From Elusimicrobia bacterium HGW-Elusimicrobia-1 (GTDB lineage: Bacteria; Elusimicrobiota; Endomicrobiia; PHAN01): a DNA stretch of 64,000 bases. The stretch lies in assembly GCA_002841695.1 (NCBI GenBank), contig PHAN01000002.1, forward strand, positions 90,807 through 154,806. The letters are read 5' to 3'. Shown here piece by piece: positions 1-64,000 of the stretch. The notes beneath the pieces were generated by a model. That model saw nothing but the letters and a program-made list of their open reading frames with translations. It did not search any database and had not been told where the DNA came from. Position 1 is the stretch's first letter. The number at the start of each line of letters is the position of its first letter. The position numbers and the translations under genes were made by a program.

Positions 1-4
1 GGCG

Positions 5-3000
5 GTGATAAATTCAGTGACGGTTTCAGCCGGCGACGCCTTGTGGCGCGATGCGATTTCCGACCAGAGATCCGATAATCACAGCTCCACGCAACTTGAT
101 ATTTCTTCCGTCGGAATATCCTGTGACGAGTACAATTTATACATGTTTGTCGCTTTCGCGTCAACCGTGGCGGCGAATTTTGACGGCAGAAATTTTATCC
201 AGATAATGCTCGACAACGGCCTCACTTCCACGGAAAGAGTGTTCAGGGGAAGAGGCGTCGGCTCGGAGGACAGTTATGTCTCCGGCGATACCGCGTGGGA
301 GTATCTGTGCGAAATCGTAACGGACAACGATGTTTTCCGTGTCGAAGACAGCCAATTCTCAAACAGAAATTTCGGCGGATACTCGGAGCACAACGACAAT
401 TATTTTTATGAAGTGGCGATGCCTCTTTCAAATCTCGGCGGTAAAGAAAGATTTCTCGGCAAAACCGTTAATTTTACCGTCGCGACATTCTGGAATGATA
501 ACGGAGTAGTAGGCCAGTGGGGCGCAGGTAGTTCAAATATAGTTGATGTCGTCACATCTTCGGGAACCAACACCTGGAACGAGGTTTCCGACAGGGTAGT
601 GGATTATTACATGGCCATAACGCTCTCGACGTCAGGCGCCATAACCGCGGTAAGCGGCGCGACGGCGAACAGTGTTCCTCCGATGACGGAGCCGCAGCCG
701 GACGCCTCGGCCCCTCCGTCGGCGTTGGATTATATGCTTTACAATATTTTCGTTGATGCCTGGCGCGACGGCGACCCCGCGAACAATAATCCCACGGACA
801 CAAACAGTTACGGCGGCGACTTTCAGGGCGTAATGGACAGCGCGGACTACTTTAACGAGATGGGAATAAATATGCTGTGGTTTGCCCCCGTGCATCAGTT
901 CGGCGGAGGAATCTGGGGTTACAACCTTGACGACGCCTATCAGTTTATGAGCAGGTTCGGCGGGAGAGATAAATATATTGAGATGGCGAAGAAGGTTAAA
1001 AATCGCAACTTAAAAACGATGCTCGACTGGGTTCCGGGACAGGTTGGCGGCAAGGATTCTCCGACGGGCAAAAAATATCCTAATTATTTCCAGGACGAAA
1101 TCTTCGGCTACGGATTAAGGCAGGAGTTCGCCGAGCCGAGGGCGTATATGGTCAATAACGCGGTCTGGTGGTCGTCATTTACCGACGGATTCAGATTCGA
1201 TAATCCAAAATTCTGGGACAATGGCGACGGCCCCGGCAGATACGAATTCTGCCGCGTTCTGCGGTTTGCCGTAGACAGATGGAACCCCGAACTCTACATG
1301 ATGGGCGAGATACCTGGCACCGTCGGTAATTTCAACGAATACACCGGCTCTCTGGGACCGATGATTCACGGGGCTATTGATATGGCGAGCGGCGGTTATA
1401 AAGACGCGTGGGACCACCATATATGCGCGTGGGCAAGGCCGGGAGACGCCCAATCGCGAACGACCATCGGCGTGCGTTCGGGTCTCGACGAGCAGCAAGT
1501 GACATGGAAAAATGACCTCTCGATAAATCCGGTGATGATGGAAAACCACGACGAAACCCGGCTTATTTCAAGATACAGGCCCGGCGGAGCAAATGGCGAG
1601 TGGCAGCAGCGGGTGGCTTATATGACGGCTTTTCTCGTCGGCGGGCCCGCGAAGATTTTCTACGGCGGCGAAGTCGGGCTTGAAGGCCCTTACGGCGGCG
1701 GCTCGTCGGAGAAGATGGACAGAAACGGCAACGTCCGCCAGATGCTGTTCAACCGCGCCAATGAGTGGCCGTGGATAGCCGTCAGAGACAGCATAAGAAG
1801 AACACTTCAGGCGAAAGCGAACTTCCCCGAACTCAGGGGCGACCCCAAAAAAGGCGGCCGCGGCTGGTATACGGGCGGACAGTATGACGACAACGTTCTT
1901 GTCGTTGCCCGCACATGGGCCAACCCCGACAGAAAATCAATCGTTATGATAAACCGCTCGGCGGGGAACGTCCAGATGAGCAGTGTGGGCACAGGCGATA
2001 ACAATACTGTCTATAAAGATTGGTTGACCGATAAAAATTTTACTACAAATGCAAGCGGCATTCTTCAGGATAATGATAATACGGACGGAGATGGTAACCT
2101 TAATACTTTTAATGTGGATTCGCATAACGGCAGAATTTTAATCAGGGGCGGATACGACTGGGTGAATATAACCGGTTCCGTCAAAGACGGGGCGGGAAAT
2201 CCTGTCCCGGGCGCGGTCGTTGATATTGACAGAAAAAGTCACTGGACGACGACTACCGACGCCGGCGGTAACTACTCGCTGTCGGGGGATTTAAGAAAAG
2301 TCCTGACGGGCAATCGCACAATACGCGTATGGGCAAACGGTTTCGGCATCGTAGATATCTCGACCAACATTGTGATAGCGGGCGGTGTAAACAGGACGCA
2401 AAATTTCACTCTGACTGCCGACAACGCGCCGCCCCAGCCGCCTACGAACCTGAGCGGTCGGCCCAGAAAAAATGCCGCTATGATTTTCTGGCAGCCGAAC
2501 ACGGAGGGGGACATCCAGTCGTATATCGTTTATAGAAGCACGGTTTCCATTGCCGCCGGCTCATTCCCCGCGCCGTTAGTCGAGATTTTTTCTCCGTATT
2601 ATTATGACAACAATTTTGACGGTCGGATAAATTCCGACGGAAAACACGTGGATCTTCTTGAAAACGGCGCCACATACTATTACCGTGTCCGCGCTGTTGA
2701 CAGGAGCGGGAACAAATCCGCGCTTTCAAATCAAATAGCGATCGTTCCAAGACCGATAAAAGCCACCTTCTGGGTTGATACTAGAGATAGCGGGCAGTCG
2801 GTCGCATCCGTGGATGTGGAGGGAGACGCTCTGGCATTCGGCGATACCAAACCTGAAAGGAACGTCCGGGGATGGACACAATTGTTTTCCAACGGCGATG
2901 GGACATTCCAGAGAACTTTTGATATGGATGATTCCGACTTTATAGAATACAAATACGTGATTACGACCTCCGGCGGAGGAAGGATAGGGGAGGGCGACGC

Positions 3001-6000
3001 GGGGCATTTGTTCAATGACCCCGCAGGGACCAATGGGGCGGAAAATCGCGGCGAGATTTATCTTGACGCCATACCCAATGTGGAAATCAGGGACGAAGGC
3101 GACGGAACGATGCTTTTGCCGAACGTTTGGCGGTGGTATCAGGACAGAGCGCCGAGAGCGCCGTCGGGGGTTGGGATTTCAGCCGGTCCAAACATTTTAA
3201 CAACCGGCTGGACAAAAAACGCCGAGCCGGATTTACAATATTATACCGTTCAACGTTCGACATGGAATTCGGGATTTTCGGGCGCGGTCGCATCGGTTAA
3301 CATCGGCAAGGACCAGATTAGTTATGTCGACACGAATCTGCTCAATGGCAACACTTATTACTACAGGATCAGGGCGATAGACAGAAGGGCGAATATCGGC
3401 GATTGGTCTTCAACCATTTGGGCATATCCTCGGGCGGCGGATACAACCGCGCCTGTATCGCCATCGGGGTTGGCCGCGTATGGTTCGGGAACAAATGGGC
3501 TTGGATCGGTTGAAGTAAGATGGAATGCAAATTATGAAGGCGATTTGGCGGGATATAATATTCACCGCTCGACGGAAAGCGAGTTTGCGCCCGTCGCCGC
3601 CAATAAGTTAAACATCGTTTTGATTTCGCCGTCGCAGGAACCGCTTTACACCGACAAAAACACAACAACCGGCACGCAGTACTATTACAAGATTGTTGCA
3701 ATTGACGACAGCGGCAACACCTCAAACCCTTCCGTTCAACTTTCCGTAAAAATCATTCCGGTGACATTTAATGTCGATATGGGAAATATCAATCCTTCAA
3801 ACGTTCAAATACTCGGGAACACAAAACCGCTCGATTGGAGCGGAACAAATAGTTTGACGTGTCCGGCGGCCAGTACCTACACGATTACACTCGGCTTTGT
3901 TTCGGGAACTACGCTCTGGTATCGCTACGCCTATAACTCGGCTTCCGTCGAGGAACAGCCGTTTGCGACGTCTTCCTCGCAATACCGCGAGTATGTAATC
4001 GGGTATTCCACCGCCGTCGTCAGTAATGACTGGGAGCAAAACCCCGATATGGTTTCAGGCGTCAAGGTTTACGGCGGCGTCAACAAAGCATATCTTTACT
4101 GGGACGCGAACACGACCGCAGAGGATATCGCTGGATATAACATCTATCGCTCCGAGCCGCCCTCGACTACGCCCACACTTAAATTAAATGCGGGGCCCAC
4201 GAGTTATATTCAACCCTATACCGTCACAGGACTGGACACCGGCTCTACATATTACTTTTCGGTAAAAGCGGTTGATTCGGGGAGTCAGGTTTTGGAAAGC
4301 ACCGCCGCCTCGGTCGTTCCTGTTTTCATATCTTCGAGAGTTTACGTCCATTTCGGAATCCCGTTTTCAGTCGGACAATCAAGCGCGCCGTGGGGCGATG
4401 CCGACAAAATAAAGATGTATCTGGCCGTGCACAACTCGACGGATACGGATCTTTCCGTCTGGAACACTTCCGAAAGAGCAAATGTTACTGACGGAAAAAT
4501 GGTGATGACGGCCTCCGGCGACGGAACATATCGCGCTATGGTTCCTTTGGCTGTCGGAAATCGCTACAATTTTACATTCTTCGCGCAGACGACAAACAAT
4601 CCTCCGTCGGGCTTGAACGGCAACACCGAATATTACGATACAGTCCCGGATACGGGGAGTTTTATAGTTTCCAATTCATCAACGGGTATTTCTCCTCCGG
4701 CGGGCGTATCGGCTGTTTTTGCGCCGTTCGGGATAACCCGCGACGCCAGGCGTGTTCTGGTTTTGCCCTCTGATATTGCGGCCGGCTCCACGATGTACGT
4801 CTTTGCGAACTTCGGCTCCTCACCCACCGCGCCGACTTATATACAGGCCGTCGGCGGAAATAATAAAGTTACCCTTTACTGGTCGGCGCCGTACGGTTCG
4901 CCGTGGACGTATCCGTCTCCTGAAAAAACCGGCAATGTCCCTCTGGGCGGCGGCGAGTCGATGAAAGCGGCCGATGTCGTTGCCGGCGGAGTGTACCACA
5001 TTTTCGTCACCACATATAACCACGGCTCGTTTAATTCTTATACCGCAACAGTCACGCTTTCGGGCGGAACGATGAACTATACGTTTACGGGGCTTCAAAA
5101 TGGCGTAACTTATTACTATCTTATGCGTTCATCCGATACTTTCAAGGGACTTGTGGGAAATAATTTCAGCGTTTTGTCGGCGACCGTAAGCGCTCAGCCC
5201 ACGTCGGCGGCGGTTCCCGTAAGTGTCAGAGTAAACCGCGGGGCGCATCCATTGTGGAAAGCGGTGAGAAAAACAATCGCTTTTCAGGAAGGCACAAGCG
5301 TTCCCGCATGGGACGCCGACGGGAAGTCAAATATCACGCTGACAGGTAAAGCGGTAAATATGGTCGCCCCCGCCGATGATGCAACCGAGCAGGAATTCTC
5401 GGCGAACCTCATTCCGGGCACCTCGTATAATTTCATACTTTTCGCATACTCCACTTTTTCTATTGCGGGGCTTGAAACAAACACCACTTATTTTGATACC
5501 GTGCCGAACTTCGGCGCCGGCGGAATGATAACATCGACCTCGACCATTTCTATAACAGGGCACGGCAAAGCGCTTTGCGGGCCGGCGGGGCCGGCTTCCG
5601 ACGCAAGACGGATTTTGTATGTTCCGACCGATTTACCGTCGGGCTCCACACTTTACGTCTACTGCAACTTCGCCTCCAGCCCGAGCGCGGTTTATCTAAG
5701 TGCGTCCGTCGTGAGCACGTTTTCCGTCCAACTCGAATGGACGCCTTACGGCGCATGGGGAACGAGCGGCGAAAGTTTGAAAGCCGCCGACGTCATAGCC
5801 GGCGGACATTATTATGTATGGCGTTCAAGCGTCAGTTCGGCGGGGCCGTGGAATCTCTGGGTTTCGACGTCGGCGAGAAACTGGATTGACGCGGATCTCA
5901 ACGCGCCGGGCGACGGGCTGGGGCTTGAAGCAGGGCGGACTTATTTTTATGTCGTCGTGTCGTCGGACTCATATAGCGGAAACTTTATACCCAATATGTA

Positions 6001-6298
6001 CCGCGCCGGCGCGCCGGAGTTTTCCTCGTCGGACGCATCCGTCACGCCGCGCGAAAAAGCGCCGGTCTATTTCAAAGTCGAAAATAATTTCTTCGACGAA
6101 AGATACGTCCGCGCGATAGAAATCGCCATACTGCGCCCTCACCCCGCCCCTCTCCCATCGAGGGAGAGGGAGTTTTTGCCGCATAGTTTCCTCTCCCCTT
6201 ATCAAAAGGGGGATGGCTGCAAATACCCCGTCAAACCTTCGGTTTGCCACCCCTTTAATAAAGGGGAATACAGCCGGGGTATTATTCCCCTCTTTTAG
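5..6298 (+). CDS. Giant secreted GH13-family alpha-amylase-like protein with long FN3 domain array (5' end lies upstream of window; last ~60 codons run into palindromic repeats)
   Basis: Uninterrupted 2097-codon ORF from window edge. GH13-like motifs: GGDFQGV...MGINMLWFAPV, GFRFD (region II), GEIPG (region III), MMENHDETR (region IV). Repeated FN3-type signatures YYYRVRAVDRSGNKS, YYYRIRAIDRRANIG, YYYKIVAIDDSGNTS. Confidence 0.8.
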   Translation: MINSVTVSAGDALWRDAISDQRSDNHSSTQLDISSVGISCDEYNLYMFVAFASTVAANFDGRNFIQIMLDNGLTSTERVFRGRGVGSEDSYVSGDTAWEYLCEIVTDNDVFRVEDSQFSNRNFGGYSEHNDNYFYEVAMPLSNLGGKERFLGKTVNFTVATFWNDNGVVGQWGAGSSNIVDVVTSSGTNTWNEVSDRVVDYYMAITLSTSGAITAVSGATANSVPPMTEPQPDASAPPSALDYMLYNIFVDAWRDGDPANNNPTDTNSYGGDFQGVMDSADYFNEMGINMLWFAPVHQFGGGIWGYNLDDAYQFMSRFGGRDKYIEMAKKVKNRNLKTMLDWVPGQVGGKDSPTGKKYPNYFQDEIFGYGLRQEFAEPRAYMVNNAVWWSSFTDGFRFDNPKFWDNGDGPGRYEFCRVLRFAVDRWNPELYMMGEIPGTVGNFNEYTGSLGPMIHGAIDMASGGYKDAWDHHICAWARPGDAQSRTTIGVRSGLDEQQVTWKNDLSINPVMMENHDETRLISRYRPGGANGEWQQRVAYMTAFLVGGPAKIFYGGEVGLEGPYGGGSSEKMDRNGNVRQMLFNRANEWPWIAVRDSIRRTLQAKANFPELRGDPKKGGRGWYTGGQYDDNVLVVARTWANPDRKSIVMINRSAGNVQMSSVGTGDNNTVYKDWLTDKNFTTNASGILQDNDNTDGDGNLNTFNVDSHNGRILIRGGYDWVNITGSVKDGAGNPVPGAVVDIDRKSHWTTTTDAGGNYSLSGDLRKVLTGNRTIRVWANGFGIVDISTNIVIAGGVNRTQNFTLTADNAPPQPPTNLSGRPRKNAAMIFWQPNTEGDIQSYIVYRSTVSIAAGSFPAPLVEIFSPYYYDNNFDGRINSDGKHVDLLENGATYYYRVRAVDRSGNKSALSNQIAIVPRPIKATFWVDTRDSGQSVASVDVEGDALAFGDTKPERNVRGWTQLFSNGDGTFQRTFDMDDSDFIEYKYVITTSGGGRIGEGDAGHLFNDPAGTNGAENRGEIYLDAIPNVEIRDEGDGTMLLPNVWRWYQDRAPRAPSGVGISAGPNILTTGWTKNAEPDLQYYTVQRSTWNSGFSGAVASVNIGKDQISYVDTNLLNGNTYYYRIRAIDRRANIGDWSSTIWAYPRAADTTAPVSPSGLAAYGSGTNGLGSVEVRWNANYEGDLAGYNIHRSTESEFAPVAANKLNIVLISPSQEPLYTDKNTTTGTQYYYKIVAIDDSGNTSNPSVQLSVKIIPVTFNVDMGNINPSNVQILGNTKPLDWSGTNSLTCPAASTYTITLGFVSGTTLWYRYAYNSASVEEQPFATSSSQYREYVIGYSTAVVSNDWEQNPDMVSGVKVYGGVNKAYLYWDANTTAEDIAGYNIYRSEPPSTTPTLKLNAGPTSYIQPYTVTGLDTGSTYYFSVKAVDSGSQVLESTAASVVPVFISSRVYVHFGIPFSVGQSSAPWGDADKIKMYLAVHNSTDTDLSVWNTSERANVTDGKMVMTASGDGTYRAMVPLAVGNRYNFTFFAQTTNNPPSGLNGNTEYYDTVPDTGSFIVSNSSTGISPPAGVSAVFAPFGITRDARRVLVLPSDIAAGSTMYVFANFGSSPTAPTYIQAVGGNNKVTLYWSAPYGSPWTYPSPEKTGNVPLGGGESMKAADVVAGGVYHIFVTTYNHGSFNSYTATVTLSGGTMNYTFTGLQNGVTYYYLMRSSDTFKGLVGNNFSVLSATVSAQPTSAAVPVSVRVNRGAHPLWKAVRKTIAFQEGTSVPAWDADGKSNITLTGKAVNMVAPADDATEQEFSANLIPGTSYNFILFAYSTFSIAGLETNTTYFDTVPNFGAGGMITSTSTISITGHGKALCGPAGPASDARRILYVPTDLPSGSTLYVYCNFASSPSAVYLSASVVSTFSVQLEWTPYGAWGTSGESLKAADVIAGGHYYVWRSSVSSAGPWNLWVSTSARNWIDADLNAPGDGLGLEAGRTYFYVVVSSDSYSGNFIPNMYRAGAPEFSSSDASVTPREKAPVYFKVENNFFDERYVRAIEIAILRPHPAPLPSREREFLPHSFLSPYQKGDGCKYPVKPSVCHPFNKGEYSRGIIPLF

Positions 6299-6370
6299 AG
6301 GGGTGTCCGAAGGACGAGGTGTTATTCCCCTTTTACAAAAGGGGTGTCCCGAAGGGACGGGGTATTTGAG
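6137..6370. repeat. Cluster of short CCCCTTT-N-AAAGGGG type hairpins (P1-related) overlapping the 3' end of the giant gene
   Basis: Successive inverted repeats: ccctctcccatcgagggagaggg, cacccctttaataaaggggaa, ttcccctcttttagaggggtg, ttccccttttacaaaaggggtg. Confidence 0.6.
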
Positions 6371-6447
6371 GGGTAAAATGATGGCGCGATTTTAACAGGA
6401 TATGTGATAAAAAAAGTCAAGGGTAAACCCTTGACTGGGAGGTAGTT

Positions 6448-7584
6448 ATGATGTACAGATTGTTTAGGTTGTTGTTGTGCGCCGCAATGGCCGCGTTAGT
6501 GGGCGCTTCGGCGCTTTTTGCGGCATCGGCCAACGCCCCTTGGGGCGACGCAGCGCAGATACAGGTCGGGGTGGTGATTCATCCGGGTGTCAGCGTCCCG
6601 GCGTGGCCGGAAGTCAACAAAAACGATATAACCGGAGACGCCACATCGTTCATCGTTGCGGGGAAAAGCGCGATGGAAGCCGTCGGAGACGGCACTTACC
6701 AGTTCAGAACCGACCTGGTACCCGGTGGCGTCTATAACTATATCTTTGGCGCCAGGATAATGCAGGGCGCATGGGGGTTCGATGCCGAAAAAGATTACGC
6801 CGAACCTATCCCCGACGGTTCCCAGCAGGACGACTCGGGCAATTACGCGACGAGCGATCCCGGCACTTTCGTATCGCTATCCTCGACGGCGTACTCGTCG
6901 ACGGGCGATGGCGGGGTGTCGTACGTCAATATCGTCGTCGACAACAATGGAAATTCAAGAAGAAAGTTAGATATGCCCACGGTTGATCCGGGCACGACCA
7001 TTTACGTCTTCAACAACTTCGGCTCGCTTCCGCGCGGAGTCGCGAATTACTCTGTGAAGATATCGTCCGGACGGGTGGATCTCAACTGGCAAGGCGCGCT
7101 GGGAACGTGGGGGTCGGGTATGCCTTCCGTCGACGCCCTCGGCGGGAGAAATCTGCTCTACGTCAGCACGTCCAACTCCGCGGGGCCTTACTCGCTTCTG
7201 GCGGATCTCGCCGGAACGGCCACGCATTACGCTCACTCGGGACTTGCCAACGGTACGTCGTATTATTTCATATTCGTCTCATCCGATCCCTACGGAGGTG
7301 TAACGCTGTCCACATACACTGCGTCGAAATCGCTTTGGGCGAATCTTTCGCGCGGCATACCGCCGACCGGCACGATGTGGAACTCCGGCGAATACGCGCA
7401 TAATGATAAATACGGCAAGCCGTCGGGCCCCGTTCCGGTCTATTTCAAAGTCGAAAATATCGACGAGAACTACGTCAGGGAGCACGGCGATCTCGTTTAT
7501 CTGACTCCGTGGCACGAGGACGGCAGATTATACCGACACAAGATTCAGGGCGTGTTTCTTTCCGCTTATCTGCCGAAGGGATGA
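6448..7584 (+). CDS. Secreted protein, paralogous to the C-terminal modules of the giant GH13 protein (unknown function)
   Basis: SD GGGAGG upstream of ATG; signal-peptide-like N-terminus MMYRLFRLLLCAAMAALVGASALFAASA; shared motifs GDGTYQF..YNYIFGA, TIYVFNNFGS, PVYFKVEN with gene 5..6298. Confidence 0.7.
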   Translation: MMYRLFRLLLCAAMAALVGASALFAASANAPWGDAAQIQVGVVIHPGVSVPAWPEVNKNDITGDATSFIVAGKSAMEAVGDGTYQFRTDLVPGGVYNYIFGARIMQGAWGFDAEKDYAEPIPDGSQQDDSGNYATSDPGTFVSLSSTAYSSTGDGGVSYVNIVVDNNGNSRRKLDMPTVDPGTTIYVFNNFGSLPRGVANYSVKISSGRVDLNWQGALGTWGSGMPSVDALGGRNLLYVSTSNSAGPYSLLADLAGTATHYAHSGLANGTSYYFIFVSSDPYGGVTLSTYTASKSLWANLSRGIPPTGTMWNSGEYAHNDKYGKPSGPVPVYFKVENIDENYVREHGDLVYLTPWHEDGRLYRHKIQGVFLSAYLPKG

Positions 7585-7635
7585 GGATAAAATATAGAAT
7601 TAAGTAACCGATACAAACGCGTTGGCACATTACGT

Positions 7636-7720
7636 AAAATCTCCCCTAACCCCTCTTTTTCAAAGAGGGGGAATAAGGGAACAATCCCCCTTTATTAAAG
7701 GGGGATAAAGGGGGATTTTT
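7636..7720. repeat. P1 palindromic element (AAATCCCCCT...CCCCCTTTnAAAGGGGG...AGGGGGATTT)
   Basis: Terminal inverted repeat aaaatctcccct / agggggatttt enclosing two internal hairpins; same family at 39948, 40383, 50775, 58173. Confidence 0.7.
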
Positions 7721-7751
7721 GAAATCGTCTCGTTTGTATTAAATTGCTGAT

Positions 7752-8849
7752 ATGAAAAAATCGAAGACGTTTCTATCGGTGGCTCTTTTAGTCGTCGCGT
7801 TTGCGTCGGCGGGTAGGATTTGCGCCCAACTCCCCGCCGGCGCGGGCGCGTTCGCGCAGTGGGGGAATTTCCAGAAAAAAATAGCCCTCCAGCGCGGCGT
7901 CGGCGTAAGCGCATGGGAAGACCGAGGCGACATAAGCTACGAGCAGTACGGGATGTATGCCGCGACGATGTCTCCCGTCGGAGACGGCACGTATCAGATA
8001 AAATTTGATTTGTATCCGGGCGCGGAATATAATTTCGCGTTCTTCGCCGTTTCGACGACGCCTTTGGCCGGCGTCACGACAGGTCTCACTTATTTCGACG
8101 CCGTTCCGAATCACGGCTCGGACGCGGCTTTCATCGCCTCGACCTCGCCCGCGGCGCCGCTTGCTTCCGATACGCGCTCGGCGGAATACAGGTCCATAGG
8201 CGGCGACGCCCGTCGATACGTCGCAATACCGGATCTCGCGCAGGGCACGACGTTTTACGTTTTCAGCAATTGGGCTTCGACCCCATCCGCCCCGACGGAC
8301 CTTCGCGCCCGGCCCGGCGACTCCAAGGTTCATCTTACATGGGGCGCGCCCTACGGCTGGTGGGGCACGGGCTCCCAACAATACAAAGCCATTGATGTAA
8401 TCGCGGGGGGAGCGTATGTTATTTACCGCTCGTCGGTGGCGGCGGGCGGCCCATACGAAATAGTGGCCTCGACTCCCGGACATTGTTTCTCATGGACGGA
8501 TACGAACGTTCAGAACGGAGTGCGATATTATTACGCCGTCTCGTCGAGCGACGCTTACAAAGGCGACGCCGAGGGGGTTCTCGGCGATGTCAATTTATGC
8601 TCGGACGCGGCGTCGTCACAGACGCCGGGAGCATCTCCGGGTCAGGCGGTTCCGATAAGATTCAGAGTCGAAGGCATCGACTGGAAGGTGATAAAAGAGA
8701 AGGGTTATCTCGCGTGGCTCACGCCGAACGCGGCTTCGGATGGGGCGCCGCCGTGCCCGCCCGCAAGAATCCCCGCGCGGCTCGTCGAAGTAAAACTTTC
8801 GAAAACATTGAAAGACAGAATAAGTGATGCGATTAGATGGTTGTTGTAG
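7752..8849 (+). CDS. Secreted protein of the same module family (unknown function)
   Basis: Signal peptide MKKSKTFLSVALLVVAFASAGRICAQ; motifs GDGTYQIKFDLYPGAEYNFAFFA, TYFDAVPNHG, TTFYVFSNWAS, PIRFRVEG shared with 6448..7584 and C-terminus of 5..6298. Confidence 0.7.
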   Translation: MKKSKTFLSVALLVVAFASAGRICAQLPAGAGAFAQWGNFQKKIALQRGVGVSAWEDRGDISYEQYGMYAATMSPVGDGTYQIKFDLYPGAEYNFAFFAVSTTPLAGVTTGLTYFDAVPNHGSDAAFIASTSPAAPLASDTRSAEYRSIGGDARRYVAIPDLAQGTTFYVFSNWASTPSAPTDLRARPGDSKVHLTWGAPYGWWGTGSQQYKAIDVIAGGAYVIYRSSVAAGGPYEIVASTPGHCFSWTDTNVQNGVRYYYAVSSSDAYKGDAEGVLGDVNLCSDAASSQTPGASPGQAVPIRFRVEGIDWKVIKEKGYLAWLTPNAASDGAPPCPPARIPARLVEVKLSKTLKDRISDAIRWLL

Positions 8850-8906
8850 TGTAGGGGGCTTTATGTTCGTAACAAATTTACGTATTTACGCCCTGTAGTG
8901 TAGGGG

Positions 8907-9080
8907 CTTGTCCCCGTAGGCAAAAGGACTTGTCCCCGTAGGCAAAAGGACTTGTCTCCGTAGGCAAAAGGACTTGTCTCCGTAGGCAAAAGGGCTTGTC
9001 CCCGTAGGCAAAAGGGCTTGTCCCCGTAGGCAAAAGGACTTGTCTCCGTAGACAAAAGGGCTTGTCCCCGTAGACAAAAA
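8907..9080. repeat. Tandem repeat, 8 copies of a 22-bp unit (cttgtccccgtaggcaaaagga), ending at the RAYT start codon
   Basis: Eight head-to-tail units with few substitutions, no spacers; first unit overlaps REP-like gtagtgtaggggcttgtcccc. Confidence 0.85.
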
Positions 9081-9538
9081 TGGAACCACCAAAAAAAATC
9101 CGGCTGGAAAAAGAACTATATTCACAACCCGGAAGAATATATTTTGTTACTGTTAATACAAATTTTAAAAAAGGTTTTTTTATAGAGGACAACTTTAATC
9201 GCGAAATTATACAGTGTTTATTGACGGAGAGAAATAACAGATATAGTATTTTCGTATATTGTTTGATGCCTGACCATATTCATTTTTTAATTTCAACAAA
9301 TGCTGAAAATTATTCAATTACTGATTTTGTGAATAGATTTAAAGGATTGACAACAAGAATTGGTTGGAAATACGGTGTTGAAAAAGTTCTATGGCAAAGA
9401 AGATTTTACGATCATATATTAAGAAAGCAAGAAGATGCTAAAAAAATTGCGGAGTATATAGTTAGCAATCCTGTAAGAAAAGGTTTGGTTAAAAATTGGA
9501 AAGAATATCCATATTGTGGGTATATAGATGAATTTTAA
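9080..9538 (+). CDS. REP-associated tyrosine transposase (IS200/IS605 TnpA-like, HUH Y1 family)
   Basis: 152 aa; HUH motif in CLMPDHIHFLIS; conserved C-terminal tyrosine region AEYIVSNPVRKGLV; codon usage AT-rich relative to neighbours. Confidence 0.8.
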   Translation: MEPPKKIRLEKELYSQPGRIYFVTVNTNFKKGFFIEDNFNREIIQCLLTERNNRYSIFVYCLMPDHIHFLISTNAENYSITDFVNRFKGLTTRIGWKYGVEKVLWQRRFYDHILRKQEDAKKIAEYIVSNPVRKGLVKNWKEYPYCGYIDEF

Positions 9539-12215
9539 ATTACGCCCGTGTAGTGTAGGGATTTATGCCCGTAACAAATTTGCGTATTTACGCCCACAAG
9601 GGGCTACATTGCATACGTATTTACGCCCGCAAGGGGCTACACTACTGTTATTATTTATTTGCAATTTGCTTTATGCTCTTGAAATCGGAACTCCTGCGGG
9701 TGAGACGGGCGGCTTTGCGACGCAGCAGAAACATTTTTACGGCGACTATCTTTCGTCGGGCTCGCCTTCGGACTCCGTTTGGAGTTCGTCGGCGGCGATG
9801 ACACGCGAGGCGCTCGCCGACGGCACGACGATATACTTCGCGGACATTCCGGTAACGGCGGGCAACACCTTTTACTACTATTTTAAAACTCAATCGTCGG
9901 GCGAGCAAAAAACGCCGGTATACAGAACTATCTACGTCAGCAGTTCGAATCCCGGCGAAATTATCGTCGACGGAACGGCGTATCCGGCGGCGGGTCTCGT
10001 TGCGGCGGCTACGGTCTGGCACAACTTCTCGGACGCTCCGCCGCCTCCGGCCAATCTCACTTCTTTCTGGTCAGCCGCCAACGACTTCGTATCTCTTGAA
10101 TGGGACAACCCGCTTTTCGACGGAACCGCTGTTTTCGATCTTACGGGCGGAGGCGGTTATGAGATATGGCGCTCAAGCGTATCGTTTTCCGACGGTATGG
10201 CCGTGATATCTTCCGTCACGGCGATTTTAAGCCGCATGAGTTTTCCTGATTCGTCCGTCGAGGCGGGCGCGACTTATTATTACCGCGTCCGCGCCTACGA
10301 CGCGTATCTTCCGCCAATGCTTTCGTCTCCCGCGCAAACTTCGCCCGCATCGAAAAGAAATTACGTCACGGTTGCCCTCGAGGTCGACGTATTCGCGCTA
10401 TCGGGAGTAACCGGGGTTTCCGTTATCGGAGATTTCACCTCGCCGCCGTTTTACAAAGGCCGTCTGAGTATGGATTACGCCGGCGGCGGCAAATGGCGGC
10501 TCGAACACGCCGACGCTTCGCTTTACTCCGGAGCGCTCATCAAATACAAATATCTCGTCAACGGCGAACTTTATGAACCCGATCTGCCGCCTGCGCTCGG
10601 AGGGCCGTACAGAAATGTCGCGATAAAGGATGAGGGTTCGCGCAGAATGACTATTAAAGACGTCTGGTCGGTCTGGACTCCGACGGGAACGCCGTCGAAC
10701 CTGCCGCGGTTTATGACGGCTTTTTCCGCCGAGCCGTCCGCCGGCGCCGTCAAAATCACATGGGACTGCGACCCCTTTTCGACGGGCACTCTTCTGGGTT
10801 ACGCACTTGAGCGCTCGTCGTTCGCCGCCGGCGGTTATTCCGTAATATCTTCGCCGGATATCCTGGGCCCCGCGACATTCTACTACTCGGACGTCCTCGC
10901 CGACGGCTCGACGGCTTTCTACAGGATCGCCGCCGTATCCTCGTCGGGACAATGGTCGGAGTTCTCCGATGCCGTAAAGGCCAATCCTCCGTCCGTCGGG
11001 GAATCTCTGCCGCGATACAATCCCGCCGCCCAAGAGGTTTTCGCGGCGGGCGATTTTATTTGCGATATCGGTAATCTGACGGGTGAAGTCATACTTGCGT
11101 GGAATGCCGCGTCTCATGACGCGGCCTACGGCGCGGCGAGCGCATACATTGTCAAATACGCGACATTCCCGATAATCGGCGCCGATTCTTTTCATCGCGC
11201 AAAGACCGCCGGCGCGGCGCGCGGTTTGCCGTTGGGCGCGACGGGGCGTCTGACGACTTTGAACCTCGGCGGGGACTGCCCGGGTTTTTACTTTGCGGTC
11301 TGCGCGGTCTACGGCTCGTGGCACGTCGTGGGATTTTCAACTTCCGTCGTGGCGGTAGCCCCCAAGGCCTTCGACGCCAAGGATGGCGGCCTCGTCGTCA
11401 AAACGTTGCGTTTCGCGGGATCCTCGCCGGAGGCGCCGAGCGTGGCGGCGATGGAGTTTCCGCCGGGTGCGCTTCAACAGGGCGAATATCTCGGAGTCAT
11501 AAAAAATCTCGGGGAATTACGGCTCGACGGATCGGTCGCGGCCAAGATAGACGCGGCCAATTCACTCGCCTCGCGTGATGCCAGATTCGGCTATGTCGCG
11601 GATAACGAGAACCTTGCGTCGTCGAGCGTTTTCGCTTTCGATCTTTACGATTCGGCGAAAAACGATTACTTTAATCCCGTCGCCGGCAGAAGAGCGCGCA
11701 AAGACATAGTCGTCTCGCTGTCTTACGCAGGGCTGTCCATTGTGCCGGAGGAGTTGAAAGTCGCGCGCCTCAACGAAAAAAACGATTTCTGGCGGATACT
11801 GAAAGATATCAAACCCGATATAGACCGCGACGCCAAGCTCATAAAGTTCAAAACTAAGGAACTCTCGGTCTACGCACTCTTTCGCGCGCCGGCTCCCGCC
11901 GCCGATCTTTCGAACGTAGCGGTTTATCCGAACCCCTTCAAGCCGCACGACGGCTTACGCGAAACGGGCGACTATTCGACGGGAATCAGATTCACCAACC
12001 TCACACGGAACGCGGATATCAGGATTTATAATATAGCCGGCGAATTGGTCAGATACAAAGGGCTTGAAGCCGACGAGATCGGAGAGTGCCGCTGGGACGC
12101 CATGAACGACGACGGTGAACGCGTCGCAAGCGGCGTTTACATTTTCATTGCGAAAGATGAAAGCGTCAAGGTCGGCAAAAACCATTTCACAGGAAAAGTG
12201 GGAATTGTAAGATAA
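9528..12215 (+). CDS. Large FN3-containing surface protein with C-terminal FlgD-Ig/T9SS-like sorting domain (start codon uncertain; N-terminus encoded by REP sequence)
   Basis: 895-aa ORF; FN3 signature ATYYYRVRAYD; C-terminus AVYPNPFKP...IRIYNIAGELVRY...WDAMNDDGERVASGVYIFIAKD...GKVGIVR. Confidence 0.7.
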   Translation: MNFKLRPCSVGIYARNKFAYLRPQGATLHTYLRPQGATLLLLFICNLLYALEIGTPAGETGGFATQQKHFYGDYLSSGSPSDSVWSSSAAMTREALADGTTIYFADIPVTAGNTFYYYFKTQSSGEQKTPVYRTIYVSSSNPGEIIVDGTAYPAAGLVAAATVWHNFSDAPPPPANLTSFWSAANDFVSLEWDNPLFDGTAVFDLTGGGGYEIWRSSVSFSDGMAVISSVTAILSRMSFPDSSVEAGATYYYRVRAYDAYLPPMLSSPAQTSPASKRNYVTVALEVDVFALSGVTGVSVIGDFTSPPFYKGRLSMDYAGGGKWRLEHADASLYSGALIKYKYLVNGELYEPDLPPALGGPYRNVAIKDEGSRRMTIKDVWSVWTPTGTPSNLPRFMTAFSAEPSAGAVKITWDCDPFSTGTLLGYALERSSFAAGGYSVISSPDILGPATFYYSDVLADGSTAFYRIAAVSSSGQWSEFSDAVKANPPSVGESLPRYNPAAQEVFAAGDFICDIGNLTGEVILAWNAASHDAAYGAASAYIVKYATFPIIGADSFHRAKTAGAARGLPLGATGRLTTLNLGGDCPGFYFAVCAVYGSWHVVGFSTSVVAVAPKAFDAKDGGLVVKTLRFAGSSPEAPSVAAMEFPPGALQQGEYLGVIKNLGELRLDGSVAAKIDAANSLASRDARFGYVADNENLASSSVFAFDLYDSAKNDYFNPVAGRRARKDIVVSLSYAGLSIVPEELKVARLNEKNDFWRILKDIKPDIDRDAKLIKFKTKELSVYALFRAPAPAADLSNVAVYPNPFKPHDGLRETGDYSTGIRFTNLTRNADIRIYNIAGELVRYKGLEADEIGECRWDAMNDDGERVASGVYIFIAKDESVKVGKNHFTGKVGIVR

Positions 12216-12257
12216 AGTGGTCAGTGGATAGTGGTTAGTAAATAAAACGGATAATAT

Positions 12258-13250
12258 ATGAGAAAATTGTGTCTTTCGACTAGTGTTTCGACGGCAACTC
12301 GCGGACGAGGACGGCCCCTGCGACGGATTGCCCTTGTCCTTGCCTTTACTATCCACTATACACTGACCACTAACCACTCTCTACACGCCGCCGGCACGAC
12401 ATCCGCGACTTTTCTTAAACTCGGTGTCGGGGCGAGACCGGTGGGGATGGCCTCGGCGTTCGCAGGCGTGGCCGACGACGTCAACTCCGTCGCATGGAAC
12501 CCTGCGGGGCTCGCCTCAGTCGACGCGAAAGAATTTTCGTTTATGCATCTTGAACATTTTCAGGACGTGCGCTACGATTCGCTGTGCTATGCTCATCCTA
12601 TGAAAAAAACGGTCGTCGCATTCGGCTTTGGCTATCTGTATACCGACGAGATAACAAGGACTTTCATAGACGACGATGTTTATGCGGGTTTTCGCGCGCA
12701 GGGAGATTACCGGCTCCAGGATAGGACGTTTTTTGTTGCGGCGGCAAGACGAATCTCCGATGATAAGGCCGTCGGAGCGCTCGTCAGGTGGCTTTCGGAG
12801 AGGATAGAAGATAATGAAGCGACGGGGCTCGCCGCCGACGTCGGATATCTTCATCTCGTGACGGACCGTCTCGCGTTCGGTTTGTCCGTCCAGAATATCG
12901 GCGGGACGATAAGATTCATCGCGGCCGACGAAATGCTGCCGCTGACTTTTCGCGCGGGCTTCGGATATGACGTTGTCGCCGGAAAACTCAAACTCGCGCT
13001 CGACTTCGTCAAGCCCGTCGACTATCAACTTTCGATCAATCTCGGCGCCGAGTACAGGGCGTTTGACGCGCTCGCCGTCAGAGGCGGATGGAGCTTCAAA
13101 GATTTGTTCTACGACGACCGGCTTAACGGAACATCCGGCGCGGCTCTGGGGATGGGGTTTTCTTTTCACAATTATTCTCTTGACTACGCTTTCGCGCCTT
13201 ATGGAGAGCTCGGTTATTCTCACAGAATATCGTTCGGGGGAAAGTTTTGA
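12258..13250 (+). CDS. Beta-barrel outer-membrane protein, PorV/PorQ- or PorP/SprF-like
   Basis: N-terminal motif LKLGVGARPVGMASAFAGVADDVNSVAWNPAGLA; alternating beta-strand-like pattern; C-terminal ...ISFGGKF (terminal Phe). Confidence 0.6.
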   Translation: MRKLCLSTSVSTATRGRGRPLRRIALVLAFTIHYTLTTNHSLHAAGTTSATFLKLGVGARPVGMASAFAGVADDVNSVAWNPAGLASVDAKEFSFMHLEHFQDVRYDSLCYAHPMKKTVVAFGFGYLYTDEITRTFIDDDVYAGFRAQGDYRLQDRTFFVAAARRISDDKAVGALVRWLSERIEDNEATGLAADVGYLHLVTDRLAFGLSVQNIGGTIRFIAADEMLPLTFRAGFGYDVVAGKLKLALDFVKPVDYQLSINLGAEYRAFDALAVRGGWSFKDLFYDDRLNGTSGAALGMGFSFHNYSLDYAFAPYGELGYSHRISFGGKF

Positions 13251-13254
13251 AAAA

Positions 13255-13425
13255 GCAGGGTTTAGAAAGACAGGGTTTAGGGCATAGGGTCTAGGGTTTA
13301 GTAAAATGAATAAAAAACAGAGTATAAAAAAGACAGGGTTTAGGGTTCAGGGTTTAGGGGTTAGGTTTTTTTTCTTTTTTCTTTTTTCTATTTTCTATCC
13401 CCTAACCCATAGACCCTATACCCTG
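13255..13425. repeat. Leader palindrome P3 built from GGGTTTAGGG-type units; contains start codon and signal-peptide coding region of 13306..15414
   Basis: cagggtttagggcatagggtctagggtttag ... cagggtttagggttcagggtttaggggttagg ... ctatcccctaacccatagaccctataccctg; near-identical copy at 22629-22772. Confidence 0.75.
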
Positions 13426-15414
13426 CTTTATGCTACAACCCCCCACACAATTGCTATCGACGGCAACATCGCCGAATGGCGCAAAGACGAGTTGATTTAC
13501 GACGACTCCTGGAACGACTCTCCGTGGGGCGCGCAAAATGAAATCCACCGATTGTACGCCACATGGGACGACTCGGCTTTGTACCTTGGAGTATCGGGCG
13601 TTCAGAAGGACGGCAACAACCTTATCGTCTACATAGACACATCCCCGCTCGACGGAATCGCGGACGCCTCCCTTCTGAAAGATCCGGGTAATCCCTCGGG
13701 GATGTGGTGGTGGCGCAGAGGGAATAAATTCGCCCACGGCTTCAGACCGGATTTTCAGTGGCATCTTTACGAGATGAAACTGGATCCCGCGGATGGCCAC
13801 GGATTTTTCCGGCTCTATCCCGACGATACGACCGCGAATCTCAACGGCTCCGTCGCGCAGAAGGCCTCCGGCGGGGGCGCGGGCAATATCGGTTACGCCG
13901 AGATAAAGATACCGTGGCAGATTTTATTCGGCGCGGCATCTTTCCCGTCGGGAGAGGAAATCAGAATCGCGGCGGCTGTCACGGGCGGTATGGATACGCG
14001 AGGCACGCTCGATTCTTCCGACGATCTTTTCGGCTCGGCGCGCGACACGATACCCGACCAAAAGGCGGTTTTCCCCGAAGTATGGCACGATTCTTCTACG
14101 ATAGACACGTGGCTCGCTCTGAATCTTTCGGGAACCTCCGGCGACCGGTCGCCGGTGCCGCGCTCGCTCGTCTTAACTCCGCAAAGTCCGTTCGATGCGA
14201 AGGTTTCCTGGCAGACGCGCGGGATCATCGAAAGCAATCTCGACGAATACCGGCTGTATTACGCCCAAGACGGAACCGACGGGCGTTACGTCCGCGCGGC
14301 ATCGACGGAGACGTCCGCCGCGATAGAAGGCCTCGTCGCGGGTGCGACCTATCATTTTTTTCTGAGGGCGGTATATTCGGGCGAGGGGGAAGGCGGTTGT
14401 TCTGAAACGTTGGTTTCGCGGCTGCTGCGCCCTTCGCTCGCGCATTCGGCGCAAAGTGTATTTTGCTTTCCCGGTAAAATCCTCGATATTGAAGTCGAAT
14501 CCTCCGCCGCGCCGTCGGCGGTTGCGTTGCGCTATTTGTTTGACTCTGAAAATGTCTGGCGCACGTCGGCGATGAACATCGCCGGATCCAAGGCCTCATA
14601 CGCTCTTTGGCTGCCTTCAATCCCGGCCACACTGAAATATTATTTCGAAATAACGGACTCGGCCGGCACTCATCTTCTGCCCGCCTCGGCGCCGGCCTTC
14701 TCGTATGCCGTAAAGATAGAGTCGCGCGGTTCGGCGTACGCGCCGCTCTCGACGCAAACTTCGACGCTCGATTTCGGGGGAGGAGTCCTGATGGAAATAC
14801 CGCCGGACGGGCTCTCGACCGCGACGACCATCTATTTCGAATATTCATCGTCGAACGGCGATCTTTACGGCGACGGCGGACTCAGAGCGCTCGCGTATTA
14901 CGATTTTTACGCGCTTGATAGAAGCGGCAGCCGCGTCGGAGTGGTTTTCGAAAAGCCCGCGTTGATTAAGCTCAGATATTTCGACGACGACATCGCCGGC
15001 GTATCCGAATATGAGCTTTCCGTCGGGCGCATAGCCGGCGCAAGAAACGTGGCGCTCAAAGGAACGGTTTCCGCGGCCGAAAATAAAATATCTTTCGAGA
15101 CGTCCCATTTTTCCCGCTTTGCGATTTTTTCAGGAGAGACGGCCGTCTCGCCGATTGCCGGGCCGCTTAAAAAAGTCGTGCGGCCCACATTTAATCCGTC
15201 TCTGGGCGAAGTCGTGGAGTTCGACTGCGAGACGCCGTCGAAGATAGAAATATTCGATATGCGCGGTCGCCTAATCCGGACTTTTGACGGGAACTTCTGG
15301 GACGGCCGCGATTCGCTCGGCTCCAAAACTGCGCCCGGCGTATATCTTTATCGTCTCAGTACGCCCGAGCCGGGAAGAAAGAATATTTACGGCAGTTGTG
15401 TGGTAATCAGGTAA
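13306..15414 (+). CDS. Secreted surface protein with N-terminal CBM9/DOMON-like domain and C-terminal FlgD-Ig/T9SS-like domain
   Basis: 702 aa; N-terminal TIAIDGNIAEW...LYATWDDSALYLGVSGV; C-terminus RPTFNPSLGEVVEF...IEIFDMRGRLIRTF...WDGRDSLGSKTAPGVYLYRL...CVVIR. Confidence 0.7.
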   Translation: MNKKQSIKKTGFRVQGLGVRFFFFFLFSIFYPLTHRPYTLLYATTPHTIAIDGNIAEWRKDELIYDDSWNDSPWGAQNEIHRLYATWDDSALYLGVSGVQKDGNNLIVYIDTSPLDGIADASLLKDPGNPSGMWWWRRGNKFAHGFRPDFQWHLYEMKLDPADGHGFFRLYPDDTTANLNGSVAQKASGGGAGNIGYAEIKIPWQILFGAASFPSGEEIRIAAAVTGGMDTRGTLDSSDDLFGSARDTIPDQKAVFPEVWHDSSTIDTWLALNLSGTSGDRSPVPRSLVLTPQSPFDAKVSWQTRGIIESNLDEYRLYYAQDGTDGRYVRAASTETSAAIEGLVAGATYHFFLRAVYSGEGEGGCSETLVSRLLRPSLAHSAQSVFCFPGKILDIEVESSAAPSAVALRYLFDSENVWRTSAMNIAGSKASYALWLPSIPATLKYYFEITDSAGTHLLPASAPAFSYAVKIESRGSAYAPLSTQTSTLDFGGGVLMEIPPDGLSTATTIYFEYSSSNGDLYGDGGLRALAYYDFYALDRSGSRVGVVFEKPALIKLRYFDDDIAGVSEYELSVGRIAGARNVALKGTVSAAENKISFETSHFSRFAIFSGETAVSPIAGPLKKVVRPTFNPSLGEVVEFDCETPSKIEIFDMRGRLIRTFDGNFWDGRDSLGSKTAPGVYLYRLSTPEPGRKNIYGSCVVIR

Positions 15415-15437
15415 CCGTGTGTTAATCGGATAACAAA

Positions 15438-15620
15438 TTGAGTCAATTGAAAAACCCTTATCACGTCATTCCCGCGAAAGCGGGAATCCAGAGTTTCAGT
15501 CGTAGTATGGATTCGTCCCCGAATGTCTTTATCGGGGATAACAACATTCGGGAATGACCCCCGATAAAAACGTTCGAGGGCAGGCATACGGGAAAAAGGT
15601 TGGTTTTTCAATTGACTCAA
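15438..15620. mobile_element. MITE-like element with terminal inverted repeats and nested internal palindrome
   Basis: TIRs ttgagtcaattgaaaaacc / ggtttttcaattgactcaa; internal gtcattcccgcgaaagcgggaatcc ... cgggaatgac. Confidence 0.7.
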
Positions 15621-15660
15621 ATTAAAAGGTGAAAATATTTACGGTGGCTGGCTCGATAAA

Positions 15661-16623
15661 ATGATGATGACGAAACATTCGTTTGCGCGTCTTCGCGCGG
15701 CGGCATTGGCGGCAGCGGTGCTATGTGTTTGCGCCGCGGCGTCGAGATCCTACGAGCCGGGCGCAAACGCGGCTATTTTATCGTCGGCGGGAGGCGGCGC
15801 CGCCGCGATGTCGGCGCATTATGTCTGGCTCAATCCCGCCGCCGCGGCCTTCGCCGCCGACGGATTTGCGTCGAGCGTCGGCTATAAAAAGTTTTTCGCC
15901 GGGGTTGACACTTCCGCCGCAGAAGGAGTGCCGGGATATATCAGGCCGGACATCTCCGAGACGACGCTCGAAGTTCTCTGTCCGTTCGGCGACGGTCTGA
16001 CGGCCGGCGCGGGATTCTATTCGCTCGGGCTCAAGGATTATTTTTCGCGTCAGAACCTGGTTCTTTACGCCGCATATCCGGTCGGGGGCTCGACCTATTC
16101 CTCGCAGGGCGATCATCTGTCGTCGGATGACCGTATCGTCATAGGCGCCGCGCTCAAACAGGTTTCGATTTCTTATGTCGCGGACGAATATACCTCCGAT
16201 TTTTTCTCCGTGTACTCAGGGCGTAAAAGCGCGCTGACTCTGGACGTCGGGGCGATATATACCGCCGGTCGTCTGCGATTGGGAGTCGTCGGGCGCAATC
16301 TCATTCCAGCGAATCTCGGCATCTATGAAAACGCGCCTGAGGATGTCTCCTTCCTCATCGGCGCGGCGGCGGTCTTCCGGCCATACGAGTTGCGGCTCGA
16401 CTTCGCCGCATCAGGATACAAGGGTTTCACCGAAGCGATACCTTCGGTCGAGATAAAAGCCGGCGCGGCGGATTTTCGTCTGGGCGTCAATTCGTCGCAG
16501 GCGGCCGCCGGCGCGACCCTGCGTTCCGGCGATATTGCCCTGACGGCGGCTTTCATATATCCCTACGTGATATCCGGCGGCTTCGGCGATTTCGCGGCCG
16601 AGTTTTCTTACAGGATAAAATAA
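15661..16623 (+). CDS. Outer-membrane beta-barrel-like protein (divergent member of the same partner family)
   Basis: Signal peptide MMMTKHSFARLRAAALAAAVLCVCAAA; motif MSAHYVWLNPAAAAFAADG; stop overlaps start of next gene. Confidence 0.5.
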   Translation: MMMTKHSFARLRAAALAAAVLCVCAAASRSYEPGANAAILSSAGGGAAAMSAHYVWLNPAAAAFAADGFASSVGYKKFFAGVDTSAAEGVPGYIRPDISETTLEVLCPFGDGLTAGAGFYSLGLKDYFSRQNLVLYAAYPVGGSTYSSQGDHLSSDDRIVIGAALKQVSISYVADEYTSDFFSVYSGRKSALTLDVGAIYTAGRLRLGVVGRNLIPANLGIYENAPEDVSFLIGAAAVFRPYELRLDFAASGYKGFTEAIPSVEIKAGAADFRLGVNSSQAAAGATLRSGDIALTAAFIYPYVISGGFGDFAAEFSYRIK

Positions 16624-18014
16624 TGACAATTTCGGCGAAGGACAAAACCCCGCACACCTTTCTCTTCGGCGCGGAACTCGCCGCCCAGACGGCGGTGTTG
16701 CTGTGGATCGCTCTGGCGCTCGCAGTAGTTTTCGTTTCTCTAAGGGCGCCGCAGCACATAATTCTTGTGTATCCGGCTTCCGTCCTCGTAATTTTTTTGA
16801 GTCACATTTTTTCGGGAACGTCCGTCGCGGCGTCATTGCTGGCTTTTTTTACCATAATCTCTCTCGTCGGCGCGATAGCCGCTTCATCGGTGACGAACAG
16901 GGCGACTTTCATCTCGTCTCTGGCGCTCTCATGGGCGGTGTTTTTCGCGGCGCTGAAATACGCGGCTATAATGGATTCCCGTCGGGCGGCATTCGCGGAA
17001 AAATCGGAAGAGTTTGAGATAGCTCTTAACGAGACGCGGCGGTTTGCGGCGGAGCATTCAGAGACCGCCGCTGCCTGTGAACGCAGGATAGAAAACTATT
17101 CTAAAATGGCCGCGTTTCTGCGCGCGGTGTGCGGCCTTCTTGACGCGGAGGATTTTTTTGCGGCATTGAGCGGCAGGTTCGCCGGCTATCTCGGCGAAGG
17201 CGCGATGCTTTCCTTCCGCTCCGCTCCGCCGGATTTTGTGGCGGCCGCCGGCGGAAGCGCGGGCGCGTTCCATGCGACCGGAGCATTTTTCGTCTCCGCC
17301 GATTCGAGGCGCATAGCCGCGACTTTTCTCGACGAAGTCCCCGGGCGCGAATGGGTTTTGGTCGAAAAAACTTCCCGGGCTCTGACCGACGACGATAAGC
17401 GTTTTCTTTCTTTGGCTCTTGATTTTTCAAGGACGGCGGCGGCAAATGCGATGCTTTACGAAAAAACTCAGAAACTATCCATACTCGATGAACTCACGGG
17501 AGCGTATCTGAGGGGTTACCTTATGGAGCGCTTTGATGAGGAATTTACGCTCGCGCGCGGACACGGCGCTCCCCTTTCGGCGCTTATGTTCGACATCGAT
17601 CATTTCAAGAGCATTAACGACGAACACGGACACACCGTCGGAGATGAAGTGCTAAAAGCCATTGCTCATTCGCTCAGGAGGCGACTGCGCGAGACCGACA
17701 TCCTCGGAAGATACGGGGGGGAAGAGTTTGTCGCCGTAATGCCGCATACGGACTGCGCCGCCGCCCTGGCCGTCGCCCAAGAAGTCCGATCGATGATAGA
17801 ACACGAAAGATTCTTCGCCGGACCGGCGTCCGCGGCTCTCCGTGTGACGGTAAGCGTGGGCGCGGCTTCGATGGAATCGTCCGACGAATCCTGGCAACAA
17901 ATTCTCTCTCGCGCCGACAAGATGCTTTATGCGGCCAAAATATCCGGTCGAAATCGCGTGATGCCGTCGCCGGATAGCGGATCGGGAGCAAAACCCGGCC
18001 CTGATAAAAATTAA
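16623..18014 (+). CDS. Membrane-anchored GGDEF diguanylate cyclase
   Basis: N-terminal hydrophobic segments; GGDEF domain LTGAYLRGYL...FDIDHFKSINDEHGHTVGDEVL...RYGGEEFVAV. Confidence 0.85.
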   Translation: MTISAKDKTPHTFLFGAELAAQTAVLLWIALALAVVFVSLRAPQHIILVYPASVLVIFLSHIFSGTSVAASLLAFFTIISLVGAIAASSVTNRATFISSLALSWAVFFAALKYAAIMDSRRAAFAEKSEEFEIALNETRRFAAEHSETAAACERRIENYSKMAAFLRAVCGLLDAEDFFAALSGRFAGYLGEGAMLSFRSAPPDFVAAAGGSAGAFHATGAFFVSADSRRIAATFLDEVPGREWVLVEKTSRALTDDDKRFLSLALDFSRTAAANAMLYEKTQKLSILDELTGAYLRGYLMERFDEEFTLARGHGAPLSALMFDIDHFKSINDEHGHTVGDEVLKAIAHSLRRRLRETDILGRYGGEEFVAVMPHTDCAAALAVAQEVRSMIEHERFFAGPASAALRVTVSVGAASMESSDESWQQILSRADKMLYAAKISGRNRVMPSPDSGSGAKPGPDKN

Positions 18015-18018
18015 GGAT

Positions 18019-19296
18019 ATGAACTTTATCGGATACGTCTACCCTCACATCGGTTACTTCCTGTCGGCGGCTTTTCTGTGGTCACTGACGATGACAGCCG
18101 CCAAACCCCGGGCGATTGCGGCGGCTGTCTCGACCGCAGCGGTTCTGATATGGGTGTTTCCGATACTGTGGCCGACAATCGGGATGGAGTCGCGCGCGAT
18201 CGTCGGGCCGCTTACATTTTTTGCGATATCGGCGATATTCGCCTCGGATTTCTATAAATCACTCGGCCGCGCGGCGAGGGGTTGCGCCGCGAAAATAGAT
18301 GAGATGGGATGCCGGCTCGCCGTCGAAAAAGAGCGACTCGCCGCCGCGACTGCCGGGGCTATTAAGCTTCAGCGAGATCTCGACAAAACGACCGCCGACT
18401 TCGTCGCGGCTAAAGAAACGCTCTCGCAAATGAATAAAGAGGAACTCTGCGAAAATATAACCCGCCTCGTTTCATCGGTCGAGGGAGTGTCGGGCGTCCG
18501 TGTTTTCGACCACAAGGGATCGTGCCTTTCCGCCTTTCCTCGCCTTCCGTCGGAAAGCCACTCGGCCGACGTGCGTGTCTTTTTTGAGAACGGTCCAATG
18601 CCGTCGAACGGAAATTATTTTTTCGGCGCGATATCGGACGGGAACAGGCGGCTCGGCGCGATATTGGCGGAGTTTGTGTCGGCCCCTGCGAGCGACCGCC
18701 TTAGCGCCGTTGAAAATCTATTTTCCGTATTTGCTCTCGGCTATCGCCGCGCGGCGCTCTTTGAAGAGTACGAATCGAAATCGCGCCACGACGCGCTCAC
18801 CGGACTTTTTAACCGGCGTTATTTTTTTCGGAAACTCGACATCGAGATTAAGCGAGCGCACAGATACGGAAGCGGTTTCGCTCTGCTTATGCTCGACGCG
18901 GATAACTTCAAAAAAGTCAACGACACTTACGGACATCCGGCCGGCGATGCGGTGCTCGTCAAAATATCGTCCGTGCTTGCGGCGTTTGAATATCCGGGCG
19001 CTTTCGTCGGAAGGTACGGCGGCGAGGAGTTTGTCGTCTGCCTGCCTTACTGCGATTCCTCAACGGCGCTCGAACAAGCCGAACGCGTGCGACGTTCGAT
19101 AGAGGCCGCGGATTTTTCGGATAATCTTCGGGGAATGATACAATTCCACGTAACGGCGAGCGTCGGCGCGGCCGTATATCCGGATTCAGGCGTTACGGGA
19201 GCGGCTCTATGCGCCGCCGCCGATAATGCTCTCTACGCGGCTAAAGAAAGCGGCAGAAACCGCTCGGTACTCTCAAGTCGCCCGTCCGCGCCATAA
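18019..19296 (+). CDS. Membrane-anchored GGDEF diguanylate cyclase
   Basis: LTGLFNRRYF...MLDADNFKKVNDTYGHPAGDAVL...RYGGEEFVVCLP; N-terminal TM segments. Confidence 0.85.
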   Translation: MNFIGYVYPHIGYFLSAAFLWSLTMTAAKPRAIAAAVSTAAVLIWVFPILWPTIGMESRAIVGPLTFFAISAIFASDFYKSLGRAARGCAAKIDEMGCRLAVEKERLAAATAGAIKLQRDLDKTTADFVAAKETLSQMNKEELCENITRLVSSVEGVSGVRVFDHKGSCLSAFPRLPSESHSADVRVFFENGPMPSNGNYFFGAISDGNRRLGAILAEFVSAPASDRLSAVENLFSVFALGYRRAALFEEYESKSRHDALTGLFNRRYFFRKLDIEIKRAHRYGSGFALLMLDADNFKKVNDTYGHPAGDAVLVKISSVLAAFEYPGAFVGRYGGEEFVVCLPYCDSSTALEQAERVRRSIEAADFSDNLRGMIQFHVTASVGAAVYPDSGVTGAALCAAADNALYAAKESGRNRSVLSSRPSAP

Positions 19297-19325
19297 GCGG
19301 CAAGAATGACTTAACGGAGGAAATT

Positions 19326-20267
19326 ATGCTGGAAAAACTCGTTTCAAGGATGACCCCGAAATGGCGCGACACGACGGTGGCTCTCGTTTTTCTTTCGCCG
19401 TTTCTGGCCGTTTACGCCGTTTTTCTCGTCTATCCGATTTTTTACTCGATGTATCTGAGTTTCAGGACGGTGAGCGTCGATACCGACATGTTCAACGTTT
19501 TTTCAGATATGAGATTTACCGGCCTGAAAAACTATATTGAACTTGCGAAAGATTATCACTTCTGGTGGTCGCTCGCCGTAACTTTTTACTACGCTATCCT
19601 CTATATACCGCTTCTGATTTTCTCCTCGCTCGTTCTGGCAGTGCTTCTTAACAATCATCTCAAAGGGCACTCGTTTTTCCGCAGCGCCTATTTCATGCCG
19701 AATGTCCTGGATATGTTTGTCGTCGGAACCATATGGATGTTCCTCTACGCCCCGCAGGGAGGCGTCATCTCGCAGATTATGAACGCTCTCGGCATAGATT
19801 TTTTTTCGCGCGAGGGAATACTCGGCAGCCCCCGCACCGCAATGCTCGGAGTCGTCGTGGCTTTGGTTCTCAAAAACACCGGTTTCGGAATGATTCTTTT
19901 TCTTGCGGCGATACAAAACATATCACGCTCGGTCTACGAAGCCGCCGACATCGACGGAGCCAGTAACTGGCAGAAGTTCACGAAAATCACGATACCTCTC
20001 GTGAGACCCATAATCCTTTTTATGGTTGTGACGGGTATGATAGGAGCGCTCAACTCCTTCACCGAAATTTACGCGATGACTTCCGGCAAGCCCAACGTCG
20101 TCGTTTTCGGTAAGACGATGGAGGCGACGCGCGTGGCGGGATATTATCTTTTCCGTCAGTGGGACAGGATGAATTACGGTTACGCCGCCGCCATGAGCTA
20201 CGCCCTTCTTTTTATTACGCTGGCGGTCTCTTACGTCAACGCGAAGATTCTTAAGTCGTCGCATTAG
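19326..20267 (+). CDS. ABC sugar transporter permease (MalF/UgpA-like)
   Basis: SD ACGGAGG; multi-TM; EAA-loop-type motif YEAADIDGASNWQKFTKITIPLVRP. Confidence 0.85.
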   Translation: MLEKLVSRMTPKWRDTTVALVFLSPFLAVYAVFLVYPIFYSMYLSFRTVSVDTDMFNVFSDMRFTGLKNYIELAKDYHFWWSLAVTFYYAILYIPLLIFSSLVLAVLLNNHLKGHSFFRSAYFMPNVLDMFVVGTIWMFLYAPQGGVISQIMNALGIDFFSREGILGSPRTAMLGVVVALVLKNTGFGMILFLAAIQNISRSVYEAADIDGASNWQKFTKITIPLVRPIILFMVVTGMIGALNSFTEIYAMTSGKPNVVVFGKTMEATRVAGYYLFRQWDRMNYGYAAAMSYALLFITLAVSYVNAKILKSSH

Positions 20268-20274
20268 AAAAAGG

Positions 20275-20332
20275 ATGTAGCGGTGGGATTGCCATCCCAC
20301 AAATTCGGCGAATAGCAATTCGCCCGCTACAT
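20275..20332. repeat. Palindromic intergenic element P6 (TGTAGCGG...CCGCTACA enclosing two hairpins)
   Basis: gatgtagcggtgggattgccatcccac...ggcgaatagcaattcgcccgctacat; related copies at 21196-21253 and 39231-39288. Confidence 0.7.
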
Positions 20333-20352
20333 TATTTCAACGGAGGAAAAAA

Positions 20353-21195
20353 ATGACATTGATAACAAAAACGCCGGAACTGGCAAAAAAAACATTTCTC
20401 TACGTCGCGCTGGCCGTAGGCGCGGTCTTCGTGCTTTTCCCGTTTTTCTGGATGATACTCGTTGCGCTGAAACCCGACGAACAGGTTTTCGCGCTGAATT
20501 TTATCCTGCAAAAACCGCTTCTTAAAAATTTCGTCGACATCTGGACGAATCCCTCGTATCCTTTCGGAAGATTCTTCGTCAACAGTTTGATAGTGGCGAC
20601 GAGCGGCGGTTTTTTCACGGCGCTGTTCTGCTCGCTGGGCGGTTACGTTTTCGCGAAGAAAGATTTTTATTTCAAAGAGCAGATATTCTGGATTCTTCTG
20701 GCTACGATGATGATACCGGGGATGATGTTTTTGGTGCCGCAGTTCGCCATCGTCACGAAACTCGGGTGGATAAACACCTACTCGGGAATGGTTGTTCCGC
20801 ATCTGGCCAATGTCTTCGGGATATTCCTGATGAGGCAGTACATGGAGACGATTCCGACGAGCATCATAGAATCCGCCAAGATAGACGGCGCGGGCGAATG
20901 GCAGATATTCTGGCGGCTGATAGTGCCGCTTTCCATGACAATAATAACGATGGTTTTTCTTTTGAGCTTTCTTTTTCACTGGTCGAACTTTCTCTGGCAT
21001 CTCGTCGTAAACACGCCCGAGTCGGACAAACTTACTCTGCCCATAGGCCTCGCGCTTTTTAAGGGGCAGTACACCTCCGACTGGGCAAAGATGATGGCGG
21101 CGTCGTGTTTCAGTATAATCCCGATAGCGTTGATATTCGTTGTCGCCCAGAAGTTTTTTATCGAGGGACTGACGTCGGGAGCCGTAAAAGAGTAA
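20353..21195 (+). CDS. ABC sugar transporter permease (MalG/UgpE-like)
   Basis: SD ACGGAGG; multi-TM; EAA motif IESAKIDGAGEWQIFWRLIVPLS. Confidence 0.85.
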   Translation: MTLITKTPELAKKTFLYVALAVGAVFVLFPFFWMILVALKPDEQVFALNFILQKPLLKNFVDIWTNPSYPFGRFFVNSLIVATSGGFFTALFCSLGGYVFAKKDFYFKEQIFWILLATMMIPGMMFLVPQFAIVTKLGWINTYSGMVVPHLANVFGIFLMRQYMETIPTSIIESAKIDGAGEWQIFWRLIVPLSMTIITMVFLLSFLFHWSNFLWHLVVNTPESDKLTLPIGLALFKGQYTSDWAKMMAASCFSIIPIALIFVVAQKFFIEGLTSGAVKE

Positions 21196-21253
21196 ATGTA
21201 GCGCGAGGATTTATCCTCGCTAATAAAAAAGCGAACTTAAAAGTTCGCGCTAC
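21196..21253. repeat. Palindromic intergenic element P6-related
   Basis: atgtagcgcgaggatttatcctcgc...gcgaacttaaaagttcgcgctaca. Confidence 0.6.
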
Positions 21254-21277
21254 AAATCGTAAAAGACCGGAGGGAAA

Positions 21278-22627
21278 ATGAAAAAAATAAGATTAATGCG
21301 ACCGTTAGGGCGAATAGCAATCCCTCGTTTCACTCGGGACAAGTTTCGCCTGCTACTTGTTTCCTTACTTTTTGCTGTCTTTGTCGGTGGTTGCGTCCGG
21401 AAGGCAAAAGAGCCGATTGCCGATGGCGTCAAATTTCTCACCATCTGGCAGACGTACAATAACGAGGAACACGATGTGTTTCTCAAGGTCGTCTCCGAAT
21501 ACGAAAAGAATAATCAGGGCGTGAAGATAAAAGTTCAGCGCATACCGTGGGATCAGCACGTCACGAAAATAAAAGTAGCGATGATAACGCATACGGTGCC
21601 CGACATCGCGCGGGTTGACCCTGCTTTCCTGCCGCGGCTCGTGAGGTCGCGCTCGGTCATCGACTTGAGTGATTACGGCGCGGACAGAATCATCGGAGAT
21701 CTCGTACCCGCTGCGGCGCAGGCGAACGTCTTCCCCGAGTCGTTCTTCGTCCACGGCTCGACGTCGTCGCGCAAAAGGATATTCGGCCTTCCCGATCAGA
21801 CGACCGGCGTGGCGCTTTTTTATAACAAAAAACTCTTCGCCGATGCCGGGTTCGCGCGCGGGCCTGCGACGTGGGAAGAATTCGTCAAATACGCCAAAGC
21901 CCTCACGCGCGACCTCGACGGCGACGGTCGCGCCGACCAGTTCGGCTTTGCGGCGGACCTTTCGCTGTGGTTCACATTTCCGTTTTTTAACACATACGGT
22001 GTGAAATTCATCAGCGACGACGGAAAAACCTGTCTGCTGGACTCTTTGGCGGCGCGCGAGGCGCTTCAACTTAAAGTGGATCTCTACGCCAGGCACAAGG
22101 TCGAGGCGGGCGCCTGGCAGGCGGGCGCGATAAGCCCCGACACCGGATTCATTAACCGCAAATACGCGATGATATTTACCGGCCCGTGGAACCTCAAAAG
22201 ATTCAAGGACGCGGGCATTCCGTTCGGCGTTTCGCTGATACCGCGCGGACCCGCCGGTTCGTCGACAAACGTCGGCGGATCGAGTATGGTGGTATTCAGA
22301 ACATCCCGCCATCCCGACGAAGCGTATAAGTTTCTCATGTATCTTGTCTCGCCGGCGACGCAGAAAAAGTGGGCGGAGGCGCTGAGTCAGATTCCCGTCA
22401 ATATCAAGGCATATCCGATGGTGAACGTTTCCGCGCTGCCGGAACTGAAAATATTCATGGAGCAGATGAAGACGGCCGTGCCGCGCCCGAAGGTTCTCGA
22501 CTATGACGAACTCGAAAGCATAATGAATGCCGAGATGTACACCGCGCTTTCGGGACAGAAAACCGTCGAGCGGTCGCTCAAGGACGCCGTCGAGGAAATC
22601 AACAAGAGGGTGTTGAATCTGGAATAA
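21278..22627 (+). CDS. Extracellular solute-binding lipoprotein of sugar ABC transporter (family 1, MalE-like)
   Basis: SD CCGGAGGG; lipobox-like LLFAVFVGGC; 449 aa, typical size and composition of SBP_bac_1. Confidence 0.75.
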   Translation: MKKIRLMRPLGRIAIPRFTRDKFRLLLVSLLFAVFVGGCVRKAKEPIADGVKFLTIWQTYNNEEHDVFLKVVSEYEKNNQGVKIKVQRIPWDQHVTKIKVAMITHTVPDIARVDPAFLPRLVRSRSVIDLSDYGADRIIGDLVPAAAQANVFPESFFVHGSTSSRKRIFGLPDQTTGVALFYNKKLFADAGFARGPATWEEFVKYAKALTRDLDGDGRADQFGFAADLSLWFTFPFFNTYGVKFISDDGKTCLLDSLAAREALQLKVDLYARHKVEAGAWQAGAISPDTGFINRKYAMIFTGPWNLKRFKDAGIPFGVSLIPRGPAGSSTNVGGSSMVVFRTSRHPDEAYKFLMYLVSPATQKKWAEALSQIPVNIKAYPMVNVSALPELKIFMEQMKTAVPRPKVLDYDELESIMNAEMYTALSGQKTVERSLKDAVEEINKRVLNLE

Positions 22628-22628
22628 G

Positions 22629-22772
22629 TTAGGGTCTAGGGTTTAGTAAAATGAATAAAAATATAGAAAAGACAGGGTTTAGAAAGGCAGGGTTTAGGGT
22701 TCAGGGTTTAGGGGTTAGGATTTTTGTTTTAATTTTTTTCTATACCCTAACCCCTAAACCCCATGCCCTGCT
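22629..22772. repeat. Leader palindrome P3 (second copy), overlapping start of 22651..23760
   Basis: gttagggtctagggtttagtaaaATG...cagggtttagggttcagggtttaggggttagg...ctataccctaacccctaaaccccatgccctg. Confidence 0.75.
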
Positions 22773-23760
22773 TTTCTCCGCGCCGCGTCACACCATTACC
22801 GTCGACGGCGATTTATCCGAGTGGGCGTCCGACGAAACAAGAGTCGCCGATTCCGCCGACTCCGTATGGGACCCGGGCGCCGGCAAAAACGAGATAAAAA
22901 ATCTCCGCGTCACGTGGGATGCCGAGGCGCTTTACGTGGGCGTCGAGGGAATGGCGACGGACAAAGGTATCCTGTTATATCTCGACAGCGGGCGCGGAGC
23001 GGGTTATTCCGATTTGCGCGAAATAAAAACGTGGAACCGCCGCGTGAGCTTCGAAAACTTTGCGCCCGATTTCTTCTACGGCGCGTGGGACGGCTCCGAC
23101 GGCAATTTTTACAGGTTGAGTTCTTCGTGGAGCGCCGAGAACGTAAGTTCAAAGTGTTCGCTGAAAAACTCTAAAACTTCGGCCGCGGCGGGGTGGGAGA
23201 TGAAGATTCCTTTCGACCTTCTTTATTCGCGCGGGAACGCCGTCGATACCGGGGCGCGCATAAAGATATTCGCCTCCCTTGCCACCGGCGACATAGGTTC
23301 GGCCGCGTCCGGAGATTACGGCTATCTCGGCGGTGACTGCGCGCCGGACAACGAATTGACCGGACTCGGCGACGCCCTGATATCAAATTACGCGCAAGTC
23401 GTCGTCGATTCCGACGGCGACGGCCTGCCCGACGACGCTTTTGCGCGCGCTGCGCTTTCCTTCAGAGAGGTGTCTCTTTCGGAGGTTAAGTTTGCGCCCG
23501 CGCTTCACTCCTTGACGATTTTGCGCGTCGAGGTCACAAAAGAATCTTCGGTCTCGGCGGAAATCTACGGCCTCGACGGAAAAAAAATCAGGACGCTTTC
23601 GGCACAGACCTCCGCCCAAAATTTTGTCCTGAGTTTTTCGTGGGACGGCCGGGACGATTCGGGCGCCGATGTCGCCGGCGGCGTTTACATAATCAATCTG
23701 CGCGCGTCTTCGCTCGACGAAAGCGCGCGTCTTAATAAGGCCGTCGTTGTCATAAGGTGA
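22651..23760 (+). CDS. Secreted protein with CBM9/DOMON-like N-terminal domain and C-terminal FlgD-Ig/T9SS-like domain
   Basis: N-terminal HTITVDGDLSEW...LRVTWDAEALYVGVEG (homologous to 13306 and 40565 N-termini); C-terminus SAEIYGLDGKKIRTL...WDGRDDSGADVAGGVYIINL...VVVIR. Confidence 0.7.
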   Translation: MNKNIEKTGFRKAGFRVQGLGVRIFVLIFFYTLTPKPHALLFSAPRHTITVDGDLSEWASDETRVADSADSVWDPGAGKNEIKNLRVTWDAEALYVGVEGMATDKGILLYLDSGRGAGYSDLREIKTWNRRVSFENFAPDFFYGAWDGSDGNFYRLSSSWSAENVSSKCSLKNSKTSAAAGWEMKIPFDLLYSRGNAVDTGARIKIFASLATGDIGSAASGDYGYLGGDCAPDNELTGLGDALISNYAQVVVDSDGDGLPDDAFARAALSFREVSLSEVKFAPALHSLTILRVEVTKESSVSAEIYGLDGKKIRTLSAQTSAQNFVLSFSWDGRDDSGADVAGGVYIINLRASSLDESARLNKAVVVIR

Positions 23761-23784
23761 TTAAAGGCAGAGGACAGAAACCAG

Positions 23785-23870
23785 AAGGCAGAGATTAAGA
23801 GATTGGGAAATTAGGGAACTACTTTTTAGCGCAATAATCCTCTAATCTCACAATCACCTAATCTCATCTT
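23785..23870. repeat. Hairpin with 7-nt periodic arms (gattaag/agattgg family)
   Basis: gagattaagagattgggaaattaggg ... cctctaatctcacaatcacctaatctc; related arm at 28797-28825. Confidence 0.6.
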
Positions 23871-23876
23871 TTCCGC

Positions 23877-24752
23877 TTGCCGAACTGTGAACTTTTAACT
23901 ATGGACTTTTTCTCTCTTTTCTCGTCGGTGCAGAAATTCCCTGTCTTTGTCTGTGCCGCAATATTCCTCGTTTTATGCCCGACGGACGCGCTGGCCGCTT
24001 TCATCCGTTTCCCGTCCTCAGCGAGGGTGTTGTCGCTGGGCGGCGCCTCGGCGGCGCTTGCCGACGACGCATCGGCCGTGCGCTCCAATCCCGCGGGGAT
24101 GGTTCAATCGGATGGAATCGCTCTCGCCTGCGGCTACGCCGATATCTATGCCGCCGATGGATTGTACCGCGCCGAGACGGCTGCGGTTTATGCGCGCGGC
24201 GCCTCGGCGTGGGGCATCTCGTGGGAGAAACTCGGACTTCAGGGGACTTATGACGAGGACGTCGCGGCTATCGCCTTCGCAAGGCAAATCTCCGACAGTA
24301 CGAGCGTCGGGGCGGCGGTTTCTTCTTACAAAAGTGAAGTCAAGAATTTTACGACGCCGTTTTATAAAGGCCCACGCTCGGCCGCGGGCTTCGCCCTCGG
24401 CGTTTTATGGCAGATTTCCGACGACATACTTGCCGCCGCCGTCGCCGACAACATCAACGAACCGCAGCTTGCCGACGGCGAAAAACTAGCTCAATCGGCG
24501 CGGCTGGGCTTAAGATACCATCCATTTGCGAGCGGTCTTGTAACAGCGGAACACGAAACGGCCGGCAATGTTTTGCGCTGCGGATTTGAGGTCGTCATCG
24601 GCGGAATGCTGCCGGTGCGCGTCGGCGTCGAGCGTGGCCGCCCGACCTTCGGATTCGGCATAGAAACAGGTTTTATCTCGATTGATTTCGCCCTGCTTTC
24701 CGACCATAATCTGGGTCAACTCTACCAGACGGGTGTCAGGATGAAATTATGA
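23877..24752 (+). CDS. Beta-barrel outer-membrane protein, PorV/PorQ- or PorP/SprF-like (start may be ATG 23901)
   Basis: Motif SLGGASAALADDASAVRSNPAGMV near N-terminus, same family signature as 12258..13250. Confidence 0.6.
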   Translation: MPNCELLTMDFFSLFSSVQKFPVFVCAAIFLVLCPTDALAAFIRFPSSARVLSLGGASAALADDASAVRSNPAGMVQSDGIALACGYADIYAADGLYRAETAAVYARGASAWGISWEKLGLQGTYDEDVAAIAFARQISDSTSVGAAVSSYKSEVKNFTTPFYKGPRSAAGFALGVLWQISDDILAAAVADNINEPQLADGEKLAQSARLGLRYHPFASGLVTAEHETAGNVLRCGFEVVIGGMLPVRVGVERGRPTFGFGIETGFISIDFALLSDHNLGQLYQTGVRMKL

Positions 24753-26314
24753 AAAAACCGCTTGCGCGCCTCATTCTGGCGGTTATGGCGCTCGGCTTTG
24801 TCGATGCCGCGGCTTGGGCTTCGTCTGTCGGAATCGGCGGTTATTACGAAACCGAATTTTCTTGGCGTAAGGAATCGGATTTCGAATGGAATCTCGCCTC
24901 GCCAAAGCATTACCTGCAGACAAAGTTTTGGGCGAATCCGCGACAAGGTGTGGAAGTATATTCGCAGTTTTCGGCGCGCACGAACGAAAGTTGGAACGAA
25001 AAATATTTTTTCGAACTTGAGCGCGGGTGGGGAAAATGGCGGTTTGGTTCGGGCGAGACATTTTTTCTGCTTAAAGAAGAAAGACACTGGATCGACTCGC
25101 CGCTCTTACGAATATCCGAACAATCGAAGGCCTCATACTTCAACGACGGCTCCGGCGCGCGGATCAACTTTTTCGGCGCGGGGACACCCTTGAGGGCAAG
25201 CGTTGTTTTAACAAAGTCCCTGCCTAAAGCGCGGCAGGAGTGGTACGGCTCTTATTTTGACGAAAACGCGCATAATTTCGTCGCACGCCTTGGCGCGGAT
25301 TTCAGGACACCTATCGAGGCGCTCGACAGAATATCCGTCGGAGGATCTTATCTGAATTCGGCGCTGATACAGCAAAAGTACGATTCCGCCGGCAATTTTC
25401 TCAATGAGCACGCGATGATAAACGACGTCATTTCGCTCGACGCCAAACTTTCGGTTTTCGACGCGACATTGACGGGCGAATGGTCGGGTTCCCAAAAAAA
25501 AGGATCGGCGAACGACCCGCTTCCGTCGGAAAATCAGACGGCGTTCGCCGCCGAGTTGCGCGACTTAAACTTAAGGCCGCTGCGCCTGCAAACGCGTTTC
25601 TACGACTATGGGCCGGGCTATCGTTCGGAGCTGTCGCGCGCCTTCGGGCGGCTCTCCCGCGACGGAAACGACGCCGACAAAGAGTTCGGCCGCCGGGGAT
25701 ATTACTTTGAAACCGGCTATCTGTGGCCGAAAAAAATGATAACCTTCACGTACAAACGAAAATATAGAATGTCTGACTTCGATTACCTGACCAACAATCA
25801 GAATATCCGCGAGGATTATATTATTTACCGGGCCACAGAGACGTATACCGGTTCCTACGACGCTATCGAATCGCGGATAGATTTCGCCAACGGCATAAAA
25901 AACATCTCCGCCGTCGAGCTTTCCGGCGATAGACAAGGATCGTGGCCGGGGTTTCTCTTTGAAATTTCGGGCGATACGCGCGATGTTTATTCGCGCGTCC
26001 AGTTCAGGGTAAAGGACGCCGGCTCCGAAACGGGTCTTGGCGAAAGACACATCATCGGCGCCGAAGTCAGATACAACCTTTCCGATCATCTGCAGCTTTA
26101 TGCGCGCACGGTCTCGGTGAACGCGGCTAAACGCGGCAGAAACTGGTCGAGCGCTTTCTATCAACTTAGATATTTTATGGGATGGGACATCGAGGGTTAT
26201 GTTGAATACGGCGACGGCTGGCACACCGATTCGCTGTCGCACGACTCCGACATAACCGATTACGATCGCTCGCTCGTCGACGTGGTCAGGATACTTTTCA
26301 AGATTAACTTTTGA
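24749..26314 (+). CDS. Outer-membrane beta-barrel protein (unknown family; candidate glycan channel)
   Basis: ATGA start/stop overlap with upstream gene; signal peptide MKKPLARLILAVMALGFVDAAAWA; C-terminal ...RILFKINF. Confidence 0.55.
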   Translation: MKKPLARLILAVMALGFVDAAAWASSVGIGGYYETEFSWRKESDFEWNLASPKHYLQTKFWANPRQGVEVYSQFSARTNESWNEKYFFELERGWGKWRFGSGETFFLLKEERHWIDSPLLRISEQSKASYFNDGSGARINFFGAGTPLRASVVLTKSLPKARQEWYGSYFDENAHNFVARLGADFRTPIEALDRISVGGSYLNSALIQQKYDSAGNFLNEHAMINDVISLDAKLSVFDATLTGEWSGSQKKGSANDPLPSENQTAFAAELRDLNLRPLRLQTRFYDYGPGYRSELSRAFGRLSRDGNDADKEFGRRGYYFETGYLWPKKMITFTYKRKYRMSDFDYLTNNQNIREDYIIYRATETYTGSYDAIESRIDFANGIKNISAVELSGDRQGSWPGFLFEISGDTRDVYSRVQFRVKDAGSETGLGERHIIGAEVRYNLSDHLQLYARTVSVNAAKRGRNWSSAFYQLRYFMGWDIEGYVEYGDGWHTDSLSHDSDITDYDRSLVDVVRILFKINF

Positions 26315-26338
26315 TTTTGTCGTCGAACGGAGACAAAT

Positions 26339-28363
26339 ATGAAAAAGAAAAAAAATATCGCGTTCGCGAACAAGAATCATATGATCATCGCCTCGGCGGT
26401 TTTTGTAGCGCTTCTTGCGGTTTCTTCCGCCGCCGGTCCTTTGGCGCCGAAAGCCGTTCAGGGCGGCGTGGAATTCGCTTACGAAGCCGCCCGCGACGCC
26501 AAAAAGATTGCCGTGGCCGGTGAGTTTAATTCATGGAACCATGAAAAAAAATTTCTAAAGTACGACCCCGTCCGCGGACTCTGGACGACGGTTGTTGAGC
26601 TTGGCGAGGGAAGACACGAATATAAATTTGTCGTCGACGGAACGTGGCAGGAGGGCGCCAATCTCGTCGCCGAAGTGAAAAAGAAAGACGGACGGCTTGT
26701 TGTTGAGGAGCCCGCCTCCGCGCCCAATACGCCCTACTCGGCAAAGATAAATTTCTCGGGCAAGTTCGTCGCCGAACTCGGAGCGCAGTCCCGCCAACAG
26801 CGGGACGACTTCTCTTCCATGCCGCCCGTCAATCACGCGGACTTCGACTGGAATATAACCGCCTCGAAAGACGCCTCGGGCTTCGCGCGGCTTGAATATG
26901 ACGGCGACAAAACCTCGGGCAAACTCCTATTTAAACAGGGCCGGATAAGTTTCGCGCCGACGGGTTTCGAGACGTCGATGTATTACAAGCAGAAAGCGAT
27001 TCAGTTCGACGACCCTCTGCGCGCGACAGACAGGGCCGTGACGCTGAAATACGACGCCGTCGAGTTCTTCGATGAAACCAATCCGCATAAGGCGTTCGGT
27101 CTCTGGGAGCAGGCCGTCGCCGTAAAAACGGATTTTCTCGGCGGGGCCTTTTCCGCGTTTTATTCGGACATGCTCCGTCCGGCGACGTACTTTCACACTC
27201 TTGAAGACAACAGCGGACTTCGTTATGCGCGGAGTTTCAAATCCATCCCGTTGAAAATCGCTTTTACGACGAGGCGCACTCGCGGCGGATGGTGGCCGTG
27301 GGCGAACAGCGACAACAACTGGTTTCCCGATCCCGAAAAGCCGAACGGCTACTCATGGGACGCCGCGGCCAGAGGAAGCGTTGCGACCTGGTATAACGGA
27401 TATCTCAACGAAGATTTCATAGGCGTTGACGGAAAATTCGACTTTCTGCCCGGTGTCGCCCTGTTCGGTGAAACGGCGTCGGTAAAGAAAGAATTGAAAT
27501 CGCAAAAGATATCGGGGGGCAGCGCGCACGAAAAGACGTGGACCATCGAAAACGGCGCCGAGAGTATTTACGGCGTAAAATACTCGCGCGGAAAGATACT
27601 CTCGCTTCAGGCCTCGGCGTCAAGCCGGAACACAACTTTCACCCCGCCGCTTTATGCGGGCGAAACCTTCGCCGCCACCGGCTCCGGTTTTTCTTTGGCC
27701 GCGCGTCTGCGCGCCGGATCTTTCACTTTAGCGGCGGCGGGCTCGTCGCGAAAAAACTCGCGGATAGAAAAAATACTCCCGCTCGACATACATCCCTACG
27801 CGCGGCCTCTCGTCTATCAAGGTCTATTTCCGATGGAAGCCGCGTCCGTCGGATTTCTCGTCCATGCCGTCGAAGAGGAAAATGCCGTTATAAGCGCCGC
27901 GGAATATTCCGCTCCCGCGTTTTCCGTCGGAGCGAAAAGCAGAATATCTTCGCTTAAACTCTTGCCGCGATCCTACGCCGGCGGAATCTGGAATGTCAAT
28001 CCGTTCATCGCCGCGCCCGACGAAATCACGCTTTCCGAGTCGGCGCTCGATGCCGCCGTCAAAATTTGGCCGGATATTACGGTCGAGTCCGCGCTCAGAT
28101 TGTTCGCGTGGGACGATAAAAACGAAGGCGGCTTGAAAGCATACTCGGCGCTTTTTCTGGCGCTCAAATACGACTTCTCGAAAAATTCATACGTGCGGCT
28201 CGGTTGGGGGCTCGACCCCGAGGACACCGACGACGATATTCTCGCGGGATTTGACGCGCGGGAAAGCTTTTTATATAATCTGCGCGAAGCGTCGATTCTT
28301 GAAGCCGCGCGGACGCTTGAGTCGCTTCGGAGAATTTCCGTGCGTATGTTCGTGAGATTTTAA
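26339..28363 (+). CDS. Fusion of N-terminal CBM48 (AMPK-beta glycogen-binding type) domain to a predicted outer-membrane beta-barrel
   Basis: SD ACGGAG; signal peptide; CBM48 motif KKIAVAGEFNSWNHE...GRHEYKFVVDGTWQEGANLVA; 500-aa C-terminal region ending ...RMFVRF. Confidence 0.6.
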   Translation: MKKKKNIAFANKNHMIIASAVFVALLAVSSAAGPLAPKAVQGGVEFAYEAARDAKKIAVAGEFNSWNHEKKFLKYDPVRGLWTTVVELGEGRHEYKFVVDGTWQEGANLVAEVKKKDGRLVVEEPASAPNTPYSAKINFSGKFVAELGAQSRQQRDDFSSMPPVNHADFDWNITASKDASGFARLEYDGDKTSGKLLFKQGRISFAPTGFETSMYYKQKAIQFDDPLRATDRAVTLKYDAVEFFDETNPHKAFGLWEQAVAVKTDFLGGAFSAFYSDMLRPATYFHTLEDNSGLRYARSFKSIPLKIAFTTRRTRGGWWPWANSDNNWFPDPEKPNGYSWDAAARGSVATWYNGYLNEDFIGVDGKFDFLPGVALFGETASVKKELKSQKISGGSAHEKTWTIENGAESIYGVKYSRGKILSLQASASSRNTTFTPPLYAGETFAATGSGFSLAARLRAGSFTLAAAGSSRKNSRIEKILPLDIHPYARPLVYQGLFPMEAASVGFLVHAVEEENAVISAAEYSAPAFSVGAKSRISSLKLLPRSYAGGIWNVNPFIAAPDEITLSESALDAAVKIWPDITVESALRLFAWDDKNEGGLKAYSALFLALKYDFSKNSYVRLGWGLDPEDTDDDILAGFDARESFLYNLREASILEAARTLESLRRISVRMFVRF

Positions 28364-28367
28364 CGAT

Positions 28368-28796
28368 ATGGAAAAATATTCTGCGACAGACCGGATACAA
28401 TCGCGTCGGGCCGGCATAATTCCGGTCGCGGCGACGTTCTTCCTTGCACTCGCCGTATTTTCCGGCTGCGCCACGTTCAACATTATCCGCGACCGTATAG
28501 AGTCGCCCGTAATTGACGGCGCTAAGGTTGTTTTTTATTACGACTCCGATTCCGCTAAGAGCGTCTCGGTGGCCGGTGAGTTCAATGGATGGGAATATCG
28601 TCCCGAACAGCCGCGCGCGATAGTGATGAAAAGAAACGAAAAGGGGGGCGTCTGGCAGGCGTCGTCCGAGATATCTCCGGGCCGATATCAATATAAAATA
28701 GTGATAGATTATCAAACGTGGATTACCGATCCATATAACACCAACACAGTCGATGACGGAACCGGCAATCTCAACTCGCTTCTCGTCGTAAAATAG
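28368..28796 (+). CDS. Small lipoprotein with single CBM48-like domain
   Basis: Lipobox-like LALAVFSGC; SVSVAGEFNGWEY...GRYQYKIVIDYQTWITDPYNTNTVDDGTGNLNS. Confidence 0.65.
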   Translation: MEKYSATDRIQSRRAGIIPVAATFFLALAVFSGCATFNIIRDRIESPVIDGAKVVFYYDSDSAKSVSVAGEFNGWEYRPEQPRAIVMKRNEKGGVWQASSEISPGRYQYKIVIDYQTWITDPYNTNTVDDGTGNLNSLLVVK

Positions 28797-28842
28797 GAAA
28801 TTAGGAGATTGGGAGATTAGGGGGGATAACGGAGGTATTAAG

Positions 28843-29859
28843 ATGAAACGCAGATTTGTGGTTGCGCTGGTTTGCGCTCTGACGGCGGCATTCGCCGTTT
28901 CTTCAGCCGGAGCGAAACTGAGGAAAGTCGGTTCGGCCGAGAGCGGCAAATCCGTCGAATGCGCTACGCGCGTTACCGGCGCGGGCGTCGAGTTCGTTTA
29001 CGAAAACCCCTCGGCGAAAAACGTCTTCGTGGCCGGTTCTTTCAACGACTGGAACTCTTCGCGCGACGCTCTTTCGAAAGATAAAAAGGGTGTTTGGCGC
29101 GCGACGCTGCCGTTGAAAACGGGAACGCATCAGTACAAGTTCGTCGTCGACGGCAACTGGATGGCAGATCCTTCCAATCCTCAAACCTCCGACGACGGCT
29201 TAGGCGGGAAAAACTCGGCTGTGGAAATAAAATCTGCGGCAGATGGAAAACCCGCCCCCGCAACCGCGGCGCCCGGCGCAGGCGGGCCGAAAGTTACGGG
29301 CGAGGGCGTTAGATTTGTCTATAAAAACCCCGCGGCGAAAAACGTCTTCGCGGCGGGCGAGTTCAACGCATGGAACGCGCAGGCCGATCCGCTCATAAGG
29401 CAGAAAGACGGAACGTGGCTGCTCGTCAAGAAAATCCCCCCCGGAAGATACAATTATAAGTTCATCGTCGACGGACAGTGGCTCAATGATCCCGTCAATA
29501 CCGCAACCTCCGACGACGGTTACGGCGGAAAGAACTCGGTTCTGGAAGTAGTCGCAGCCGCCGCGCCGTCGCACAAACTGTCGGCCGCGACGAGACAGAC
29601 CAAGACGGGGATAGAGTTCGTTTACGAAAATGCATCCGCCAAAAGCGTCGCAGTTGCGGGCAGTTTCAATAACTGGAGCGCCTCGTCGCACCGTCTCGAA
29701 AAGGATAAGTCGGGCATCTGGAAGACATCGGTTCCTCTGGGTAAAGGCAAATATCAGTATAAGTTTGTCGTCGACGGCGAATGGAAAGAGGATCCGTCGA
29801 ACTCCCAAAACTCCGAAGACGGCCTCGGCGGGAAAAACTCAGTCATCGAGGTTCGCTGA
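28843..29859 (+). CDS. Secreted protein consisting of three tandem CBM48-like glycogen/starch-binding domains
   Basis: Three internal repeats of VEFVYENPSAKNVFVAGSFNDWN...HQYKFVVDGNWMADPSNPQTSDDGLGGKNSAVEI (second and third copies at ~aa 150 and ~aa 250). Confidence 0.75.
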   Translation: MKRRFVVALVCALTAAFAVSSAGAKLRKVGSAESGKSVECATRVTGAGVEFVYENPSAKNVFVAGSFNDWNSSRDALSKDKKGVWRATLPLKTGTHQYKFVVDGNWMADPSNPQTSDDGLGGKNSAVEIKSAADGKPAPATAAPGAGGPKVTGEGVRFVYKNPAAKNVFAAGEFNAWNAQADPLIRQKDGTWLLVKKIPPGRYNYKFIVDGQWLNDPVNTATSDDGYGGKNSVLEVVAAAAPSHKLSAATRQTKTGIEFVYENASAKSVAVAGSFNNWSASSHRLEKDKSGIWKTSVPLGKGKYQYKFVVDGEWKEDPSNSQNSEDGLGGKNSVIEVR

Positions 29860-29901
29860 TATAAAAGAAGGGAGAAGTTTAAGAAGTAAGAGGCAAGAAG
29901 T

Positions 29902-30253
29902 GAGACCGTTGAAAAAGTTCACCGGATGTCACCCTGAACGAAGTGAAGGGTCTCGTTGTCCGTAGGAAGGCGAGATTCTTCCCAAGTTTTCAACTTGGTC
30001 AGAATGACAAAATAGAGGTTTTTCAACGGTCTCAAGTAAGAAACAAGAATTGTCTTTATCTTGTCTCTTACTTCTCGCCTCTTGCTTCTTATTATGAGAC
30101 CGTTAAAAAAGTCCCCTTGGTCGTCATTACGAGGAGGTCGCCGTGGCGACCGACGAAGCAATCTCGTTTTTCAATCAAAATGTGAGATTGCCGCGCCCCG
30201 CCACACAACGGCGGGGCTCGCAATGACAAATTACGGAGTTTTTCAACAATCTC
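29902..30253. mobile_element. Two adjacent MITE-like elements (gagaccgttgaaaaag ... tttttcaacggtctc TIR family)
   Basis: Element A 29902-30033 and element B 30096-30253, each bounded by inverted repeats; flanking agaagtaagaggcaagaag arms also inverted (29881 vs 30058). Confidence 0.65.
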
Positions 30254-30301
30254 GGTATCTTGCTTTTTTTCTCTTTTTTTGGGGGCAAGGGTGGGGAATT
30301 T

Positions 30302-32470
30302 TCAGAAAATGACTTCGACGGAAATTTCGTCGCCGGGCGCGACACGCTCGGCGTTTACCCGCGCGAAGTTAAAGCGGCTTTCAAGCGTTTCGCCGAATAT
30401 CTTGTTTGTCGTCGAGAACTCGGTTTTCTTCCCTTCGACGAGAACTTTCCTGGCTTTGCGCTTCCCTCCAAAAACCAGAAAACTGATTTCCTGCGTTTCA
30501 GGCGCCCCGTCATAAGAGCCGCCCTCCGCCGCCGATAACTTTATCAAGACCCTGCCGCCGCGCGAGCGCGCAATAACGCGTCTTTTAAGATACGCGCCGT
30601 TGTCGCAGGCGTTTGTGACGCCGTCGTCTTCGTAGTAGTCAAAAAACGTTTCGCCGCGCGACGGAAAAACGAGAAATTCAATATTTTTCGGCACGCCGAG
30701 CCGCCCGGCCGGCGCGGTCGACGGAATTATCGAGCCCTCCCGGGCGAAGAGCGCGATTTTGTCGATGGCGACGTCGATATGGCGCGAGCGTTTTCCTTTT
30801 ATTATCTCGCCGTCCTCAAGTGGTATCCACGTGCCTTCGGGGAAATATGTCATTCTCGTGGAAACCCTGCCCGGCGAGTAAGCGGGCGCGGCCATAAGCG
30901 AAGCGCCGATGAGGTACTGCTCCCTGTAATCGTAGCAGTTTGCGTCCCGCGGATACTCGACGTAAAGCCCGCGGAAAGGCGGCACTCCCGTTTCGTGGCA
31001 TTCGCGCGCCAAAGAGTAAAGATAAGGATTCAGCGCGTATCTCGCGCGGACGTATTTTTTGAAGATAGAAACCGCCTCTTCGGAATAATTCCAGGCGTCG
31101 CGGGACGCGCCCGACGAATGTGTGCGCAAAACAGGAGAAAAACATCCGAACTCTACCCATCTGATAAAAAGTTCCTCGTCTATATTTTTTCCCAGAAACC
31201 CGCCGATATCGTGCGACCAGTAAGCCGCGCCTATGTTCCCGCCCTGATGCGTGAATGCAATCTGGCGCTTTATCGTCTCAAAAGTCGAATATGTATCGCC
31301 GGAGAATTGTACCGGATATTTGTGGGAGCCGATACCGCCCCATCGTGAAAGTATCATCGCTCTGCGGCCGTCGCGGGCATTGGCGGCGGCTTCGTAGTAA
31401 AACCTGTTGAGCCACATCTGAGAGTGCAAGTCCATTATCCCGCCTGAAGCGCCCCAGCCGTCCACCCACCAGAAGTCGATTCCTTCGTCGAGAATTTTCG
31501 TGAATATCTTTTCCGACCACGCGCGCACATAGCGGTCGTCGTTCCACTGAACGCGGAAATCGCTTATATCGGGCAGGACTTTTTTTATTTGGGCGCGGCA
31601 GGGGTCGTCAGGGGGAAGCTCGTCCGAAACGCCGTAGCCGGGGTGGTCGTTGAGGCAGCATTTCACTCCGAGTTTTTTTAGATCCGAGATGAACCGCGCG
31701 GGATCGGGAAAGAACTCGGAGTTCCACTCGTAGCCGTTCCATCCGCATTTTCGCCAGTCGGTGTCTATGACGAAGACGTCCAGAGGTATGCCGAGTTCGC
31801 GGAATTTGTCGACGACGCCGAGGATATCATCGTGGCGGAACTTGTGCCAGCGCGAGTACCAGTAGCCGAGCGCCCATCGGGGTATCATCGGGATTTTCCC
31901 GAATAGTCCGATAAAATCGGCGAAGGCCTTTTTGTAGTCGGTTCCGCAGGCGAAGAAATACCAATCCTGAAAGTCGCTCGACGAGCGCTTTTTTATCCAT
32001 CCGGTTTTTTCGTCGCGCAGAAAATCGCAGTGGTTGCGGTAGACGAAGTAGCCGTTTTTCGAGACGAGGCCCGGCGTGAAGCTCTCGTAAATCTTGCCCG
32101 ACGGATATTTGTAAAGGTCGATGTGCGCGCCGCCGAGGTTTTCGGTGTCTTCGCCCCCCGGTTCGAATACACTCTCGCCCGAGAGCGCGCCGAAGACGCG
32201 GATTTTGAGGTTGCCTATGTCGAAGCATTTTCCGTCGGGAAGGAGTTCCAGCGCGAAGCGGCGGGTTTTGAGGGCGAACAGGCCGTTGGTTACAACCGAG
32301 TGGGGGACTTCCCCGCTGAAATTCGGTTCGAGTATCAGCGGATTTTCGTCGTCGAAAACTCCCTCCGCGGTGTATTCAAGCCGCAGCAGCGAGTCGGAGT
32401 AAACTGTGACGCGGTAGTTTTTGTCGACGAGATAAACCACCGGCGCCGAAGATATTTTGTGTATTTTCAT
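30302..32470 (-). CDS. GH31-family alpha-glucosidase-like enzyme, cytoplasmic (no signal peptide)
   Basis: 722 aa; motifs PRWALGYWYSRW, FWWVDGWG, SHDIGGF resembling GH31 signatures. Confidence 0.7.
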   Translation of the reverse strand: MKIHKISSAPVVYLVDKNYRVTVYSDSLLRLEYTAEGVFDDENPLILEPNFSGEVPHSVVTNGLFALKTRRFALELLPDGKCFDIGNLKIRVFGALSGESVFEPGGEDTENLGGAHIDLYKYPSGKIYESFTPGLVSKNGYFVYRNHCDFLRDEKTGWIKKRSSSDFQDWYFFACGTDYKKAFADFIGLFGKIPMIPRWALGYWYSRWHKFRHDDILGVVDKFRELGIPLDVFVIDTDWRKCGWNGYEWNSEFFPDPARFISDLKKLGVKCCLNDHPGYGVSDELPPDDPCRAQIKKVLPDISDFRVQWNDDRYVRAWSEKIFTKILDEGIDFWWVDGWGASGGIMDLHSQMWLNRFYYEAAANARDGRRAMILSRWGGIGSHKYPVQFSGDTYSTFETIKRQIAFTHQGGNIGAAYWSHDIGGFLGKNIDEELFIRWVEFGCFSPVLRTHSSGASRDAWNYSEEAVSIFKKYVRARYALNPYLYSLARECHETGVPPFRGLYVEYPRDANCYDYREQYLIGASLMAAPAYSPGRVSTRMTYFPEGTWIPLEDGEIIKGKRSRHIDVAIDKIALFAREGSIIPSTAPAGRLGVPKNIEFLVFPSRGETFFDYYEDDGVTNACDNGAYLKRRVIARSRGGRVLIKLSAAEGGSYDGAPETQEISFLVFGGKRKARKVLVEGKKTEFSTTNKIFGETLESRFNFARVNAERVAPGDEISVEVIF

Positions 32471-32487
32471 GTGTGTGCCCTTATAAC

Positions 32488-32618
32488 GAGACCGTTGAAA
32501 AAGTATTTTTTACTATTTTGTCATTCCCGAACGTTTTAATCGGGAATCCATTACTGACGGAAACTCTGGATTCCCGCTTTCGCGGGAATGACATAATTAA
32601 GGGTTTTTCAACAATCTC
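32488..32618. mobile_element. MITE-like element, same TIR family, with internal gtcattcccg...cgggaatgac palindrome
   Basis: gagaccgttgaaaaag ... tgtcattcccgaacg...cgcgggaatgacat ... tttttcaacaatctc. Confidence 0.65.
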
Positions 32619-32644
32619 ATTATGCGAATCTCAATAAGTATTTT

Positions 32645-35083
32645 TCAGCGCGCAACGAGTATCATCGCCGATCCTGCCGGGATGTCCACGGACAACTTCG
32701 ATTTTTTTACTTTCATTAAGCGTGAGGGCTTTGCGACCCTGATTTTTTTTACGACGCGTCCGCCGTCGGCGCCGGGGGCGTCGAAGAGTTCGTAGCGCTT
32801 CTCGCCGAGGATGTCGAAGTACTCCGTTCCGTCGGGCGCGCCCGCGTCGAACGTGACGGCGCGGGAGGCGGCGGAATTGTTGACCGCGACAAAAATCCTG
32901 TCCGCGCCTCTTCTCCTGGCAAAGACGATAATTTCATTTTCGTCGTCGGCGAGCACACTCTCGTAAACGCCGGTATGGAGTTCCTCGCGCGTGTTATGTA
33001 TCGCGGAGAGTTTCCTGTAGTGCTCGTAAATATCGCGCATAAATATTTTATCTTTATCGTCGAACGCAAGGTCTTTCCATACCATAGGCTCGCGGCAGAA
33101 CGGGTCGTCCGAACTCCACATCCCGGCTTCGGAGCCGTACCATATCATCGGCGCACCGGGCAGCGCAAACTGCACAGCCGTCACTTTTTTGAGTTTTTCG
33201 TAGACGTCTTTCGACGGCCGCCCCTGCTTGTACGACGGGTTATAGTCGCCGGTGTCCGACGGATTGAGGCGGTTACCCTTGTCGTAGTGGCGCCCCGGAT
33301 TAGAAAGCATCGAGACGGCGCGGTCGGTGTCGTGGCTGTCGAAGAGATTCTGCTGGACGAAGTTGACCTGATAAGGATAAAGCGCCAAAAGCCGTTTTAT
33401 CTCCGAATCAAACTTCGAGGGCTTTATCCAGCCGTTGGAGAGCCAGTTGAGCGTCGTCTTGATAAAAGGATAGTTCATCTGCGCGTGAAAAAGTTCGGGT
33501 TTCAGCCATTCGGGGGATTCGTCCCATAATTCGCCCGAGATATAGGCGTCGGGGTTGATGGACTTGACAAGCCGCGACCACTCGACCCAGAAAGGCATCT
33601 TGACATTCTCGGGAACGTCTAATCGCCAGCCGTCTATACCGTCGGAAGGATCGCCGTCGCCGTTGGGATCCATCCAGCGGCGGGTGATGTCGAAGATGTG
33701 TTTTTTTGGGCCGGCGACGAGACCGTTTTCGTCTTCCCTGAATTCCGGCAGCCCGCCGAATCCCGCCCAACCCTCGTAGCCGCGGCCAGTGTGCGCTTCG
33801 CGCATGAATAATTCCCAGTCGGTGACACTGAACCAGTCGGCGTATTTCGATTTCCTGCCTTTTTTCTTGACGTCGTTAAATGCCCAGAAGTTATCGCCCG
33901 AGTGATTGAATACTCCGTCGATGATGACGCGAAAGCCCATCGCCTTGGCTTTTTTAAGAAAATCCAGAAAGAGCATGTCGGTCTTTGTCCATTTCCACGT
34001 GGCGGGATCATCCGTCTCGCCCCTGAGTTCGGCGATGTCGCCCTTGAATCCGAGATTGTCGTCTATGTGGCGATAATCCGAGGTGTTGTATTTGTGGTGC
34101 GATTCGGCTTTGAATACCGGCGTAAGATACAGCGCGGTCACGCCCATTTCTTTGAGATAATCAAGTTTTTCGACGAGTCCCTGAATGTCTCCGCCGAAGC
34201 GCCGTCCCCAGACGAAATCGTAGAAGCCGCCCTGCTCCGAGGGATGTTTCCTGGAAAAATCCCATGTCCACGGAAGCGAGCCGTCGGGATTGTTCGCGGG
34301 GTCGCCATCGCGGAAGCGCTCGGGCATTACCTGATACCAGACCGCGCCTTTCGCCCAATCGGGCGTCGCGAACTTTATTTTTGTCGAGGCAGTGAAAACC
34401 GTCCCGGCGGAGGGGTAAATTATCTTGGTGTTTCCGTCGGCCAGGGCAAACGAATATTTGAGATTTTGCGCGTCGCGGGGAATCTCGGCGAAAGCGCTCC
34501 AGTAGTCGAAGCCGAGATAGGTCTTTGTTTTTTCCATCGCAAAACGTTTGCCGCCGCCCGAGACGACTTCGGCGTTTTCGACGTCTCCGGCGAGCGCGCG
34601 AAGTTTTATCTCGGCAAGACCCTTCGTTATTACGTTAAAATATTCTATCTTGCGAGGATCGTGGCGCAGCGCCGCCACCGCGATGTTGTTGAGAATAGGC
34701 GCCCCGTATGACGTTCCCGTCTCACCGACGGCAATGCCCGAATTGAAACCTCCGAAGCCGTCTTCCTTTTTTAGGGCCGCGTCGGCCTTGGGGTCCTCCA
34801 TCCAGCGGTCGCCGTTGACGACGAGTTTGTATAAGTGGAGGCCTTCTTTGAGTTCGAGCTTCGCCTCGAATTTCCCGTCGGGCCGCCGGCGCATCAGGTC
34901 TTTTGAGGAATTCCATTGGTTAAACGATCCGACTACCGCCACGGAATTTACCGCCTCTCCGGGCCGGGGTTCATATAGAAAAGAGATTTTCTGCGTCGGC
35001 GCAATCACCGCCGACAGAGCCGTCGTCATCAACAGCGCGACGGAGAAAACCGCCGCGAAGAAACATTTTTTCGATGAAAACAT
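32645..35083 (-). CDS. Secreted GH13 alpha-amylase/neopullulanase-like enzyme with N-terminal CBM48-like domain
   Basis: Signal peptide MFSSKKCFFAAVFSVALLMTTALSA; CBM48 VAVVGSFNQWNSS...LHLYKLVVNGDRW; GH13 regions VIIDGVFNHSGD, GWRLDVPENV, YISGELWD, FDSHDTDR. Confidence 0.85.
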   Translation of the reverse strand: MFSSKKCFFAAVFSVALLMTTALSAVIAPTQKISFLYEPRPGEAVNSVAVVGSFNQWNSSKDLMRRRPDGKFEAKLELKEGLHLYKLVVNGDRWMEDPKADAALKKEDGFGGFNSGIAVGETGTSYGAPILNNIAVAALRHDPRKIEYFNVITKGLAEIKLRALAGDVENAEVVSGGGKRFAMEKTKTYLGFDYWSAFAEIPRDAQNLKYSFALADGNTKIIYPSAGTVFTASTKIKFATPDWAKGAVWYQVMPERFRDGDPANNPDGSLPWTWDFSRKHPSEQGGFYDFVWGRRFGGDIQGLVEKLDYLKEMGVTALYLTPVFKAESHHKYNTSDYRHIDDNLGFKGDIAELRGETDDPATWKWTKTDMLFLDFLKKAKAMGFRVIIDGVFNHSGDNFWAFNDVKKKGRKSKYADWFSVTDWELFMREAHTGRGYEGWAGFGGLPEFREDENGLVAGPKKHIFDITRRWMDPNGDGDPSDGIDGWRLDVPENVKMPFWVEWSRLVKSINPDAYISGELWDESPEWLKPELFHAQMNYPFIKTTLNWLSNGWIKPSKFDSEIKRLLALYPYQVNFVQQNLFDSHDTDRAVSMLSNPGRHYDKGNRLNPSDTGDYNPSYKQGRPSKDVYEKLKKVTAVQFALPGAPMIWYGSEAGMWSSDDPFCREPMVWKDLAFDDKDKIFMRDIYEHYRKLSAIHNTREELHTGVYESVLADDENEIIVFARRRGADRIFVAVNNSAASRAVTFDAGAPDGTEYFDILGEKRYELFDAPGADGGRVVKKIRVAKPSRLMKVKKSKLSVDIPAGSAMILVAR

Positions 35084-35226
35084 TGTGCCTCCATTACGTC
35101 ACAGAGAGATGGATGAAAAGGCGGCATCGTTCAATTCCGCCGCGAAGCCATTATACAAAAATGACCCTCGCAGGCAAAAATCGGTAAAACGTTTTAACAC
35201 AGGCGGTATCCGCCGTCCGCGCAATT

Positions 35227-35255
35227 TTTGGAAAGCGCCTTTTCATTATGTATAA
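35227..35255 (+). promoter_or_regulatory. Near-consensus sigma70-type promoter (TTGGAA-N17-TATAAT) upstream of the ABC ATPase gene
   Basis: ttggaa at 35227-35232, tataat at 35250-35255, 17-nt spacer, ~34 nt upstream of ATG 35289. Confidence 0.45.
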
Positions 35256-35288
35256 TTCGGCTGACAACCTTGGATAACCGGAGGAAAT

Positions 35289-36392
35289 ATGGCTCAAGTC
35301 ATCATCAAAAATGTCTGGAAAAAATACGGGGACGCCGAAATCGTAAAAAATTTCAATCTTACGATAGCGGACAAGGAATTCTGCATTCTCGTGGGCCCGT
35401 CGGGCTGCGGCAAAACGACCACGCTTCGCATGATAGCCGGACTCGAAGATATTTCATCCGGAGAGATCCTCATCGGGGACGTTGTCGTCAACGGTGTGCC
35501 TCCGAAGGACAGAGACATCGCCATGGTCTTCCAGAACTACGCGCTCTATCCGCATATGAATGTGCGCGACAACATGGCCTTCGGACTGAAGCTGCGGGGT
35601 TATTCAAAAAAACTCATCGACGAGCGTGTCAACGAAGCCGCCGACATTCTCAACATAAAACATCTCCTGGCCAGAAAACCCAAGGATCTCTCGGGCGGTC
35701 AGCGTCAGCGCGTTGCAGTGGGACGGGCCATCGTCAGAAAACCTAAGGTCTTTCTTTTCGACGAACCGCTCTCCAACCTTGACGCCAAACTCCGCGCCCA
35801 GATGCGCGCGGAACTCAAAAAACTCCACCAGCGACTTCAGGCGACGATGATATACGTCACGCACGACCAGATCGAGGCCATGACGATGGGCGATAAAATC
35901 TGCGTGATGAAAGACGGCGTGATACTGCAGGTCGACGAGCCGATTAAACTTTATTCGGATCCGGTCGACAAGTTCGTGGCCGGCTTTATCGGCTCCCCGC
36001 CGATGAACTTTTTCGATTGCAAGGTGGCCGCGAAGGATGACGCGGTGTGGATATCCGAGGGTAGTTTCGATATTAAACTCTCCGCTAAATTCACCGCCGC
36101 GCTTAAAAATCTCGACGGTAAAATGGTTACGGCCGGCATCCGCCCCGAAGATATTCACGACAAACTCTTCTATCGCATAGGCCCCATGGACGGCAATATC
36201 TTCACCGCTACGGTGGACGTCATAGAGCCGCTCGGCGCCGAGATTTATCTGCATATGAACACCGGGAAAAACTCTTTCGTCGCAAAGGTTGATTCGCACA
36301 ACACCGCTAAGCCCAACCAGATTCTCGAACTCGTCGTCAATGTCGATAAAATAAAGATTTTCGACAAGGAAACCGAAACGGCGCTGGCTTGA
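35289..36392 (+). CDS. Sugar ABC transporter ATP-binding protein (MalK/MsmX/UgpC type with C-terminal regulatory domain)
   Basis: Walker A GPSGCGKTT, ABC signature LSGGQRQRVAVGRA, Walker B VFLFDEPLSNLD, H-loop YVTHDQ. Confidence 0.9.
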   Translation: MAQVIIKNVWKKYGDAEIVKNFNLTIADKEFCILVGPSGCGKTTTLRMIAGLEDISSGEILIGDVVVNGVPPKDRDIAMVFQNYALYPHMNVRDNMAFGLKLRGYSKKLIDERVNEAADILNIKHLLARKPKDLSGGQRQRVAVGRAIVRKPKVFLFDEPLSNLDAKLRAQMRAELKKLHQRLQATMIYVTHDQIEAMTMGDKICVMKDGVILQVDEPIKLYSDPVDKFVAGFIGSPPMNFFDCKVAAKDDAVWISEGSFDIKLSAKFTAALKNLDGKMVTAGIRPEDIHDKLFYRIGPMDGNIFTATVDVIEPLGAEIYLHMNTGKNSFVAKVDSHNTAKPNQILELVVNVDKIKIFDKETETALA

Positions 36393-36465
36393 AAGCGGAG
36401 GTAAATGATAAATGGTGAATGGTGAAAAGGATAATGTCTCACTAAATAATGTGCGCTCCGTAAAG

Positions 36466-36545
36466 GTAGTGTAGCCCTTTATGGGCGTTTCTTTATGGGC
36501 GTTTCTTTATGGGCGTTTATTGACGGGGACAAGCCCCTACACTAC
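36466..36545. repeat. REP-family palindrome plus 3 tandem copies of ctttatgggcgttt
   Basis: gtagtgtagccctttatgggcgtttctttatgggcgtttctttatgggcgtttattgacggggacaagcccctacactac. Confidence 0.7.
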
Positions 36546-36572
36546 ACCAAAATAGGAAGTAAGAGGCAAAAT

Positions 36573-38960
36573 ATGAACCCAAAAACAAAAACATTTTTGG
36601 CGGCTGCTTTTTTTTGTGTATCGACGATATCCGGTTTATTCCCGCCGCCCGCGCACGCGCGAGGGCTTGAAACGCCCGTCATCGACGTCGAGGCGGGTTC
36701 CGTCGTCGAGATGCCGCTTGATTTGTTCGTCGGCGCGCCCGTCGCGTCGGGGCCGGCGGTTACCAATATATCCGGCGCGAAGTCCGTCCGCGTTTCCGTC
36801 GCGCCAAAAAGATCCGCCCTCGTCATTTCGGCGCCGGCGGGTTTTTCGGGCTTCGACGCTTTCGTCGTCTCGGCTTCCTCCGACGGCAAAACGACTTTTT
36901 CGCGCGCCGTGGCGGTGAGGGTGACAGCGCCGCGCCGGACTGTTTTGCGCTATAAACCGGCAAAATCCGTCAAATCCGTCGCCGCGGCGGGGGACTTTAA
37001 TTCGTGGAATCCTTCCGCCTCGCCCATGACGGGGCCCGACAAGAAAGGTTTCTACTCCATTGAGCTTAAACTCGCCGCCGGAGAGTACAATTATAAGTTC
37101 GTCGTCGACGGACAATGGCTCGCCGACACGGCCAACCCCGCATCCGTCCCCGACGGCTTCGGCGGAACGAACTCCGTTGTTTTCGTAGGCGCGCCGCCTA
37201 AGTCCGGCCGATGGCACAGCGTTGTCGTCGACGATACAACCGCGCGCGTCGCGTATATCGCCGGCAAAGCCGCGCCGTCTTTCGACGCCGCATCGCTGTT
37301 GCTCGTCTCCGGCGATAAAATCCTCGCCCGCGGAGGCGACTATTCCGTTGATGAAACGCGCGGCGAAATAGCGATTAAACTCGCATCCCTCGGTTCGCCG
37401 CCCGCCGACGTCATGATATTGGCCCGCGATAAATCGGGTGCGATACTGAGCGGCTTCGTCGCCCGCTTTCCGTCGGACGACGGATGGAACGGGCGGCTGA
37501 TGTACTTCGCCTTCACCGACAGATTTCACAGCGGCTCGGCCGCCAATGACCGGCCATCCGGCGACCCTGACGTTGCGCCGGCGGCGGATTTTCGCGGTGG
37601 CGATTTTGCCGGCATCACAGAAAAACTCCGCGACGGCTATTTTGAGCGGCTCGGCGTGGGAGCGCTGTGGATATCGCCTCACTTTAAGAATCCCGACCGG
37701 CCATATATCGACGCTCTTCCTCCGCATAGAAAGTTTACCGGCTATCACGGCTACTGGCCGGTTTCTTTCGACGAGACCGACCCGAGATTCGGGACTATTG
37801 AAGAACTCCGCGAACTCGTGGCCGCGGCCCATAAGCGCGGCATCAAAGTCATTCTCGATATGGTGTTAAACCACGCCCACGAGGAAAATCCCGTCTACAA
37901 GAAAAATCCCGGATGGTTTTCAAAAATTACTCTGGCCGACGGCCGCAAAAATATCCGTCTTTTCGACGAGCGTCCGCTCGACACGTGGTTCGACGACTTC
38001 CTGCCCGACTTTGCCTACGAAGGTAATCCCGCCGCCGTCGAATATATGGTCTCAAACTGCCTCGATTGGATCAAGAAAACAAACTGCGACGGCTTCCGCC
38101 TCGACGCCGTCAAGCACGTGCCTATGGTATTCTGGACGGAACTCCGCCGCCGCATCCGCCGCGACATCGAAATCCCGCGCGGAGAAATGTTTTACCTCGT
38201 AGGAGAAACCATCTCCGGACGCGAAAAAATAATGGAATACGTCGGCTTTGATAAACTCGACGGACAGTTTGATTTTCCGATATACTGGGCGATAAAAGAC
38301 GTCTTCGCCTGGCAAACTAAAGGTCTCGACTATCTCGAACGCGAGAGCGGGAAATCAGCTTTGCAGTACGTCGGATCCATTCCGAGCCCGCTTTTGGGCA
38401 ATCACGACTTTGCCCGTTTCAGCGCTTTCGCCGACGGCGCGATACCTCCCGGTTCCAACGAAAAAGCGCGCTCGTGGGACAATCGCCCCGAAGTCAAAAA
38501 CCGCTCTACCTATCAAAAACTCCGTATGGCTTTCGCTTTTCTTCTCTCTGAGCCGGGCGTTCCCATGATTTATTACGGCGACGAAATAGGCCTCTCGGGC
38601 GCGGGCGACCCCGACAACCGCCGAATGATGAAGTTCGACAAACTCTCAGGCGACGAGCGCGAAACCCTCCAATATGTCGGCGCGCTGGCCGCGTTCCGCC
38701 GTGCCTCCAAGGCGCTCCGTTTTGGCGAGCGCCACACGCTTGTGTCGTCGGAAAACACCCTCGTTTACCTCAAAAATTATTTCGGCGAAACTGCCGTCGT
38801 TGCAATCAACCGTTCGCCCCGCCCCGCCGAAGTCAGCGTTGAACTTCCGCCGTTTTTCAAAAACCCCGCGTCCTTTGAAGACGTAGTAAGCGGCAAAAAA
38901 ATCCAACTCAAAAAGTTGCGCATCCCCCCGATGAGCGCCGTCGTCCTTCGCGGCATCTGA
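36573..38960 (+). CDS. Secreted GH13 alpha-amylase-family enzyme with CBM48-like domain
   Basis: Start at ATG 36573 (after SD aggaagtaagagg) preferred over track start 36495; signal peptide MNPKTKTFLAAAFFCVSTISG; CBM48 AAAGDFNSWNP...GEYNYKFVVDGQW; GH13 regions VILDMVLNHAHE, GFRLDAVKHVP, FYLVGETISG, LGNHDFARF. Confidence 0.85.
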   Translation: MNPKTKTFLAAAFFCVSTISGLFPPPAHARGLETPVIDVEAGSVVEMPLDLFVGAPVASGPAVTNISGAKSVRVSVAPKRSALVISAPAGFSGFDAFVVSASSDGKTTFSRAVAVRVTAPRRTVLRYKPAKSVKSVAAAGDFNSWNPSASPMTGPDKKGFYSIELKLAAGEYNYKFVVDGQWLADTANPASVPDGFGGTNSVVFVGAPPKSGRWHSVVVDDTTARVAYIAGKAAPSFDAASLLLVSGDKILARGGDYSVDETRGEIAIKLASLGSPPADVMILARDKSGAILSGFVARFPSDDGWNGRLMYFAFTDRFHSGSAANDRPSGDPDVAPAADFRGGDFAGITEKLRDGYFERLGVGALWISPHFKNPDRPYIDALPPHRKFTGYHGYWPVSFDETDPRFGTIEELRELVAAAHKRGIKVILDMVLNHAHEENPVYKKNPGWFSKITLADGRKNIRLFDERPLDTWFDDFLPDFAYEGNPAAVEYMVSNCLDWIKKTNCDGFRLDAVKHVPMVFWTELRRRIRRDIEIPRGEMFYLVGETISGREKIMEYVGFDKLDGQFDFPIYWAIKDVFAWQTKGLDYLERESGKSALQYVGSIPSPLLGNHDFARFSAFADGAIPPGSNEKARSWDNRPEVKNRSTYQKLRMAFAFLLSEPGVPMIYYGDEIGLSGAGDPDNRRMMKFDKLSGDERETLQYVGALAAFRRASKALRFGERHTLVSSENTLVYLKNYFGETAVVAINRSPRPAEVSVELPPFFKNPASFEDVVSGKKIQLKKLRIPPMSAVVLRGI

Positions 38961-38984
38961 AACCTCGCGCATCCAATCTCACCC

Positions 38985-39092
38985 ATTGTTATTGCGAGCC
39001 CCGAAGGGGCGTGGCAATCTCCCTATACGCGAGATTGTTTTGTCAGTAGGGACAGGTCGCGACCTGTCCCTACAAAATCCTCGCAATGACAA
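38985..39092. terminator. Nested palindromic structure downstream of GH13 gene, including a perfect 28-bp palindrome
   Basis: cattgttattgcgag ... gtagggacaggtcgcgacctgtccctac ... ctcgcaatgacaacaatg. Confidence 0.45.
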
Positions 39093-39230
39093 CAATGCTC
39101 TCGCCCGCCGTTTTTCGTCGCCCCCTATCCCACAAAAACCTTGACTTTTCGCCGCGAATCTGCTATAAATACCGTATTAAACGCGAAGTGTGATGTTCGA
39201 TTGATGTTTTGCTGCGATATGTGTAGCGGC

Positions 39231-39288
39231 GGGATTGCTATCCCGCAATTATGGCGCATAGCAATGCGCCCGCTACATAATCATACAT
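39231..39288. repeat. Palindromic intergenic element P6
   Basis: tgtagcggcgggattgctatcccgcaa...ggcgcatagcaatgcgcccgctaca. Confidence 0.7.
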
Positions 39289-39321
39289 GAAAGCAATCTC
39301 ATATAAAGCGAGGATATGTAA

Positions 39322-39924
39322 ATGTCAAGAAAACTCCTTAAAATTTCCGAAGCCGCCAAACTTGTAGGCGTCCTTCCATCCACAATCCGTTACTACACCG
39401 ATATCGGACTTTTGAAGTCAAGCGACGAAACCAAAGGGGGGCACCGCCTCTACGACCCCGACGACGTCGCCGCGATCGTAAACAAGATAAAGTTTCTCTC
39501 GGCCCGCGGACTCACTATGGATGCCATAAAAAAAGAACTCGCCGCCGGCAGAAAATCCAAAAAAATACTGGTGATAGACGACGAACCGGAGGTGGGAAAT
39601 CTCGTCAGGGATGTCGCCGCCGAGAAGTTCCCCGACGCCGAAGTCAAAATCGTCTACGACGGGTTCACCGCCGGCCGCGCGCTGTCGGATTATCTGCCGG
39701 ATTTAATAGTGCTCGACTTGATGCTTCCGGGGATAAACGGTTTTGAGGTCTGCAAGCAGATTCGCGCAAGCAAGTTTATGAACGGCGTAAAGATTCTGGC
39801 CGTAACGGGTTATGATACGACGGAAAACAAAGAACGCATAATGAAATCGGGCGCCGACGATTATCTGGCCAAACCTCTTGAGGTGGCGGCTCTGGCGGCC
39901 AAGATTAAGAAGATGATATTGTGA
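39322..39924 (+). CDS. Response regulator with N-terminal MerR-type HTH domain fused to a CheY-like receiver domain
   Basis: LLKISEAAKLVGVLPSTIRYYTDIGLL (MerR HTH); receiver KILVIDDEPEV...DLIVLDLMLPGINGFEV...KILAVTGYD...GADDYLAKP. Confidence 0.8.
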   Translation: MSRKLLKISEAAKLVGVLPSTIRYYTDIGLLKSSDETKGGHRLYDPDDVAAIVNKIKFLSARGLTMDAIKKELAAGRKSKKILVIDDEPEVGNLVRDVAAEKFPDAEVKIVYDGFTAGRALSDYLPDLIVLDLMLPGINGFEVCKQIRASKFMNGVKILAVTGYDTTENKERIMKSGADDYLAKPLEVAALAAKIKKMIL

Positions 39925-39947
39925 TTTTTTTAAGACGTATCCGTAAG

Positions 39948-40027
39948 AAATACCTCCCCCTTTGGAAAAGGAGGATTGAGGGGGAAATCGGCCTCCCCCT
40001 TTTTAAAGGGGGAAAGAGGGGGATTTT
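39948..40027. repeat. P1 palindromic element
   Basis: aaatacctcccccttttggaaaaggaggattgagggggaaatcggcctccccctttttaaagggggaaagagggggatttt. Confidence 0.7.
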
Positions 40028-40033
40028 AATTTT

Positions 40034-40383
40034 ATGATTTTGCCATACAGTCCCAAGTTAAAATCATATTCAAGAGAATTAAGAAAGAATATGACGGATG
40101 CCGAGAAAAAAATATGGGGAAAACTCCGACGGAAGCAATTAAAGAAATGTCAATTTTACAGACAAAGAGTGATAGGTGAATATATAGTGGATTTTTTTGT
40201 TCCTCCGCCAAATTGGTCATCGAAATCGATGGCGGCCAACACTATACGAAAGATGGTATGGGCAGAGATAAGATCCGTGATGATTACATTAAAAATCTCG
40301 GTGTCAAGATATTAAGATTTACGGACAGAGAAGTTTTACAAAATATTGATTTAGTGGTTGGGCAAATATATGAAAATTTGTAA
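40034..40383 (+). pseudogene. DUF559-family endonuclease-like gene disrupted by a frameshift in a T7 homopolymer (or a homopolymer sequencing error)
   Basis: N-terminal LRKNMTDAEKKIWGKLRRKQL...FYRQRVIGEYIVDFF in frame 1; shifting +1 after the T run gives CSSAKLVIEIDGGQHY...GVKILRFTDREVLQNIDLVVGQIYENL ending at 40383; AT-rich. Confidence 0.7.
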
Positions 40384-40462
40384 AAATCCCCCTGTGTCCC
40401 CCTTTAAAAAAGGGGGATTAAGACATTTCGTCGAGCTCCCCTTTTAAAAAGGGGGAATAGAA
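40383..40462. repeat. P1 palindromic element
   Basis: aaaaatccccctgtgtccccctttaaaaaagggggattaag...gctccccttttaaaaagggggaat. Confidence 0.7.
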
Positions 40463-40564
40463 AGCCGCACCCCAAAGATTCTTGTGATTAACGACGAGAC
40501 GGAAGCACGGAAGATTAAGAAGATATTATTCTGATAGGAACGAACAGTCGGTAACTTTGGGTTA

Positions 40565-43500
40565 ATGATGGTTAAACGGATTTTTGCCGCTATCGGAGTT
40601 TGGTTTTTTTTGACGCTTTGCGTTCTGCGCCCCGCCTTTGCCACAACCAATAATACGATAACCATAGACGCCGCCCTCGCCGACTGGCAAAGCAATGAGG
40701 CGCTCGGCACTTCTTTCGGGCAATTTTATTTCACATGGGATGCGAGCAATTTTTATTTTGCTTATAATCGCGGCGGAACTTTTACCGCTGACCCGGATGT
40801 TGTCTGGATTTATATCAGCACAGTAGCGCCAACATCTACCGCCGGAACTTTTACTTCGGTTGATTGGACTGGCACCCATACACTTCCCTTCCGTGCAGGA
40901 TACGTCTATTTATTCAGGCCCAATGCCGAGTATAAAACCTACAGAAATTGGACCGGCTCGGCTTGGTCGGGAGATTGGGCGGGGAGCGCAACTACAAGCC
41001 AGAATTATGGCAGTGGTATAGTAGAGATAAAAATACCCAGAGCAGATATCGGCAACCCTTCTTCAATCAGGGTTACCATGTATATCACTAACGGGTCAAA
41101 TAACTATGTTTTTGGAACTACCCCGAGGGAAAATCCCAATGGCGCGACGGGAAGGTTGATGGGTTTGTCTTGGTATTATCCTAATTGCTCATCCACGGGA
41201 GTGTTCCCGAATTTAATTAGGTACAGATATCCGGGGGTTGTTATTGCTGATGTGTCGCCAAATGCAGGCGCGGCCGGGAATGATTATGTCACACTGTATA
41301 ATCCAAATGACGAGGCATTATATTTAAGTAACCTGCAATCGCATCATGGTTTGCCGACCGGATTAGTGTTGCGCTTTAGAACATATAACGGAGCAACGGG
41401 AACAAATAAAACACTGACTGTGGTTTCTACAAATACGATCTCCTCGCGAGGATTTTCGTTACTCGCATCCGGGACACCGCCGAAAACCGCCGATATAACT
41501 TTTGCTGCTGGGCTGGATACCTCAGATGACGGGGTGGTGATAGCGTATTCCAATACGACAACATTTGGCACCGACACATGGACATTGACCGATCTTTTTG
41601 GATGGGGGGGGCAAACAGTCGCCCTTGAAGGTAGCGCTCCCGCCAATCCTGGCACCGCCGATAGTTTTCAAAGAAAAGCATGGTCAACAACCGCAAGTTC
41701 CGCATCCATGCGTCTTGATGGCGAGGACACATACGCGGGGCATTTCATGGATACACACAACAACTCAAGCGATTTTGTGACCCTGATAAGTTCGTACATT
41801 TCAAATAATAGTTCGGATCCCCGCGAAGGATTCCTCGGCCAGTGCTGGCACATACCGGACAACACCTCCGATTTGGGCGGCATATCAATGCGCAACCCCC
41901 TGACGTATATTTATTTAAACACGCCCACAACTTTTTATGTAGGCAATTATTTTCAAGGAACCGGAAACCCGGGCGATATGTCGGGCGGGACGCTTTATTA
42001 TAAGGCAAAAACGGAACCATCATGGAGTTCCGTTTCTTTTGCCTATGATTCAACATCCGGCAACAATAAATACTGGCGTGCTCTCCTGAATAATTCTTAT
42101 ACAGCGGGGACAACCGTTCAATATTATATCAGCGTAGCATACGCGGACAGCCACGACACCACTCTTCTGTATTACAGCGGCGGACAAAGCAGAAGATGTT
42201 ACGAAACATACATTGCCACGAATACGCCTTCCGAGTTTATTGTTCAGGCGGACGCCGCGCCGGATCCCATAACGCCTACGCTGTCGCGGGCAGATGAGAT
42301 GGGAGCGAAAATTTACGTTACATGGGCAGCCCAGGGCGGGATGGACGGCTACAAAATCTATCGCTCATCCGTATCCGCGATAACGAACGGCAATAGGGGC
42401 GACGCAAGCCACCCCCTCGACGGAACGGCTACGCCGAGCGCCGCGGAATCGTACACTACGTCCGCCCTATTGCCCAATACCACTTACTGGTTCGCCGTAT
42501 GCGCCTATAAAGACGCCGTCGAGGGCGACGTCGGTTCGGCGGTTGCCATACGCACCGCCAGAATCTCGATAGACGGTTCCGCCTCCGACTGGGCGACCTC
42601 CGTGGAGTCGCCGTGGGTCAATGAATCAACGACCACGCTTGCATCCGGCTCCGGCACAGTTCCTTATTACGAATGGTCGTGGCGCGACAAGGCGTGGGAG
42701 CAAAGAACCGATTCCGCTCAGGACGACCGCAATTTCGACCTCAGGAATTTCCGCGTAGCCGCCGACGAGGAATACATTTATTTTTATACGAAATACGACA
42801 ACATCACCGATAAGGATTTTTATCATTTTGCGGTCGCCATAGACACGGGCGGCGCGACGGGATTAAATTGGCTCGGCGACGATTCCAACTCCGACACGAA
42901 CGGCGGCACCGCTATGGGCCTCGGCGGCGAATACGTCGGGGCGCTCAAAGCGGCGGCCATACTGGCTTTCCGCTACATTTCCACAGCCGGCACGGATTTC
43001 AGGATACATATGTACAAAAACGGCGGTTCCGGATGGGACACGCCCGCGCTCACCGGAGCCGGAAACACTGCCTGCTGGCTTACCACCGGCGACGGCGGAT
43101 GGATGGAAGCCAAAGTCCGCCGCTCCGACATAGGCGCCGCCGGAATCAAAACCCTGAAATTCTCCGCCGCGGTTTTCGAGAATCTGTTGGGACTCATAGG
43201 CGACGTGGACTCGACCAAATACTACGCCCCCGACGCACTCGACGCGATGTCCATAGCGCGTATTTCCGCCGCTTCGACCTACAACGATTCGCAGTGGGGT
43301 ATGAACTCCTGGGACGAGGACATATCCGATTCCGACGCGGATTTCTGGGCGCAGGCGCAGATAGACGCCTCGGGCCTCAAAATTAACCAACCTCCATCCG
43401 CGCCGTCTCTTTCGCTTCCCGCCGATGGCGCGGGTGTCGATATATCCACGCCGGCTTTTTCGTGGAGCGACAACGGCGACCCCGATTCTGGCGACGCAGT

Positions 43501-46500
43501 GACTTCGTATATGATAGAGATTTCCACCTCGGCGAATTTTCCGACGCTGGTGCAATGTCGGGTCAACGTCGCGGGGACTTCGTGGACGGTGCCGCAGGGG
43601 GTTTTGGATCAGGGGCAGTACTACTGGCGCGTCAAAGCGCGCGACCGTGGCGGGGCGGCTTCCGTGTCGTCGGCGTCGCGCTCTTTCATCGTGGACACCT
43701 CTCCGCCGGACAAAATCACGAATCTCTCCGCGCTGCCGGGCGATTCCTCCAGTCGGATAAACCTTTCATGGACCGCGCCAGGCGACGACGGCTCCGTCGG
43801 CAATATCACCGGCGGCAAATACCGCGTCAAATGGTCTACATCCGCGGTTTCCGACTGGGACTCGGGGACTTGGACGGACTACGTCAACAAATATTCTCTT
43901 GAGTTCTCCACCGACGCGACTCCGTCGCACACCCACGGGCTGACAATTACCGGCCTGACGGCGGGCGCGTCGTGCCTGCCGTCAGGCGCGACGTATTATT
44001 TCAGAATGTGGACGCGTGACGAAAACGCCAACAACTGGTCGGATATTTCCGTCGGCGCGACGCAGTACTCTCCCGGGTCCCCCGTCGGGCACGCCCACGG
44101 CGACAGAGAAACATTCACGGCGCTGACTTCCGGAGGCGCATACGGCTCGGGAACAAATATCGTCTATGCCAAGACGACCGCCTGCGGCAGATTGTTTTTG
44201 ATACGCGGCGCGTCAAATTTATTTTATGAATACGACATACCCAACGACTTATGGAATTCCAAGGCGACACTTCCTGCCGCGGCCGGCACCGGTTCGGCTA
44301 TGGTCTGGGTCTCCACGGGCACGGAGGCCGGACAGTCGTGGCTTTACGCCATTCGCGGCGGCGCTCAAGACCATTTTTACCGTTATAACATAGCGGAGGA
44401 TTATTGGCAGACGATGGCCAATTTGCCCGATGCCGTCGCGGGCGGCGCGGCGATGGTGTGGACCGGCGGCGCCGATATATTCGTGTCCAGTCCCGCAGCC
44501 GGCGGGCCGTTCTGGCGATACAACATACCCAACAACAGGTGGAACAACGTTGCCGACGGAGGCGACCCCGCCGATTACGGCGTGGCCTTCGGATTGGGCG
44601 GCGGGCTTACATGGGACGGAACATACGTTTACGGCCTGCGCGGCGGCACTCTGAAGACGTTCAAAAGATATTCTCCGTCGGGAGACGCCTGGACCGACCT
44701 GACCGGCGCTCCGGAGAACGTCGGCGCGGGCGGCTCGCTGCTTTACACCGGCGGCAACTCTATTTACGCCATAAGAGGCGGAGGTAACACCGACCTTTGG
44801 CATTACGACATCGAGACGAGTTCTTGGGTAGTCCTTCCCAATCTTCCCTCCCCGGTAGGCACTAATACCGGCAATCGTCTGGCGTATCATTCCGACAACG
44901 GCGCTCTGGACCATCTTTATATCTGGCGCGGTGCGACGGCCAATGACTTGTGGTGTTTTCGGCGGGACATAACCGCCCCGTCGGCGATAGGCGATCTTAC
45001 GGCTTCCGTGGTGGACGGCTCCTGTGTCGCAATTCGTCTTGAATGGACGGCACCCTACGGCGACGGCACCGAAAACGGCCTCACGGAGACGTCGCAGTTC
45101 TGGATACAGTATTCGGATATGGACGTCGGCTGGAGCCGCGCAAACGCCCAGGTAAAAGTAACGGCCGGCCCAGTCGCCGCCGGCGCGCCCTGCGTTTACG
45201 ATATTAGCGTGCCGCATTGGGGGGTAAGTTACTATTTCAAAATATGGACGGGCGACAAGGTCAAAAACTGGTCTTCGTCATCAAACTCCGGCGGTCCCAT
45301 ATCGGTCACAACTACAAAAACGCTCTCCGGAAAAATCACTAACTCCGAAACAGGACAGCCCATTCAGGGAGTGGGCGTGGGACTGTCCGGTTTCAGGAAC
45401 GGCCGTACGTTTACCGACGCGGGGGGAAATTACTCGTTCACCGTGCCGGTCTGCCGACAGTACATCGTGATGCCGTCGAGCGCGGCTCTGCATTTTACCA
45501 CGGCCACGGCAAGCGGCATAGACTCTTCCTATCCCGACCGCTACGAGTTTTCCTCGTTCCCCAACGACCGCAGCGACCTCGACTTCGTGGGGCATCCGAC
45601 TTACGGCAACCTTTATTATTCCACGGACACCCTTACGACCACCGACATCGTCGGAACCACAAAGAAAATGTCGATAAGATTCACCGCGAACGACACCCGC
45701 CCGTACAACCGCGTCTACACCTATAATTCGACCGCCGCCGGCAATGATTCTTACGTGTTCGAGTTGCGCGGCGACGATGGCGATGGCTATCCCGGCATTC
45801 TTTTGTCTTCATCCACCGCGAATATATACAAAAACGACGGCTGGCATTACGCCACCGGCGCGTGGTCTCTCACAAAAGGAACCACATATCATATGGTGAT
45901 ATACTCCACTTACACCGCGGCAACCAACTATAGAATAAGAAAATCCGCGCCGCTTTCGTTCAACCGCCCCACAGACGCCGAGCCCGACTTCGCGGCAAAT
46001 GTTCTGGATTACGGCTTTGACGACAACCCTGATTTCTGGATGGTCAGGAACTTCACGCCCATCTACTACTTCCACTACGCCGCTCCGCCTTATTACCAGG
46101 AAGGCAATCCCTTCGGCGTAATCTCGTCGGGCGCGTACTATCAGGTGAAGGGTTCGACATGCATAGGCCAGATATTCACCATGGAAAAGTCGTCGGTATC
46201 GGCCAAGGCATTCCACTTCTGGGTAAAACGTTCCGCGGTACAGCCGGAAGACGGCCTTTACTGGTTTCTTCTGGGCCCGAATGACTCGTCCAATGTTTTG
46301 TCATCGGGACTTCTGGCCTCTCCTGAGGCCGTCGCCACCGAATTCAACTGGCACATTTCGGAGCAGATGGTGGAATGCCCGGCGCCGCTTTTGAAAGGAA
46401 GCACATACTGGATAATTCTTAAATCCACCGGCTCAACGTCGGGCTACTACGAGTTCGCCACCCTCAATCATGGAGCCACCGAAACTTACAGGGACGCCAT

Positions 46501-47803
46501 TACCTATCGCGGGGCTGACAGTACCCTTGTCGTCAACTACGGAACGACGTTTGACCCGCGTACCTCCCGCGATGCCATATTCCGCGTGCGTCACTCCACG
46601 GTGGTGACCGGCGGACCAAAAACAATTACGGATTTGGCCGCCGCGACTTCACAGGACGCCGAAGGCGCGGTAGACCTTGACTGGACGTACCCCGGAATTT
46701 GCGGTCACGTGGATTTGCCCATAGGCAGCCGCTACTACATACAGCATTCCACGCATCTGGACGCGCCGTTTAACTGGAATGTGGACAATGCTCAGACGGT
46801 AATCTCCACCGGACCGGTTCTTGTGGGGGAACATCAGTTCTACACCAAGATGTCCTTGGACGAAGGCAACACTTATTATTTCACCGTCTGGTACTGGCAT
46901 TCTGATTTTAACGTCACATCTCTTGCCTCCAACGTCGCGACGTCGTGGGCGTCTCTTATAGCGCCCGCGGCCGTAACGAACCTCACCGCGCTTCCCGCTT
47001 TGCGCGGACGTTCCATCGATCTGGCCTGGACGGCTCCCGGCGACAACGTAATGACCGGCGACATAACAGGCGGCGCGTACCGTCTGAAATATTCCACTTA
47101 TGTCGACGGAGGCGATTCGTTCTGGAACGGCGGCGACTGGACCGACCGCACTTATAAGTATGAGATGATATGGTCGACGGATACCTCGCCCGGTCAGGAT
47201 GAGGCGCTCAACATAACCGCGCTTTCGCCCGGCACGACTTATTATTTCCGGCTTTGGACCCGCGACCGCTTCGAAGACAACTGGTCGAACATTTCAAACG
47301 GGGCCACATCGTGGGCGCAGGTGGTAAATCTTTCCGTCTACGTTCTTGATTCGTCCACTTACAATTTCGGAGCCGTGCCCACTCAAATATCGACCGTGTC
47401 GCTGAACGGAATAATCGTCCGCAACGACGGCAACGTAAATGCGTCCTATTTGTTGCGCATCGCCACCGGCACAGTGCCTCCGGCCAACACTATCTGGGAT
47501 ACATCCACGACTATCGGCGCCAACAGATTCGTGTTAAAAACAATGTTCAAAAACGCCCAGCCGCTCGACGGAGATTTCGGCGCGGCCGCGGGAGACGACG
47601 TGCTCACGCTTGAAGATATTTACGCCACCGGTGTCAACTTTTCCGACGGCACTCACGAAGGCCGCTACATAGAGCCGTTTTTGGCGGCTCCGCTTTTGTC
47701 CGACACGACTTTATGGTTCCGTCTCTCCACGCCGCTTTCCACATCGACCACCGAATATCAGACCATACCGGTGGTAATTACAAGCGAGGAGACGTACCCG
47801 TAA
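40565..47803 (+). CDS. Giant (2412 aa) secreted multidomain surface protein: CBM9/DOMON-like N-terminal domain, FN3 domains, probable beta-propeller repeats
   Basis: Signal peptide MMVKRIFAAIGVWFFLTLCVLRPAFA; N-terminal TITIDAALADWQSNE...FYFTWDASNFYFAY; FN3 signatures TTYWFAVCAYKD, GQYYWRVKARDRGG, TYYFRMWTRDEN, TYYFRLWTRDRF; repeated LYAIRGG / YAIRGGG segments. Confidence 0.8.
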   Translation: MMVKRIFAAIGVWFFLTLCVLRPAFATTNNTITIDAALADWQSNEALGTSFGQFYFTWDASNFYFAYNRGGTFTADPDVVWIYISTVAPTSTAGTFTSVDWTGTHTLPFRAGYVYLFRPNAEYKTYRNWTGSAWSGDWAGSATTSQNYGSGIVEIKIPRADIGNPSSIRVTMYITNGSNNYVFGTTPRENPNGATGRLMGLSWYYPNCSSTGVFPNLIRYRYPGVVIADVSPNAGAAGNDYVTLYNPNDEALYLSNLQSHHGLPTGLVLRFRTYNGATGTNKTLTVVSTNTISSRGFSLLASGTPPKTADITFAAGLDTSDDGVVIAYSNTTTFGTDTWTLTDLFGWGGQTVALEGSAPANPGTADSFQRKAWSTTASSASMRLDGEDTYAGHFMDTHNNSSDFVTLISSYISNNSSDPREGFLGQCWHIPDNTSDLGGISMRNPLTYIYLNTPTTFYVGNYFQGTGNPGDMSGGTLYYKAKTEPSWSSVSFAYDSTSGNNKYWRALLNNSYTAGTTVQYYISVAYADSHDTTLLYYSGGQSRRCYETYIATNTPSEFIVQADAAPDPITPTLSRADEMGAKIYVTWAAQGGMDGYKIYRSSVSAITNGNRGDASHPLDGTATPSAAESYTTSALLPNTTYWFAVCAYKDAVEGDVGSAVAIRTARISIDGSASDWATSVESPWVNESTTTLASGSGTVPYYEWSWRDKAWEQRTDSAQDDRNFDLRNFRVAADEEYIYFYTKYDNITDKDFYHFAVAIDTGGATGLNWLGDDSNSDTNGGTAMGLGGEYVGALKAAAILAFRYISTAGTDFRIHMYKNGGSGWDTPALTGAGNTACWLTTGDGGWMEAKVRRSDIGAAGIKTLKFSAAVFENLLGLIGDVDSTKYYAPDALDAMSIARISAASTYNDSQWGMNSWDEDISDSDADFWAQAQIDASGLKINQPPSAPSLSLPADGAGVDISTPAFSWSDNGDPDSGDAVTSYMIEISTSANFPTLVQCRVNVAGTSWTVPQGVLDQGQYYWRVKARDRGGAASVSSASRSFIVDTSPPDKITNLSALPGDSSSRINLSWTAPGDDGSVGNITGGKYRVKWSTSAVSDWDSGTWTDYVNKYSLEFSTDATPSHTHGLTITGLTAGASCLPSGATYYFRMWTRDENANNWSDISVGATQYSPGSPVGHAHGDRETFTALTSGGAYGSGTNIVYAKTTACGRLFLIRGASNLFYEYDIPNDLWNSKATLPAAAGTGSAMVWVSTGTEAGQSWLYAIRGGAQDHFYRYNIAEDYWQTMANLPDAVAGGAAMVWTGGADIFVSSPAAGGPFWRYNIPNNRWNNVADGGDPADYGVAFGLGGGLTWDGTYVYGLRGGTLKTFKRYSPSGDAWTDLTGAPENVGAGGSLLYTGGNSIYAIRGGGNTDLWHYDIETSSWVVLPNLPSPVGTNTGNRLAYHSDNGALDHLYIWRGATANDLWCFRRDITAPSAIGDLTASVVDGSCVAIRLEWTAPYGDGTENGLTETSQFWIQYSDMDVGWSRANAQVKVTAGPVAAGAPCVYDISVPHWGVSYYFKIWTGDKVKNWSSSSNSGGPISVTTTKTLSGKITNSETGQPIQGVGVGLSGFRNGRTFTDAGGNYSFTVPVCRQYIVMPSSAALHFTTATASGIDSSYPDRYEFSSFPNDRSDLDFVGHPTYGNLYYSTDTLTTTDIVGTTKKMSIRFTANDTRPYNRVYTYNSTAAGNDSYVFELRGDDGDGYPGILLSSSTANIYKNDGWHYATGAWSLTKGTTYHMVIYSTYTAATNYRIRKSAPLSFNRPTDAEPDFAANVLDYGFDDNPDFWMVRNFTPIYYFHYAAPPYYQEGNPFGVISSGAYYQVKGSTCIGQIFTMEKSSVSAKAFHFWVKRSAVQPEDGLYWFLLGPNDSSNVLSSGLLASPEAVATEFNWHISEQMVECPAPLLKGSTYWIILKSTGSTSGYYEFATLNHGATETYRDAITYRGADSTLVVNYGTTFDPRTSRDAIFRVRHSTVVTGGPKTITDLAAATSQDAEGAVDLDWTYPGICGHVDLPIGSRYYIQHSTHLDAPFNWNVDNAQTVISTGPVLVGEHQFYTKMSLDEGNTYYFTVWYWHSDFNVTSLASNVATSWASLIAPAAVTNLTALPALRGRSIDLAWTAPGDNVMTGDITGGAYRLKYSTYVDGGDSFWNGGDWTDRTYKYEMIWSTDTSPGQDEALNITALSPGTTYYFRLWTRDRFEDNWSNISNGATSWAQVVNLSVYVLDSSTYNFGAVPTQISTVSLNGIIVRNDGNVNASYLLRIATGTVPPANTIWDTSTTIGANRFVLKTMFKNAQPLDGDFGAAAGDDVLTLEDIYATGVNFSDGTHEGRYIEPFLAAPLLSDTTLWFRLSTPLSTSTTEYQTIPVVITSEETYP

Positions 47804-47912
47804 AGGGCAGTGGTTAGTGGCGAGTGGTTAGTGGATAGAAAGGGCAGTGGTTAGTTTTTTGTTTTTACTATCCACTATTCACTAACCACTCGCCACTATA
47901 CACTAGCCACTT
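47804..47912. repeat. P2 hairpin (agtggttagtggatag arms around T-rich loop), terminator-like, downstream of giant gene
   Basis: gggcagtggttagtggcgagtggttagtggatagaaagggcagtggttagttttttgtttttactatccactattcactaaccactcgccactata. Confidence 0.7.
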
Positions 47913-47932
47913 ACTTTTGATTGGAGGAAAAA

Positions 47933-48883
47933 ATGAAAAAATTCTCATCGACAGGGTCATTGTTTATTCTCTTGTTTATCGTTTTTACTATCCACTACCC
48001 ACTAACCACTAACCACTGTCTTTACGCCGCCGGTCTCTCGTCTCCCAACGCCTCGATGTATCTGGGTAACCTTAAAATCGGCCAGACGTATTCACTCAGA
48101 CAACTGCTGGGCTACCCATTCAAAGCCACCTACAAAGGACGCTCAATGGCCGACCTGTCCATAAGCGTGATCGCGCTGTCCACCGCGACATCCGACGGAT
48201 ACGAACCCATCCCGTCCAACGACTGGATAGAAATCGAACGCTCGCATTTCTCTCTCGATCCGGGCCAGACCGCCGAAACCGACATCCTCATAAAAATCCC
48301 CGACGACACCGCGCATCTTGACAAAAAATATATCGTCATAATACAGCCACAGTCGGGCGCGCCGCGCGCCAGCGGAGCGGGCATTGTTTTCGGCACGGCG
48401 CTCAGGTGCCAGTTGCGCCTCGACATAGCCGCGCTTCCTCCCACGCCGGACGAAATCCGGCAGTTACGGCGCCTTCGGCACGGACAGTCGGTCGGTGTGG
48501 TTGTGTCTCCGGAAAGAATTTTCGTAAACGAAATCGAGGCGGGAAAAAAGATAGACGTCAAAAAAACTTTCGGCGATGTTATAAAAATAGTGAACTCGTC
48601 GGATTTCGACGTAGAGGCCGTCATAGAGTCCGCCGACCCCGCCAAGTTCGGGATGTTCGCCCCGTCGGGTTATGAAACCGCCCCCGATCACAAATGGCTT
48701 GTGCCCGCAAAAAGAAAAATCAAGATTCAGAAAAACCGCATAGCCGAGGCGCCGGTTACCATAAACATTCCTTCCGGCCCGGAACACGAGGGGAAAAGCT
48801 ACTATTTCGCCATTGCCGTAACCGTCAAATCGCCCATAAGAGAAGTCAATCATCTGGTCAGATTCTTTGTGGATATGAAGTAG
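47933..48883 (+). CDS. Secreted protein A1 of duplicated two-gene cassette (unknown function)
   Basis: ATG 47933 with GGAGGA 5 nt upstream (track start 47921 is TTG); leader SLFILLFIVFTIHYPLTTNHCLYAA; paralogous to 51140..52039 (NLKIG, GYEPxP, HLxKKY, ISAPSGY shared). Confidence 0.7.
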   Translation: MKKFSSTGSLFILLFIVFTIHYPLTTNHCLYAAGLSSPNASMYLGNLKIGQTYSLRQLLGYPFKATYKGRSMADLSISVIALSTATSDGYEPIPSNDWIEIERSHFSLDPGQTAETDILIKIPDDTAHLDKKYIVIIQPQSGAPRASGAGIVFGTALRCQLRLDIAALPPTPDEIRQLRRLRHGQSVGVVVSPERIFVNEIEAGKKIDVKKTFGDVIKIVNSSDFDVEAVIESADPAKFGMFAPSGYETAPDHKWLVPAKRKIKIQKNRIAEAPVTINIPSGPEHEGKSYYFAIAVTVKSPIREVNHLVRFFVDMK

Positions 48884-48925
48884 CAGTGGTTAGTGAAATA
48901 AAAAAAAGTGGTTAGTGGATAGTAA
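48884..48925. repeat. P2 arm copy
   Basis: gcagtggttagtgaaataaaaaaaagtggttagtggatagt. Confidence 0.6.
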
Positions 48926-48948
48926 AAATGAAAAAGGGGGGGAATAGT

Positions 48949-49326
48949 ATGATAGGAGTTAGGAGTTATAAAGATTTAATAATCTGGCGAAAAAGTATGG
49001 AACTTGTAAAAATTGTGTACAAAGCGACCAGTAGTTTCCCGCAAAAAGAATTATTCGGATTGACAAATCAGATGAGAAGGGCAGCCGTATCGATACCTTC
49101 AAATATAGCGGAAGGGCAGGCCAGAAACCATACGAAAGAATTTGTGCAGTTTCTGTATCAGGCGTTGGGCTCCCTGGCGGAACTTGATACACAGGCAATA
49201 ATAGCCAAGGAACTGGGTTATCTAAAAGCAGTGGATAGTGGTGAGTGGATAGAAAGACAAACTGCCGAACTTCAAAAGATGACACACGGCCTACTCAAAA
49301 AACTAACCGCTATAGACAGTGGATAG
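48949..49326 (+). CDS. Four-helix-bundle protein (family formerly called 23S rRNA intervening-sequence protein)
   Basis: SYKDLIIWRKSMELVKIVYK...FGLTNQMRRAAVSIPSNIAEGQAR...ELDTQAIIAKELGYL; AT-rich; start at ATG 48949 after GGGGGG SD preferred over 48928. Confidence 0.8.
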   Translation: MIGVRSYKDLIIWRKSMELVKIVYKATSSFPQKELFGLTNQMRRAAVSIPSNIAEGQARNHTKEFVQFLYQALGSLAELDTQAIIAKELGYLKAVDSGEWIERQTAELQKMTHGLLKKLTAIDSG

Positions 49327-49410
49327 TGGCGAGTGGTTAGTGGATAGAAAGGGCAGTGGTTAGTTTTTTGTTTTTACTATCCACTATTCACTAACCACTA
49401 ACCACTGCCC
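49318..49410. repeat. P2 hairpin, terminator-like
   Basis: gggcagtggttagttttttgtttttactatccactattcactaaccactaaccactgccc (13-bp perfect outer stem). Confidence 0.7.
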
Positions 49411-49668
49411 CTAAAAAACCCTTGACTTTATATAATTATTTTGCTATATACTGTATATCAAACAGGAAGCATACTTCTTAATTTAACATCTTGAATAAAA
49501 TGAGACGTGGGTTGGCCCGCCGAAGAAGGGCAGGAGGTGAAAAAAGGTCGTATGATTCAATCTTTAAAAAGCAATAGAGAAAAAGAGCTCGCGGCGTCGG
49601 TGGTGACGGAGTGCGCACCGTCATCCGTGACAGGCGCGGGCAAAAATCAAAAGGAAGAGGGAGGATTT

Positions 49669-50349
49669 ATGAAGAAGCTATTTTTTATGCTTCTGGCCGC
49701 CTCCGTCGTGGGGCTTTTTGCCTCGACGGTAAAGGCAGCCGACTGGGACAACGCCTACGTCGTAGTGCGTTGCACGGTTAACGTGTCGGTTGATGTCGCC
49801 CCCACAGGCACAGACAACGCCTGGGTGCCATACATCAACGACGCGCCGGGTACCGGACCGTACAACGGCGGTGTCAATCAGATATATGTGTCGACGGGTG
49901 TGGCCGTGAGGAACACAAGTTCTGGTGCCATAACCAACTGGACGCTCCATTTGGTATCGACGCAGACCTATTCGGCTACGCCTGATATAGCCGATTTCGC
50001 CAACACGACGACCGCATATCCGGACTGGACGTACGGCAACAATCTTACGGCCAATGGCCCAAACAAGATTGTAATCGCCGCTGTTTTCAAGAGTAATCCC
50101 GCCGTCTTGGGCGATTACAACGACCTGGACGTGCTCTTCTCCACGGGCACGGTCTATAAGACAGGTTCGGCAGATTTAGGCCCCGCTGCCGACGAATATT
50201 TCGGCGCTGTAGCCAGCGGTAACAACCTGAATATGGTCGCGCCGACAGACACAAGGAACCTGTACTTCAGGGTTCTGACGCCCTCGGCCGTTACGGACAG
50301 TATGTATCGTAAGTTCGAGGTATTGGTCAAGGCCGGTTTAGGTCTATAA
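49669..50349 (+). CDS. Secreted protein B1 of duplicated cassette (beta-sandwich-like, unknown function)
   Basis: ATG 49669 after aaggaagagggagg; signal peptide MKKLFFMLLAASVVGLFASTVKA; paralog of 52272..52955 (AYVVVRCTVNV vs AYITLRCTATV; VRNTSSGAITNWTL vs VRNSGVGSIANWTL). Confidence 0.7.
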   Translation: MKKLFFMLLAASVVGLFASTVKAADWDNAYVVVRCTVNVSVDVAPTGTDNAWVPYINDAPGTGPYNGGVNQIYVSTGVAVRNTSSGAITNWTLHLVSTQTYSATPDIADFANTTTAYPDWTYGNNLTANGPNKIVIAAVFKSNPAVLGDYNDLDVLFSTGTVYKTGSADLGPAADEYFGAVASGNNLNMVAPTDTRNLYFRVLTPSAVTDSMYRKFEVLVKAGLGL

Positions 50350-50630
50350 AGATTAGTCACAGCAGTTTAAGGTCAGCGTAAGTTGGTCTTTGGTATCCCG
50401 CCGTAGTCCGGCGGGACTCCATAGGTTAACAAAATTACTCCCCGTAGAGGTAGACTTCCGTGTCCGCCATCATGGACGCGAATGTTTTCGGGTGTCATTT
50501 TCCCGAGACGTTTGCGACCCCGGAATTATCGGTGGCGCCGATGAAGTCGGCGCCCCATCTGTTTAAAGATTATTTTGCCGTCGCGGCTATGCGCCCGACG
50601 GCTTTTGTTTTTTATAGCCGAATAAACGAT

Positions 50631-51000
50631 TTTGCCGGCGGATGCGGTTGTCTATTCTCTACGGGGAGAAAAAACATCACCCATTCGCCGGCCTTCTTTT
50701 TTGCGGAGCGGAGGTCTATCTCTACGGGGAGAAACGCCTGCCGCTCCGCTTACTATTTTGCAGAAACGCGTCGGGAAAATCCCCCTGTATCCCCCTTTAA
50801 AAAGGGGGAATATCGCACCTCCCCCTTTGGAAAAGGGGGACTGAGGGGGATTTCAAAAAACCATTTTGCCGGCGGACCGGAAGTTTGCCTCTACGGGGAG
50901 TGCATCACTACCGGTCCCGCCGGCTTACTTTTTTTTGCGGACGGACACGAACGTCGAACCTCTACGGGGAGGCAGTACGCATCGCCCGTCCGCATCTTTT
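50631..51000 (+). repeat. Array of four ~70-bp hairpin units with conserved loop motif CTCTACGGGGAG and covarying stems, interrupted by a P1 element (50775-50853)
   Basis: Loops at 50657, 50721, 50890, 50961; stems gccggcg/cgccggc, gcggagcgg/ccgctccgc, gccggcggaccgg/ccggtcccgccggc, gcggacgg/ccgtccgc; each unit followed by a T run; reverse-complement motif ctccccgtagag at 50438. Confidence 0.7.
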
Positions 51001-51056
51001 TCGGGGGGCGTACGAGCCGCCCCTTCAACTATCGGGGGCGGACACGGTTGTCTATT

Positions 51057-51090
51057 ATCGGAGTTTATCCCCGCGAAGGCGGGGAGGGAG
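51057..51090 (+). promoter_or_regulatory. Conserved leader motif TCGGAGTTTATCC-hairpin-GGGAGGGAG, ~50 nt upstream of start codon
   Basis: tcggagtttatccccgcgaaggcggggagggag; copies at 56353-56384 and 58101-58136 with compensatory stem changes. Confidence 0.5.
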
Positions 51091-51139
51091 AAAAACACCG
51101 CCGCGTACCGCCCCCATATTTTCTTATCGGAGAAATATT

Positions 51140-52039
51140 ATGACTAAAAATGTTTTCACCCCGCTTGCTCTGCTGATTTTATCGGCATTTATTGCGCCGC
51201 GCGGTTTGGCGGCGGCCTCGATTGCCACCAATTACTCCGACGTTTACGTGGACAATCTTAAAATCGGCGGCTCCTACAATCTTACGGCCACCGCCAATTA
51301 TCCTATGTGGATATTGTGGAAAGGCGGCGACAGGGCGCTGATAAAAGTGACGCCGAAACTGCCTTTCAAGGAAGTTATGCGCGCGGGATACGAACCCGTG
51401 CCCGATATTTCGTGGATAACGGTTTCAAAAAAAGAGTTTGAACTGATGAGCGACGAAACGGCCAATATCGACGTAACGGTAAACGTGCCAAACGACCCGA
51501 AACATCTGGGCAAAAAATATCAGGCGCTCGTCGAGGTTTCGGCAAATCCGCCCAAGGGTTCGCCCGGCGTCTCGATTGCCCTTGCCGTAAACGGGAAGAT
51601 ACTTATGAGCGTGGCCGGCAAGCCGCCGACCGAAGAGGAATTGTCCGAATTAAGGCGCGAACGAATACGCGCAAGGCGGGGGGTGATCATTGAGCCGGAG
51701 CGGCTTGAGGCATCGGTAAAAGCGGGGGGCATCAACGCCGAATTAACGGCCGACGAACCGCTTAAAATTATCAATTCGTCGAGGGAAAAAGTGTCCGTGA
51801 CGATAGAATCCGTCGCGCCCGAAGTCGCCGGGATATCGGCGCCGTCGGGATATGCCAAGGGCGCGGCCAAGGACATAAGTTTTTCAAAGACGTCGGCGTC
51901 TCTTGAGCCGGACAAGATTGAAAATATCGGAGTGTTTCTCAGGAAAGTGCCGTCGGACAAGTCGTTTTATATTGTCAGAATAACCATAAAGTCGCAGACG
52001 CTTGAAGTCGCAAAATTCGTGAGGGTTTATGTCAACTGA
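51140..52039 (+). CDS. Secreted protein A2 of duplicated cassette (paralog of 47933..48883)
   Basis: ATG 51140 preferred over track start 50885, which lies in the repeat array; signal peptide MTKNVFTPLALLILSAFIAPRGLAAA. Confidence 0.7.
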   Translation: MTKNVFTPLALLILSAFIAPRGLAAASIATNYSDVYVDNLKIGGSYNLTATANYPMWILWKGGDRALIKVTPKLPFKEVMRAGYEPVPDISWITVSKKEFELMSDETANIDVTVNVPNDPKHLGKKYQALVEVSANPPKGSPGVSIALAVNGKILMSVAGKPPTEEELSELRRERIRARRGVIIEPERLEASVKAGGINAELTADEPLKIINSSREKVSVTIESVAPEVAGISAPSGYAKGAAKDISFSKTSASLEPDKIENIGVFLRKVPSDKSFYIVRITIKSQTLEVAKFVRVYVN

Positions 52040-52042
52040 GAA

Positions 52043-52162
52043 AAAGTGGGTAGTGGATAGTGACGAGTGGTTATGGGTAGTGGATAGTGGCGAGTGGTTA
52101 GTGGATAGAAAGGGCAGTGGTTAGTTTTTTGTTTTTACTATCCACTAATCACTATCCACTCT
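52043..52162. repeat. P2 hairpin cluster, terminator-like
   Basis: agtgggtagtggatagtgacgagtggttatgggtagtggatagtggcgagtggttagtggatagaaagggcagtggttagttttttgtttttactatccactaatcactatccact. Confidence 0.7.
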
Positions 52163-52271
52163 CTTTAAAGGAGGCAGTATGAACGGTTTAAGTCGTTTCA
52201 AAGATGTCCCGCAAACGGTGCGGGAAACAAAATCAAGTCCCCCGACGGAAACGCGGGGACAGGGAGGCAGT

Positions 52272-52955
52272 ATGTTTTACAAAGTGAAATCCCGCATAGC
52301 GGGATTCGGAAAGTTGTTGTTGTTATCGGCGGCAGCCGTTGGTCTGGGCGCCATTTCGGCGTCTCAGGCGCAAGCGGCCACGACCGCATCGGCGTATATC
52401 ACGCTGAGATGCACGGCCACCGTCGCCATAGAATTGTTCAGCGGCGGGTCACTTCCGACCTCCGCGACCTTCTATGATTTCGGCGAAGTCGGGGCCGCGG
52501 GCGTTTACGTCTCGGCTAATCCCGTGGGCGTAAGAAACAGCGGAGTGGGTTCCATAGCCAATTGGACGCTCGACATCACGGAAATTACGCAGGACGGCGG
52601 AGCCAGCGCGTGGGTCATAGGAAACACGCCGGGGCTTAACAGAATGACGCTTCACGCAAAGTTCTCGACGAACACGCTTACGTCAGGCGACTTTGATGTG
52701 GCGCTGGATACTGTTTCCACGACGGCTCAGGGCGCCAAGGCCTATCGCCTCGACGTGGTGAACGGCAGCCATTTCTATGACCAGATAGCATCTTATGTCG
52801 AGTCGTCATTCAGTCCCAACGCGTCCAAGGTGCTTCCGGCCAGCTATAGCGCGACGAAGTCCGAGCGTCATATGTGGCTCAAGCTCCAGACGCCTACGGC
52901 ATTTGAAAACGCCAACGCCCTTACAGCCATAACGCTGAGGGTCAGCGCTTACTAA
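52272..52955 (+). CDS. Secreted protein B2 of duplicated cassette (paralog of 49669..50349); alternative start ATG 52179
   Basis: GGGAGG before ATG 52272; signal peptide MFYKVKSRIAGFGKLLLLSAAAVGLGAISASQAQA. Confidence 0.65.
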   Translation: MFYKVKSRIAGFGKLLLLSAAAVGLGAISASQAQAATTASAYITLRCTATVAIELFSGGSLPTSATFYDFGEVGAAGVYVSANPVGVRNSGVGSIANWTLDITEITQDGGASAWVIGNTPGLNRMTLHAKFSTNTLTSGDFDVALDTVSTTAQGAKAYRLDVVNGSHFYDQIASYVESSFSPNASKVLPASYSATKSERHMWLKLQTPTAFENANALTAITLRVSAY

Positions 52956-53077
52956 AAGAAGGCGGAGCGGCAAATCGTCCGCGCCGCGCGCAAAGTCCGT
53001 TTTATCATATTGCGCGCCAAGCGAGACAGGATTTCCGTTTTCCGTCGATGTCTCCTTTGTAACAGGGAGTCGCATCG

Positions 53078-56000
53078 GTGAAAAGGAATAAATCTCTTTC
53101 CACTATCTTCTTAAGAGCGCTGCTGACAGGGATTATAGCGGCTCACGGGGCTCCTATGCCCTCGATGCTGTACGCCGCCCCCGTTACGCTTCGCGGCTCA
53201 CCGCCTTACGCGGGACCGCCGAACAGAGTCACGTCCATCATCGCCGCTCCCGATTTTTCAGCGCCGGAAGCGGAGGGGAAAATAAAGTTGAACTGGACGG
53301 CTCCGTCGGACGCCGGAGGTCTGGACGTTTTCTCCTACATAGTCAAGTACGCGACTTTTTCCGTCGCGGATATGGGAGGGGACAAAGACGCCTGGTGGGA
53401 TCATCCGCAATGTATAACCGCCTTTGATCCGGAACTAAACGTTCGCTGGGGCAAAAAATCTCTCGTGTCGTCGCAAGGAAACGAAATAATATCGGTATCC
53501 GGCCTTGAATCCGGAACGTATTATTATTTCGCGGTCAAGTCCGTCGACAGATACCACAGATTCTCCGTCTGGGACATACCTTACGACGGTGTATCCTCGC
53601 AAAGCAACGCTTACGCCACCACTCCGCCGTGGCAGCCCTACATAGTCACAACGCTTGCGGCAGAACCTATGGCGGCAATAAGAGCGGCGGCAATGCTTGA
53701 ATGGTTCGCGCCTTTGTTTGTGGAGAATAATCCGCCTTACGAAATTCTTCCCGGTCACATAAAACAACTCGGACAGTACTGCATCCAGTATTCTACGGCG
53801 CCTCCGCCCGAGCCCGTCAACAGACCCAACCAGCCGAACAACTGGGCGGCTTCTCAAAGAATCATAGTATCCACACGCAACGTCCAATCGGGCGACCTGC
53901 AAAACTACGTCCTTACGGGACTCTCGCACAATACCACCTATTACGTCCATCTTTTCACCAAAAACGAATGGCCTAACAAGTGGTCTTATGCGTCATACCC
54001 AGTCACTACGGTGCGGCCTTACATAGACCTCTCGCCCGTGGACGATCTCGTCGCTACCGCGTCGGCGTCCGCCGACAACGATATAGCCAGTTTCGTCACG
54101 CTTTCGTGGGAAAATCCCGAAAACGAGCAGTTCTTCGCCGGCGCGCGCGTGGGATATTCCACGTCGTCGTATCCGTCATCGCCCGATTCCGGAAATTATT
54201 TTGATGTAGAACCTCTTGCGTCCGGCACATCCACCGACTACGCGCATATCCGTTTGCTGCCGCGGCATAATTATTATTACTCCGTTTGGGCGTACGACTC
54301 CAACCACTTCTACTCCTCGCCGCGCAATGCGCAAACGTTCACATCGTTCGATATAAATCCGCCCGCCGGCGTCAAAAATATAACGTCCTTCGTCGATGTT
54401 TCTACCGACGGAGACGAAGACGCCTATGCCATACGCCTGGCGTGGAGCGCGCCGGACGCATCGGCCGCTATGCTTTACAGGAATATCGACTTTGACAGAG
54501 TCAGGGTCTATGTCAGCACGACCTCGGCCGACCCCGCCGACCACGTGTATCTCTCGACGGCCTCCGCCTCCGAGACGGCGTTTATTCATTCAGGCGCGGC
54601 GCCCTACACGACATACTATTACTCGTTTGCGAGTGTAGACGCAATCTCAAACGAGCAGACGGCCGTAGAGCGCTCGACTCACTCGGTCTATATCTGCGAA
54701 GATCACGTGCCGCCGTCGGCTCCGACTATTGTAACCCATCTCTATACCGCTTCGCGCGAATACGCCGACGGCTGCAAAGTCGCGCTCACGTGGCGAGCTC
54801 CGCCGGAATCGCATTTTGCGCGTATAGTCGCCAGAATATCGCTCGACGGCTTCCCGCTGTCCGTTTCCGACGGCGACGCGCTTACGGAATGGACCGGACT
54901 GCCCGACGCGACCGGCTCCGCGGAATTTAAGCGGCTTGTATCGCTTACCACCAATTACATATCGCTGTTTGCCGTCGCCGAGCGCGGCGCGGCGTCGCGG
55001 CCGGCTAAGGTCGCGGTCTACACTGATATTCCGTGGACGGATACCGTCTCGCCGCACGTGCCGCGCGACGTCAGGATTTCGTCATCGCGCAGGGTTACGT
55101 GGAGCCCCGTGAAATACGACGCTAACCTGGCGGCCATACCCAACTATGCGACGCCGCGCACTGACCAGATTTACTTCTACGAAATCCTCAAATCTACGTC
55201 GATGAAAGGCCCCTGGATCGTCGGAGACAGAATGAATCCGTCGCTGACTTTCTGCGACATCGCCGCGGCGGCGACCGGATATTACAAGATACGGGCCGTC
55301 GACGCGGGACGCAACTGCGCCGACTCATACGCCTTCGACCTCGACGGCAACATATACGTCGCCGCGGGCGATTCAAGCTACGTGAAAGTGCCGGCGGACA
55401 TCGTTTCGTCCTTGCGCACGCCGTCGAATCCGGCCAAGGATTCGCATCTGCTTTCGCTTTCGCGCGTTCCCGCCGACGAGAAAGGCATAATCTATAAGTC
55501 CGTGGAGTTCCGCTCGTCGGCCATATCCGAGACGTCCGACGCTATGCGGCTCCAAGACGTCCCCGGGTTCTCTCTGGGCGCGCCCGGAGCGAAACTGGCG
55601 TTCAGCTATGATACGGACAGAGATTCCGTCGCCGTCGCCGCGCCCTCGCGCAAAGCGCCGTCGCGCCCGGAGATACAGTCGCAGCTCGGAGTGTTCTATT
55701 ACAACGGGGTCGAGTGGCAGAGGATAAATCTCTCGGCTGCCGCGCCCGACGGCTATGTTATCTCGTCCGTGCGGTTCGCGGGCAAATATCAACTCCGCCG
55801 CGCCGCCTCTACGGGCGAGTTCGCTTTCTACGATGCCGTCCCGCGAATCATCACGCCCAATAACGACGGTATCAACGACAGGGCGATGTTCCGCTTTGCC
55901 AATCCGCAGGGACGCTCGATTACGCTTAAAATTTACGACATCAATTCCGTTCTTGTAAGAGACATAGGCGAGACAACGGCCGCGTCGGACACGCCCGGCG

Positions 56001-56119
56001 AGCATATATTCTGGGACGGTCTCGACGACAACAATCGCATCGTCGCGCCCGGCGTCTATGTTTATCAGTTGGAACTTGAAGAAAAAATTATCAACGGCAC
56101 CATAGTGGTGGCCAGGTAA
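53078..56119 (+). CDS. Large FN3-containing surface protein with C-terminal FlgD-Ig/T9SS type-B-like domain (GTG start)
   Basis: 1013 aa; FN3 signatures GTYYYFAVKSVDRYHRFS, TTYYVHLFTKNEW; C-terminus RIITPNNDGINDRAMFRF...ITLKIYDINSVLVRDI...WDGLDDNNRIVAPGVYVYQL...TIVVAR. Confidence 0.75.
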   Translation: MKRNKSLSTIFLRALLTGIIAAHGAPMPSMLYAAPVTLRGSPPYAGPPNRVTSIIAAPDFSAPEAEGKIKLNWTAPSDAGGLDVFSYIVKYATFSVADMGGDKDAWWDHPQCITAFDPELNVRWGKKSLVSSQGNEIISVSGLESGTYYYFAVKSVDRYHRFSVWDIPYDGVSSQSNAYATTPPWQPYIVTTLAAEPMAAIRAAAMLEWFAPLFVENNPPYEILPGHIKQLGQYCIQYSTAPPPEPVNRPNQPNNWAASQRIIVSTRNVQSGDLQNYVLTGLSHNTTYYVHLFTKNEWPNKWSYASYPVTTVRPYIDLSPVDDLVATASASADNDIASFVTLSWENPENEQFFAGARVGYSTSSYPSSPDSGNYFDVEPLASGTSTDYAHIRLLPRHNYYYSVWAYDSNHFYSSPRNAQTFTSFDINPPAGVKNITSFVDVSTDGDEDAYAIRLAWSAPDASAAMLYRNIDFDRVRVYVSTTSADPADHVYLSTASASETAFIHSGAAPYTTYYYSFASVDAISNEQTAVERSTHSVYICEDHVPPSAPTIVTHLYTASREYADGCKVALTWRAPPESHFARIVARISLDGFPLSVSDGDALTEWTGLPDATGSAEFKRLVSLTTNYISLFAVAERGAASRPAKVAVYTDIPWTDTVSPHVPRDVRISSSRRVTWSPVKYDANLAAIPNYATPRTDQIYFYEILKSTSMKGPWIVGDRMNPSLTFCDIAAAATGYYKIRAVDAGRNCADSYAFDLDGNIYVAAGDSSYVKVPADIVSSLRTPSNPAKDSHLLSLSRVPADEKGIIYKSVEFRSSAISETSDAMRLQDVPGFSLGAPGAKLAFSYDTDRDSVAVAAPSRKAPSRPEIQSQLGVFYYNGVEWQRINLSAAAPDGYVISSVRFAGKYQLRRAASTGEFAFYDAVPRIITPNNDGINDRAMFRFANPQGRSITLKIYDINSVLVRDIGETTAASDTPGEHIFWDGLDDNNRIVAPGVYVYQLELEEKIINGTIVVAR

Positions 56120-56162
56120 AGATAAAGAAGTGAATAGTGATTAGTGGATAGTAAAAGAAAAA

Positions 56163-56274
56163 ACAAGAAGCAAGATAAACCGTCATTCTGAGCGAAGCGA
56201 AGAATCCTCGTCATCTTCCGGCGAAGAATCCTCGCCATACTCTAACAAGATCCTTCGCTTCGCTCAGGATGACA
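56163..56274. repeat. Palindromic element (gtcattctgagcgaagcgaag ... cttcgcttcgctcaggatgac)
   Basis: Near-identical copy at 58838-58957. Confidence 0.7.
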
Positions 56275-56352
56275 GATAACAAGAATTTTATGGACAATAA
56301 CAAATATATTTATCGGCGCGTCGCTTCATCGGCGGGCAAACCCAAGTCAATC

Positions 56353-56384
56353 TCGGAGTTTATCCCGCCACAGGCGGGAGGGAG
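56353..56384 (+). promoter_or_regulatory. Conserved leader motif (second copy)
   Basis: tcggagtttatcccgccacaggcgggagggag, 53 nt upstream of ATG 56437. Confidence 0.5.
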
Positions 56385-56436
56385 ATTCTCTGTTTTGTCC
56401 GCCGACGAGGCGATGCCGTCTTCAAAGGAGCATTTT

Positions 56437-58074
56437 ATGAATACACTTATTAAAATCATCAAAAAATTTCCGCCGCCGTCGTCATTGTTTATTCTCTTGT
56501 TTATCGTTTTTACTATTCACTATTCACTATCCACTATTCACCCTCTTTACGCCGCATTCGAGGATATTTCCGTCGGCGGACGTCCCGCGGCTTTTTCCGG
56601 CGCGTATACAGCGGTCGAAGGCGACGCGTATTCCATCTACTACAATCCCGCGGCGCTTGCGGGTATGGCAAGGGCCGAGTTCGGCGCGCAATATTCCAAA
56701 CTTCATACGGGGCTTACGGACGGTTCGGAACTCTCCAACGCTTTTTTCGGCGTGGCGCAGCCGCTTAAATTCGGCTCGGCCGATTACGGCACAATCGGCG
56801 CGGGATGGATAAGATTCGACCTTGCGGAACTTTATCAGGAAAATACTATAATCTTGTCCTGGGCGCGTGACATTGTAAAGAACAAACTTTCCTTCGGATT
56901 CGGCGCCAAAATGCTCTCTATTACCTACGGCGAAAACGACTACACCAAAAACGCCTTCGACAACGAGGGCAACACGACCGGCGCGGCGGACCCGCTTTTC
57001 AACTATGGCTATATCAAATCCGCCGCCGACTTCGACGCCGGAATAAGATACGCTTTCGCCAAAAATTACGCCGTGGCCGCCGTCGCGCAGAATCTGGCGG
57101 GCGCAAATATATCGCTCGTCAACGACCCCAATGTCGCGCTGCCGCGTCGTTACCGTTTCGGCCTTGCTCACACCGGCAAGGCCTACGCGCTTTCGGCCGA
57201 TGTCGCGGGCGCTTCGGACTCTTCGGTAGTGCGCGGAATGGTCGGCGTCGAAAAAAGTTTCGACTTCGGTGGCGCCCTGAGGGCCGGGCTGGGAATGGGC
57301 ACCGACGGATGGGCCAATATCGCCGGCGGTTTCGGATTCAAAGCCGACGCCCTCAGCTTCGATTACGGCCTCGCATGGCCGTTGTCGGGCATAAAGAACA
57401 CTTCAGGCAGTCACAGGGTCTCGGTGAATTTCAAATTCGGGCCCGTTATGCGCCACCCCGAATCCGACTCGGAAACGCAGGTGCGCCTGGCGCAGGAAAT
57501 TACCGCCCGCAAAGAGTACGAGCAGAAATACAGGGTGTCCGAGATAGAACTCGCCCGCGCTAGAGAAGAGATAAGACAGCTCAAAAATCAGATAGAGGAA
57601 TTGCTCAAGCGTCCGTCGGCTCCCATACCGGCGCCAAGAGAAATCGCGTCGCCCAAGCCGACGGTTACGGAGACGCCCGCGGCCGTCAAACCCGGCGTAA
57701 CGCCGGCCGCGCCCGCTATGCCCACCGATATCGACGCTTTGAGAGCCGCTTATGCCAAAGAATTCAACCAGTATCAGCGCGACGCTTCCAAAATGGATAT
57801 TAAGCAGCGCATCGCGGCGGTTGACGTCATAGTCGCGCGTTATCAGGGCAAGATAAAGATAACCGAAGCCGTCGACGAACAGATGATACTCAGGAATGAA
57901 TTCGCCGCGCAGACCAAGTTCTATAACGACGCGCTTACTTACTACAAACGTCTCGTACGGCAGGGTATATCCGTCGAGGAGCGCAAGGACATACTCAATC
58001 GCATGATAACCAAGTACCAGGTGCTCGGCGTCGATGTAACTGTCGCCAAAGAGGAGCTTAAGACGGTAAAATAA
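56437..58074 (+). CDS. Beta-barrel OMP (PorV/PorQ- or PorP/SprF-like) with C-terminal coiled-coil/Pro-rich extension
   Basis: ATG 56437 after aaaggag (track start 56269 lies in repeat); leader SLFILLFIVFTIHYSLSTIHPLYAA; motif GRPAAFSGAYTAVEGDAYSIYYNPAALAG; C-terminal EIELARAREEIRQLKNQIEELLKRPSAPIPAP. Confidence 0.6.
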   Translation: MNTLIKIIKKFPPPSSLFILLFIVFTIHYSLSTIHPLYAAFEDISVGGRPAAFSGAYTAVEGDAYSIYYNPAALAGMARAEFGAQYSKLHTGLTDGSELSNAFFGVAQPLKFGSADYGTIGAGWIRFDLAELYQENTIILSWARDIVKNKLSFGFGAKMLSITYGENDYTKNAFDNEGNTTGAADPLFNYGYIKSAADFDAGIRYAFAKNYAVAAVAQNLAGANISLVNDPNVALPRRYRFGLAHTGKAYALSADVAGASDSSVVRGMVGVEKSFDFGGALRAGLGMGTDGWANIAGGFGFKADALSFDYGLAWPLSGIKNTSGSHRVSVNFKFGPVMRHPESDSETQVRLAQEITARKEYEQKYRVSEIELARAREEIRQLKNQIEELLKRPSAPIPAPREIASPKPTVTETPAAVKPGVTPAAPAMPTDIDALRAAYAKEFNQYQRDASKMDIKQRIAAVDVIVARYQGKIKITEAVDEQMILRNEFAAQTKFYNDALTYYKRLVRQGISVEERKDILNRMITKYQVLGVDVTVAKEELKTVK

Positions 58075-58100
58075 TATATCGGCGGGACACGGGGTCTACA

Positions 58101-58136
58101 TCGGAGTTTATCCCGCCATAGGCGGGTGGGGGGAGG
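58101..58136 (+). promoter_or_regulatory. Conserved leader motif (third copy, diverged)
   Basis: tcggagtttatcccgccataggcgggtggggggagg. Confidence 0.4.
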
Positions 58137-58172
58137 AAAGAACACCCGCTGTCCCGCCGGAAAAGCAAATTA

Positions 58173-58268
58173 GAAATCCCCCTGTATCCCCCTTTTAAAA
58201 GGGGGGTTGAAAGAGATTGTCGGGTGAAGTTCATCCCCCTTTGAAAAAGGGGGAAAGAGGGGGATTTA
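58173..58268. repeat. P1 palindromic element
   Basis: gaaatccccctgtatcccccttttaaaaggggggttgaaag...catccccctttgaaaaagggggaaagagggggattt. Confidence 0.7.
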
Positions 58269-58336
58269 ATGTTGGCGGCTATATTCCGGATTTTTGTCAG
58301 GCGAATAAAGGTAATTTTATGATATGAGGCACAATT

Positions 58337-58702
58337 ATGAAAATAAATAAAACATTCTCAGCCGTAATGGCCGCGCTTGTCGCCTGCGCTTGTCTTGCCG
58401 CGCCGGCGCCGGCCGAGTTCCGTCTCGTCGATGTAAAGCCGCGCGTGCTTACGCCCGGCGGCTCGTCGGGTTTCAACGACCGCGTAATATTTTCTTTCGT
58501 CGAGCCGGACGAAAAGCTCACTTTAAGAATATTCACTCTCGACGGCAGAAAGATAGAGGAAATTGATTACGGCGCGGCCGGAACGGAACGTCTCGTCTGG
58601 AACGCCTGCGCCGCGGGGTCAATGGTGTCGCCCGGCGTTTATATTTATCAGCTTGAAGCCGACGGAAAAGTTTTTTCGGGGACATTGGTGGTGGCAAGAT
58701 AA
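58337..58702 (+). CDS. Small secreted protein consisting essentially of a FlgD-Ig/T9SS-like C-terminal domain
   Basis: Signal peptide MKINKTFSAVMAALVACACLAAPAPA; LTLRIFTLDGRKIEEI...WNACAAGSMVSPGVYIYQLEADGKVFSGTLVVAR. Confidence 0.65.
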   Translation: MKINKTFSAVMAALVACACLAAPAPAEFRLVDVKPRVLTPGGSSGFNDRVIFSFVEPDEKLTLRIFTLDGRKIEEIDYGAAGTERLVWNACAAGSMVSPGVYIYQLEADGKVFSGTLVVAR

Positions 58703-58705
58703 AAT

Positions 58706-58957
58706 AAAGTGATTAGTGGCGAGTGGTTAGTGGTTAGTAAAAGAAAAAGCAAAATGTCATTCCCGCGCCGCGCCGTAGGCGATGCTCCGCAAATGCGGGG
58801 CTGTGGGAACGCGGAAATCCAGAGCAATTAAATAGAGTCAAGAAGCGAGAGTCAAGATAAATCGTCATTCTGAGCGCAGCGAAGAATCCCCGTCATATTC
58901 CGGCGGGGAATCCTCGCCATACTCTAAGAGGATCCTTCGCTTCGCTCAGGATGACAG
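58706..58957. repeat. Composite repeat: P2 arm, gtcattcccgcg palindrome, and gtcattctgagcg...cgctcaggatgaca palindrome
   Basis: agtgattagtggcgagtggttagtggttagt; gtcattcccgcgccg...ggaacgcggaaatccagag; gtcattctgagcgcagcgaagaatcc...ggatccttcgcttcgctcaggatgacag. Confidence 0.7.
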
Positions 58958-59013
58958 CTAAGGTGTTTATGGTTTGTTATTCTCAATGAGAAGCAAGAGG
59001 CGGGAATGATATT

Positions 59014-60459
59014 ATGAGAATACGCACACGACTTACTATTTCATTCGGGTTGTTCGTTGCGCTGGTGTGCTCTATCGCCGCCTTGAATCTTTATATGAGC
59101 GCGATTTTAAGAGACAAGCTGGACTCGAGCATTTCCTACGCCCAGGTACTGTCCTTCTGGCGCGAGACGGATTTTGCTTTTGCAAGGCAGCGCCGGACCA
59201 TAGATTATTACTTGATGTTCGCCACGCCCGCCGAGAAGGAATCGTTCAATACCCAGGGGTTGCTCATCGTAAGGAAAATCGATGAGTTTATAAATCTTAT
59301 AAGATTGTCGTCGGAGGCAAAAGACATAGCCGTCTGGCGCGACGCCTACCGTGATTATGCCGCCGCCGTGAACAGGATGTTCTCATCGCACACTCCGGAG
59401 GAAACTCCGATGAGATACTTTGAACAGCGCGTGGAACCGGCTATGAAAGCGCTCACCGATGATATAACCGGGCGCATAGACGACTACGCCATCCGCATAG
59501 ATTCAATAGAAAAGGATATCGCGGCGCGCACTCGCAAAAGTTTCATATTTTCCGTCATGGGAGGGCTCGCGGCGCTTTTTCTTGCCGCCTATCTGAGTGT
59601 CTCTCTATTCCGCTCGATTTCCGTGCCCATAAAAACTCTGGAAGACGGCGCCCGCTTGATAGGTTCCGGAGACCTTACGCACACCATTATTCTTAAGCGC
59701 GCCCCGCCGGAACTCAAAACCCTCGCGGATAATTTTAATTCTATGGTCTCGAACCTCGCCAAACTTCAGCTGCAAGTAGTGCAAATGGACAGGATGTCGT
59801 CGATAGGTCAATTATCCGGAGGCGTTGCGCACGAAATAAATAACCCGCTTACAGGTGTGCTGGGGCAGGCGCAGCTTTTGCTTGAAAAACTGCCCGAGGA
59901 CTCGCTCTACCGCAGTCACATCGTTAAAATAGAATCGGCGGCGCAGCGGTGCCGCAAGATAGTCCGCTCTCTTCTGGATTTCTCGCGCGACAAGGACTAC
60001 AACTTCGCCCCGACGGACATCAATCAGATAATCGAAGAAACGTTGGACCTTTTGTCCAGCGAATTGCAGTCAAAGAGCATAATCGTCAAAAAAGACCTTA
60101 AGCCGGTGCCCAAAGTCATGGCTTCGCCGTCGCATATGCATCAGGTGGCGCTCAACATAATGACCAACGCCACTCAGGCCATGAAAACCGGAAACGGTAC
60201 GCTTTTCGTATCGACCTATCGCAGCGGACAGGAAGTCGCGATATCGATAAAAGACACGGGAATCGGCATCAAAAAGGAACATATCAATCATATATTCGAC
60301 CCGTTTTTTACGACTAAAGACATAGGCCAGGGAACCGGCCTCGGTCTTACGATTTGTTACGGCATAATTCAAAAGCACAGTGGCTCAATTACGGCGTCAA
60401 GCCCGGGAGAGGGAAAGGGAACGGAGATAATTATTCGTTTGCCGATCGCCAAAATATGA
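59014..60459 (+). CDS. Sensor histidine kinase (TM sensor region, HAMP-like linker, HisKA, HATPase_c)
   Basis: H-box SGGVAHEINNPLTGVLGQAQLL; ATPase motifs NIMTNATQAM, DTGIGI, GTGLGLTICYGII. Confidence 0.85.
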   Translation: MRIRTRLTISFGLFVALVCSIAALNLYMSAILRDKLDSSISYAQVLSFWRETDFAFARQRRTIDYYLMFATPAEKESFNTQGLLIVRKIDEFINLIRLSSEAKDIAVWRDAYRDYAAAVNRMFSSHTPEETPMRYFEQRVEPAMKALTDDITGRIDDYAIRIDSIEKDIAARTRKSFIFSVMGGLAALFLAAYLSVSLFRSISVPIKTLEDGARLIGSGDLTHTIILKRAPPELKTLADNFNSMVSNLAKLQLQVVQMDRMSSIGQLSGGVAHEINNPLTGVLGQAQLLLEKLPEDSLYRSHIVKIESAAQRCRKIVRSLLDFSRDKDYNFAPTDINQIIEETLDLLSSELQSKSIIVKKDLKPVPKVMASPSHMHQVALNIMTNATQAMKTGNGTLFVSTYRSGQEVAISIKDTGIGIKKEHINHIFDPFFTTKDIGQGTGLGLTICYGIIQKHSGSITASSPGEGKGTEIIIRLPIAKI

Positions 60460-60824
60460 AAAGAATAGTGATAGTCGAGGACGATGCCGACGTCGCCGAG
60501 GTTGTAAAAGTCATAGCCGAAAAACTCGGCTTTGAGTACGCGCTTTTCGGCGAGCCCGTTCCGGCCGTGGAGTTCATAAAAAAAACGCTTCCGGATCTCG
60601 TGCTTCTCGACATTATGATGCCCGGAGAAATAAACGGATTTGAAGTGGCCAGAACGCTTCGCGCCGGAGCCCTTACCCGCAAGATTCCCATACTTGCCAT
60701 GTCCGGCTATGATTCCCAGCAAACGCAGTCGCGCATATTTTCCGCCGGCGCCGACGATTATATAGCCAAACCTTTCGACTTGAAGGATTTGGAAAAACGC
60801 ATAAAGTCGCTGACGGGCGCCTGA
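60456..60824 (+). CDS. Single-domain CheY-like response regulator, translationally coupled to the kinase (ATGA overlap)
   Basis: MKRIVIVEDDADVAEV...DLVLLDIMMPGEINGFEV...ILAMSGYD...GADDYIAKPF; track start 60354 rejected in favour of ATG 60456. Confidence 0.8.
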   Translation: MKRIVIVEDDADVAEVVKVIAEKLGFEYALFGEPVPAVEFIKKTLPDLVLLDIMMPGEINGFEVARTLRAGALTRKIPILAMSGYDSQQTQSRIFSAGADDYIAKPFDLKDLEKRIKSLTGA

Positions 60825-60892
60825 TCCGCCGCGAAGACGGATAAAATTATTTTTTGACGCCGAAAAAAATGTATAATTTACGTTCGATAAAA

Positions 60893-63800
60893 ATGCCCTT
60901 GACAAGACCTCAATTATCGAGGTGGGTATTCGCCTCGGCCGCCGTATTTCTGGCGGCCCTCGCGCTCGCCATTCCGTCATATGCCGATTTCTGGACGGAA
61001 AACTCCGCTTCCGATTTCTCCAACGGATATTTCTCCCGCACCACTTCCACCGTAGCGTCGCCGCCGATACGGATCCAAAACGTCGCCGACTGGTACACAG
61101 TTCCCGGCAACACGTGGCAGGAAAGACAGCCCGTTAAAATAACCAACTCCGCCGGAGTACTCACCGAATATCAGCTTCAATTGACGCTGAACACCAAGGG
61201 TTACGTGGATTCGGCCAAATTGCGTTCCGACGGCGCGGATTTAAGAGTAACGGATTCCGACGGCGTAACGCTGTTGCCCTATTGGGTGGACACAAGCACT
61301 CCGATCAACGCCAACACCGCCGCGCCGATATGGGTCAGGATTCCGTCCGTCCCCGTAGGCGAGAAGACCATATATGTTTATTACAATAATTCCAGCACGG
61401 CCTCATCGCTTTCCAACCGTCATAATGTAGACGATTTCTACGAGGACTGGTCGAGCGCGGCCATAGACCCGGGCAAGTGGTCTATGGGCGGGCAGGCGCC
61501 TTTTCAGATTACGACATCATCGAAATACGCCGGCGCTTATTCGGTGCGGTCGGGCACCATAACGCACGGACAGGAATCCTACATACAATTCACGGTGAAT
61601 CCCGCCATGGCTGCCCGCGTCACTTTCTGGTGGGCCACTTCCTGCCAGCCCGAAATAAATTCCGACCGTCTGCGTTTCTATGTGAATAATATGGACTCGC
61701 ATATTTCACTCATAGGCGGTGAAATACCGTGGACGCAAACCACGCAGAACCTTGCCGCGGCGCCGAATACCATCCGGTGGAAATACAACAAGAACACCGA
61801 CGGAATAAGCACAGGGCTTGACCGCGGATGGGTCGATTTCATTTCCGTGCGCAAATATACCGCTTCGCCGCCCACACTCGACTACTCTCAGTCGCCGGAA
61901 ATCGTGGGCTACGAGTATTACTTCGACGGATATTATCTTTCCGAAGTAAAAGATCTCGGCGGCGAGAATACCCACATCAACAGCGCCTCATGGACGGTCA
62001 CGACCCCCGCCGGGACGTCGGCCAATATTCAGTACAGGCGATCCAATTATTCGTTCAGTTTGCAGAGTTCAACGCCCACGCCGTGGACGGCTTTAAGTAA
62101 CGGCGCGCCGCTTACAAATATTCAGGGACGCTACCTTCAATATCGCGCCGACCTCTCGGGACCGGGCACGACTTCGCCGGCTCTTGTGGAAATATCCGTG
62201 GATCACAGCCCTGTGCCGCAGAGGCCTTCGGGCTTCCGCGGGACGGCGGTTTCCTCGACGGTAATTCACTGGGAATGGTCGGATAATTCAAGCAACGAAA
62301 CGGGTTACAGAATATACTCGGGAACGGTTTCCGTGCCCGCCGAGGGTTATGTGTCTTCGCTTACGGGAATGCTCTGCGAACTTGGGGCAGACGCCACTTT
62401 CTACACGGAGCATAACCTGTCGCCCAATATACTCTATAACAGGTACGCAGTGGCATATAGCGCCAACGGCGGCAACGCGTCGAGCCGCTCGTCGGACTCT
62501 CGGCTGCTTCCGGCGGGCGTAACGACCTATTCGCACGCGCCGGTTCCCGTGGCCGAGGAATTCGCTTTTCTGCCGGGTGCGGGCGTTCAGTATAACACTG
62601 TTCCGACGGAAACGGCGATTTATCAGTCGACGTTTATGTTCACGTCGGATATGTCGACTACATCCGTGGAGTACTACCGTTTTGTGTTCAGCACACAGCC
62701 CTCGCACTCGTGGGTTAATACCGAGACGGTGTGGATTCCGAATGTTTCCACGGTAACCCATCCCGACTCCGGCGATCTCCACATTAAAAAGGCAATGATA
62801 ATTCCGCAGGCGGGTTTCAACTCCGAGTCGTGGTATTTCCACGCGCGGACATACAACAAGGGCAATATCCCGTCGGGCATAAGCACGCTCGGACCGTTTT
62901 ACTACCGCGGCTCGCCTTCCGCCATAACGGACCTGACGGCCGTGCCGTCGCCCACGGACGAAGGCCGTGTGGTGCTCTCCTGGACGGCTCCGTCGGACAA
63001 CGCCGGAACGGCGCAACTGACAAACGGCCGTTTTGTAATCAAGCGTCGCGCCGACTTCCTCATAAACACCACAACGCAATTCGACGCGGCGGTTACAGTC
63101 GCCAATATTTCGACCACCGCTGCGGCGGGGCAGCTGCAGACCTATGTGGTTACGGGTTTGACCCCGGGCAGTATATGGGGCTTCTCCATAAGATCCGTCG
63201 ACTATCAGGGAAATTACTCGGATGTTTCCACGCATATTCTGGATTCCGCAAACACCAGAACCGCCGCCGCCAAAGTGGCAAAACTCGTATATGTCACGCC
63301 CGCCCGAACCGGCGAAGTGGGCAGCCCGATAGGTCCTATTACCGTCGAGGCCCGCGACGCTTCGGACAGAGTTTTGCGTCTGGACACCGCTCAAAACATC
63401 TCGCTTGTGACCGACTCTCCCGACGGAGAATTCTCGCTGTCGGGCGACGAAGGCAGCTTCGGAATAACATTCGTAAATATCGCGGCAGGTTCTTCGCAAC
63501 AGTCGTTCTTCTACAGGGACTTGCAGTCCGGCAACCCCACTATTACCGCAGACGAGTCCCCGTCCGCCGATTGGGCTTCGGCTCAGCAGCAGCAGACCAT
63601 CCTTCCGGCCAAGGCCATAAGGTATATGGTAACGCACGACGGCGCCGGAACCATAGGTATCGACGAGAATCTGACGATATACGCCAACGACGGTTACAAC
63701 GCCGGCAACATATCGGTGGAATACGAAGGCGGAATGATATCCACAACCACCTTCTCCGGAATGCAGGTCATTCCGTCCACGCATATGTACGCCTCCGCCG

Positions 63801-64000
63801 ACGCCGGCACAAAAAATTACACATTAAGAAATCTCTTCTACGCCGGTCCCGGCGTCGTGAACGTTTATGAGGCGATAGCACAGAATTACGTCGATGTATG
63901 GGCAGGCGCCGGCGGCCGCGCGTGGGCCGCTGCCGACGAAGGCATCATAAAGAAAACGGCCAACTCCGGCGGCGACTGGTTCGCGCAGCGGTACGCGGTG
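60893..64000 (+). CDS. Large secreted protein with DUF2341-like N-terminal domain (3' end beyond window)
   Basis: Manual translation from ATG 60893 in the frame that continues to the window end; no stop met in the ~1.2 kb translated by hand, remainder unchecked. Signal peptide MPLTRPQLSRWVFASAAVFLAALALAIPSYA; DUF2341-like TEYQLQLTLNT...LRVTDSDGVTLLPYWVD...IWVRIPSVPVGEKTIYVYYNN. Not in ORF track because no stop codon is reached. Confidence 0.55.
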   Translation, partial: MPLTRPQLSRWVFASAAVFLAALALAIPSYADFWTENSASDFSNGYFSRTTSTVASPPIRIQNVADWYTVPGNTWQERQPVKITNSAGVLTEYQLQLTLNTKGYVDSAKLRSDGADLRVTDSDGVTLLPYWVDTSTPINANTAAPIWVRIPSVPVGEKTIYVYYNNSSTASSLSNRHNVDDFYEDWSSAAIDPGKWSMGGQAPFQITTSSKYAGAYSVRSGTITHGQESYIQFTVNPAMAARVTFWWATSCQPEINSDRLRFYVNNMDSHISLIGGEIPWTQTTQNLAAAPNTIRWKYNKNTDGISTGLDRGWVDFISVRKYTASPPTLDYSQSPEIVGYEYYFDGYYLSEVKDLGGENTHINSASWTVTTPAGTSANIQYRRSNYSFSLQSSTPTPWTALSNGAPLTNIQGRYLQYRADLSGPGTTSPALVEISVDHSPVPQRPSGFRGTAVSSTVIHWEWSDNSSNETGYRIYSGTVSVPAEGYVSSLTGMLCELGADATFYTEHNLSPNILYNRYAVAYSANGGNASSRSSDSRLLPAGVTTYSHAPVPVAEEFAFLPGAGVQYNTVPTETAIYQSTFMFTSDMSTTSVEYYRFVFSTQPSHSWVNTETVWIPNVSTVTHPDSGDLHIKKAMIIPQAGFNSESWYFHARTYNKGNIPSGISTLGPFYYRGSPSAITDLTAVPSPTDEGRVVLSWTAPSDNAGTAQLTNGRFVIKRRADFLINTTTQFDAAVTVANISTTAAAGQLQTYVVTGLTPGSIWGFSIRSVDYQGNYSDVSTHILDSANTRTAAAKVAKLVYVTPARTGEVGSPIGPITVEARDASDRVLRLDTAQNISLVTDSPDGEFSLSGDEGSFGITFVNIAAGSSQQSFFYRDLQSGNPTITADESPSADWASAQQQQTILPAKAIRYMVTHDGAGTIGIDENLTIYANDGYNAGNISVEYEGGMISTTTFSGMQVIPSTHMYASADAGTKNYTLRNLFYAGPGVVNVYEAIAQNYVDVWAGAGGRAWAAADEGIIKKTANSGGDWFAQRYAV

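Follow-up and report, generated by a model that had tools for sequence, protein, structure and literature searches.

The glycosidase genes GH31 and GH13 are the only minus-strand genes in a 64-kb stretch of an Elusimicrobia MAG, referred to below as the window, and short repeats bounded by TIRs lie beside them. An initial annotation described these repeats as MITE-like and suggested that they might mark the boundary of an inversion or insertion comprising both genes. The question raised by this locus is what these elements are, where their ends and interiors come from, and what they have done to the genes around them. The elements and the two genes are listed below.

E1, 29902–30033, no strand: 132-nt MITE; TIRs GAGACCGTTGAAAAAG / GAGACCGTTGAAAAAC, identical at 15 of 16 positions
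E2, 30096–30253, no strand: 158-nt MITE; TIRs GAGACCGTTAAAAAAG / GAGATTGTTGAAAAAC, identical at 12 of 16 positions
E3, 32488–32618, no strand: 131-nt MITE in the GH13–GH31 spacer; TIRs GAGACCGTTGAAAAAG / GAGATTGTTGAAAAAC, identical at 13 of 16 positions
E4, 15440–15618, no strand: 179-nt MITE with TIRs of the sister type GAGTCAATTGAAAAACC, identical at 17 of 17 positions
30302–32470, minus strand: GH31
32645–35083, minus strand: GH13

The tandem pair E1/E2, separated by a gap of 62 bp, and E3 were found where first annotated. At up to three mismatches, GAGACCGTTGAAAAAG has six matches in the window, which pair into three elements; 0.67 matches are expected from shuffled sequence, and 0 of 100 shuffles had six. 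E4 had likewise been recognized as a related element, with limits (15438–15620) that proved too wide because part of an AAATT direct repeat had been counted as TIR. This repeat is the target-site duplication (TSD) of E4 (5 bp, at 15435–15439 and 15619–15623). E1 is flanked by a TSD of 4 bp (AAGT, at 29898–29901 and 30034–30037), whereas none is recognizable at E2 (flanks ATTAT and GGTAT), and a direct TSD looked for in the flanks of E3 was absent. No ORF of at least 100 aa lies inside any of the four elements, and their size excludes a transposase. All are intergenic, E1 and E2 between convergent genes and E3 inside an operon. The independent Logan assembly L002 stops within E2, and breaks in the independent assembly fall inside both E2 and E3, as is typical of repeats.

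Each element is built as a mirror-image pair of end modules, with each module consisting of a 16–17-bp TIR (GAGAYYGTTGAAAAAS or the sister type GAGTCAATTGAAAAACC), a spacer and an inward hairpin of the form GTC-stem-loop-stem-C. The spacer is not conserved and usually measures ~10 nt (9–16 nt, with 42 nt in the right half of E4). The left half of E4 is 88% identical over 52 nt to the reverse complement of the right half of E3. The interiors of the four copies within the 64-kb window are 50–62% identical to one another, too little for E1–E4 to have arisen in a recent burst from a single master copy.

In their TIRs, these elements match full-length IS1182 elements exactly. In other assemblies, autonomous IS1182 transposase elements of ~1.6 kb are bounded by the same 15–16-bp ends; six of these loci (L061, L116, L117, L119, L120 and L039) have GAGACTGTTGAAAAA-type ends, exact or with one mismatch per end, around transposases of 442–481 aa. 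Three partner transposases were tested and scored 362–391 bits on NCBIfam NF033551 (IS1182, cut-off 270), with Pfam matches to DUF772, DDE_Tnp_1 and DDE_Tnp_1_6. The partner at L061 (5910–7513) is a full-length element of 1,604 bp with the TSD AAATA; two MITEs lie on the same contig, and one of them shares with the full-length element both the repeated target and the AAATA duplication. TSDs also flank the full-length partners at L116 (ACAAG), L117 (CAAAA) and L119 (TTTA, in the loop of a hairpin with an 11-bp stem), and L120 holds a further copy with the same ends. A further full-length partner with these ends, an insertion sequence on a Sphingomonas aliaeris plasmid, has the TSD GTCC in a GTCACAACC hairpin. 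Related ends occur in the named IS1182 members ISCfr1 (GATTCTGTTGAAAAAG) and ISBspe1 (CAGGCTGTTGAGAAAG), with the TIR core CTGTTGAAAAA common to the elements described here and ISCfr1; the TIR variant GAGAYYGTTGAAAAA, searched for as a string, had no match in the searchable literature.

The family defined by these ends (GAGACYGTTGAAAAA type, pair pattern GAGNNNNTTGAAAAA...TTTTTCAANNNNCTC) is widespread. The pattern GAGAYYGTTRAAAAA-N100-130-TTTTTCAACRRTCTC was found at 35 loci in species-representative genomes, whose hosts include Clostridia, Omnitrophota, Akkermansiaceae, LCP-89, Gammaproteobacteria and Planctomycetia, together with Sphingomonas, Endomicrobiia, Elusimicrobia, Calditrichaeota and Magasanikbacteria. 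A further 66 loci were found in JGI metagenomes, and the 397-kb source contig was returned by neither of these two scans. Viral contigs gave no match, and a phage vehicle was rejected on this basis. In all, 110 similarly bounded elements represent 95 non-redundant sites, in MAGs of more than ten phyla and in unlabelled metagenome contigs. A TSD of 4–7 bp, seen as a repeat in the flanks, is present at 71 of the 95 sites, and one of at least 3 bp at 74; exact direct flank repeats measure 4 bp in 34 cases, 5 bp in 28, 6–7 bp in nine and 3 bp in nine. As a control, flank pairs were mismatched, and ~2% of these reach at least 4 bp. The family also shows a bias for hairpin-loop targets: at 23% of the TSD-bearing sites the insertion falls within the loop of a perfect hairpin (at least 5 bp), compared with 2.9% of controls. 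Very conserved 15–16-bp ends, 4–5-bp duplications and a hairpin-loop bias are thereby documented for one family in named MAGs of more than ten phyla. Assemblies break at these elements, which also give rise to spurious small ORFs, so their recognition is of value for annotation.

These properties resemble those of described IS1182 systems. ISPse1 has 16-bp inverted repeats and a 4-bp direct repeat (PMC3281130), and the ISMac2-derived MITEs of Methanosarcina acetivorans, also of IS1182 origin, measure 160–169 bp and have a 4-bp direct repeat (PMC3852290). IS1272, also of the IS1182 family and with 16-bp inverted repeats, uses stem-loops as targets; replacement of the stem-loop without a TSD has been observed, and the model also allows duplication of the loop or of the whole stem-loop (PMC5678879). 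All three flank patterns occur in the present family, extending behaviour shown for IS1272 in staphylococci to many environmental lineages. The TIRs, the lack of coding capacity, the TSDs of E1 and E4 and at most family sites, and the autonomous partners strongly support the original label of MITE-like, and E1–E4 are very probably non-autonomous MITEs derived from an insertion sequence of the IS1182 family. They would depend on a DDE transposase of that family acting in trans, which would bind both TIRs; insertion by a staggered cut of 4–5 bp would produce the TSD. Targets would often be sequences able to form hairpins or cruciforms, in line with reports on IS1182 members. At E2 and E3 the TSD was presumably lost, or none arose on insertion, as in the stem-loop replacement by IS1272. 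With seven transposases as tblastn queries, no IS1182 transposase was detected in the window or across the 8-kb surroundings of the MITE loci L003–L037 from the genome scan; a cognate enzyme presumably exists, or existed, in the source genome.

The elements differ from described IS1182 systems in that TIR-bounded copies are spread across more than ten bacterial phyla and in that the interiors are not derived from an insertion sequence and contain paired hairpins resembling NTS and SRM repeats. MITE interiors and sequenced IS copies have nothing in common beyond ~17 nt, and subterminal hairpins are absent from the IS copies. A classical origin by internal deletion of the insertion sequence therefore fails to explain the elements and was ruled out, and the internal hairpins do not come from an IS interior. 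The hairpins are as follows.

15464–15491, plus strand: NTS-type hairpin, left half of E4, CGTCATTCCCGCGAAAGCGGGAATCCAG; 28 of 28 positions identical to the NTS consensus CGTCATTCCCGCGMAVGCGGGAATCYRG (PMC11893778)
15509–15558, minus strand: SRM-like hairpin, right half of E4, GTCATTCCCGAATG...CATTCGGGGACGAATCC
29928–29954, plus strand: SRM-like hairpin, left half of E1, GTC-ACCCTGAAC-GAA-GTGAAGGGT-CTC
29972–30008, minus strand: SRM-like hairpin, right half of E1, GTC-ATTCTGACCAAGTT-GAAA-ACTTGGGAAGAAT-CTC
30123–30165, plus strand: SRM-like hairpin, left half of E2, GTCATTACGAGGAGGTCGCC-GTG-GCGACCGACGAAGCAATCTC, read directly from the sequence
30184–30227, minus strand: SRM-like hairpin, right half of E2, GTCATTGCGAGCCCCGCCG...GCGGGGCGCGGCAATCTC
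32520–32549, plus strand: SRM-like hairpin, left half of E3, GTC-ATTCCCGA-ACGTTTTAA-TCGGGAAT-CC
32566–32593, minus strand: NTS-type hairpin, right half of E3, TGTCATTCCCGCGAAAGCGGGAATCCAG; 27 of 28 positions identical to the NTS consensus

The internal palindrome GTCATTCCCGCG...CGGGAATGAC noted initially is found in E3 and E4, and GTCATTCCCGCG also opens a hairpin at 58756. This 12-mer alone, at two mismatches, is not enriched in the window (15 matches compared with 12.2 expected); the match to the full 28-nt NTS motif cannot be due to chance. Three stem types occur (ATTCCCG, ATTGCGAG and AYYCTGA), with the hairpins of E1 and E2 sharing the design of those in E3 and E4 on different stems. GTC precedes the stem and C directly follows the palindrome in all eight MITE-borne hairpins, and the stand-alone hairpins of the window have the same form, except for that at 38988, which starts with GTT. 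In most halves the GTC begins 25–28 nt from the element end. The published SRM regular expression matches both NTS-type hairpins and one further site, probably by chance, with 0.4 matches expected; the remaining window hairpins have longer loops or stems interrupted by G·A and fit only a relaxed GTCAYY-stem-loop-stem-C. With a strict definition, the density of perfect-stem hairpins is ~23 times as high within the MITEs as outside them.

In Neisseria, the GIY-YIG nuclease SsnA cleaves NTS/Ssn-related hairpins in single-stranded form, and the GTC ahead of the stem and the C behind it are reported as critical for SsnA cleavage and binding (PMC11893778). The window hairpins resemble NTS, dRS3 and SRM repeats in consensus identity, in this GTC/C form and in being intergenic and multi-copy, and they occur in inverted pairs, as do the repeats around ssnA genes (PMC11893778). 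They differ in that the pairs are enclosed by IS1182-type TIRs, in that only two satisfy the regular expression of that paper, and in their host, an Elusimicrobia MAG in which no ssnA was seen in the window or the fetched loci with the weak probes used. NTS/Ssn-related hairpins, whose description in 2025 drew mainly on Pseudomonadota, are thus shown to occur in Elusimicrobia, riding inside transposon ends.

Given these hairpins, could the inverted NTS/SRM pair itself be the mobile or functional unit, spread or maintained in a REPIN-like manner by an Ssn-type GIY-YIG nuclease, with the IS1182-type ends secondary or merely a vehicle? The near-perfect consensus match in E3 and the perfect one in E4, the retention of the SsnA-critical positions and the concentration of hairpins inside the MITEs all speak for such a unit, as do TIR-less doublets of the same three stem types elsewhere in the window (38988–39090, 56182–56273 and 58864–58955) and the hairpins carried by about one-third of TIR-bounded elements elsewhere, where the GTC again usually lies 25–28 nt from the end. 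However, TSDs and target choice track the boundaries of the TIRs and not those of the hairpins, and in about two-thirds of the TIR-bounded elements no hairpin of NTS/SRM type could be detected, so an element can belong to the TIR family without one. A weak test of the window, applying Pfam to a few selected ORFs, with larger ones among them, revealed no GIY-YIG gene, and neither did weak probes of ~780 kb of fetched loci (a YhbQ-like tblastn query and a motif regular expression); the authors describing Ssn only raise a resemblance to an insertion sequence (PMC11893778). We consider a hairpin-driven origin improbable.

For IS1182-derived MITEs, the sole unusual aspect is the chimeric layout, with hairpins starting ~26 nt from each end. 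Our working view assigns the hairpins a putative role as structural cargo by which the element stays strongly palindromic. It is conceivable, though rather doubtful, that the elements constitute a distinct chimeric class. In such a class, an IS1182-type end would be joined, mostly across ~10 nt, to a hairpin of the Ssn (NTS/SRM) type recognized by a single-strand nuclease, and this unit would be mirrored at both ends. Were the coupling functional, DDE-transposon vehicles may disperse NTS-like hairpins across phyla, and the hairpins may aid a structure-dependent IS1182 transposase, for example by cruciform extrusion that joins the ends or creates new hairpin targets. IS1182 transposition and Ssn/SRM repeats, so far described apart, would then become linked.

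A further comparison is offered by the Correia elements, Neisseria MITEs that live in genomes rich in dRS3/NTS hairpins. Like E1–E4, they are short (~100–160 bp), TIR-bounded, intergenic and strongly palindromic, and they are often co-transcribed with their neighbours. By contrast, the Correia TIRs are ~26 bp long, with a TA duplication, and unrelated in sequence to those of E1–E4; we know of no link between Correia elements and IS1182 and of no report of NTS pairs in them.

Strong palindromes in intergenic DNA might also be structured RNAs of the host, or terminator or attenuator modules, that regulate genes and are not mobile. The predicted folds (−48.8 to −60.2 kcal/mol, z = −6.9 to −8.2) and the intergenic position of all copies, between convergent genes (E1 and E2) or in an operon (E3), fit such a role, but the elements are symmetric and any such long palindrome yields comparable z-scores. 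With the Rfam 15 covariance models, the window gave no match at the gathering threshold and the region 29850–32660 none at E ≤ 1; E4 gave a single 19-bit match to FtrB, far under the gathering score of 66, and a known RNA family was rejected on this basis. Moreover, the same ends recur with TSDs in unrelated gene contexts of more than ten phyla and bound transposase genes, and orthologous operon junctions of relatives have no element. A regulatory RNA is accordingly very improbable as an account of these repeats. In a promoter and terminator scan of 29700–32800, promoter-like matches reached only 9 of 12 positions, and terminator-like sites were fewer than in shuffled sequences.

Mobilization as REP/BIME-type repeats (REPINs) by the REP-associated tyrosine transposase (RAYT) encoded in the window (9080–9538; NCBIfam NF047646, 111.8 bits, cut-off 80) is most improbable: although the inverted doublets, which form a larger hairpin, have a REPIN-like layout, the repeats adjacent to the RAYT gene (8860–9079) are a different, 22-bp family containing GTAG, whereas the MITE hairpins open with GTCA and the elements have DDE-type TIRs and TSDs, and to our knowledge REPINs have neither a TSD nor a 16-bp TIR in common with a DDE insertion sequence.

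There remains the initial proposal that the elements mark an inversion or insertion of the GH31/GH13 block. GH31 and GH13 are indeed the sole minus-strand genes, as a minus-strand ORF at 62288–63784 is a shadow ORF, opposite a plus-strand ORF that exceeds 1,050 aa and runs off the window end. The elements do not flank the pair, though: E1 and E2 lie 3′ of GH31, E3 lies between GH31 and GH13, and the outer (5′) boundary of GH13 (35084–35288) has no element, so GH31 alone is bracketed. This bracketing by E2 and E3, and the identity of the 5 bp left of E2 to the 5 bp right of E3 (ATTAT), as a composite insertion predicts, could mean that a composite transposon E2–GH31–E3 brought GH31 to the locus. 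However, the ATTAT match is one AT-rich 5-mer chosen among several flank comparisons. In all four relatives (L046–L049; GH13 65–71% identical), GH13 is directly followed by GH31 on the same strand, and in L047, the one relative whose contig is long enough for the comparison, the pair converges on a CBM48x3 / CBM48 / AMPK1_CBM run, as in the window. From the conserved adjacency and this convergence it follows that GH31 was neither delivered nor inverted here, and both the inversion boundary and the composite transposon were ruled out, with next to no probability left to either. Orientation is conserved in the relatives, the very outcome by which the annotation's own synteny check was to refute an inverted block. 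Gene order and orientation are therefore ancestral, and the elements are ordinary later insertions into intergenic DNA, not inversion markers. A false lead is thus removed: these starch/maltodextrin genes stand in their ancestral order, with repeats inserted afterwards.

For the IS1182-type MITEs E1 and E3, insertion can be seen relative to an empty site, reconstructable for E1 and orthologous for E3. In L046–L049, GH13 and GH31 overlap by 4 bp at one extreme and are 36 bp apart at the other, with no element in the junction; in the window this junction measures 174 bp and is occupied by E3, which now parts two genes that overlap or lie at most 36 bp apart in the relatives. E3 lies upstream of GH31 with its edge 17 nt from the start codon, and its predicted folding energy on the operon strand is −48.8 kcal/mol (z = −6.9). 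It would thus place a structure of about −49 kcal/mol 17 nt before the GH31 start codon, where relatives have a compact junction or overlapping genes, and might influence how GH31 is expressed. The target of E1 was itself a hairpin:

29880–30091, no strand: pre-existing long hairpin made up of repeats of the AAGNAAG type, located 3′ of CBM48x3 and between convergent genes

Its left arm is split by E1, with arms at 29880–29901 plus 30038–30058 and at 30069–30091, and E1 has presumably disrupted a terminator-like hairpin. When E1 and one AAGT copy are removed in silico, a 33-bp stem with two mismatches is restored that folds at −44.5 kcal/mol; with both AAGT copies retained, the reconstructed empty site folds at −39.7 kcal/mol.

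Four short non-coding MITEs lie in the window (E1–E4), three of them in spacers of the starch/maltodextrin locus:

15440-15618: E4, 17-bp ends GAGTCAATTGAAAAACC that match perfectly, flanked by the 5-bp direct repeat AAATT
28843-29859, plus strand: gene for a triple CBM48 protein
29902-30033: E1, CBM48-GH31 spacer, in tandem with E2, GAGACCGTTGAAAAAG-type inverted repeats
30096-30253: E2, CBM48-GH31 spacer, in tandem with E1, GAGACCGTTGAAAAAG-type inverted repeats
30302-32470, minus strand: GH31 gene
32488-32618: E3, GH31-GH13 spacer, GAGACCGTTGAAAAAG-type inverted repeats
32645-35083, minus strand: GH13 gene

A 397-kb metagenome contig (JGI 3300038334, Ga0246094_000067) includes the window, and the GH13 protein encoded here shares 100% identity with one of the MAG Elusimicrobia bacterium HGW-Elusimicrobia-1. 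Ends of the GAGACCGTTGAAAAAG type occur six times in the window (0.67 expected), a count that none of 100 shuffles reaches. E1 and E2 are contained in a 442-bp spacer, and E3 in one of 174 bp. E4 had been placed at 15438-15620 in the initial annotation; the element itself is borne out, but these limits count two bases of AAATT per side into the terminal inverted repeat (TIR). No Rfam family matched any of E1–E4. Their interiors are only 50-62% identical to one another, which suggests that the copies are old, or stem from separate sublineages, and do not represent a recent burst.

The ends of E1–E4 are IS1182 ends. Plasmid BLAST with a Sphingomonas MITE copy led to an IS on a Sphingomonas aliaeris plasmid, in which a 447-aa transposase (annotated as IS1182 family) lies between GAGACTGTTGAAAAAC and GAGACCGTTGAAAAAG; a GTCACAACC/GGTTGTGAC hairpin holds this IS in its loop, with a GTCC duplication. 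Two TIRs 1.6 kb apart, left unpaired among the metagenome loci, proved to bound a complete 1604-bp IS with a 481-aa ORF and an AAATA duplication (L061, 5910-7513, on a 7.7-kb contig). Two MITEs with identical 17-nt ends lie beside it, one of them also with AAATA, in another copy of the repeated target of the IS. Homologues of the L061 transposase form a clade of >50 proteins, most of them on ~1.6-kb contigs that represent the IS assembled alone, and all five places fetched for three such homologues carry the ends:

L116: IS copy, target-site duplication (TSD) ACAAG
L117: IS copy, TSD CAAAA
L118: the L116 insertion again, on a contig that starts at the left TIR
L119: IS copy, perfect hairpin (11-bp stem) with TTTA in its loop
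L120: IS copy, palindromic flanks

Against NCBIfam NF033551 (IS1182 family, cut-off 270), scores of 362-391 bits were obtained for the three transposases tested, whose Pfam domains are DUF772, DDE_Tnp_1 and DDE_Tnp_1_6. Related ends occur in the named IS1182 members ISCfr1 (GATTCTGTTGAAAAAG) and ISBspe1 (CAGGCTGTTGAGAAAG) and in an Enterococcus element (CAGACTGTAGACAAAG); the short inverted repeats (IRs) and 4-bp direct repeat of ISPse1, also of this family, agree with the ends and TSDs found here (16-bp IRs, 4-bp repeat; PMC3281130). IS1182-derived MITEs of 160-169 bp have been listed for Methanosarcina acetivorans (PMC3852290). The window copies were probably moved by an IS1182-family DDE transposase acting in trans.

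The pattern GAGAYYGTTRAAAAA-N100-130-TTTTTCAACRRTCTC, with a chance expectation far below one match, was found at 35 loci when one genome per species was scanned; MAG labels among these include Clostridia, Omnitrophota, Akkermansiaceae, LCP-89, Gammaproteobacteria and Planctomycetia, and further Sphingomonas, Endomicrobiia, Elusimicrobia, Calditrichaeota and Magasanikbacteria. The identical pattern yielded 66 loci in JGI metagenomes and no match in the viral contigs scanned. The TIR variant of the E1–E3 type is widespread, and no description of it was found in searchable publications. Pooling gave 110 elements at 95 non-redundant sites; an exact direct flank repeat measures 4 bp in 34 of these, 5 bp in 28, 6-7 bp in nine and 3 bp in nine. 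Left and right flanks paired across different loci share at least 4 bp in ~2% of pairs. The family bounded by these ends transposes with 4-5-bp duplications.

It also favours hairpin loops as targets: a perfect hairpin of at least 5 bp holds the insertion in its loop at 23% of the 74 non-redundant sites with a duplication of at least 3 bp, versus 2.9% in mismatched-flank controls. The flanks of ISBspe1 are a duplicated whole 20-bp hairpin. This bias fits the published behaviour of the family, in which IS1272 (16-bp IRs) recognises stem-loop structures and not sequences; in the cases studied the stem-loop was replaced and no TSD made, and the model additionally lets either the loop or the entire stem-loop be duplicated (PMC5678879). 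E1–E4 are genuine MITE-type elements and belong to a known kind, derived from IS1182 and targeting stem-loops. At eight loci, six from Clostridia MAG CSMAG_496 (L003, L005, L022, L028, L032, L034) and two from a MAG labelled "uncultured bacterium" (L008, L027), MITEs sit nearly always in 4-nt TAAA/TTTA loops of two adjacent small hairpins within a GTAG-headed repeat (...GTAGTTGCCCAATTTATTGGGC..GCCTGATAAATCAGGCAACTAC...). These MITEs appear to target another repeat family, with tandem pairs comparable to E1/E2 as a result.

E1 has AAGT on either side, and in silico deletion of E1 with one AAGT copy rebuilds, directly 3' of the CBM48 gene, a 33-bp-stem hairpin with two mismatches (-44.5 kcal/mol); E1 therefore inserted into the left arm of a terminator-like palindrome that was already there, and the interruption of this palindrome may affect the host. 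E2 and E3 have no recognisable TSD at their immediate flanks, which could be due to decay or to the replacement mode. Despite this lack, E3 is an insertion, since the GH13-GH31 junction in four relatives (GH13 65-71% identical) is a 4-bp overlap or a 0-36-bp gap without an element. L002, assembled independently from a different sequencing run, spans GH31 and breaks off within both E2 and E3, as is usual for assemblies at repeats. E3, whose edge is 17 nt upstream of the GH31 start codon, is predicted to add a -48.8 kcal/mol structure (z = -6.9) to the GH13-GH31 transcript, again with a possible effect on the host. A few insertions have inverted rather than direct flanks (L016 5850-6035, GTTC/GAAC; L120, TAAA/TTTA; E3, ATAAC/ATTAT, 4/5); either insertion at the centre of a palindrome or recombination between copies in opposite orientation could account for these.

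GH31 and GH13 are indeed the only two minus-strand genes, the minus-strand ORF at 62288-63784 being the shadow of a plus-strand ORF of >1050 aa that runs past the window end. The initial annotation had the elements flanking these genes and possibly marking an inversion or insertion boundary. E1/E2 do lie beside GH31, but the block is not bounded, as E3 is inside it and the divergent GH13/malK spacer (35084-35288) holds no element. A composite transposon E2-GH31-E3, with ATTAT at both outer ends, is excluded by the conserved GH13-GH31 adjacency. The boundary reading fails likewise, orientation and adjacency being conserved in relatives: the GH13→GH31 order recurs in the four relatives (L046-L049), and in L047 the pair converges on a CBM48x3/CBM48/AMPK1_CBM run, as in the window. 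By comparison with these loci, there is neither an inversion nor a delivered block. The CBM48/AMPK1_CBM starch-binding module is itself repeated, three times within one 338-aa protein (28843-29859; 303-321-bp DNA periodicity, 72-81% identity), and recurs in four nearby maltodextrin-locus genes (26339-28796, 36495-38960).

The one unusual feature is a chimeric design, in which pairs of NTS/SRM hairpins (Neisseria Transformation Sequence/Ssn-related motif) lie inside IS1182 ends. The two halves of each element mirror one another, each being a module of TIR, spacer and a hairpin GTC-stem-loop-stem-C, in this order; of the eight halves in the window, six have a spacer of ~10 nt, and the other two have one of 16 nt (E3 left) and 42 nt (E4 right). 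A literature search on the hairpin string led to the NTS motif CGTCATTCCCGCGMAVGCGGGAATCYRG, described in 2025, which includes the classical dRS3 repeat and is cleaved in single-stranded form by the GIY-YIG nuclease SsnA; SRMs, its degenerate relatives, flank ssnA genes in many bacteria, and GTC before the stem and C after it are reported to be critical for cleavage and binding (PMC11893778). The match to NTS is 28/28 for the E4 hairpin (15464-15491) and 27/28 for that of E3 (32566-32593). The remaining hairpins of E1–E4 have other stems, those of E1 showing ACCCTGA/ATTCTGA and tandem G·A pairs and those of E2 being of the ATTGCGAG type; all of them keep the GTC and the C. Judged by sequence, the window hairpins clearly belong to the NTS/SRM class.

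About one-third of 97 distinct TIR-bounded elements from all sources carry such a hairpin in one or both halves, with the GTC mostly starting 25-28 nt from the element end (22-34 among clear cases); under a strict perfect-stem definition, the MITEs hold hairpins at ~23 times the density of the 590 kb around them. Hairpins of this class are absent from the full-length IS copies, which rules out internal deletion of an IS as the origin of the MITE interiors. Weak searches detected no GIY-YIG gene in the window (Pfam, selected ORFs) or in the fetched loci (approximate query, motif regex). We consider it unlikely that the coupling of these hairpins to IS1182 ends is functional. NTS/SRM-like hairpins also occur without TIRs, as inverted pairs at 38988-39090, 56182-56273 and 58864-58955 and as a single long hairpin at 58756-58821; the two doublets of 92 nt belong to a 122-nt repeat and show 89% identity, and the stem types (ATTGCGAG, AYYCTGAGC, ATTCCCGCG) are the three found inside E1–E4.

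Several other repeats populate the window. Hairpins of the CCCCCTTTAAAAAGGGGGA type (39952-40460; also at 7632-7720, 50774-50850 and 58171-58264) flank a small gene annotated at source as DUF559 (Vsr-like endonuclease fold; L001 2088-2258, ~40384-40554 in the window), a small nuclease gene between its own hairpins that recalls the NTS-ssnA-NTS layout. Many intergenic spacers are long palindromes with a 7-nt periodicity, in which (AGTGGNT)n faces (ANCCACT)n or the units are AGGGTTT-type (12216-12394, 47803-48033, 48900-49410, 52045-52176, 56129-56166, 58708-58746, 13241-13404, 22630-22744); the AAGNAAG hairpin that E1 interrupts belongs with these, and one such pair brackets a 23S_rRNA_IVP/bAvd-like gene (48928-49326). 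At 8860-9538, ~10 tandem 22-bp repeats (GGRCTTGTCYCCGTAGGCAAAA, with GTAG) run directly into a 152-aa ORF for a REP-associated tyrosine transposase (RAYT; NCBIfam NF047646, 111.8 bits, cut-off 80; Pfam Y1_Tnp). The arrangement resembles a RAYT accompanied by a REP cluster of its own and has no relation to the MITE hairpins. A bipartite GTAGCG...CGCTAC hairpin of ~60 nt is present in three copies (20268-20352, 21196-21277, 39230-39290), two of them between consecutive ABC-transporter genes, and its GTAG head suggests that these, too, are REP sequences.

Follow-up and report, generated by a model that had tools for sequence, protein, structure and literature searches.

Which genes are controlled by a response regulator that carries a MerR-type DNA-binding domain ahead of its receiver, and how could such a protein act on DNA? 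The question is raised by a gene at positions 39322-39924 of a 64,000-nucleotide (64-kb) stretch of DNA from Elusimicrobia bacterium HGW-Elusimicrobia-1, the whole of which is called the window below. The gene adjoins GH13/MalK genes for glucan utilisation on one side and genes for surface proteins on the other.

Domain architecture of the regulator

The open reading frame (39322-39924, + strand, ATG start) encodes 200 amino acids. Pfam profiles place a MerR-type winged helix-turn-helix (HTH) at residues 7-74 (39340-39543, +; MerR_1, 59.9 bits against a cutoff of 21.6, and MerR at residues 7-44, 51 bits against 28.2) and a receiver at residues 82-195 (39565-39906, +; Response_reg, 78.5 bits against 30.2). 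The HTH assignment is also in line with an AlphaFold model and with solved relatives, and that of the receiver with family-invariant columns and a match to PDB 3CNB. An earlier note on this DNA had described a MerR-like HTH, with the peptide KISEAAKLVGVLPSTIRYYTDIGLL (residues 7-31), ahead of a CheY-like receiver. The domain search that it had proposed bears this out, both domains scoring well above the curated cutoffs, and the N-terminal region, far from failing the HTH profiles, matched MerR_1 and MerR. Proteins of this build are called MerR-REC in the following.

The databases contain an identical entry, annotated as hypothetical, from Elusimicrobia bacterium HGW-Elusimicrobia-1. The best 120 database matches listed are all about 200-230 amino acids long and consist of a MerR HTH and a receiver; every taxon-named match among these 120 is from Elusimicrobia or Endomicrobiales. 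The identical deposit and the shared architecture indicate that the gene is real and conserved. The 81-aa N-domain alone as query gave 13 candidates, which say little about its spread. A profile search of contigs with the full-length alignment, which ran on generic receiver patterns, gave among the matches listed only ordinary response regulators and no family members.

The receiver pocket is made up of the acidic pair D86/D87, the phospho-acceptor D132, T162, Y181 and K184-P185. D132 (codon GAC at 39715-39717) lies in the segment LIVLDLMLPG (residues 128-137), where the acceptor aspartate had been placed before, and it is invariant in an alignment of 26 family members, as are D86, D87, T162 and K184-P185, which makes the phosphorylation site complete. 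The b5 segment GADDY-x-KP is conserved in the family alignment, and the MerR DNA-contact motifs, namely R23/Y25 of the recognition helix and the GGHRLY wing, are invariant in the same 26 members. As part of the overall explanation developed below, it is reasonably probable that the protein is a phosphorylatable response regulator of a rare MerR-REC class.

NCBIfam matched the receiver alone, with MtrA/PhoB/OmpR-type receivers nearest. Solved receivers superimpose on it with a TM score of 0.9, PDB 3CNB being the top match in both structure and sequence, and the OmpR/PhoB family (MtrA, PhoB, YycF, RpaA) is the one it resembles most in sequence and fold. Some sources label the protein as OmpR family. 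This is wrong, since no Trans_reg_C domain is matched by Pfam, the chain ending at receiver a5, whereas the DNA-binding domain is N-terminal and of the MerR type.

The HTH also scores 26.8 bits with HTH_17, against a cutoff of 27, and at JGI the relatives from Colwellia go under the name ‘excisionase family DNA binding protein’. Accordingly, one might consider an excisionase-like protein which steers a DNA rearrangement under phosphorylation control, for example phase variation of the giant surface-protein genes. The MerR_1 and MerR scores are far above that of HTH_17, and neither a recombinase nor invertible-segment repeats lie beside the gene at any examined locus; a function of this kind seems to us extremely improbable.

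An AlphaFold2 model built on the 26-member alignment (pLDDT 88.9, pTM 0.78) gives an HTH with a1 at residues 8-15, a2 at 19-27 (the recognition helix, STIRYYTD), the wing at 35-44 (GGHRLY), a3 at 46-61 and a4 at 66-78. Helix a4 passes directly into receiver b1 (81-85), and the linker between HTH and receiver is 2-8 residues in every aligned member. No a5 helix or coiled-coil follows a4 in the model, and Pfam and the model give no effector pocket for metal, drug or redox signals, the receiver standing in its place. The protein thus shares the winged HTH, the R-Y-Y motif of the recognition helix and the GGHRLY wing with classical MerR proteins (MerR, CueR, BmrR, MtaN, TipAN), but lacks their a5 antiparallel coiled-coil and C-terminal effector pocket. 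In a profile search with the N-domain, the first solved relative was 3HH0 (E 8e-13), followed by MerR 4UA1, PbrR, MtaN and TipAN; GlnR/TnrA came next (GlnR 7TEC, E 2e-7), and BldC (6AMA/6AMK, E 0.04) was far weaker than the classical MerR proteins. GlnR/TnrA and BldC resemble MerR-REC in having a MerR-type HTH without coiled-coil, the DNA-binding oligomer being supplied or controlled otherwise (PMC5859096). They differ in that glutamine synthetase or head-to-tail self-association fulfils this role, whereas MerR-REC has a receiver in cis.

The unusual layout that had drawn attention to the gene is indeed rare, but it was already catalogued. The PDB entry 3CNB, which was deposited in 2008, shows the receiver of a protein from Colwellia psychrerythraea annotated as ‘DNA-binding response regulator, merR family’. 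Used as a query, this receiver gave about 70 clusters from Alteromonadaceae, Colwellia among them; nearly all have 186-209 amino acids and carry HTH_17/MerR/MerR_1 with Response_reg. One Alteromonadaceae member is 34% identical to the window protein across both domains, and a 319-aa relative occurs in Candidatus Wallbacteria. The Alteromonadaceae proteins share the domain order, the length of about 190-200 amino acids, the very short linker and the family marks DGF/NPFDAG, GFxxC and TG; at a Colwellia locus (L115) genes for a sensor kinase and then for a stand-alone receiver come after that for MerR-REC. The differences are that Colwellia belongs to another phylum, that its kinase is of a cytoplasmic PAS type and not a HAMP type, and that it has no surface-protein cluster. 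With kinase cores 32% and stand-alone receivers 21% identical to those of the window, the parallel is architectural only. In the literature searched we found no functional study of any MerR-receiver protein, and the term ‘MerR family response regulator’ was applied there, in a loose sense, to metal sensors of the CadR type. The window protein is a phylum-specific addition to a class that is catalogued but uncharacterised.

The same MerR HTH subtype is also found as stand-alone proteins of 80-121 amino acids, or joined to a C-terminal part of about 150 amino acids which is unrelated to the receiver and has a predicted membrane segment (L088 7689-7967; L102 1899-2183; L111-L113; L100, L105, L106). 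The stand-alone gene of L088 lies directly upstream of the MerR-REC gene of that locus.

Neighbouring genes and the sensor kinase

About 35 loci with MerR-REC family members were examined for their neighbours. At roughly 25 loci the MerR-REC gene is always the first same-strand gene ahead of genes for surface or secreted proteins. The downstream neighbours are conserved, whereas the upstream genes are not: a GH13 gene is found only in the window and in a relative with 89% identity (L085), DksA-type zinc finger and polyamine genes in L086/L003, helicase-nuclease genes in L004/L087 and housekeeping genes in L001/L119.

These comparisons bear directly on the proposal of the earlier note that the protein, as an orphan regulator, may control the adjacent GH13/MalK glucan-utilisation genes. 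It is in favour of this that the genes adjoin one another in the window and in L085, but the adjacency is lost in all other relatives, and the regulator has a promoter of its own, placed after terminator-like palindromes. The promoter regions at 35084-35288 and 36400-36572, suggested as places to look for MerR-type operators, contain neither a dyad within a 19-20-bp spacer nor a copy of the conserved box described below, and the same holds for 35060-35300 and 36380-36600, where no box, MerR-type dyad or promoter with a 19-20-bp spacer was found. What these regions do contain are ordinary promoters with 16-17-bp spacers, and inverted repeats consisting of one 9-nt and one 7-nt pair, unlike the box. 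Since the GH13 adjacency is not conserved and the GH13/MalK promoters carry neither operator nor box, control of the glucan locus is unsupported, and we consider it very unlikely. Judged from the sequence comparisons, the regulator most likely controls the neighbouring genes for cell-surface proteins and not the adjoining starch-degrading genes.

Some further features of the region upstream of the regulator were observed. Three tandem copies of TTTCTTTATGGGCG at about 36470-36520, upstream of the GH13 gene, could bind a sugar-responsive regulator, and the true start of GH13 is probably the methionine of MNPKTKTF near 36570, not 36495. Between GH13 and the regulator promoter lies a nested palindromic element (38986-39095), in which the outer arms GTTATTGCGAG / CTCGCAATGAC enclose a perfect palindrome, GTAGGGACAGGTCGCGACCTGTCCCTAC, at 39046-39073. 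The element, part of which recurs in L085, has the appearance of a terminator or a repetitive extragenic element.

On the downstream side, the ortholog of the giant surface protein starts 23-37 nt past the regulator stop in L003, L086 and L085, giant proteins of 2385-2931 amino acids come after the regulator in L097, L099, L103 and L117, and a CHU_C-like gene and a PorP-like gene follow it directly in L104. In L119, whose regulator is 58% identical to that of the window, the order is regulator, proteins of 302, 221, 1021 (fn3, CHU_C), 564 (TraF_2-like) and 131 amino acids, a HAMP-HisKA-HATPase kinase and, with its start overlapping the stop of the kinase, a stand-alone receiver; unrelated genes come thereafter.

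The window has homologs of these genes in the same order, all on the + strand. The first is a BT_3987-like secreted protein of 320 amino acids (47921-48883; 52% identical to its L119 ortholog, which directly follows the regulator). It is followed by a small secreted protein with the probable start MKKLFFML... and thus about 226 amino acids (49507-50349; 41% to the 221-aa gene), which is the first gene after an internal promoter and has a paralog at 52179-52955. Then come a 1013-aa fn3-rich protein with a CHU_C-like C-terminal domain (53078-56119; CHU_C 25.6 bits, cutoff 27; 30% over 1069 aa) and a 601-aa candidate for a PorP/SprF/TraF-like outer-membrane barrel (56269-58074), which is 40% identical over 561 aa to the TraF_2-like protein of L119 and 34% identical to a protein of L088 with Pfam PorP_SprF. 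A relation of this 601-aa protein to a 588-aa coiled-coil protein of L001 was considered, and none was found. The series ends with a 121-aa protein akin to the C-terminal domain of the 1013-aa protein (58337-58702; 36% to the 131-aa protein), the kinase (59014-60459; 45% over 478 aa) and the stand-alone receiver (60456-60824; 39%). The gene-by-gene homology in the same order indicates that 39322-60824 of the window is an enlarged copy of one conserved unit. The unit is expanded here by a giant adhesin-like gene (40565-47803, +; 2412 amino acids with fn3, Ig-like, Kelch and LTD-like domains), which in close relatives has its orthologs immediately behind the regulator, as well as by a DUF559 remnant, a gene of the 23S-rRNA-IVS type and duplicated genes (50885, 52179). 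Within the same overall explanation, MerR-REC would with fair probability head a surface-protein cluster that is conserved in Elusimicrobia and closed by a HAMP kinase and a stand-alone receiver.

The regulator is followed in the window by a terminator-like hairpin with a T-run (39994-40023, +), which is part of an insertion at 39940-40560 before the giant gene. Together with the DUF559 remnant, it makes co-transcription of the regulator and the giant gene uncertain in the window. The remnant, inserted between two genes that are 23-37 nt apart in relatives, is a DUF559 endonuclease-like gene (40034-40383) split by a frameshift into two ORFs, which match positions 2-49 and 55-108 of the Pfam DUF559 profile. 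Hairpins of the form CCCCCTTT...AAAGGGGG lie on either side of it, at 39953-40023 and about 40390-40470. Another inserted gene, at 48928-49326, encodes a four-helix bundle of the 23S rRNA-intervening-sequence type (Pfam 23S_rRNA_IVP, E 1e-37); it is flanked by GTGGTTAGTGGATAG-like repeats and stands just upstream of the internal promoter. A gene of this type directly follows the regulator in L117.

Two features recur among the cluster proteins. A secreted family of about 200-230 amino acids, for which Pfam gave no match (49507-50349 and 52179-52955 in the window; L088 8623-11161; L119 11764-12429), occurs in one to four tandem copies per cluster and may provide subunits of a surface structure. 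The succession of a CHU_C-like fn3 protein, a PorP/SprF/TraF-like protein and a small relative of the C-terminal domain (53078-58702) is seen as a CHU_C-like/PorP-like gene arrangement also at L088 12160-16606, L119 12960-18177 and L104 717-2720. CHU_C is a type B C-terminal domain of type IX secretion, and the arrangement of cargo with PorP is known from Bacteroidota, whereas the present loci belong to Elusimicrobia. Downstream of the stand-alone receiver, at a distance of 30 nt, begins a second giant surface-protein gene (60854-64000; more than 1048 amino acids, DUF2341 and fn3), which extends past the end of the window.

No kinase adjoins the regulator, as had been pointed out. The gene at 59014-60459 (+), which encodes a transmembrane HAMP-HisKA-HATPase sensor kinase of 481 amino acids, is the sole histidine kinase in the 64-kb window, which has two receiver proteins. 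Its suggested role as partner gains support from the relatives, where orthologs stand directly beside MerR-REC in L001 (42%, full length) and L092 (35%), while in L119 the ortholog (45%) closes the compact cluster that MerR-REC opens. With the L119 cluster homologous, in the same order, to 47921-60824 of the window, this kinase is likely the partner of the regulator. Against this pairing stands the translational coupling of the kinase to another receiver, as a coupled receiver is by the usual rule the primary partner of its kinase. This stand-alone receiver (60456-60824, +; 122 amino acids), a gene that had been overlooked before, has an ATG which overlaps the kinase stop (ATGA), an arrangement also present in L119 and with an architectural parallel in the Colwellia locus. 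It is 37-38% identical to the receiver of MerR-REC, is likely a second phospho-acceptor, and may be a co-substrate or a phosphate sink.

Promoters and the conserved box

The regulator has a near-consensus promoter (39141-39169, +) with the -35 element TTGACT at 39141-39146, a 17-bp spacer and the extended -10 element TGcTATAAA (TG at 39161-39162, hexamer at 39164-39169), supported by conservation in orthologs; the automated promoter scan misses it, as the scan demands a T at hexamer position 6. A conserved box, TAAACGCGAAGTGTGATGTTCGATTGATG (39178-39206, +), begins 9 nt past the -10 element and occupies about +1 to +30, the predicted start site being near 39176-39180; it is a candidate operator. 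When the upstream regions of four orthologs were aligned, a block of about 80 bp was conserved between flanks that could not be aligned, and the block was also found in L001, L004, L087/L090 and L089. Its consensus is TTGACw, a 17-bp spacer ending in AATCTGC, a TAwAAA extended -10 element, 7-9 nt, and AAAC-nn-GAAGTRYGATGTTTAATT. The offset of the box is fixed in the window, L085, L086, L003, L001, L004, L087/L090 and L089. In members below about 55% identity the full box is not recognisable, the AAAC-n-GAAGT core alone being kept.

A second promoter of the same layout lies within the cluster (49422-49450, +; TTGACT at 49422-49427, 17-bp spacer, TGcTATATA with its hexamer at 49445-49450), and here the box recurs as CAAACAGGAAGCATACTTCTTAATTTAAC (49459-49487, +), upstream of the gene for the small secreted protein at 49507. 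The layout is shared by L091, at the equivalent place, and by L119. In leave-one-out scoring with a position weight matrix the internal box of the window reached 19.2 (18.1 on the reverse strand) and that of L091 18.7, while the highest score in 1.3 Mb of unrelated DNA, used as control, was 15.7; a site in L117 outside the training set scored 36.4. L119 carries its own variant of the box, GAGTAAGAAG / GAAGTAAGAAG, at both equivalent promoters, and the two sites therefore appear to change together within a genome. There was no match of the element in Rfam and there were no conserved RNA pairs in 10 aligned leaders, which indicates that the box is conserved as a linear sequence.

Several other readings of these sequences were tried and rejected. 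A structured 5' leader or riboswitch was dismissed on the same Rfam result and lack of conserved pairs in the 10 leaders. A leader mini-ORF (M-K-Y/C-D-V-stop) fails as the start codon is not conserved, being GCG in the window and L085 and CAA/AAG in L086/L087. Read by eye, AATCTGCTA does not have the spacings required of a sigma-54 or sigma-E promoter. The CTGCAGT..ACTGCAG palindromes upstream of the L100 and L105 paralogs are intrinsic terminators (stem and T-run) of the upstream gene and not operators. The regulator leader of the window also has a stable hairpin, TGTAGCGGCGGG...CGCCCGCTACA, at 39220-39280, and the whole leader folds with a z of -3.1; the hairpin is present in the window and, shortened, in L085 only, and absent from other orthologs.

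The symmetry of the box differs between sites. The internal copies are partly dyad-symmetric (GAAGyATACTTC; in the window GAAGCATACTTC), while dyad symmetry is not clear at the regulator's own promoter, which makes the latter a poor fit to a symmetric dimer. A stand-alone 94-aa MerR protein in L102, with the same recognition helix, has a perfect palindrome, AAAGTAAGC-A-GCTTACTTT, just past its -10 element, and a near-identical palindrome lies inside the L093 cluster. BldC is a MerR-like protein without coiled-coil which binds direct repeats as cooperative multimers (PMC5859096), and a comparable mode could be imagined here, in which HTHs line up head to tail on direct repeats while the receiver adjusts their cooperativity and no symmetric dimer is formed. 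The resemblance to BldC in the missing coiled-coil would fit, as would the repeats themselves: the window box has two copies of TGATGTT 11 nt apart, L093 has two GAAGT boxes 23 nt apart, and L119 has GAAGTAA/GAAGTTC in tandem. However, the sequence similarity to BldC is weak (E 0.04), and the internal boxes and the L102 and L093 sites are palindromic, so we regard this mode as rather unlikely.

It is also conceivable that the protein is a classical MerR-style activator which dimerises in some other way and distorts promoters with 19-20-bp spacers elsewhere, the box belonging to a different factor. The classical MerR N-domains are indeed the nearest relatives of its HTH (3HH0, E 8e-13; MerR 4UA1; PbrR; MtaN), and the promoter survey covered 64 kb of the genome. 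In the MerR arrangement the dyad lies inside a 19-20-bp spacer. No dyad operator in a spacer of this length is present at the regulator's own or the internal promoter within the 64-kb window; both conserved promoters have optimal 17-bp spacers of non-conserved sequence, and what is conserved lies downstream of the -10 element, outside the spacer. In both respects the MerR-REC-linked promoters differ from those of classical MerR proteins. The a5 coiled-coil needed for the dimer and for the twist mechanism is moreover absent. The 17-bp spacers, the box position and the missing coiled-coil together argue against MerR-style distortion of DNA, and we give this alternative a low probability, similar to that of the multimer mode. 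The box is a candidate operator to which we infer that the MerR-REC protein binds, although a factor other than MerR-REC could bind it.

Proposed mechanism and implications

Starting from the observed domains and catalytic residues, the missing coiled-coil of the model, the conserved cluster and the conserved box with its position, we favour, with some confidence, one explanation: a two-component MerR-REC switch of a surface-protein cluster that combines kinase pairing, receiver dimerisation and binding to the box. The membrane kinase (59014-60459) would sense an extracytoplasmic signal and phosphorylate D132 of its presumed partner MerR-REC. OmpR/PhoB receivers dimerise through a4-b5-a5 on phosphorylation, and the OmpR/PhoB-like receiver of MerR-REC would likewise dimerise, replace the coiled-coil interface of MerR proteins and thereby pair two HTHs. 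The dimer would then bind the AAAC-nn-GAAGT box at about +1 to +30 of the two strong sigma-70-type promoters, its own and that at 49422, and occupancy of the box would change transcription of the surface-protein genes, repression being the most plausible outcome. The stand-alone receiver (60456-60824) would compete for phosphate.

A bolder version may be put forward only tentatively, and we think it rather doubtful as a whole. MerR-REC could represent a mechanistically distinct class, in which a phospho-dimerised receiver turns a spacer-twisting MerR HTH into a +1-proximal repressor and, acting in Elusimicrobia jointly with a kinase of its own and a receiver that serves as phosphate sink, controls a surface module built like a type IX type-B cargo/PorP pair. 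To our knowledge, this phylum is not known for type IX secretion.

To the catalogued architecture our analysis adds a predicted partner kinase, a target cluster and candidate operator sites. The major concepts of two-component signalling are left unchanged by the model, but if it is true, it would provide the first functional handle on a class of response regulators which has been in the PDB since 2008 with no known targets, and it would show how a MerR-type head works without its hallmark coiled-coil. As the model names the kinase, the two promoter sites and the gene set, in vitro tests are possible without a culture of the organism. For the Elusimicrobia, it would identify the regulator of those giant surface proteins which are a prominent feature of their genomes.

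Follow-up and report, generated by a model that had tools for sequence, protein, structure and literature searches.

On balance, the block found at positions 39925-40510 of the window (i.e., the whole stretch of 64,000 nucleotides of DNA analyzed here) is probably a horizontally acquired mini-cassette, composed of a small DUF559 gene and the P1 repeats enclosing it, and both components could be engaged in a nuclease-repeat partnership of the REP/RAYT type. The block separates a response-regulator (RR) gene (39322-39924) from a giant surface protein gene, and the features of this region, all of them on the plus strand, are as follows:

39901-39924, plus strand: left copy of the duplicated RR gene 3′ end (AAGATTAAGAAGATGATATTGTGA), a 24-25-nt direct repeat, 88% identical to 40511-40535
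39925-40510, plus strand: inserted block, 586 nt, 39% GC, missing from related genomes; its core (39925 to ~40469) is far younger than the flanks
39955-39988, plus strand: outer imperfect triplex-type arm TCCCCCTTT-GG-AAAAGGAGGA-TTG-AGGGGGAAAT, with one stem mismatch
39994-40027, plus strand: upstream gene-facing triplex-type arm, 9/9 positions fitting the G.G / A.A / T.A rule, 3-nt linker
40034-40383, plus strand: DUF559 gene (Vsr-like PD-(D/E)XK endonuclease), frameshifted at a T7 run (40192-40198); the repaired product has 116 aa
40384-40417, plus strand: downstream gene-facing triplex-type arm in reverse-complement orientation, 9/9 rule positions on its left side, starting one base past the TAA stop
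40437-40456, plus strand: plain hairpin TCCCCTTTT-AA-AAAGGGGGA, without third block
40470-40510, plus strand: 41 nt reading in frame as a receiver-domain start (PKILVINDETEAR), absent from the empty sites
40511-40535, plus strand: right copy of the duplicated RR 3′ end, the ancestral gene end, aligning with the RR stop and spacer of the closest relative (locus L214)

Once one T is added to its frame, the DUF559 gene matches PF04480 over positions 2-108 of 109 (120.5 bits, cut-off 20.6) and its product matches PDB 3HRL (E = 1.3e-18). The repaired protein presents the conserved DUF559 core (D-F..C, E.DG..H, D, R-F), as well as every column that is invariant in a 20-sequence alignment (R17, T21, E24, W28, R43, Q44, Y50, I51, D53, F54, C56, E64, D66, G67, D79 and R95). 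In the window itself the frame is not intact: with 7 T in a run that requires 8, it is broken up into 40034-40315 and 40213-40383. This T7 allele is common to six assemblies, and the copy of a second lineage (locus L213) carries T8 and an intact 116-aa frame. The window copy has been disabled only recently by the loss of a single nucleotide in a T8 run, and would therefore correspond to a decaying or slippage-dependent allele.

The gene is tightly framed by a 33-nt inverted repeat (39995-40027 / 40383-40415, 91% complementary), whose left half stops 6 nt upstream of the ATG and whose right half opens on the last base of the stop codon. An earlier note on this DNA had placed three AT-rich genes within palindromic repeats, namely this DUF559 gene between two P1 elements, a RAYT gene between REP copies and a four-helix-bundle protein gene between P2 hairpins. 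The three layouts and their coordinates are borne out, as is the AT-richness (34.6%, 28.5% and 41.9% GC, respectively, vs. 53.7% for the window). What has to be revised is the description of P1 as a plain palindrome, given that it carries a third, mirror-symmetric purine block. The order is pyrimidine arm, loop, purine arm, 3-nt linker and mirror purine strand, as seen in the upstream gene-facing arm, where the pyrimidine block (39994-40002), the loop and the purine block (40005-40013) are followed by a 3-nt linker and a mirror purine/T block (40017-40025). The rule holds at 9/9 positions with a 3-nt linker at 39994-40027, 40384-40417, 50776-50809, 50820-50852 and 58234-58266, and 8 of the 13 pyrimidine/purine hairpins of the window obey it. 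A full third block was found in 344 of 450 hairpins, against a shuffle mean of 11.7, and 49 different stems follow the rule; in the DUF559 loci alone the figures are 157 of 217 hairpins against a null of 6. We also considered the third block as a direct repeat of the purine arm and discarded it, since among 436 asymmetric stems the mirror rule fully matches 334 and the direct register 90. No Rfam family reached its gathering score in the window, with noise alone at 39800-40600, and so no known structured RNA accounts for P1 or P2. Other P1-type features of the window are:

6134-6170, minus strand: arm with stem GGGAGAGGG and third block GGGGTGAGGG; the minus strand fits the E. coli TMECO consensus (PMC4666352)
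7636-7720, no strand assigned: solitary P1-type unit, two arms inverted, third blocks outward
50776-50855, no strand assigned: solitary P1 unit of the cassette arm class, z = -5.3 (fold in which only the hairpins were modelled), absent at the matching place in L249
58173-58267, no strand assigned: solitary P1 unit, z = -6.2 (fold in which only the hairpins were modelled)

Such solitary units would be non-coding relatives of the repeats of the cassette. BoxC/PIT/TM triplex repeats, on record since the 1990s, are present in hundreds of genomes and have been linked to genome instability. By its predicted structure P1 is a repeat of this intrastrand-triplex kind, with the same succession of pyrimidine, loop, purine, 3-nt loop and mirror purine (class II purine motif). 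It is likewise multi-copy, intergenic, located at strain-variable loci, and built of single arms or, often, of two unlike arms inverted, as described for these elements (PMC4666352; for earlier work, see Bachellier, Hoyne and Maher as cited therein). In contrast, its arms do not fit the TMECO consensus CCCTCNCCC-N3-6-GGGNGAGGG-N3-GGGNGAGGG, having A/T-containing stems (TCCCCCTTT, AAAGGGGGA and AGGGGGATT) and T.A triplets, and in the window the arm at 6134-6170 is alone in fitting it; P1 would thus share their structural kind while differing in sequence class. The in vitro evidence that a single strand adopts a triple helix concerns TMECO only, and in vivo footprinting did not show triplex formation (PMC4666352). 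Moreover, Holder et al. (2015) found neither a mobility gene nor a functional class among the genes flanking these repeats (PMC4666352), whereas here a specific gene family is tied to them, and we found no published report of a link between DUF559 and triplex repeats in the literature.

The acquisition of the block can be read from its empty sites. In at least four related genomes (loci L214-L218) the RR gene lies directly beside the giant gene, with neither P1 nor DUF559, and the 3′ end of the RR gene is single-copy. In L214, the closest relative, which has the same neighbors and an RR gene 89% identical, the RR stop is followed by ~29-30 nt and then by the ATG of the giant gene; the corresponding gaps are of 11-36 nt in L215-L218. 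The second lineage, L213, harbors the same block with the same junctions. The core of the block, with the two P1 copies, shares 96% identity between the window and L213 (21 differences over 545 nt), vs. ~80-88% for the flanking RR gene and lower values elsewhere in the flanking genes. Synonymous divergence follows the same trend, with a dS of 0.12 for DUF559, 0.72 for RR and 1.42 for the first 900 nt of the giant gene (RR dS for other pairs: 0.62 and 0.84). The block is thus far younger than its flanks, as would be the case for a horizontally acquired mini-cassette, and the DUF559 gene and its repeats reached this lineage together. Of the two options raised by the earlier note, this supports the one in which gene and repeats move as a mini-cassette; the other one, in which the repeats are preferred integration targets, may apply to other loci.

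The junctions resemble those of a recombination event. The left boundary is sharp and coincides with the RR stop codon, and the last 7 codons and the stop of this gene are now provided by the left copy (39901-39924), while the right copy (40511-40535) runs on into the ancestral ~29-30-nt spacer, before the giant gene. The 41-nt segment at 40470-40510 is 77% identical to the receiver-domain start of the RR gene itself, and its 5 differences from L213 represent an intermediate divergence. The insert extends beyond the ends of the repeats by 29 and 48 nt and lies inside the 24-25-nt duplication of host sequence, which is more like recombination than a defined transposition chemistry. The 25-nt repeat was rejected as a target-site duplication in clean form, since its right copy represents the RR end of the ancestral gene and the 29 + 48 nt of non-repeat sequence include the receiver-domain-like fragment. 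A long staggered cut or a one-sided homologous recombination may have originated the duplicated RR end. As to the empty sites and target-site duplications suggested as a check, gene-less sites do exist, without arms in the case of DUF559, and no target-site duplication was seen around 28 solitary repeat units. An integron gene cassette was also discarded, the repeat ends AAATCCCCC...GGGGGATTT lacking GTTRRRY and the neighbors being an RR gene and a giant surface protein gene.

The association is by no means restricted to this locus. In 64 of 79 DUF559 loci, the latter distributed over more than 20 phyla, a strict triplex arm lies at ≤150 nt, and an arm is present in 109/153 intergenic regions adjacent to DUF559 vs. 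12/220 other intergenic regions of the same loci (OR 43, p = 2e-43). The arms are found at 6-50 nt from the start codon, an overlap with the stop codon is frequent, and many loci have a duplicate of the entire repeat unit on each side of the gene (repeat, gene, repeat). The pairing of a small DUF559 subfamily with predicted triplex repeats is conserved across phyla. In viral contigs, a single-protein scan yielded no DUF559 homologue and a profile scan yielded 80 distant ones, with arms at 7/80; as most of them are devoid of arms, the link is not a property of the DUF559 domain as such, and our proposal is limited to the chromosomal small-ORF subfamily. DUF559 shares its strand with the upstream neighbor in 55/75 loci and with the downstream one in 43/78, counts that are not clearly unlike ordinary gene order.

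The class of repeat, as defined by its sequence, tracks the clade of the DUF559 protein and not the host, and it differs within one phylum. The clade that includes the window protein has third blocks GGGGGATT and is distributed among Elusimicrobiota, Actinomycetota, Syntrophus, Dehalococcoidales and Nitrospirae, together with one che-operon locus; a second one (Hydrogenedentota, Saprospiraceae) has GGGGGATGT; and a large clade, which includes another Elusimicrobiota genome, has GGGGTGTGT. A co-variation of arm class and DUF559 clade is also expected if gene and arms merely travel together. In terms of copy number, the gene is usually single-copy at a fixed place and far outnumbered by the repeats: a DUF559 ORF was found in 2 of 120 repeat loci, and hundreds of copies of the same arms lie at a distance from any DUF559 gene. 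Where inward-facing arms enclosed another gene in those 120 loci, this proved to be merely an ordinary gene located between two repeat-bearing spacers. A recent, IS-like transposition within the genome was set aside, given that the identical DUF559 proteins P0002 and P0008 have one genomic context each among the matches listed and that no paralogue above 69% identity was found.

From their position and co-variation, we infer that the nuclease may act on the repeats. DUF559 would recognize its cognate arms when these are folded as single strands, and would nick beside them. Such nicks could be the starting point for copying the repeats, or for their gene conversion, at times together with the gene that they enclose, and this would account for the constant presence of cognate arms at either end of the gene. 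Since the repeats vastly outnumber the genes, the relation looks like that of REP and RAYT and not like that of a transposon with its ends. Indeed, REP/REPIN-RAYT systems similarly involve a small single-copy nuclease gene flanked on both sides by its cognate structured repeats, which greatly outnumber it and form doublets of two unlike arms; there too the repeat class tracks the protein clade and the position of the gene is stable within populations, and a true RAYT-REP pair exists inside this window. Unlike RAYTs, DUF559 has a PD-(D/E)XK Vsr-like fold instead of HUH/Y1, and the repeats predicted from sequence to be linked to it carry a third block, in mirror symmetry, and lack the GTAG tag.

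A possible, if unlikely, alternative is that DUF559 is a free-standing homing endonuclease which cuts or nicks the gene-less arm junction, or another specific site, the gene being then copied in by repair with the arms as homology. The Vsr/DUF559 group does include a homing endonuclease, I-Bth0305I (PMC3424549), and the cassette resembles that family in its related nuclease fold, in its presence or absence at a fixed site and in being younger than its flanks. Two diverged lineages have the same block in exactly the same place, with its sharp boundary at the RR stop codon, and a third lineage does not have it; the repeat-gene-repeat layout recurs in many loci; there are 14 cases of gene-less arm pairs with inward third blocks; and in E. 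coli ycjD is found in place of the eef operon at one site, apparently more than once. Nevertheless, the empty alleles have no arms, so that no obvious arm-based target is available here, and the gene remains single-copy despite the many arm pairs of the same genome. Furthermore, ordinary homologous recombination of the allele gives the same pattern, and the cassette differs from homing elements in that it has no intron, intein or defined target and is embedded in dispersed repeats.

Less probable still would be that the repeats are simply fragile, recombination-prone sites where DUF559, an often-transferred passenger, lands or is retained with no functional link. The triplex-repeat loci of E. 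coli are more rearranged than control sites (PMC4666352), and the recombination-like junctions, the duplicated gene end and the foreign flanking pieces would agree with such a scenario. However, arms rarely adjoin other genes in the same loci (the 12/220 vs. 109/153 given above), the empty sites have no arm, and across phyla the class of arm goes with the clade of DUF559, whereas within a phylum it varies. We regard as very unlikely a cis-regulatory role of the arms in the DUF559 transcript or promoter, for instance in silencing a toxic nuclease, with the dispersed copies as unrelated by-products. Their closeness to start and stop codons and, in the window copy, the G-rich third block at the position of a ribosome-binding site would be in favor; on the other hand, RNA does not form triplexes of the purine motif and neither promoter nor terminator activity was seen for PIT elements (PMC4666352), hundreds of arms lie away from any DUF559 gene, and the symmetry around the gene points to DNA and not to the transcript. 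Finally, chance adjacency can practically be discarded: in the window alone flanking could indeed be expected from repeat abundance, with P1-type clusters at ~6 intergenic sites, P2 at at least 8 and at least one ordinary gene (6448-7584) likewise flanked by P1-type arms, but this is refuted by the enrichment across genomes, the empty sites, the youth of the block and boundaries exact to a few bases from the start and stop codons, so that the significance of the flanking derives from the cross-genome comparison and the empty sites and not from the window.

The proposed partnership between DUF559 and P1 would not be the only one of its kind in this genome, as illustrated by two other elements of the window:

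8846-9079, plus strand: REP copies (GTAGTGTAGGG, twice), then a 22-nt tandem repeat in 8 copies up to the RAYT start codon
9080-9538, plus strand: RAYT (REP-associated tyrosine transposase) gene, NF047646 REP_Tyr_transpos, 111.8 bits (cut-off 80)
9541-9645, plus strand: REP copies downstream of the RAYT gene
48881-49411, plus strand: four-helix-bundle element, with a heptamer arm (48884-48925), the gene (48928-49326) and a full heptamer hairpin (49304-49411)

The first is a standard RAYT with cognate GTAG-tagged palindromic repeats on both sides, in agreement with what had been claimed for it (GTAGTGTAGGG at 8846, 8895 and 9550, with one more at 36535). In the second, the gene (PF05635, 129 bits, cut-off 33.8; TIGR02436, 128.5 bits, cut-off 24) lies between AGTGGTT/AGTGGAT heptamer arms and the hairpin, as also anticipated, and the ends of the element are inverted (CAGTGGTTAGTG...CACTAACCACTG, at 48884 and 49407), its first three bases being the TAG stop of the upstream ORF. 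It is missing in L249 and L250, so the mini-cassette option is favored here as well, and by comparison of these sequences it is a lineage-specific insertion of the gene together with its hairpins. Between mcp and cheA, one strain carries a homologous gene, equipped with heptamer arms of its own, which another strain lacks, and four-helix-bundle ORFs are likewise enclosed by terminal inverted repeats in L207-L210 and L245. The gene belongs to the protein family of the S23p/four-helix-bundle ORFs of 23S rRNA intervening sequences, which, in the work of Ralph and McClelland (1993) as cited in PMC4990558, are small, AT-rich, enclosed by terminal inverted repeats forming a long stem, and sporadically distributed, with horizontal transfer inferred. 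Unlike them, the window element lies between two protein-coding ORFs and not in 23S rRNA (the Rfam scan detected no rRNA in the window), its arms are tandem heptamer arrays whose sequence varies by lineage, and the genome contains many similar hairpins, scattered and without a gene. RAYT-REP and the four-helix-bundle gene with its heptamer hairpins would add two more partnerships of gene and repeat, built along the same general lines, and three of them in one genome suggest a general design for persistent intragenomic replicators.

More broadly, and only tentatively, small chromosomal DUF559 proteins, including E. coli YcjD, could be the missing cognate nucleases of BoxC/PIT/TM repeats, i.e., structure-specific single-strand nickases that create, spread or maintain them. 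A candidate partner enzyme would thereby be available for these long-unexplained repeats, and a clade-matched partnership would give both orphans, the repeats and the small nuclease family, a testable role, approachable in E. coli with YcjD and TMECO. If true, it would represent a second, HUH-independent system of the REP/RAYT type, extended over more than 20 phyla, and would explain the genomic instability reported at triplex-repeat loci. In E. coli, TMECO #9 sits 168 nt downstream of ycjD, which in some lineages is found in place of the eefRABCD operon, apparently more than once (PMC12817139). A simple loss of the ycjD locus in 38% of E. coli genomes was considered and rejected, the eefRABCD operon being found there instead. 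According to a rough count from megablast places, TMECO-like matches persist in E. coli genomes without ycjD.

Three small AT-rich genes of the window had been described in an earlier note as nested between copies of palindromic repeats, which would be either preferred targets or parts of mini-cassettes. The layouts are confirmed by the open reading frames, profile matches and repeat copies, as follows:

9080-9538: RAYT gene (NCBIfam REP-associated tyrosine transposase equivalog, 111.8 bits, cut-off 80), with GTAGTGTAGGG-containing repeats on either side; 28.5% GC
39948-40462: small DUF559 open reading frame with a triplex-type repeat (P1) on either side; 34.6% GC
48928-49326: four-helix-bundle / 23S-rRNA-IVS family gene between AGTGGTT/AGTGGAT heptamer arrays (P2); 41.9% GC

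The AT-richness also stands, the window having 53.7% GC. Next to the RAYT gene, a 22-nt unit, GGGCTTGTCCCCGTAGGCAAAA, is repeated eight times in tandem (8904-9079) after the upstream REP copies, reaching the start codon. Within the window alone, the flanking does not exceed chance: about six intergenic sites carry P1-type hairpins, at least eight carry P2 hairpins, and an ordinary gene (6448-7584) also sits between P1-type arms. The test therefore needed other genomes.

The mini-cassette reading is supported by empty sites and by a DUF559 block far younger than its flanks. Five related contigs were reached through protein homologues of the neighbouring response regulator (39322-39924), and the block is absent in L214-L218.

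Relatives at the site of the block (response-regulator identity to the window; distance from its stop codon to the ATG of the downstream giant surface protein gene)
L213: 86%; whole block with junctions as in the window, T8, intact DUF559
L214: 89%; 30 nt, no P1, no DUF559
L215: 77%; 11 nt
L216: 78%; 36 nt
L217 / L218: 75%; 22 nt

The alignment with L214 identifies 40511-40535 plus the next 29 nt as the ancestral terminus of the response-regulator gene and its spacer; thus, the insert is 39925-40510, with a copy of the final 24 nt of that gene on either side. The L213 block differs from that of the window at 21 of 545 columns, an identity of 96%; for the flanking genes the identity is about 80-88% (response regulator) or lower.

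dS values
DUF559, window and L213: 0.12
Response regulator, window and L213: 0.72
Response regulator, window and L214: 0.62
Response regulator, L213 and L214: 0.84
Giant gene (first 900 nt), window and L213: 1.42

The shared block is thus 6-12 times younger than its surroundings. Since the three genomes are about equidistant and L214 lacks the block, the latter, including both P1 copies, has moved horizontally as a unit. The right 41 nt of the insert (40470-40510) resemble a receiver-domain start, show intermediate divergence and are absent from the empty alleles. Read in frame, 40470-40535 gives PKILVINDETEARKIKKILF and a stop, i.e., a receiver-domain start fused to the ancestral gene end, and the gene caller of L213 predicted a 54-aa open reading frame across it. 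Receiver domains also adjoin a DUF559 gene, 68% identical to that of the window, in one population (L229 / L239-L248): its neighbours are cheA, with such a domain at the end, and cheB, with one at the start. The similarity to the receiver-domain flanks of the insert may be a coincidence or a hint on the donor context.

The DUF559 reading frame of the window is split (40034-40315 and 40213-40383), and one additional T in the T7 run at 40192-40198 yields a 116-aa protein (Pfam DUF559, 120.5 bits, cut-off 20.6) that matches the solved structure 3HRL (E = 1.3e-18). Positions 39880-40580, T7 included, are identical in all six public assemblies containing the neighbouring response regulator, so a read error in a single assembly does not account for the frameshift; the break in the gene is recent. 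Close around the gene lies the 33-nt inverted repeat 39995-40027 / 40383-40415, whose left copy ends 6 nt before the ATG and whose right copy begins with the final base of the stop codon. Where the window has T7, the sister lineage L213 and the homologue L011 have T8. Moreover, the site of the frameshift, GAT TTT TTT G, is a classic slippery heptamer, where a -1 shift would lead into the conserved DFFCSSAKLVIEIDGGQHY; this makes residual expression through slippage possible, and the T7 copy, instead of being a dead gene, could be an allele that is phase-variable or depends on slippage.

Beside each P1 hairpin lies an extension that is the mirror image of the purine arm, with A answered by A or T, and not a direct repeat of that arm. 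The arm at 39994-40027 reads:

pyrimidine block TCCCCCTTT
loop TT
purine block AAAGGGGGA
linker AAG
mirror purine/T block AGGGGGATT

It thereby offers nine G.G, A.A or T.A positions beyond the 3-nt linker. Throughout all fetched loci, a full-length third block stands on one side of 344 of the 450 distinct pyrimidine/purine hairpins (flank shuffles: mean 11.7, maximum 21; direct register: 100); a 3-nt linker is found in 284 cases, and the mirror rule holds for 49 different stems. For the DUF559 loci taken by themselves, whose selection did not depend on repeat sequence, the third block is found in 157/217, against a null of 6. The layout is that of a predicted intrastrand purine-motif triple helix.

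With one genome scanned for each species, 79 loci with DUF559 homologues (38-66% identity) were found in more than 20 phyla, and elements of the P1 kind enclose the gene at almost every locus. An arm is present in 109 of 153 DUF559-adjacent intergenic regions versus 12 of 220 others at the same loci (odds ratio 43, p = 2e-43), so that the objection of repeats too abundant, which stands within the window, falls across genomes. Under a strict definition, an arm lies within 150 nt of DUF559 in 64 of the 79 loci, and several of the other 15 have an arm variant in which an additional hairpin separates the third block from the second. In this variant a second GC-rich hairpin (e.g., TGTCCCGAAGGGACG) replaces the 3-nt linker; it is seen at 6270-6370 of the window and in L034, L041, L059, L060, L074, L081 and L085, and recurs beside DUF559 genes in several phyla. 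The whole repeat unit, at times with adjoining sequence, is often duplicated on both sides of the gene, in duplications of 45-73 nt.

Furthermore, the sequence class of the arms tracks the clade of the DUF559 protein, not the host. The clade of the window, with third blocks GGGGGATT, comprises Actinomycetota, Syntrophus, Dehalococcoidales, Nitrospirae and a che-operon locus; a second one has GGGGGATGT, and a large one, which includes another Elusimicrobiota genome, has GGGGTGTGT. Conversely, searching metagenomes with the arm motif ATCCCCCTNNNTCCCCCTTT returned at least 120 loci from very diverse environments, a DUF559 open reading frame being present in only 2 of 120 among the matches listed; arms occur singly, as tight pairs with outward third blocks, and in other arrangements. 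Identical DUF559 proteins have one genomic context only, and no paralogue of the window protein above 69% identity was found in the protein collection. Altogether, gene and repeats are shown to move together in a conserved, clade-matched pairing in which the repeats outnumber the genes and the gene is single-copy. Homologues on viral contigs mostly lack arms (present in 7/80); the pairing therefore belongs to the subfamily of small chromosomal genes, not to the DUF559 domain.

The P1 layout is a known kind of repeat, described as E. coli BoxC, later as the PIT element and TM/TMECO. P1 is alike in structural kind but of a different sequence class, and the window arm 6134-6170 fits the TMECO consensus. 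According to Holder et al. (2015, PMC4666352), the motif forms a stable triplex in vitro, and no triplex was detected in vivo. It is present in more than 260 genomes and has 23 copies in E. coli MG1655, part of them in inverted pairs that join two unlike types; its loci show raised variability, transposase or integrase remnants were 'never found', and the flanking genes showed no functional class (PMC4666352).

TMECO #9 of MG1655 (1351204-1351239, minus strand; Table 1 of PMC4666352) follows the DUF559 gene of that stretch, ycjD, at a distance of 168 nt downstream. The stop codon of ycjD is inside a further, degenerate hairpin of the triplex-repeat type. Between that hairpin and TMECO #9 (L206, K-12 NC_000913.3 1351204-1351430), some 39 nt of the ycjD 3′ end are duplicated, echoing the duplicated gene end that flanks the window cassette. 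A published study places ycjD 'in place of' eefRABCD, the operon located between fabI and sapF, and concludes on at least two losses of eef (PMC12817139); by sequence search, the ycjD allele is found in 3346 of 5426 complete E. coli genomes. In the searched literature that mentions DUF559, COG2852 or ycjD we found no connection to BoxC/PIT/TM repeats. The link appears to be new, and it is directly testable in E. coli. [quoted passage not shown]

As to mechanism, we incline somewhat towards a nuclease and its repeats working like RAYT and REP. The DUF559 nuclease would recognise the single-stranded, folded form of its cognate arms and nick beside them, as Vsr-type enzymes nick DNA; nicking would drive the copying or conversion of the arms and occasionally of the enclosed gene. 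The strand with the pyrimidine, purine and mirror-purine blocks has its 3′ side toward the gene at either flank, a suggestive geometry. A homing-endonuclease version of the pairing seems unlikely to us. We are yet more doubtful that DUF559 is a passenger at fragile sites, a view against which the clade-matched arms stand. A purely regulatory role of the arms is very improbable, and neither promoter nor terminator activity was found for the BoxC/PIT/TM motif (PMC4666352).

The four-helix-bundle element (48881-49411, ends CAGTGGTTAGTG...CACTAACCACTG) also has empty sites, being missing from L249 (same contig as L214) and L250, where about 135 nt of unrelated sequence stand instead; its first bases make the stop codon of the upstream reading frame. 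Four viral-contig homologues each lie between inverted 7-8-mer arrays of lineage-specific sequence, and in one population a 122-aa homologue with CAGAATT/ATTCTGA arms separates mcp and cheA in one assembly and is absent in others, where the gap is 2 nt. The element resembles 23S rRNA intervening sequences, in which a reading frame of this family lies within terminal inverted repeats (PMC4990558), but sits between protein-coding genes. P2 hairpins devoid of a gene are common in the window, and the relative has a shorter one at an orthologous site.

Other hairpins accompany these families. AGGGTTT/AGGGTTC heptamers (13241-13404 and 22630-22744) form a third one, of P2 design and other sequence, with no small gene adjoining in the window. 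A non-coding stretch of 700-1000 nt (about 50440-51100; L249 4700-5700) precedes the gene that starts at 51141; it matches no Rfam family and consists of tandem hairpin units (e.g., TTTGCCGGCGGACCGGAAGTTTGCCTCTACGGGGAG...) with the conserved motif CTCTACGGGGAG, their number differing between window and relative. Finally, the GC-hairpin repeat CGGAGTTTATCCCGCCnnAGGCGGGAGGG lies upstream of several genes and is common to the window (51051-51087, 56346-56382 and 58094-58130) and the relative (L249, about 5290 and 5630).

Follow-up and report, generated by a model that had tools for sequence, protein, structure and literature searches.

The small DUF559 gene at 40034-40383 of the window (by which we mean the whole 64,000-nucleotide stretch of DNA that was analysed) raises the question of how its present state should be read, as its 116 codons, counted with the frame restored, are split in both sequence and translation at a run of seven T residues at 40192-40198. 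The first-pass annotation of this locus left three options open: a decaying pseudogene, a homopolymer sequencing error, or a slippery, phase-variable tract. Our own reading is that a very recent and apparently fixed T8 to T7 deletion has probably inactivated a small DUF559 nuclease gene, leaving a young pseudogene. Taken alone the frameshift is routine for a young pseudogene and of low interest by itself, deserving an annotation note and serving as an example of a conserved D-F-F-C motif that makes a fragile tract. The coordinates of the gene, of the cassette in which it lies and of the related repeats are collected in Table 1.

Table 1. Position of the broken DUF559 gene, its surroundings and the related hairpin repeats, numbered from the first base of the window.
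Feature	Position	Strand	Remarks
Flanking host gene, MerR-HTH and receiver-domain response regulator, intact	39322..39924	+	
Left copy of 24-nt direct repeat	39901..39924	+	AAGATTAAGAAGATGATATTGTGA, the 3' end proper of the MerR-receiver regulator gene
Whole insert, ~610 nt relative to the empty site of L167	39925..40534	+	GC 33-38% vs 54% for the window
Upstream hairpin doublet A	39948..40027	+	Hairpins 39955-39975 and 39994-40013, then AAGA and G-tail GGGGGATTTT at 40018-40027
Left 33-nt terminal inverted repeat	39995..40027	+	Hairpin, AAGA and GGGGGATTTT; pairs with 40383-40415, 91% complementarity
DUF559 ORF as it stands	40034..40315	+	55 genuine N-terminal codons, 38 out-of-frame codons and stop; 93 aa
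T7 tract, site of the one-base deletion	40192..40198	+	Zero frame GA_T TTT TTT GTT; orthologue T8, GAT TTT TTT TGT, D-F-F-C
DUF559 C-terminal half	40198..40383	+	-1 frame; CSSAKLVIEIDGGQH...IYENL, TAA 40381-40383; includes ExDGxxH, the second half of the nuclease motif
Right 33-nt terminal inverted repeat	40383..40415	+	AAAATCCCCC, TGTG and hairpin; begins at last base of stop codon
Downstream hairpin doublet B	40384..40461	+	C-tail AAATCCCCC, hairpin 40397-40417, spacer, hairpin 40437-40456
Fragment resembling a receiver-domain start (KILVINDETEAR), 37 nt	40474..40510	+	With the right 24-nt repeat forms a mini-relic (KILVINDETEARKIKKILF and stop)
Right copy of 24-nt direct repeat (AAGATTAAGAAGATATTATTCTGA)	40511..40534	+	Followed by the sequence found after the regulator stop in L167
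Flanking host gene, 2412-aa secreted fn3-rich giant protein, intact	40565..47803	+	
Solo hairpin pair, direct orientation	7651..7720		Second hairpin bears GGGGGATTTT tail
Solo doublet without gene	50774..50856		AAAATCCCCC-hairpin-spacer-hairpin-GGGGGATTT; one long hairpin, dG -27.1 kcal/mol, z -5.1
Solo doublet, same hairpin family	58171..58268		One long hairpin, dG -29.8 kcal/mol, z -6.4

The reading frame opened by the ATG at 40034 starts as MILPYS...EYIVDFF, its first 55 residues (MILPYSPKLKSYSRELRKNMTDAEKKIWGKLRRKQLKKCQFYRQRVIGEYIVDFF) being typical of DUF559, before it continues out of frame to a stop at 40313-40315. The remainder of the domain, (FF)CSSAKLVIEIDGGQHY...VKILRFTDREVLQNIDLVVGQIYENL, is read from 40198 to a TAA at 40381-40383. 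The offset between the two frames is 179 nt, or 2 mod 3, which places the C-terminal half in the -1 frame and means that one inserted base repairs the gene. With one T added, the 116-aa protein matches Pfam DUF559 (PF04480) over profile positions 2-108 of 109 (E = 3.9e-35, 120.5 bits, with a gathering cut-off of 20.6 bits), and this match is far above chance. The unrepaired 93-aa product covers positions 2-49 only (E = 1e-14, 54.8 bits), the rest of the profile lying in the -1 frame. The earlier claim that the C-terminal half becomes readable only after a shift at the T run therefore stands, since T8 restores the full domain, and its "+1" holds in the sense of one inserted base, the C-terminal half itself lying in the -1 frame; the position that it gave for the run, 40191-40197, was one base off. 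The 93-aa frameshift product has no called-gene record by exact-sequence look-up, and tblastn found no second DUF559 copy within the 64-kb window.

Once repaired, the protein also matches a solved structure, 3HRL (deposited as "endonuclease-like protein"), with E = 1.3e-18, and the Vsr-type catalytic motif is present, IVDFF...VIEIDGGQH aligning with IVDFM...IVEADGGQH of 3HRL. With the DUF559/YcjD-like Vsr-fold nucleases (PF04480, 3HRL) it thus shares the whole profile, a length of ~115 aa and the D...ExDGxxH arrangement, and differs from them in that the window copy is frameshifted. DUF559 has been grouped with Vsr, DUF2726 and the homing endonuclease I-Bth0305I among the PD-(D/E)xK nucleases (PMC3424549). 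The two halves of the catalytic motif, VDF and ExDGxxH, fall on opposite sides of the frameshift and, given what is described of the Vsr/DUF559 fold (PMC1189080, PMC3424549), a product in which the VDF strand is parted from ExDGxxH would be expected to have lost nuclease activity. We found no nuclease assay for the DUF559 subfamily of the repaired protein in the DUF559 literature that was searched.

Three more specific identities were considered for the repaired protein and set aside. It scores 80 bits against the E. coli YcjD equivalog (NCBIfam NF007294), below the cut-off of 218. A role in Vsr very-short-patch repair is not indicated, as there is no Pfam Vsr match at E <= 0.01 and the gene lies between those for a response regulator and a giant fn3 protein, with no cytosine methyltransferase as neighbour. 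PADLOC returned weak partial matches only (DpdF, mREase_II), reflecting the shared nuclease fold rather than a defence system.

The state of the gene before the break can be read from its closest protein match (P0001, 95% identity), encoded on Logan contig SRR29054604_1362 (hereafter L001) in the same synteny as in the window, with a regulator, the DUF559 gene and a giant fn3 protein. The L001 copy carries T8 and an open 116-codon frame in which GAT TTT TTT TGT encodes D-F-F-C. As this sister copy is intact with eight T residues, the window allele is a one-base deletion in a T8 tract, and it is this syntenic orthologue that favours the pseudogene among the three options first proposed. Between the repaired window gene and that of L001 dN/dS is 0.17, and 3' of the break the two differ by 6.5 synonymous and 3.5 non-synonymous changes with no further defect; the lack of a second defect downstream indicates that the deletion is very recent. 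The length of the T run was compared between these two lineages, the window population and L001, and the genome and metagenome contig collections that were scanned held no further close orthologues (best 66%). Among 157 in-frame homologues, a sample biased by the use of EYIVDFFC among the search seeds, the codons for D-F-F/Y-C include eight consecutive T residues in 21 and seven in 14. The T tract appears to be a by-product of the D-F-F-C motif in AT-rich genes, and as such a natural slippage hot spot.

Two other homologues in the family are also interrupted. In L097, at 698-1044, a close homologue (65% identity) changes frame between residues 36 and 40; this is an independent frameshift, the second seen in the family, and it lies at another position. 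At 1308-1497 of L149 a homologue (61-65% identity) is broken near residue 50 by an insertion of ~190 nt with ends formed by 14-nt terminal inverted repeats, ACCCTGTTGTTGCA...TGCAACAACAGGGT; this looks like a different miniature element that landed near the same part of the gene.

The T7 run is not peculiar to a single assembly. It is present in six of six public assemblies of the HGW-Elusimicrobia-1 population, which come from three pipelines (JGI 3300038334 and 3300029821; ENA ERZ27239240 and ERZ27239243, MEGAHIT; Logan SRR3546454 and SRR3546449) and over 3.2-6.6 kb show 100% identity to the window, with the qualification that some of them may have been drawn from overlapping read sets of one project and would then be only partly independent. 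They were found by exact-sequence look-up of the adjacent response-regulator protein, the source of which NCBI names Elusimicrobia bacterium HGW-Elusimicrobia-1. The JGI gene caller also met the break, calling only a 56-aa C-terminal piece in one of these contigs (L081). Sequencing of the Horonobe groundwater metagenomes used Illumina HiSeq paired reads of 150 bp, with a separate assembly for each sample (PMC11657941), and the runs behind the present assemblies, such as SRR3546449 and SRR3546454, would seem to belong to that project. The window shows no general homopolymer indel problem: of its 64 long homopolymer runs, 48 fall within open frames of 250 codons or more, among them frames of 2099 and 2422 codons. 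One of the six assemblies, JGI 3300029821 (L083), differs in another respect, lacking ~150 nt of the giant fn3 gene (window 42396-42544), which is called there in two pieces; this absence reflects a polymorphism mediated by repeats or else a collapse during assembly.

A broken frame can still be productive, and apart from the single indel the DUF559 copy shows no decay, a state that fits a very young pseudogene and equally a copy that is still expressed by slippage. In such a leaky or recoded gene the T7 allele would yield some full-length nuclease, either by a -1 ribosomal slip on T_TTT_TTT or by transcriptional slippage adding a U, so that expression would be throttled and not abolished, as in the transposase frameshifts of IS1/IS3. 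The T_TTT_TTT at 40192-40198 is indeed a canonical -1 slippery heptamer, X_XXY_YYZ, in the zero frame, and a -1 slip upon it gives V-D-F-F-C-S-S-A-K-L-V-I-E-I-D-G-G, the exact consensus; moreover, the defect-free downstream part has gathered more synonymous than non-synonymous changes, and the host element looks mobile, frameshift control being common in mobile elements such as IS1/IS3. In its single-base change within a run and its heptamer the locus resembles both homopolymer frameshift pseudogenes and -1 frameshifts of the IS1/IS3 type. Unlike the programmed frameshifts of that type, however, the break is not conserved in relatives, L001 having T8 in frame and the 157 sampled homologues being in frame across the motif, and no significant stimulator of -1 frameshifting was found, the 105-nt downstream fold being matched by 54 of 200 shuffled sequences (z = -0.55). 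Seven T residues are also short for efficient transcriptional slippage. An unconserved frameshift with no stimulator points to a mutation rather than a programme, and residual expression through possible, unprogrammed slippage is in our estimation unlikely.

Phase variation, in which the run would toggle between seven and eight T residues at high frequency and switch the nuclease on and off within the population, is more doubtful still. T7 and T8 do occur at the same site in two related lineages, and homopolymers are the usual substrate of phase switching. Nevertheless, the length is constant at T7 across the six assemblies of the population, and seven or eight A/T bases lie at the low end for contingency loci. 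The codons of a conserved motif account for the run, the length of which follows synonymous codon choice across the family, and the gene has no surface or restriction-modification function of the kind that is usually phase-varied. Apart from the two lengths in two lineages, the option raised by the first reading of the sequence has no support. That the organism truly carries T8 and an intact gene is very improbable, because, even though homopolymers are a classic site of indel errors and six assemblies that may share read sets are not fully independent, it would take a systematic error common to all of them to give the same T7 in three pipelines and at least two runs with identical flanks, in a window where other long homopolymers leave their frames unbroken and from an Illumina chemistry that rarely miscounts 8-mers.

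If inactivation by a recent deletion is accepted, the next question is why it should have been tolerated, and here the surroundings of the gene are informative. Across 39900-40500 the GC content drops from ~54% to 33-38%, and in four related Elusimicrobia contigs (L167-L170) the site is empty, the giant gene following directly after the regulator. The closest empty-site relative is L167, with a regulator 89% identical to that of the window; the regulators of L168-L170 are 75-78% identical and the intergenic gap there is 11-36 nt. In L167 the regulator stop is followed by TGGGAATGAAC...ATGTCAAAACGG, and the counterpart of this sequence in the window adjoins not the regulator's own stop but the relic 24-nt copy at 40511-40534. 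This comparison defines the insert as 39925-40534, or ~610 nt; a 24-nt direct repeat of the target flanks it.

Divergence within and around the insert differs sharply. Window and L001 are 95-96% identical from 39925 to about 40470-40494, with a dS of 0.12 for the ORF, against 82.6% for the regulator gene (dS 0.72) and ~66% for the start of the giant gene, while at the regulator gene the window, L001 and L167 are about equidistant (dS 0.62-0.84). The contrast between a dS of 0.12 in the cassette and 0.72 in the regulator indicates that the cassette was exchanged or homogenised long after the hosts diverged; alternatively, the cassette was lost precisely in L167. The gene is thus the coding part of a low-GC cassette of ~0.5-0.6 kb between genes for a response regulator and a giant surface protein, and not a housekeeping gene, and the empty sites, the low GC and the divergence contrast make the cassette appear both dispensable and mobile. 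Placement in a repeat-bounded, apparently mobile cassette fits a gene that is dispensable and decaying.

From this we propose a sequence of events that begins with slippage during replication in the T8 tract imposed by the D-F-F-C codons, which would have removed one T and left the 93-aa product without nuclease activity. The cassette would behave as a selfish or dispensable element, presumably with no selection against the loss, which would have been tolerated to the point that T7 may now be the majority allele in the Horonobe groundwater Elusimicrobia population, perhaps beside a minority T8 allele.

The right-hand boundary of the insert has a composite structure of its own. In the mini-relic at 40474-40534 the first part is similar to the receiver start in the upstream regulator gene (39561-39590, 77% identity), and the final 24 nt are a copy of that gene's 3' end (88%). 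The mini-relic is conserved in L001, whereas the empty site of L167 lacks it; the first part of the mini-relic falls inside the young 96%-identical segment and the last part outside. It could represent a long target duplication together with DNA captured from an earlier location.

The ends of the cassette belong to a repeat family that occurs elsewhere in the window. The motif CCCCCTTT-N3-AAAGGGGG matches 23 times, compared with 0.33 expected, in six clusters, two of which flank the DUF559 ORF. The downstream doublet B is a direct copy of doublet A over ~80 nt (local alignment score 61; best of 300 shuffles 36), and the G-run of doublet A sits at Shine-Dalgarno distance from the start codon, GGGGGATTTT ending 6 nt before the ATG. 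An ORF between two direct doublet copies invites a loose analogy with an integron cassette, in which an ORF is paired with an attC-like palindrome. The full form, AAATCCCCC-hairpin-spacer-hairpin-GGGGGATTT, is seen in the doublets without a gene at 50774-50856 and 58171-58268. A scan of 39800-40700 against Rfam at E <= 5 returned sub-threshold chance matches only, which places the hairpins in no described RNA family.

Plain intrinsic terminators were considered as an explanation for the hairpins, since the left unit with TTTTAATTTT fits the terminator pattern and doublets of A-tract, hairpin and T-tract could terminate in both directions. Terminators fail to explain why the same sequence, with matching tail variants, should occur at DUF559 genes of unrelated phyla, and termination is a possible side function of the hairpins rather than their explanation.

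Two further features of these repeats were seen in the window. In the intergenic region at 6140-6345, which follows a 2097-aa ORF, three or four different hairpins are clustered, including CCCTCTCCCATCGAGGGAGAGGG (~6150-6172) and three CCCCTT..AAGGGG hairpins without a G-tail; these are degenerate or different members of the repeat population. A short ORF (window 40358-40447; L001 1351-1515) begins inside the end of DUF559 and crosses the right-hand hairpins; it has 54 open codons in L001, where it is called as a gene, and 29 codons followed by a stop in the window, and is probably a spurious translation of repeats, giving peptides such as PPVSPFKKGG.

The association of the gene with these ends extends well beyond Elusimicrobia. 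A single search returned 2562 DUF559 relatives at E <= 1e-10, and homologue-encoding loci were taken from genome and metagenome collections. At loci with 55-66% protein identity, which include MAGs labelled Actinomycetota, Syntrophus and Dehalococcoidales, a hairpin precedes the gene in 9 of 12 cases and follows it in 11 of 11, against a background of one hairpin per ~1.6 kb, and the hairpin architecture persists at 40-50% protein identity with other tails. When the pattern was relaxed, a hairpin and G-tail upstream together with a C-tail and hairpin downstream were seen at 43 of the 161 homologue loci sampled. The 8-nt end tails are exact reverse complements of one another in 36 of these 43 loci, where 1000 trials of random pairing gave a mean of 7.6 and a maximum of 15.

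The tails fall into at least five classes (GGGG-ATTT/ATTA, -ATGT, -TTGT, -TGTG and -TGGG), and class follows protein similarity, the nearest neighbour belonging to the same class in 35 of 39 cases (permutation mean 8.5, maximum 19). Where hosts are named, the ATTT class is found in Elusimicrobia and Syntrophus, the TGTG class in Balneolaceae, Edwardsbacteria, Elusimicrobiota and one archaeal MAG, and the ATGT class in Hydrogenedentota and Saprospiraceae. Solo units in the same loci carry the tail class of the resident gene in 31 of 48 cases. As far as comparison of sequences can tell, this pattern suggests a conserved, co-varying nuclease-plus-hairpin cassette that has spread across phyla.

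It is possible, and we put this forward tentatively, that small DUF559 proteins are dedicated nucleases of cross-phylum miniature palindromic elements, comparable to RAYT/REPIN systems but with a Vsr-type PD-(D/E)xK enzyme. In this model each element would be a CCCCCTT..AAGGGGG hairpin with a G-run and then a 4-nt tail behind it, and the autonomous unit would be the gene with one hairpin doublet, ~0.5 kb in all, with the nuclease possibly taking part in moving the hairpin elements. Gene-less doublets would then be non-autonomous derivatives, and the window would hold a just-inactivated master copy and its orphaned repeats. Our literature search, which was of incomplete coverage, found no link of DUF559 or Vsr-like proteins to such repeats or to mobility.

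Comparison with REPIN/RAYT systems is instructive in both directions. REP doublets are described as being mobilised by a single-copy Y1 transposase with a gene that is flanked by REPs (PMC3116915, PMC3337134). The elements described here are likewise short palindromic units whose inverted intergenic doublets fold as one long hairpin, and the protein gene is flanked by units, solo units mostly sharing the gene-end variant of the resident gene. The flanked gene, however, encodes a Vsr-fold PD-(D/E)xK nuclease of ~115 aa and not a Y1 tyrosine transposase of the IS200/IS605 type. Furthermore, while RAYTs are described as mostly vertically inherited, the DUF559 elements show signs of horizontal spread, namely low GC, presence in some relatives and absence from others, and variant classes each distributed over several phyla.

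Free-standing homing endonuclease genes, including that of the Vsr-like I-Bth0305I (PDB 3R3P), provide the second obvious comparison, since in them, too, a small gene encodes a nuclease and nothing else. The locus also shares with them an occurrence at one site that varies among relatives, a cassette dS of 0.12 against 0.72 in the flank, and decay by frameshift once fixed, gain, fixation and decay being the classic homing cycle. Conversely, the DUF559 gene is intergenic, with no intron or intein, and has 33-nt inverted ends and a 24-nt direct target repeat, whereas homing produces neither inverted hairpin repeats nor direct target repeats. The tract of high identity also stops sharply at the repeat ends, without fading into the flanks.

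DUF559 is a very large family of unknown function and, if the proposal were true for a sizeable part of it, the family would gain one. REP-like repeats would likewise gain a second type of protein partner besides RAYTs, and the cassette would rank among the smallest candidates for an autonomous mobile unit in bacteria. The same elements would also account for common intergenic palindromes and for assembly breaks in uncultured lineages.

Two loci outside the Elusimicrobia carry repeats that deserve a separate mention. A Bacteroidales MAG locus (L016, 1-4000) has two DUF559 copies separated by ~2.6 kb and sharing 82% identity over 757 nt; arrays of ~100-190-nt repeat units surround them, with 24 extra hairpins in 5.8 kb. 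In the fabI-ycjD region of E. coli K-12 (L172), ycjD being the model DUF559 gene, a 25-nt inverted repeat lies at 4217-4241 and 4396-4420, its arms (ACCCTCTCCCCAGAGGGGCGAGGGG and CCCCTCGCTCTTTCAGGGAGAGGGT) 80% complementary and one of them overlapping the 3' end of ycjD.
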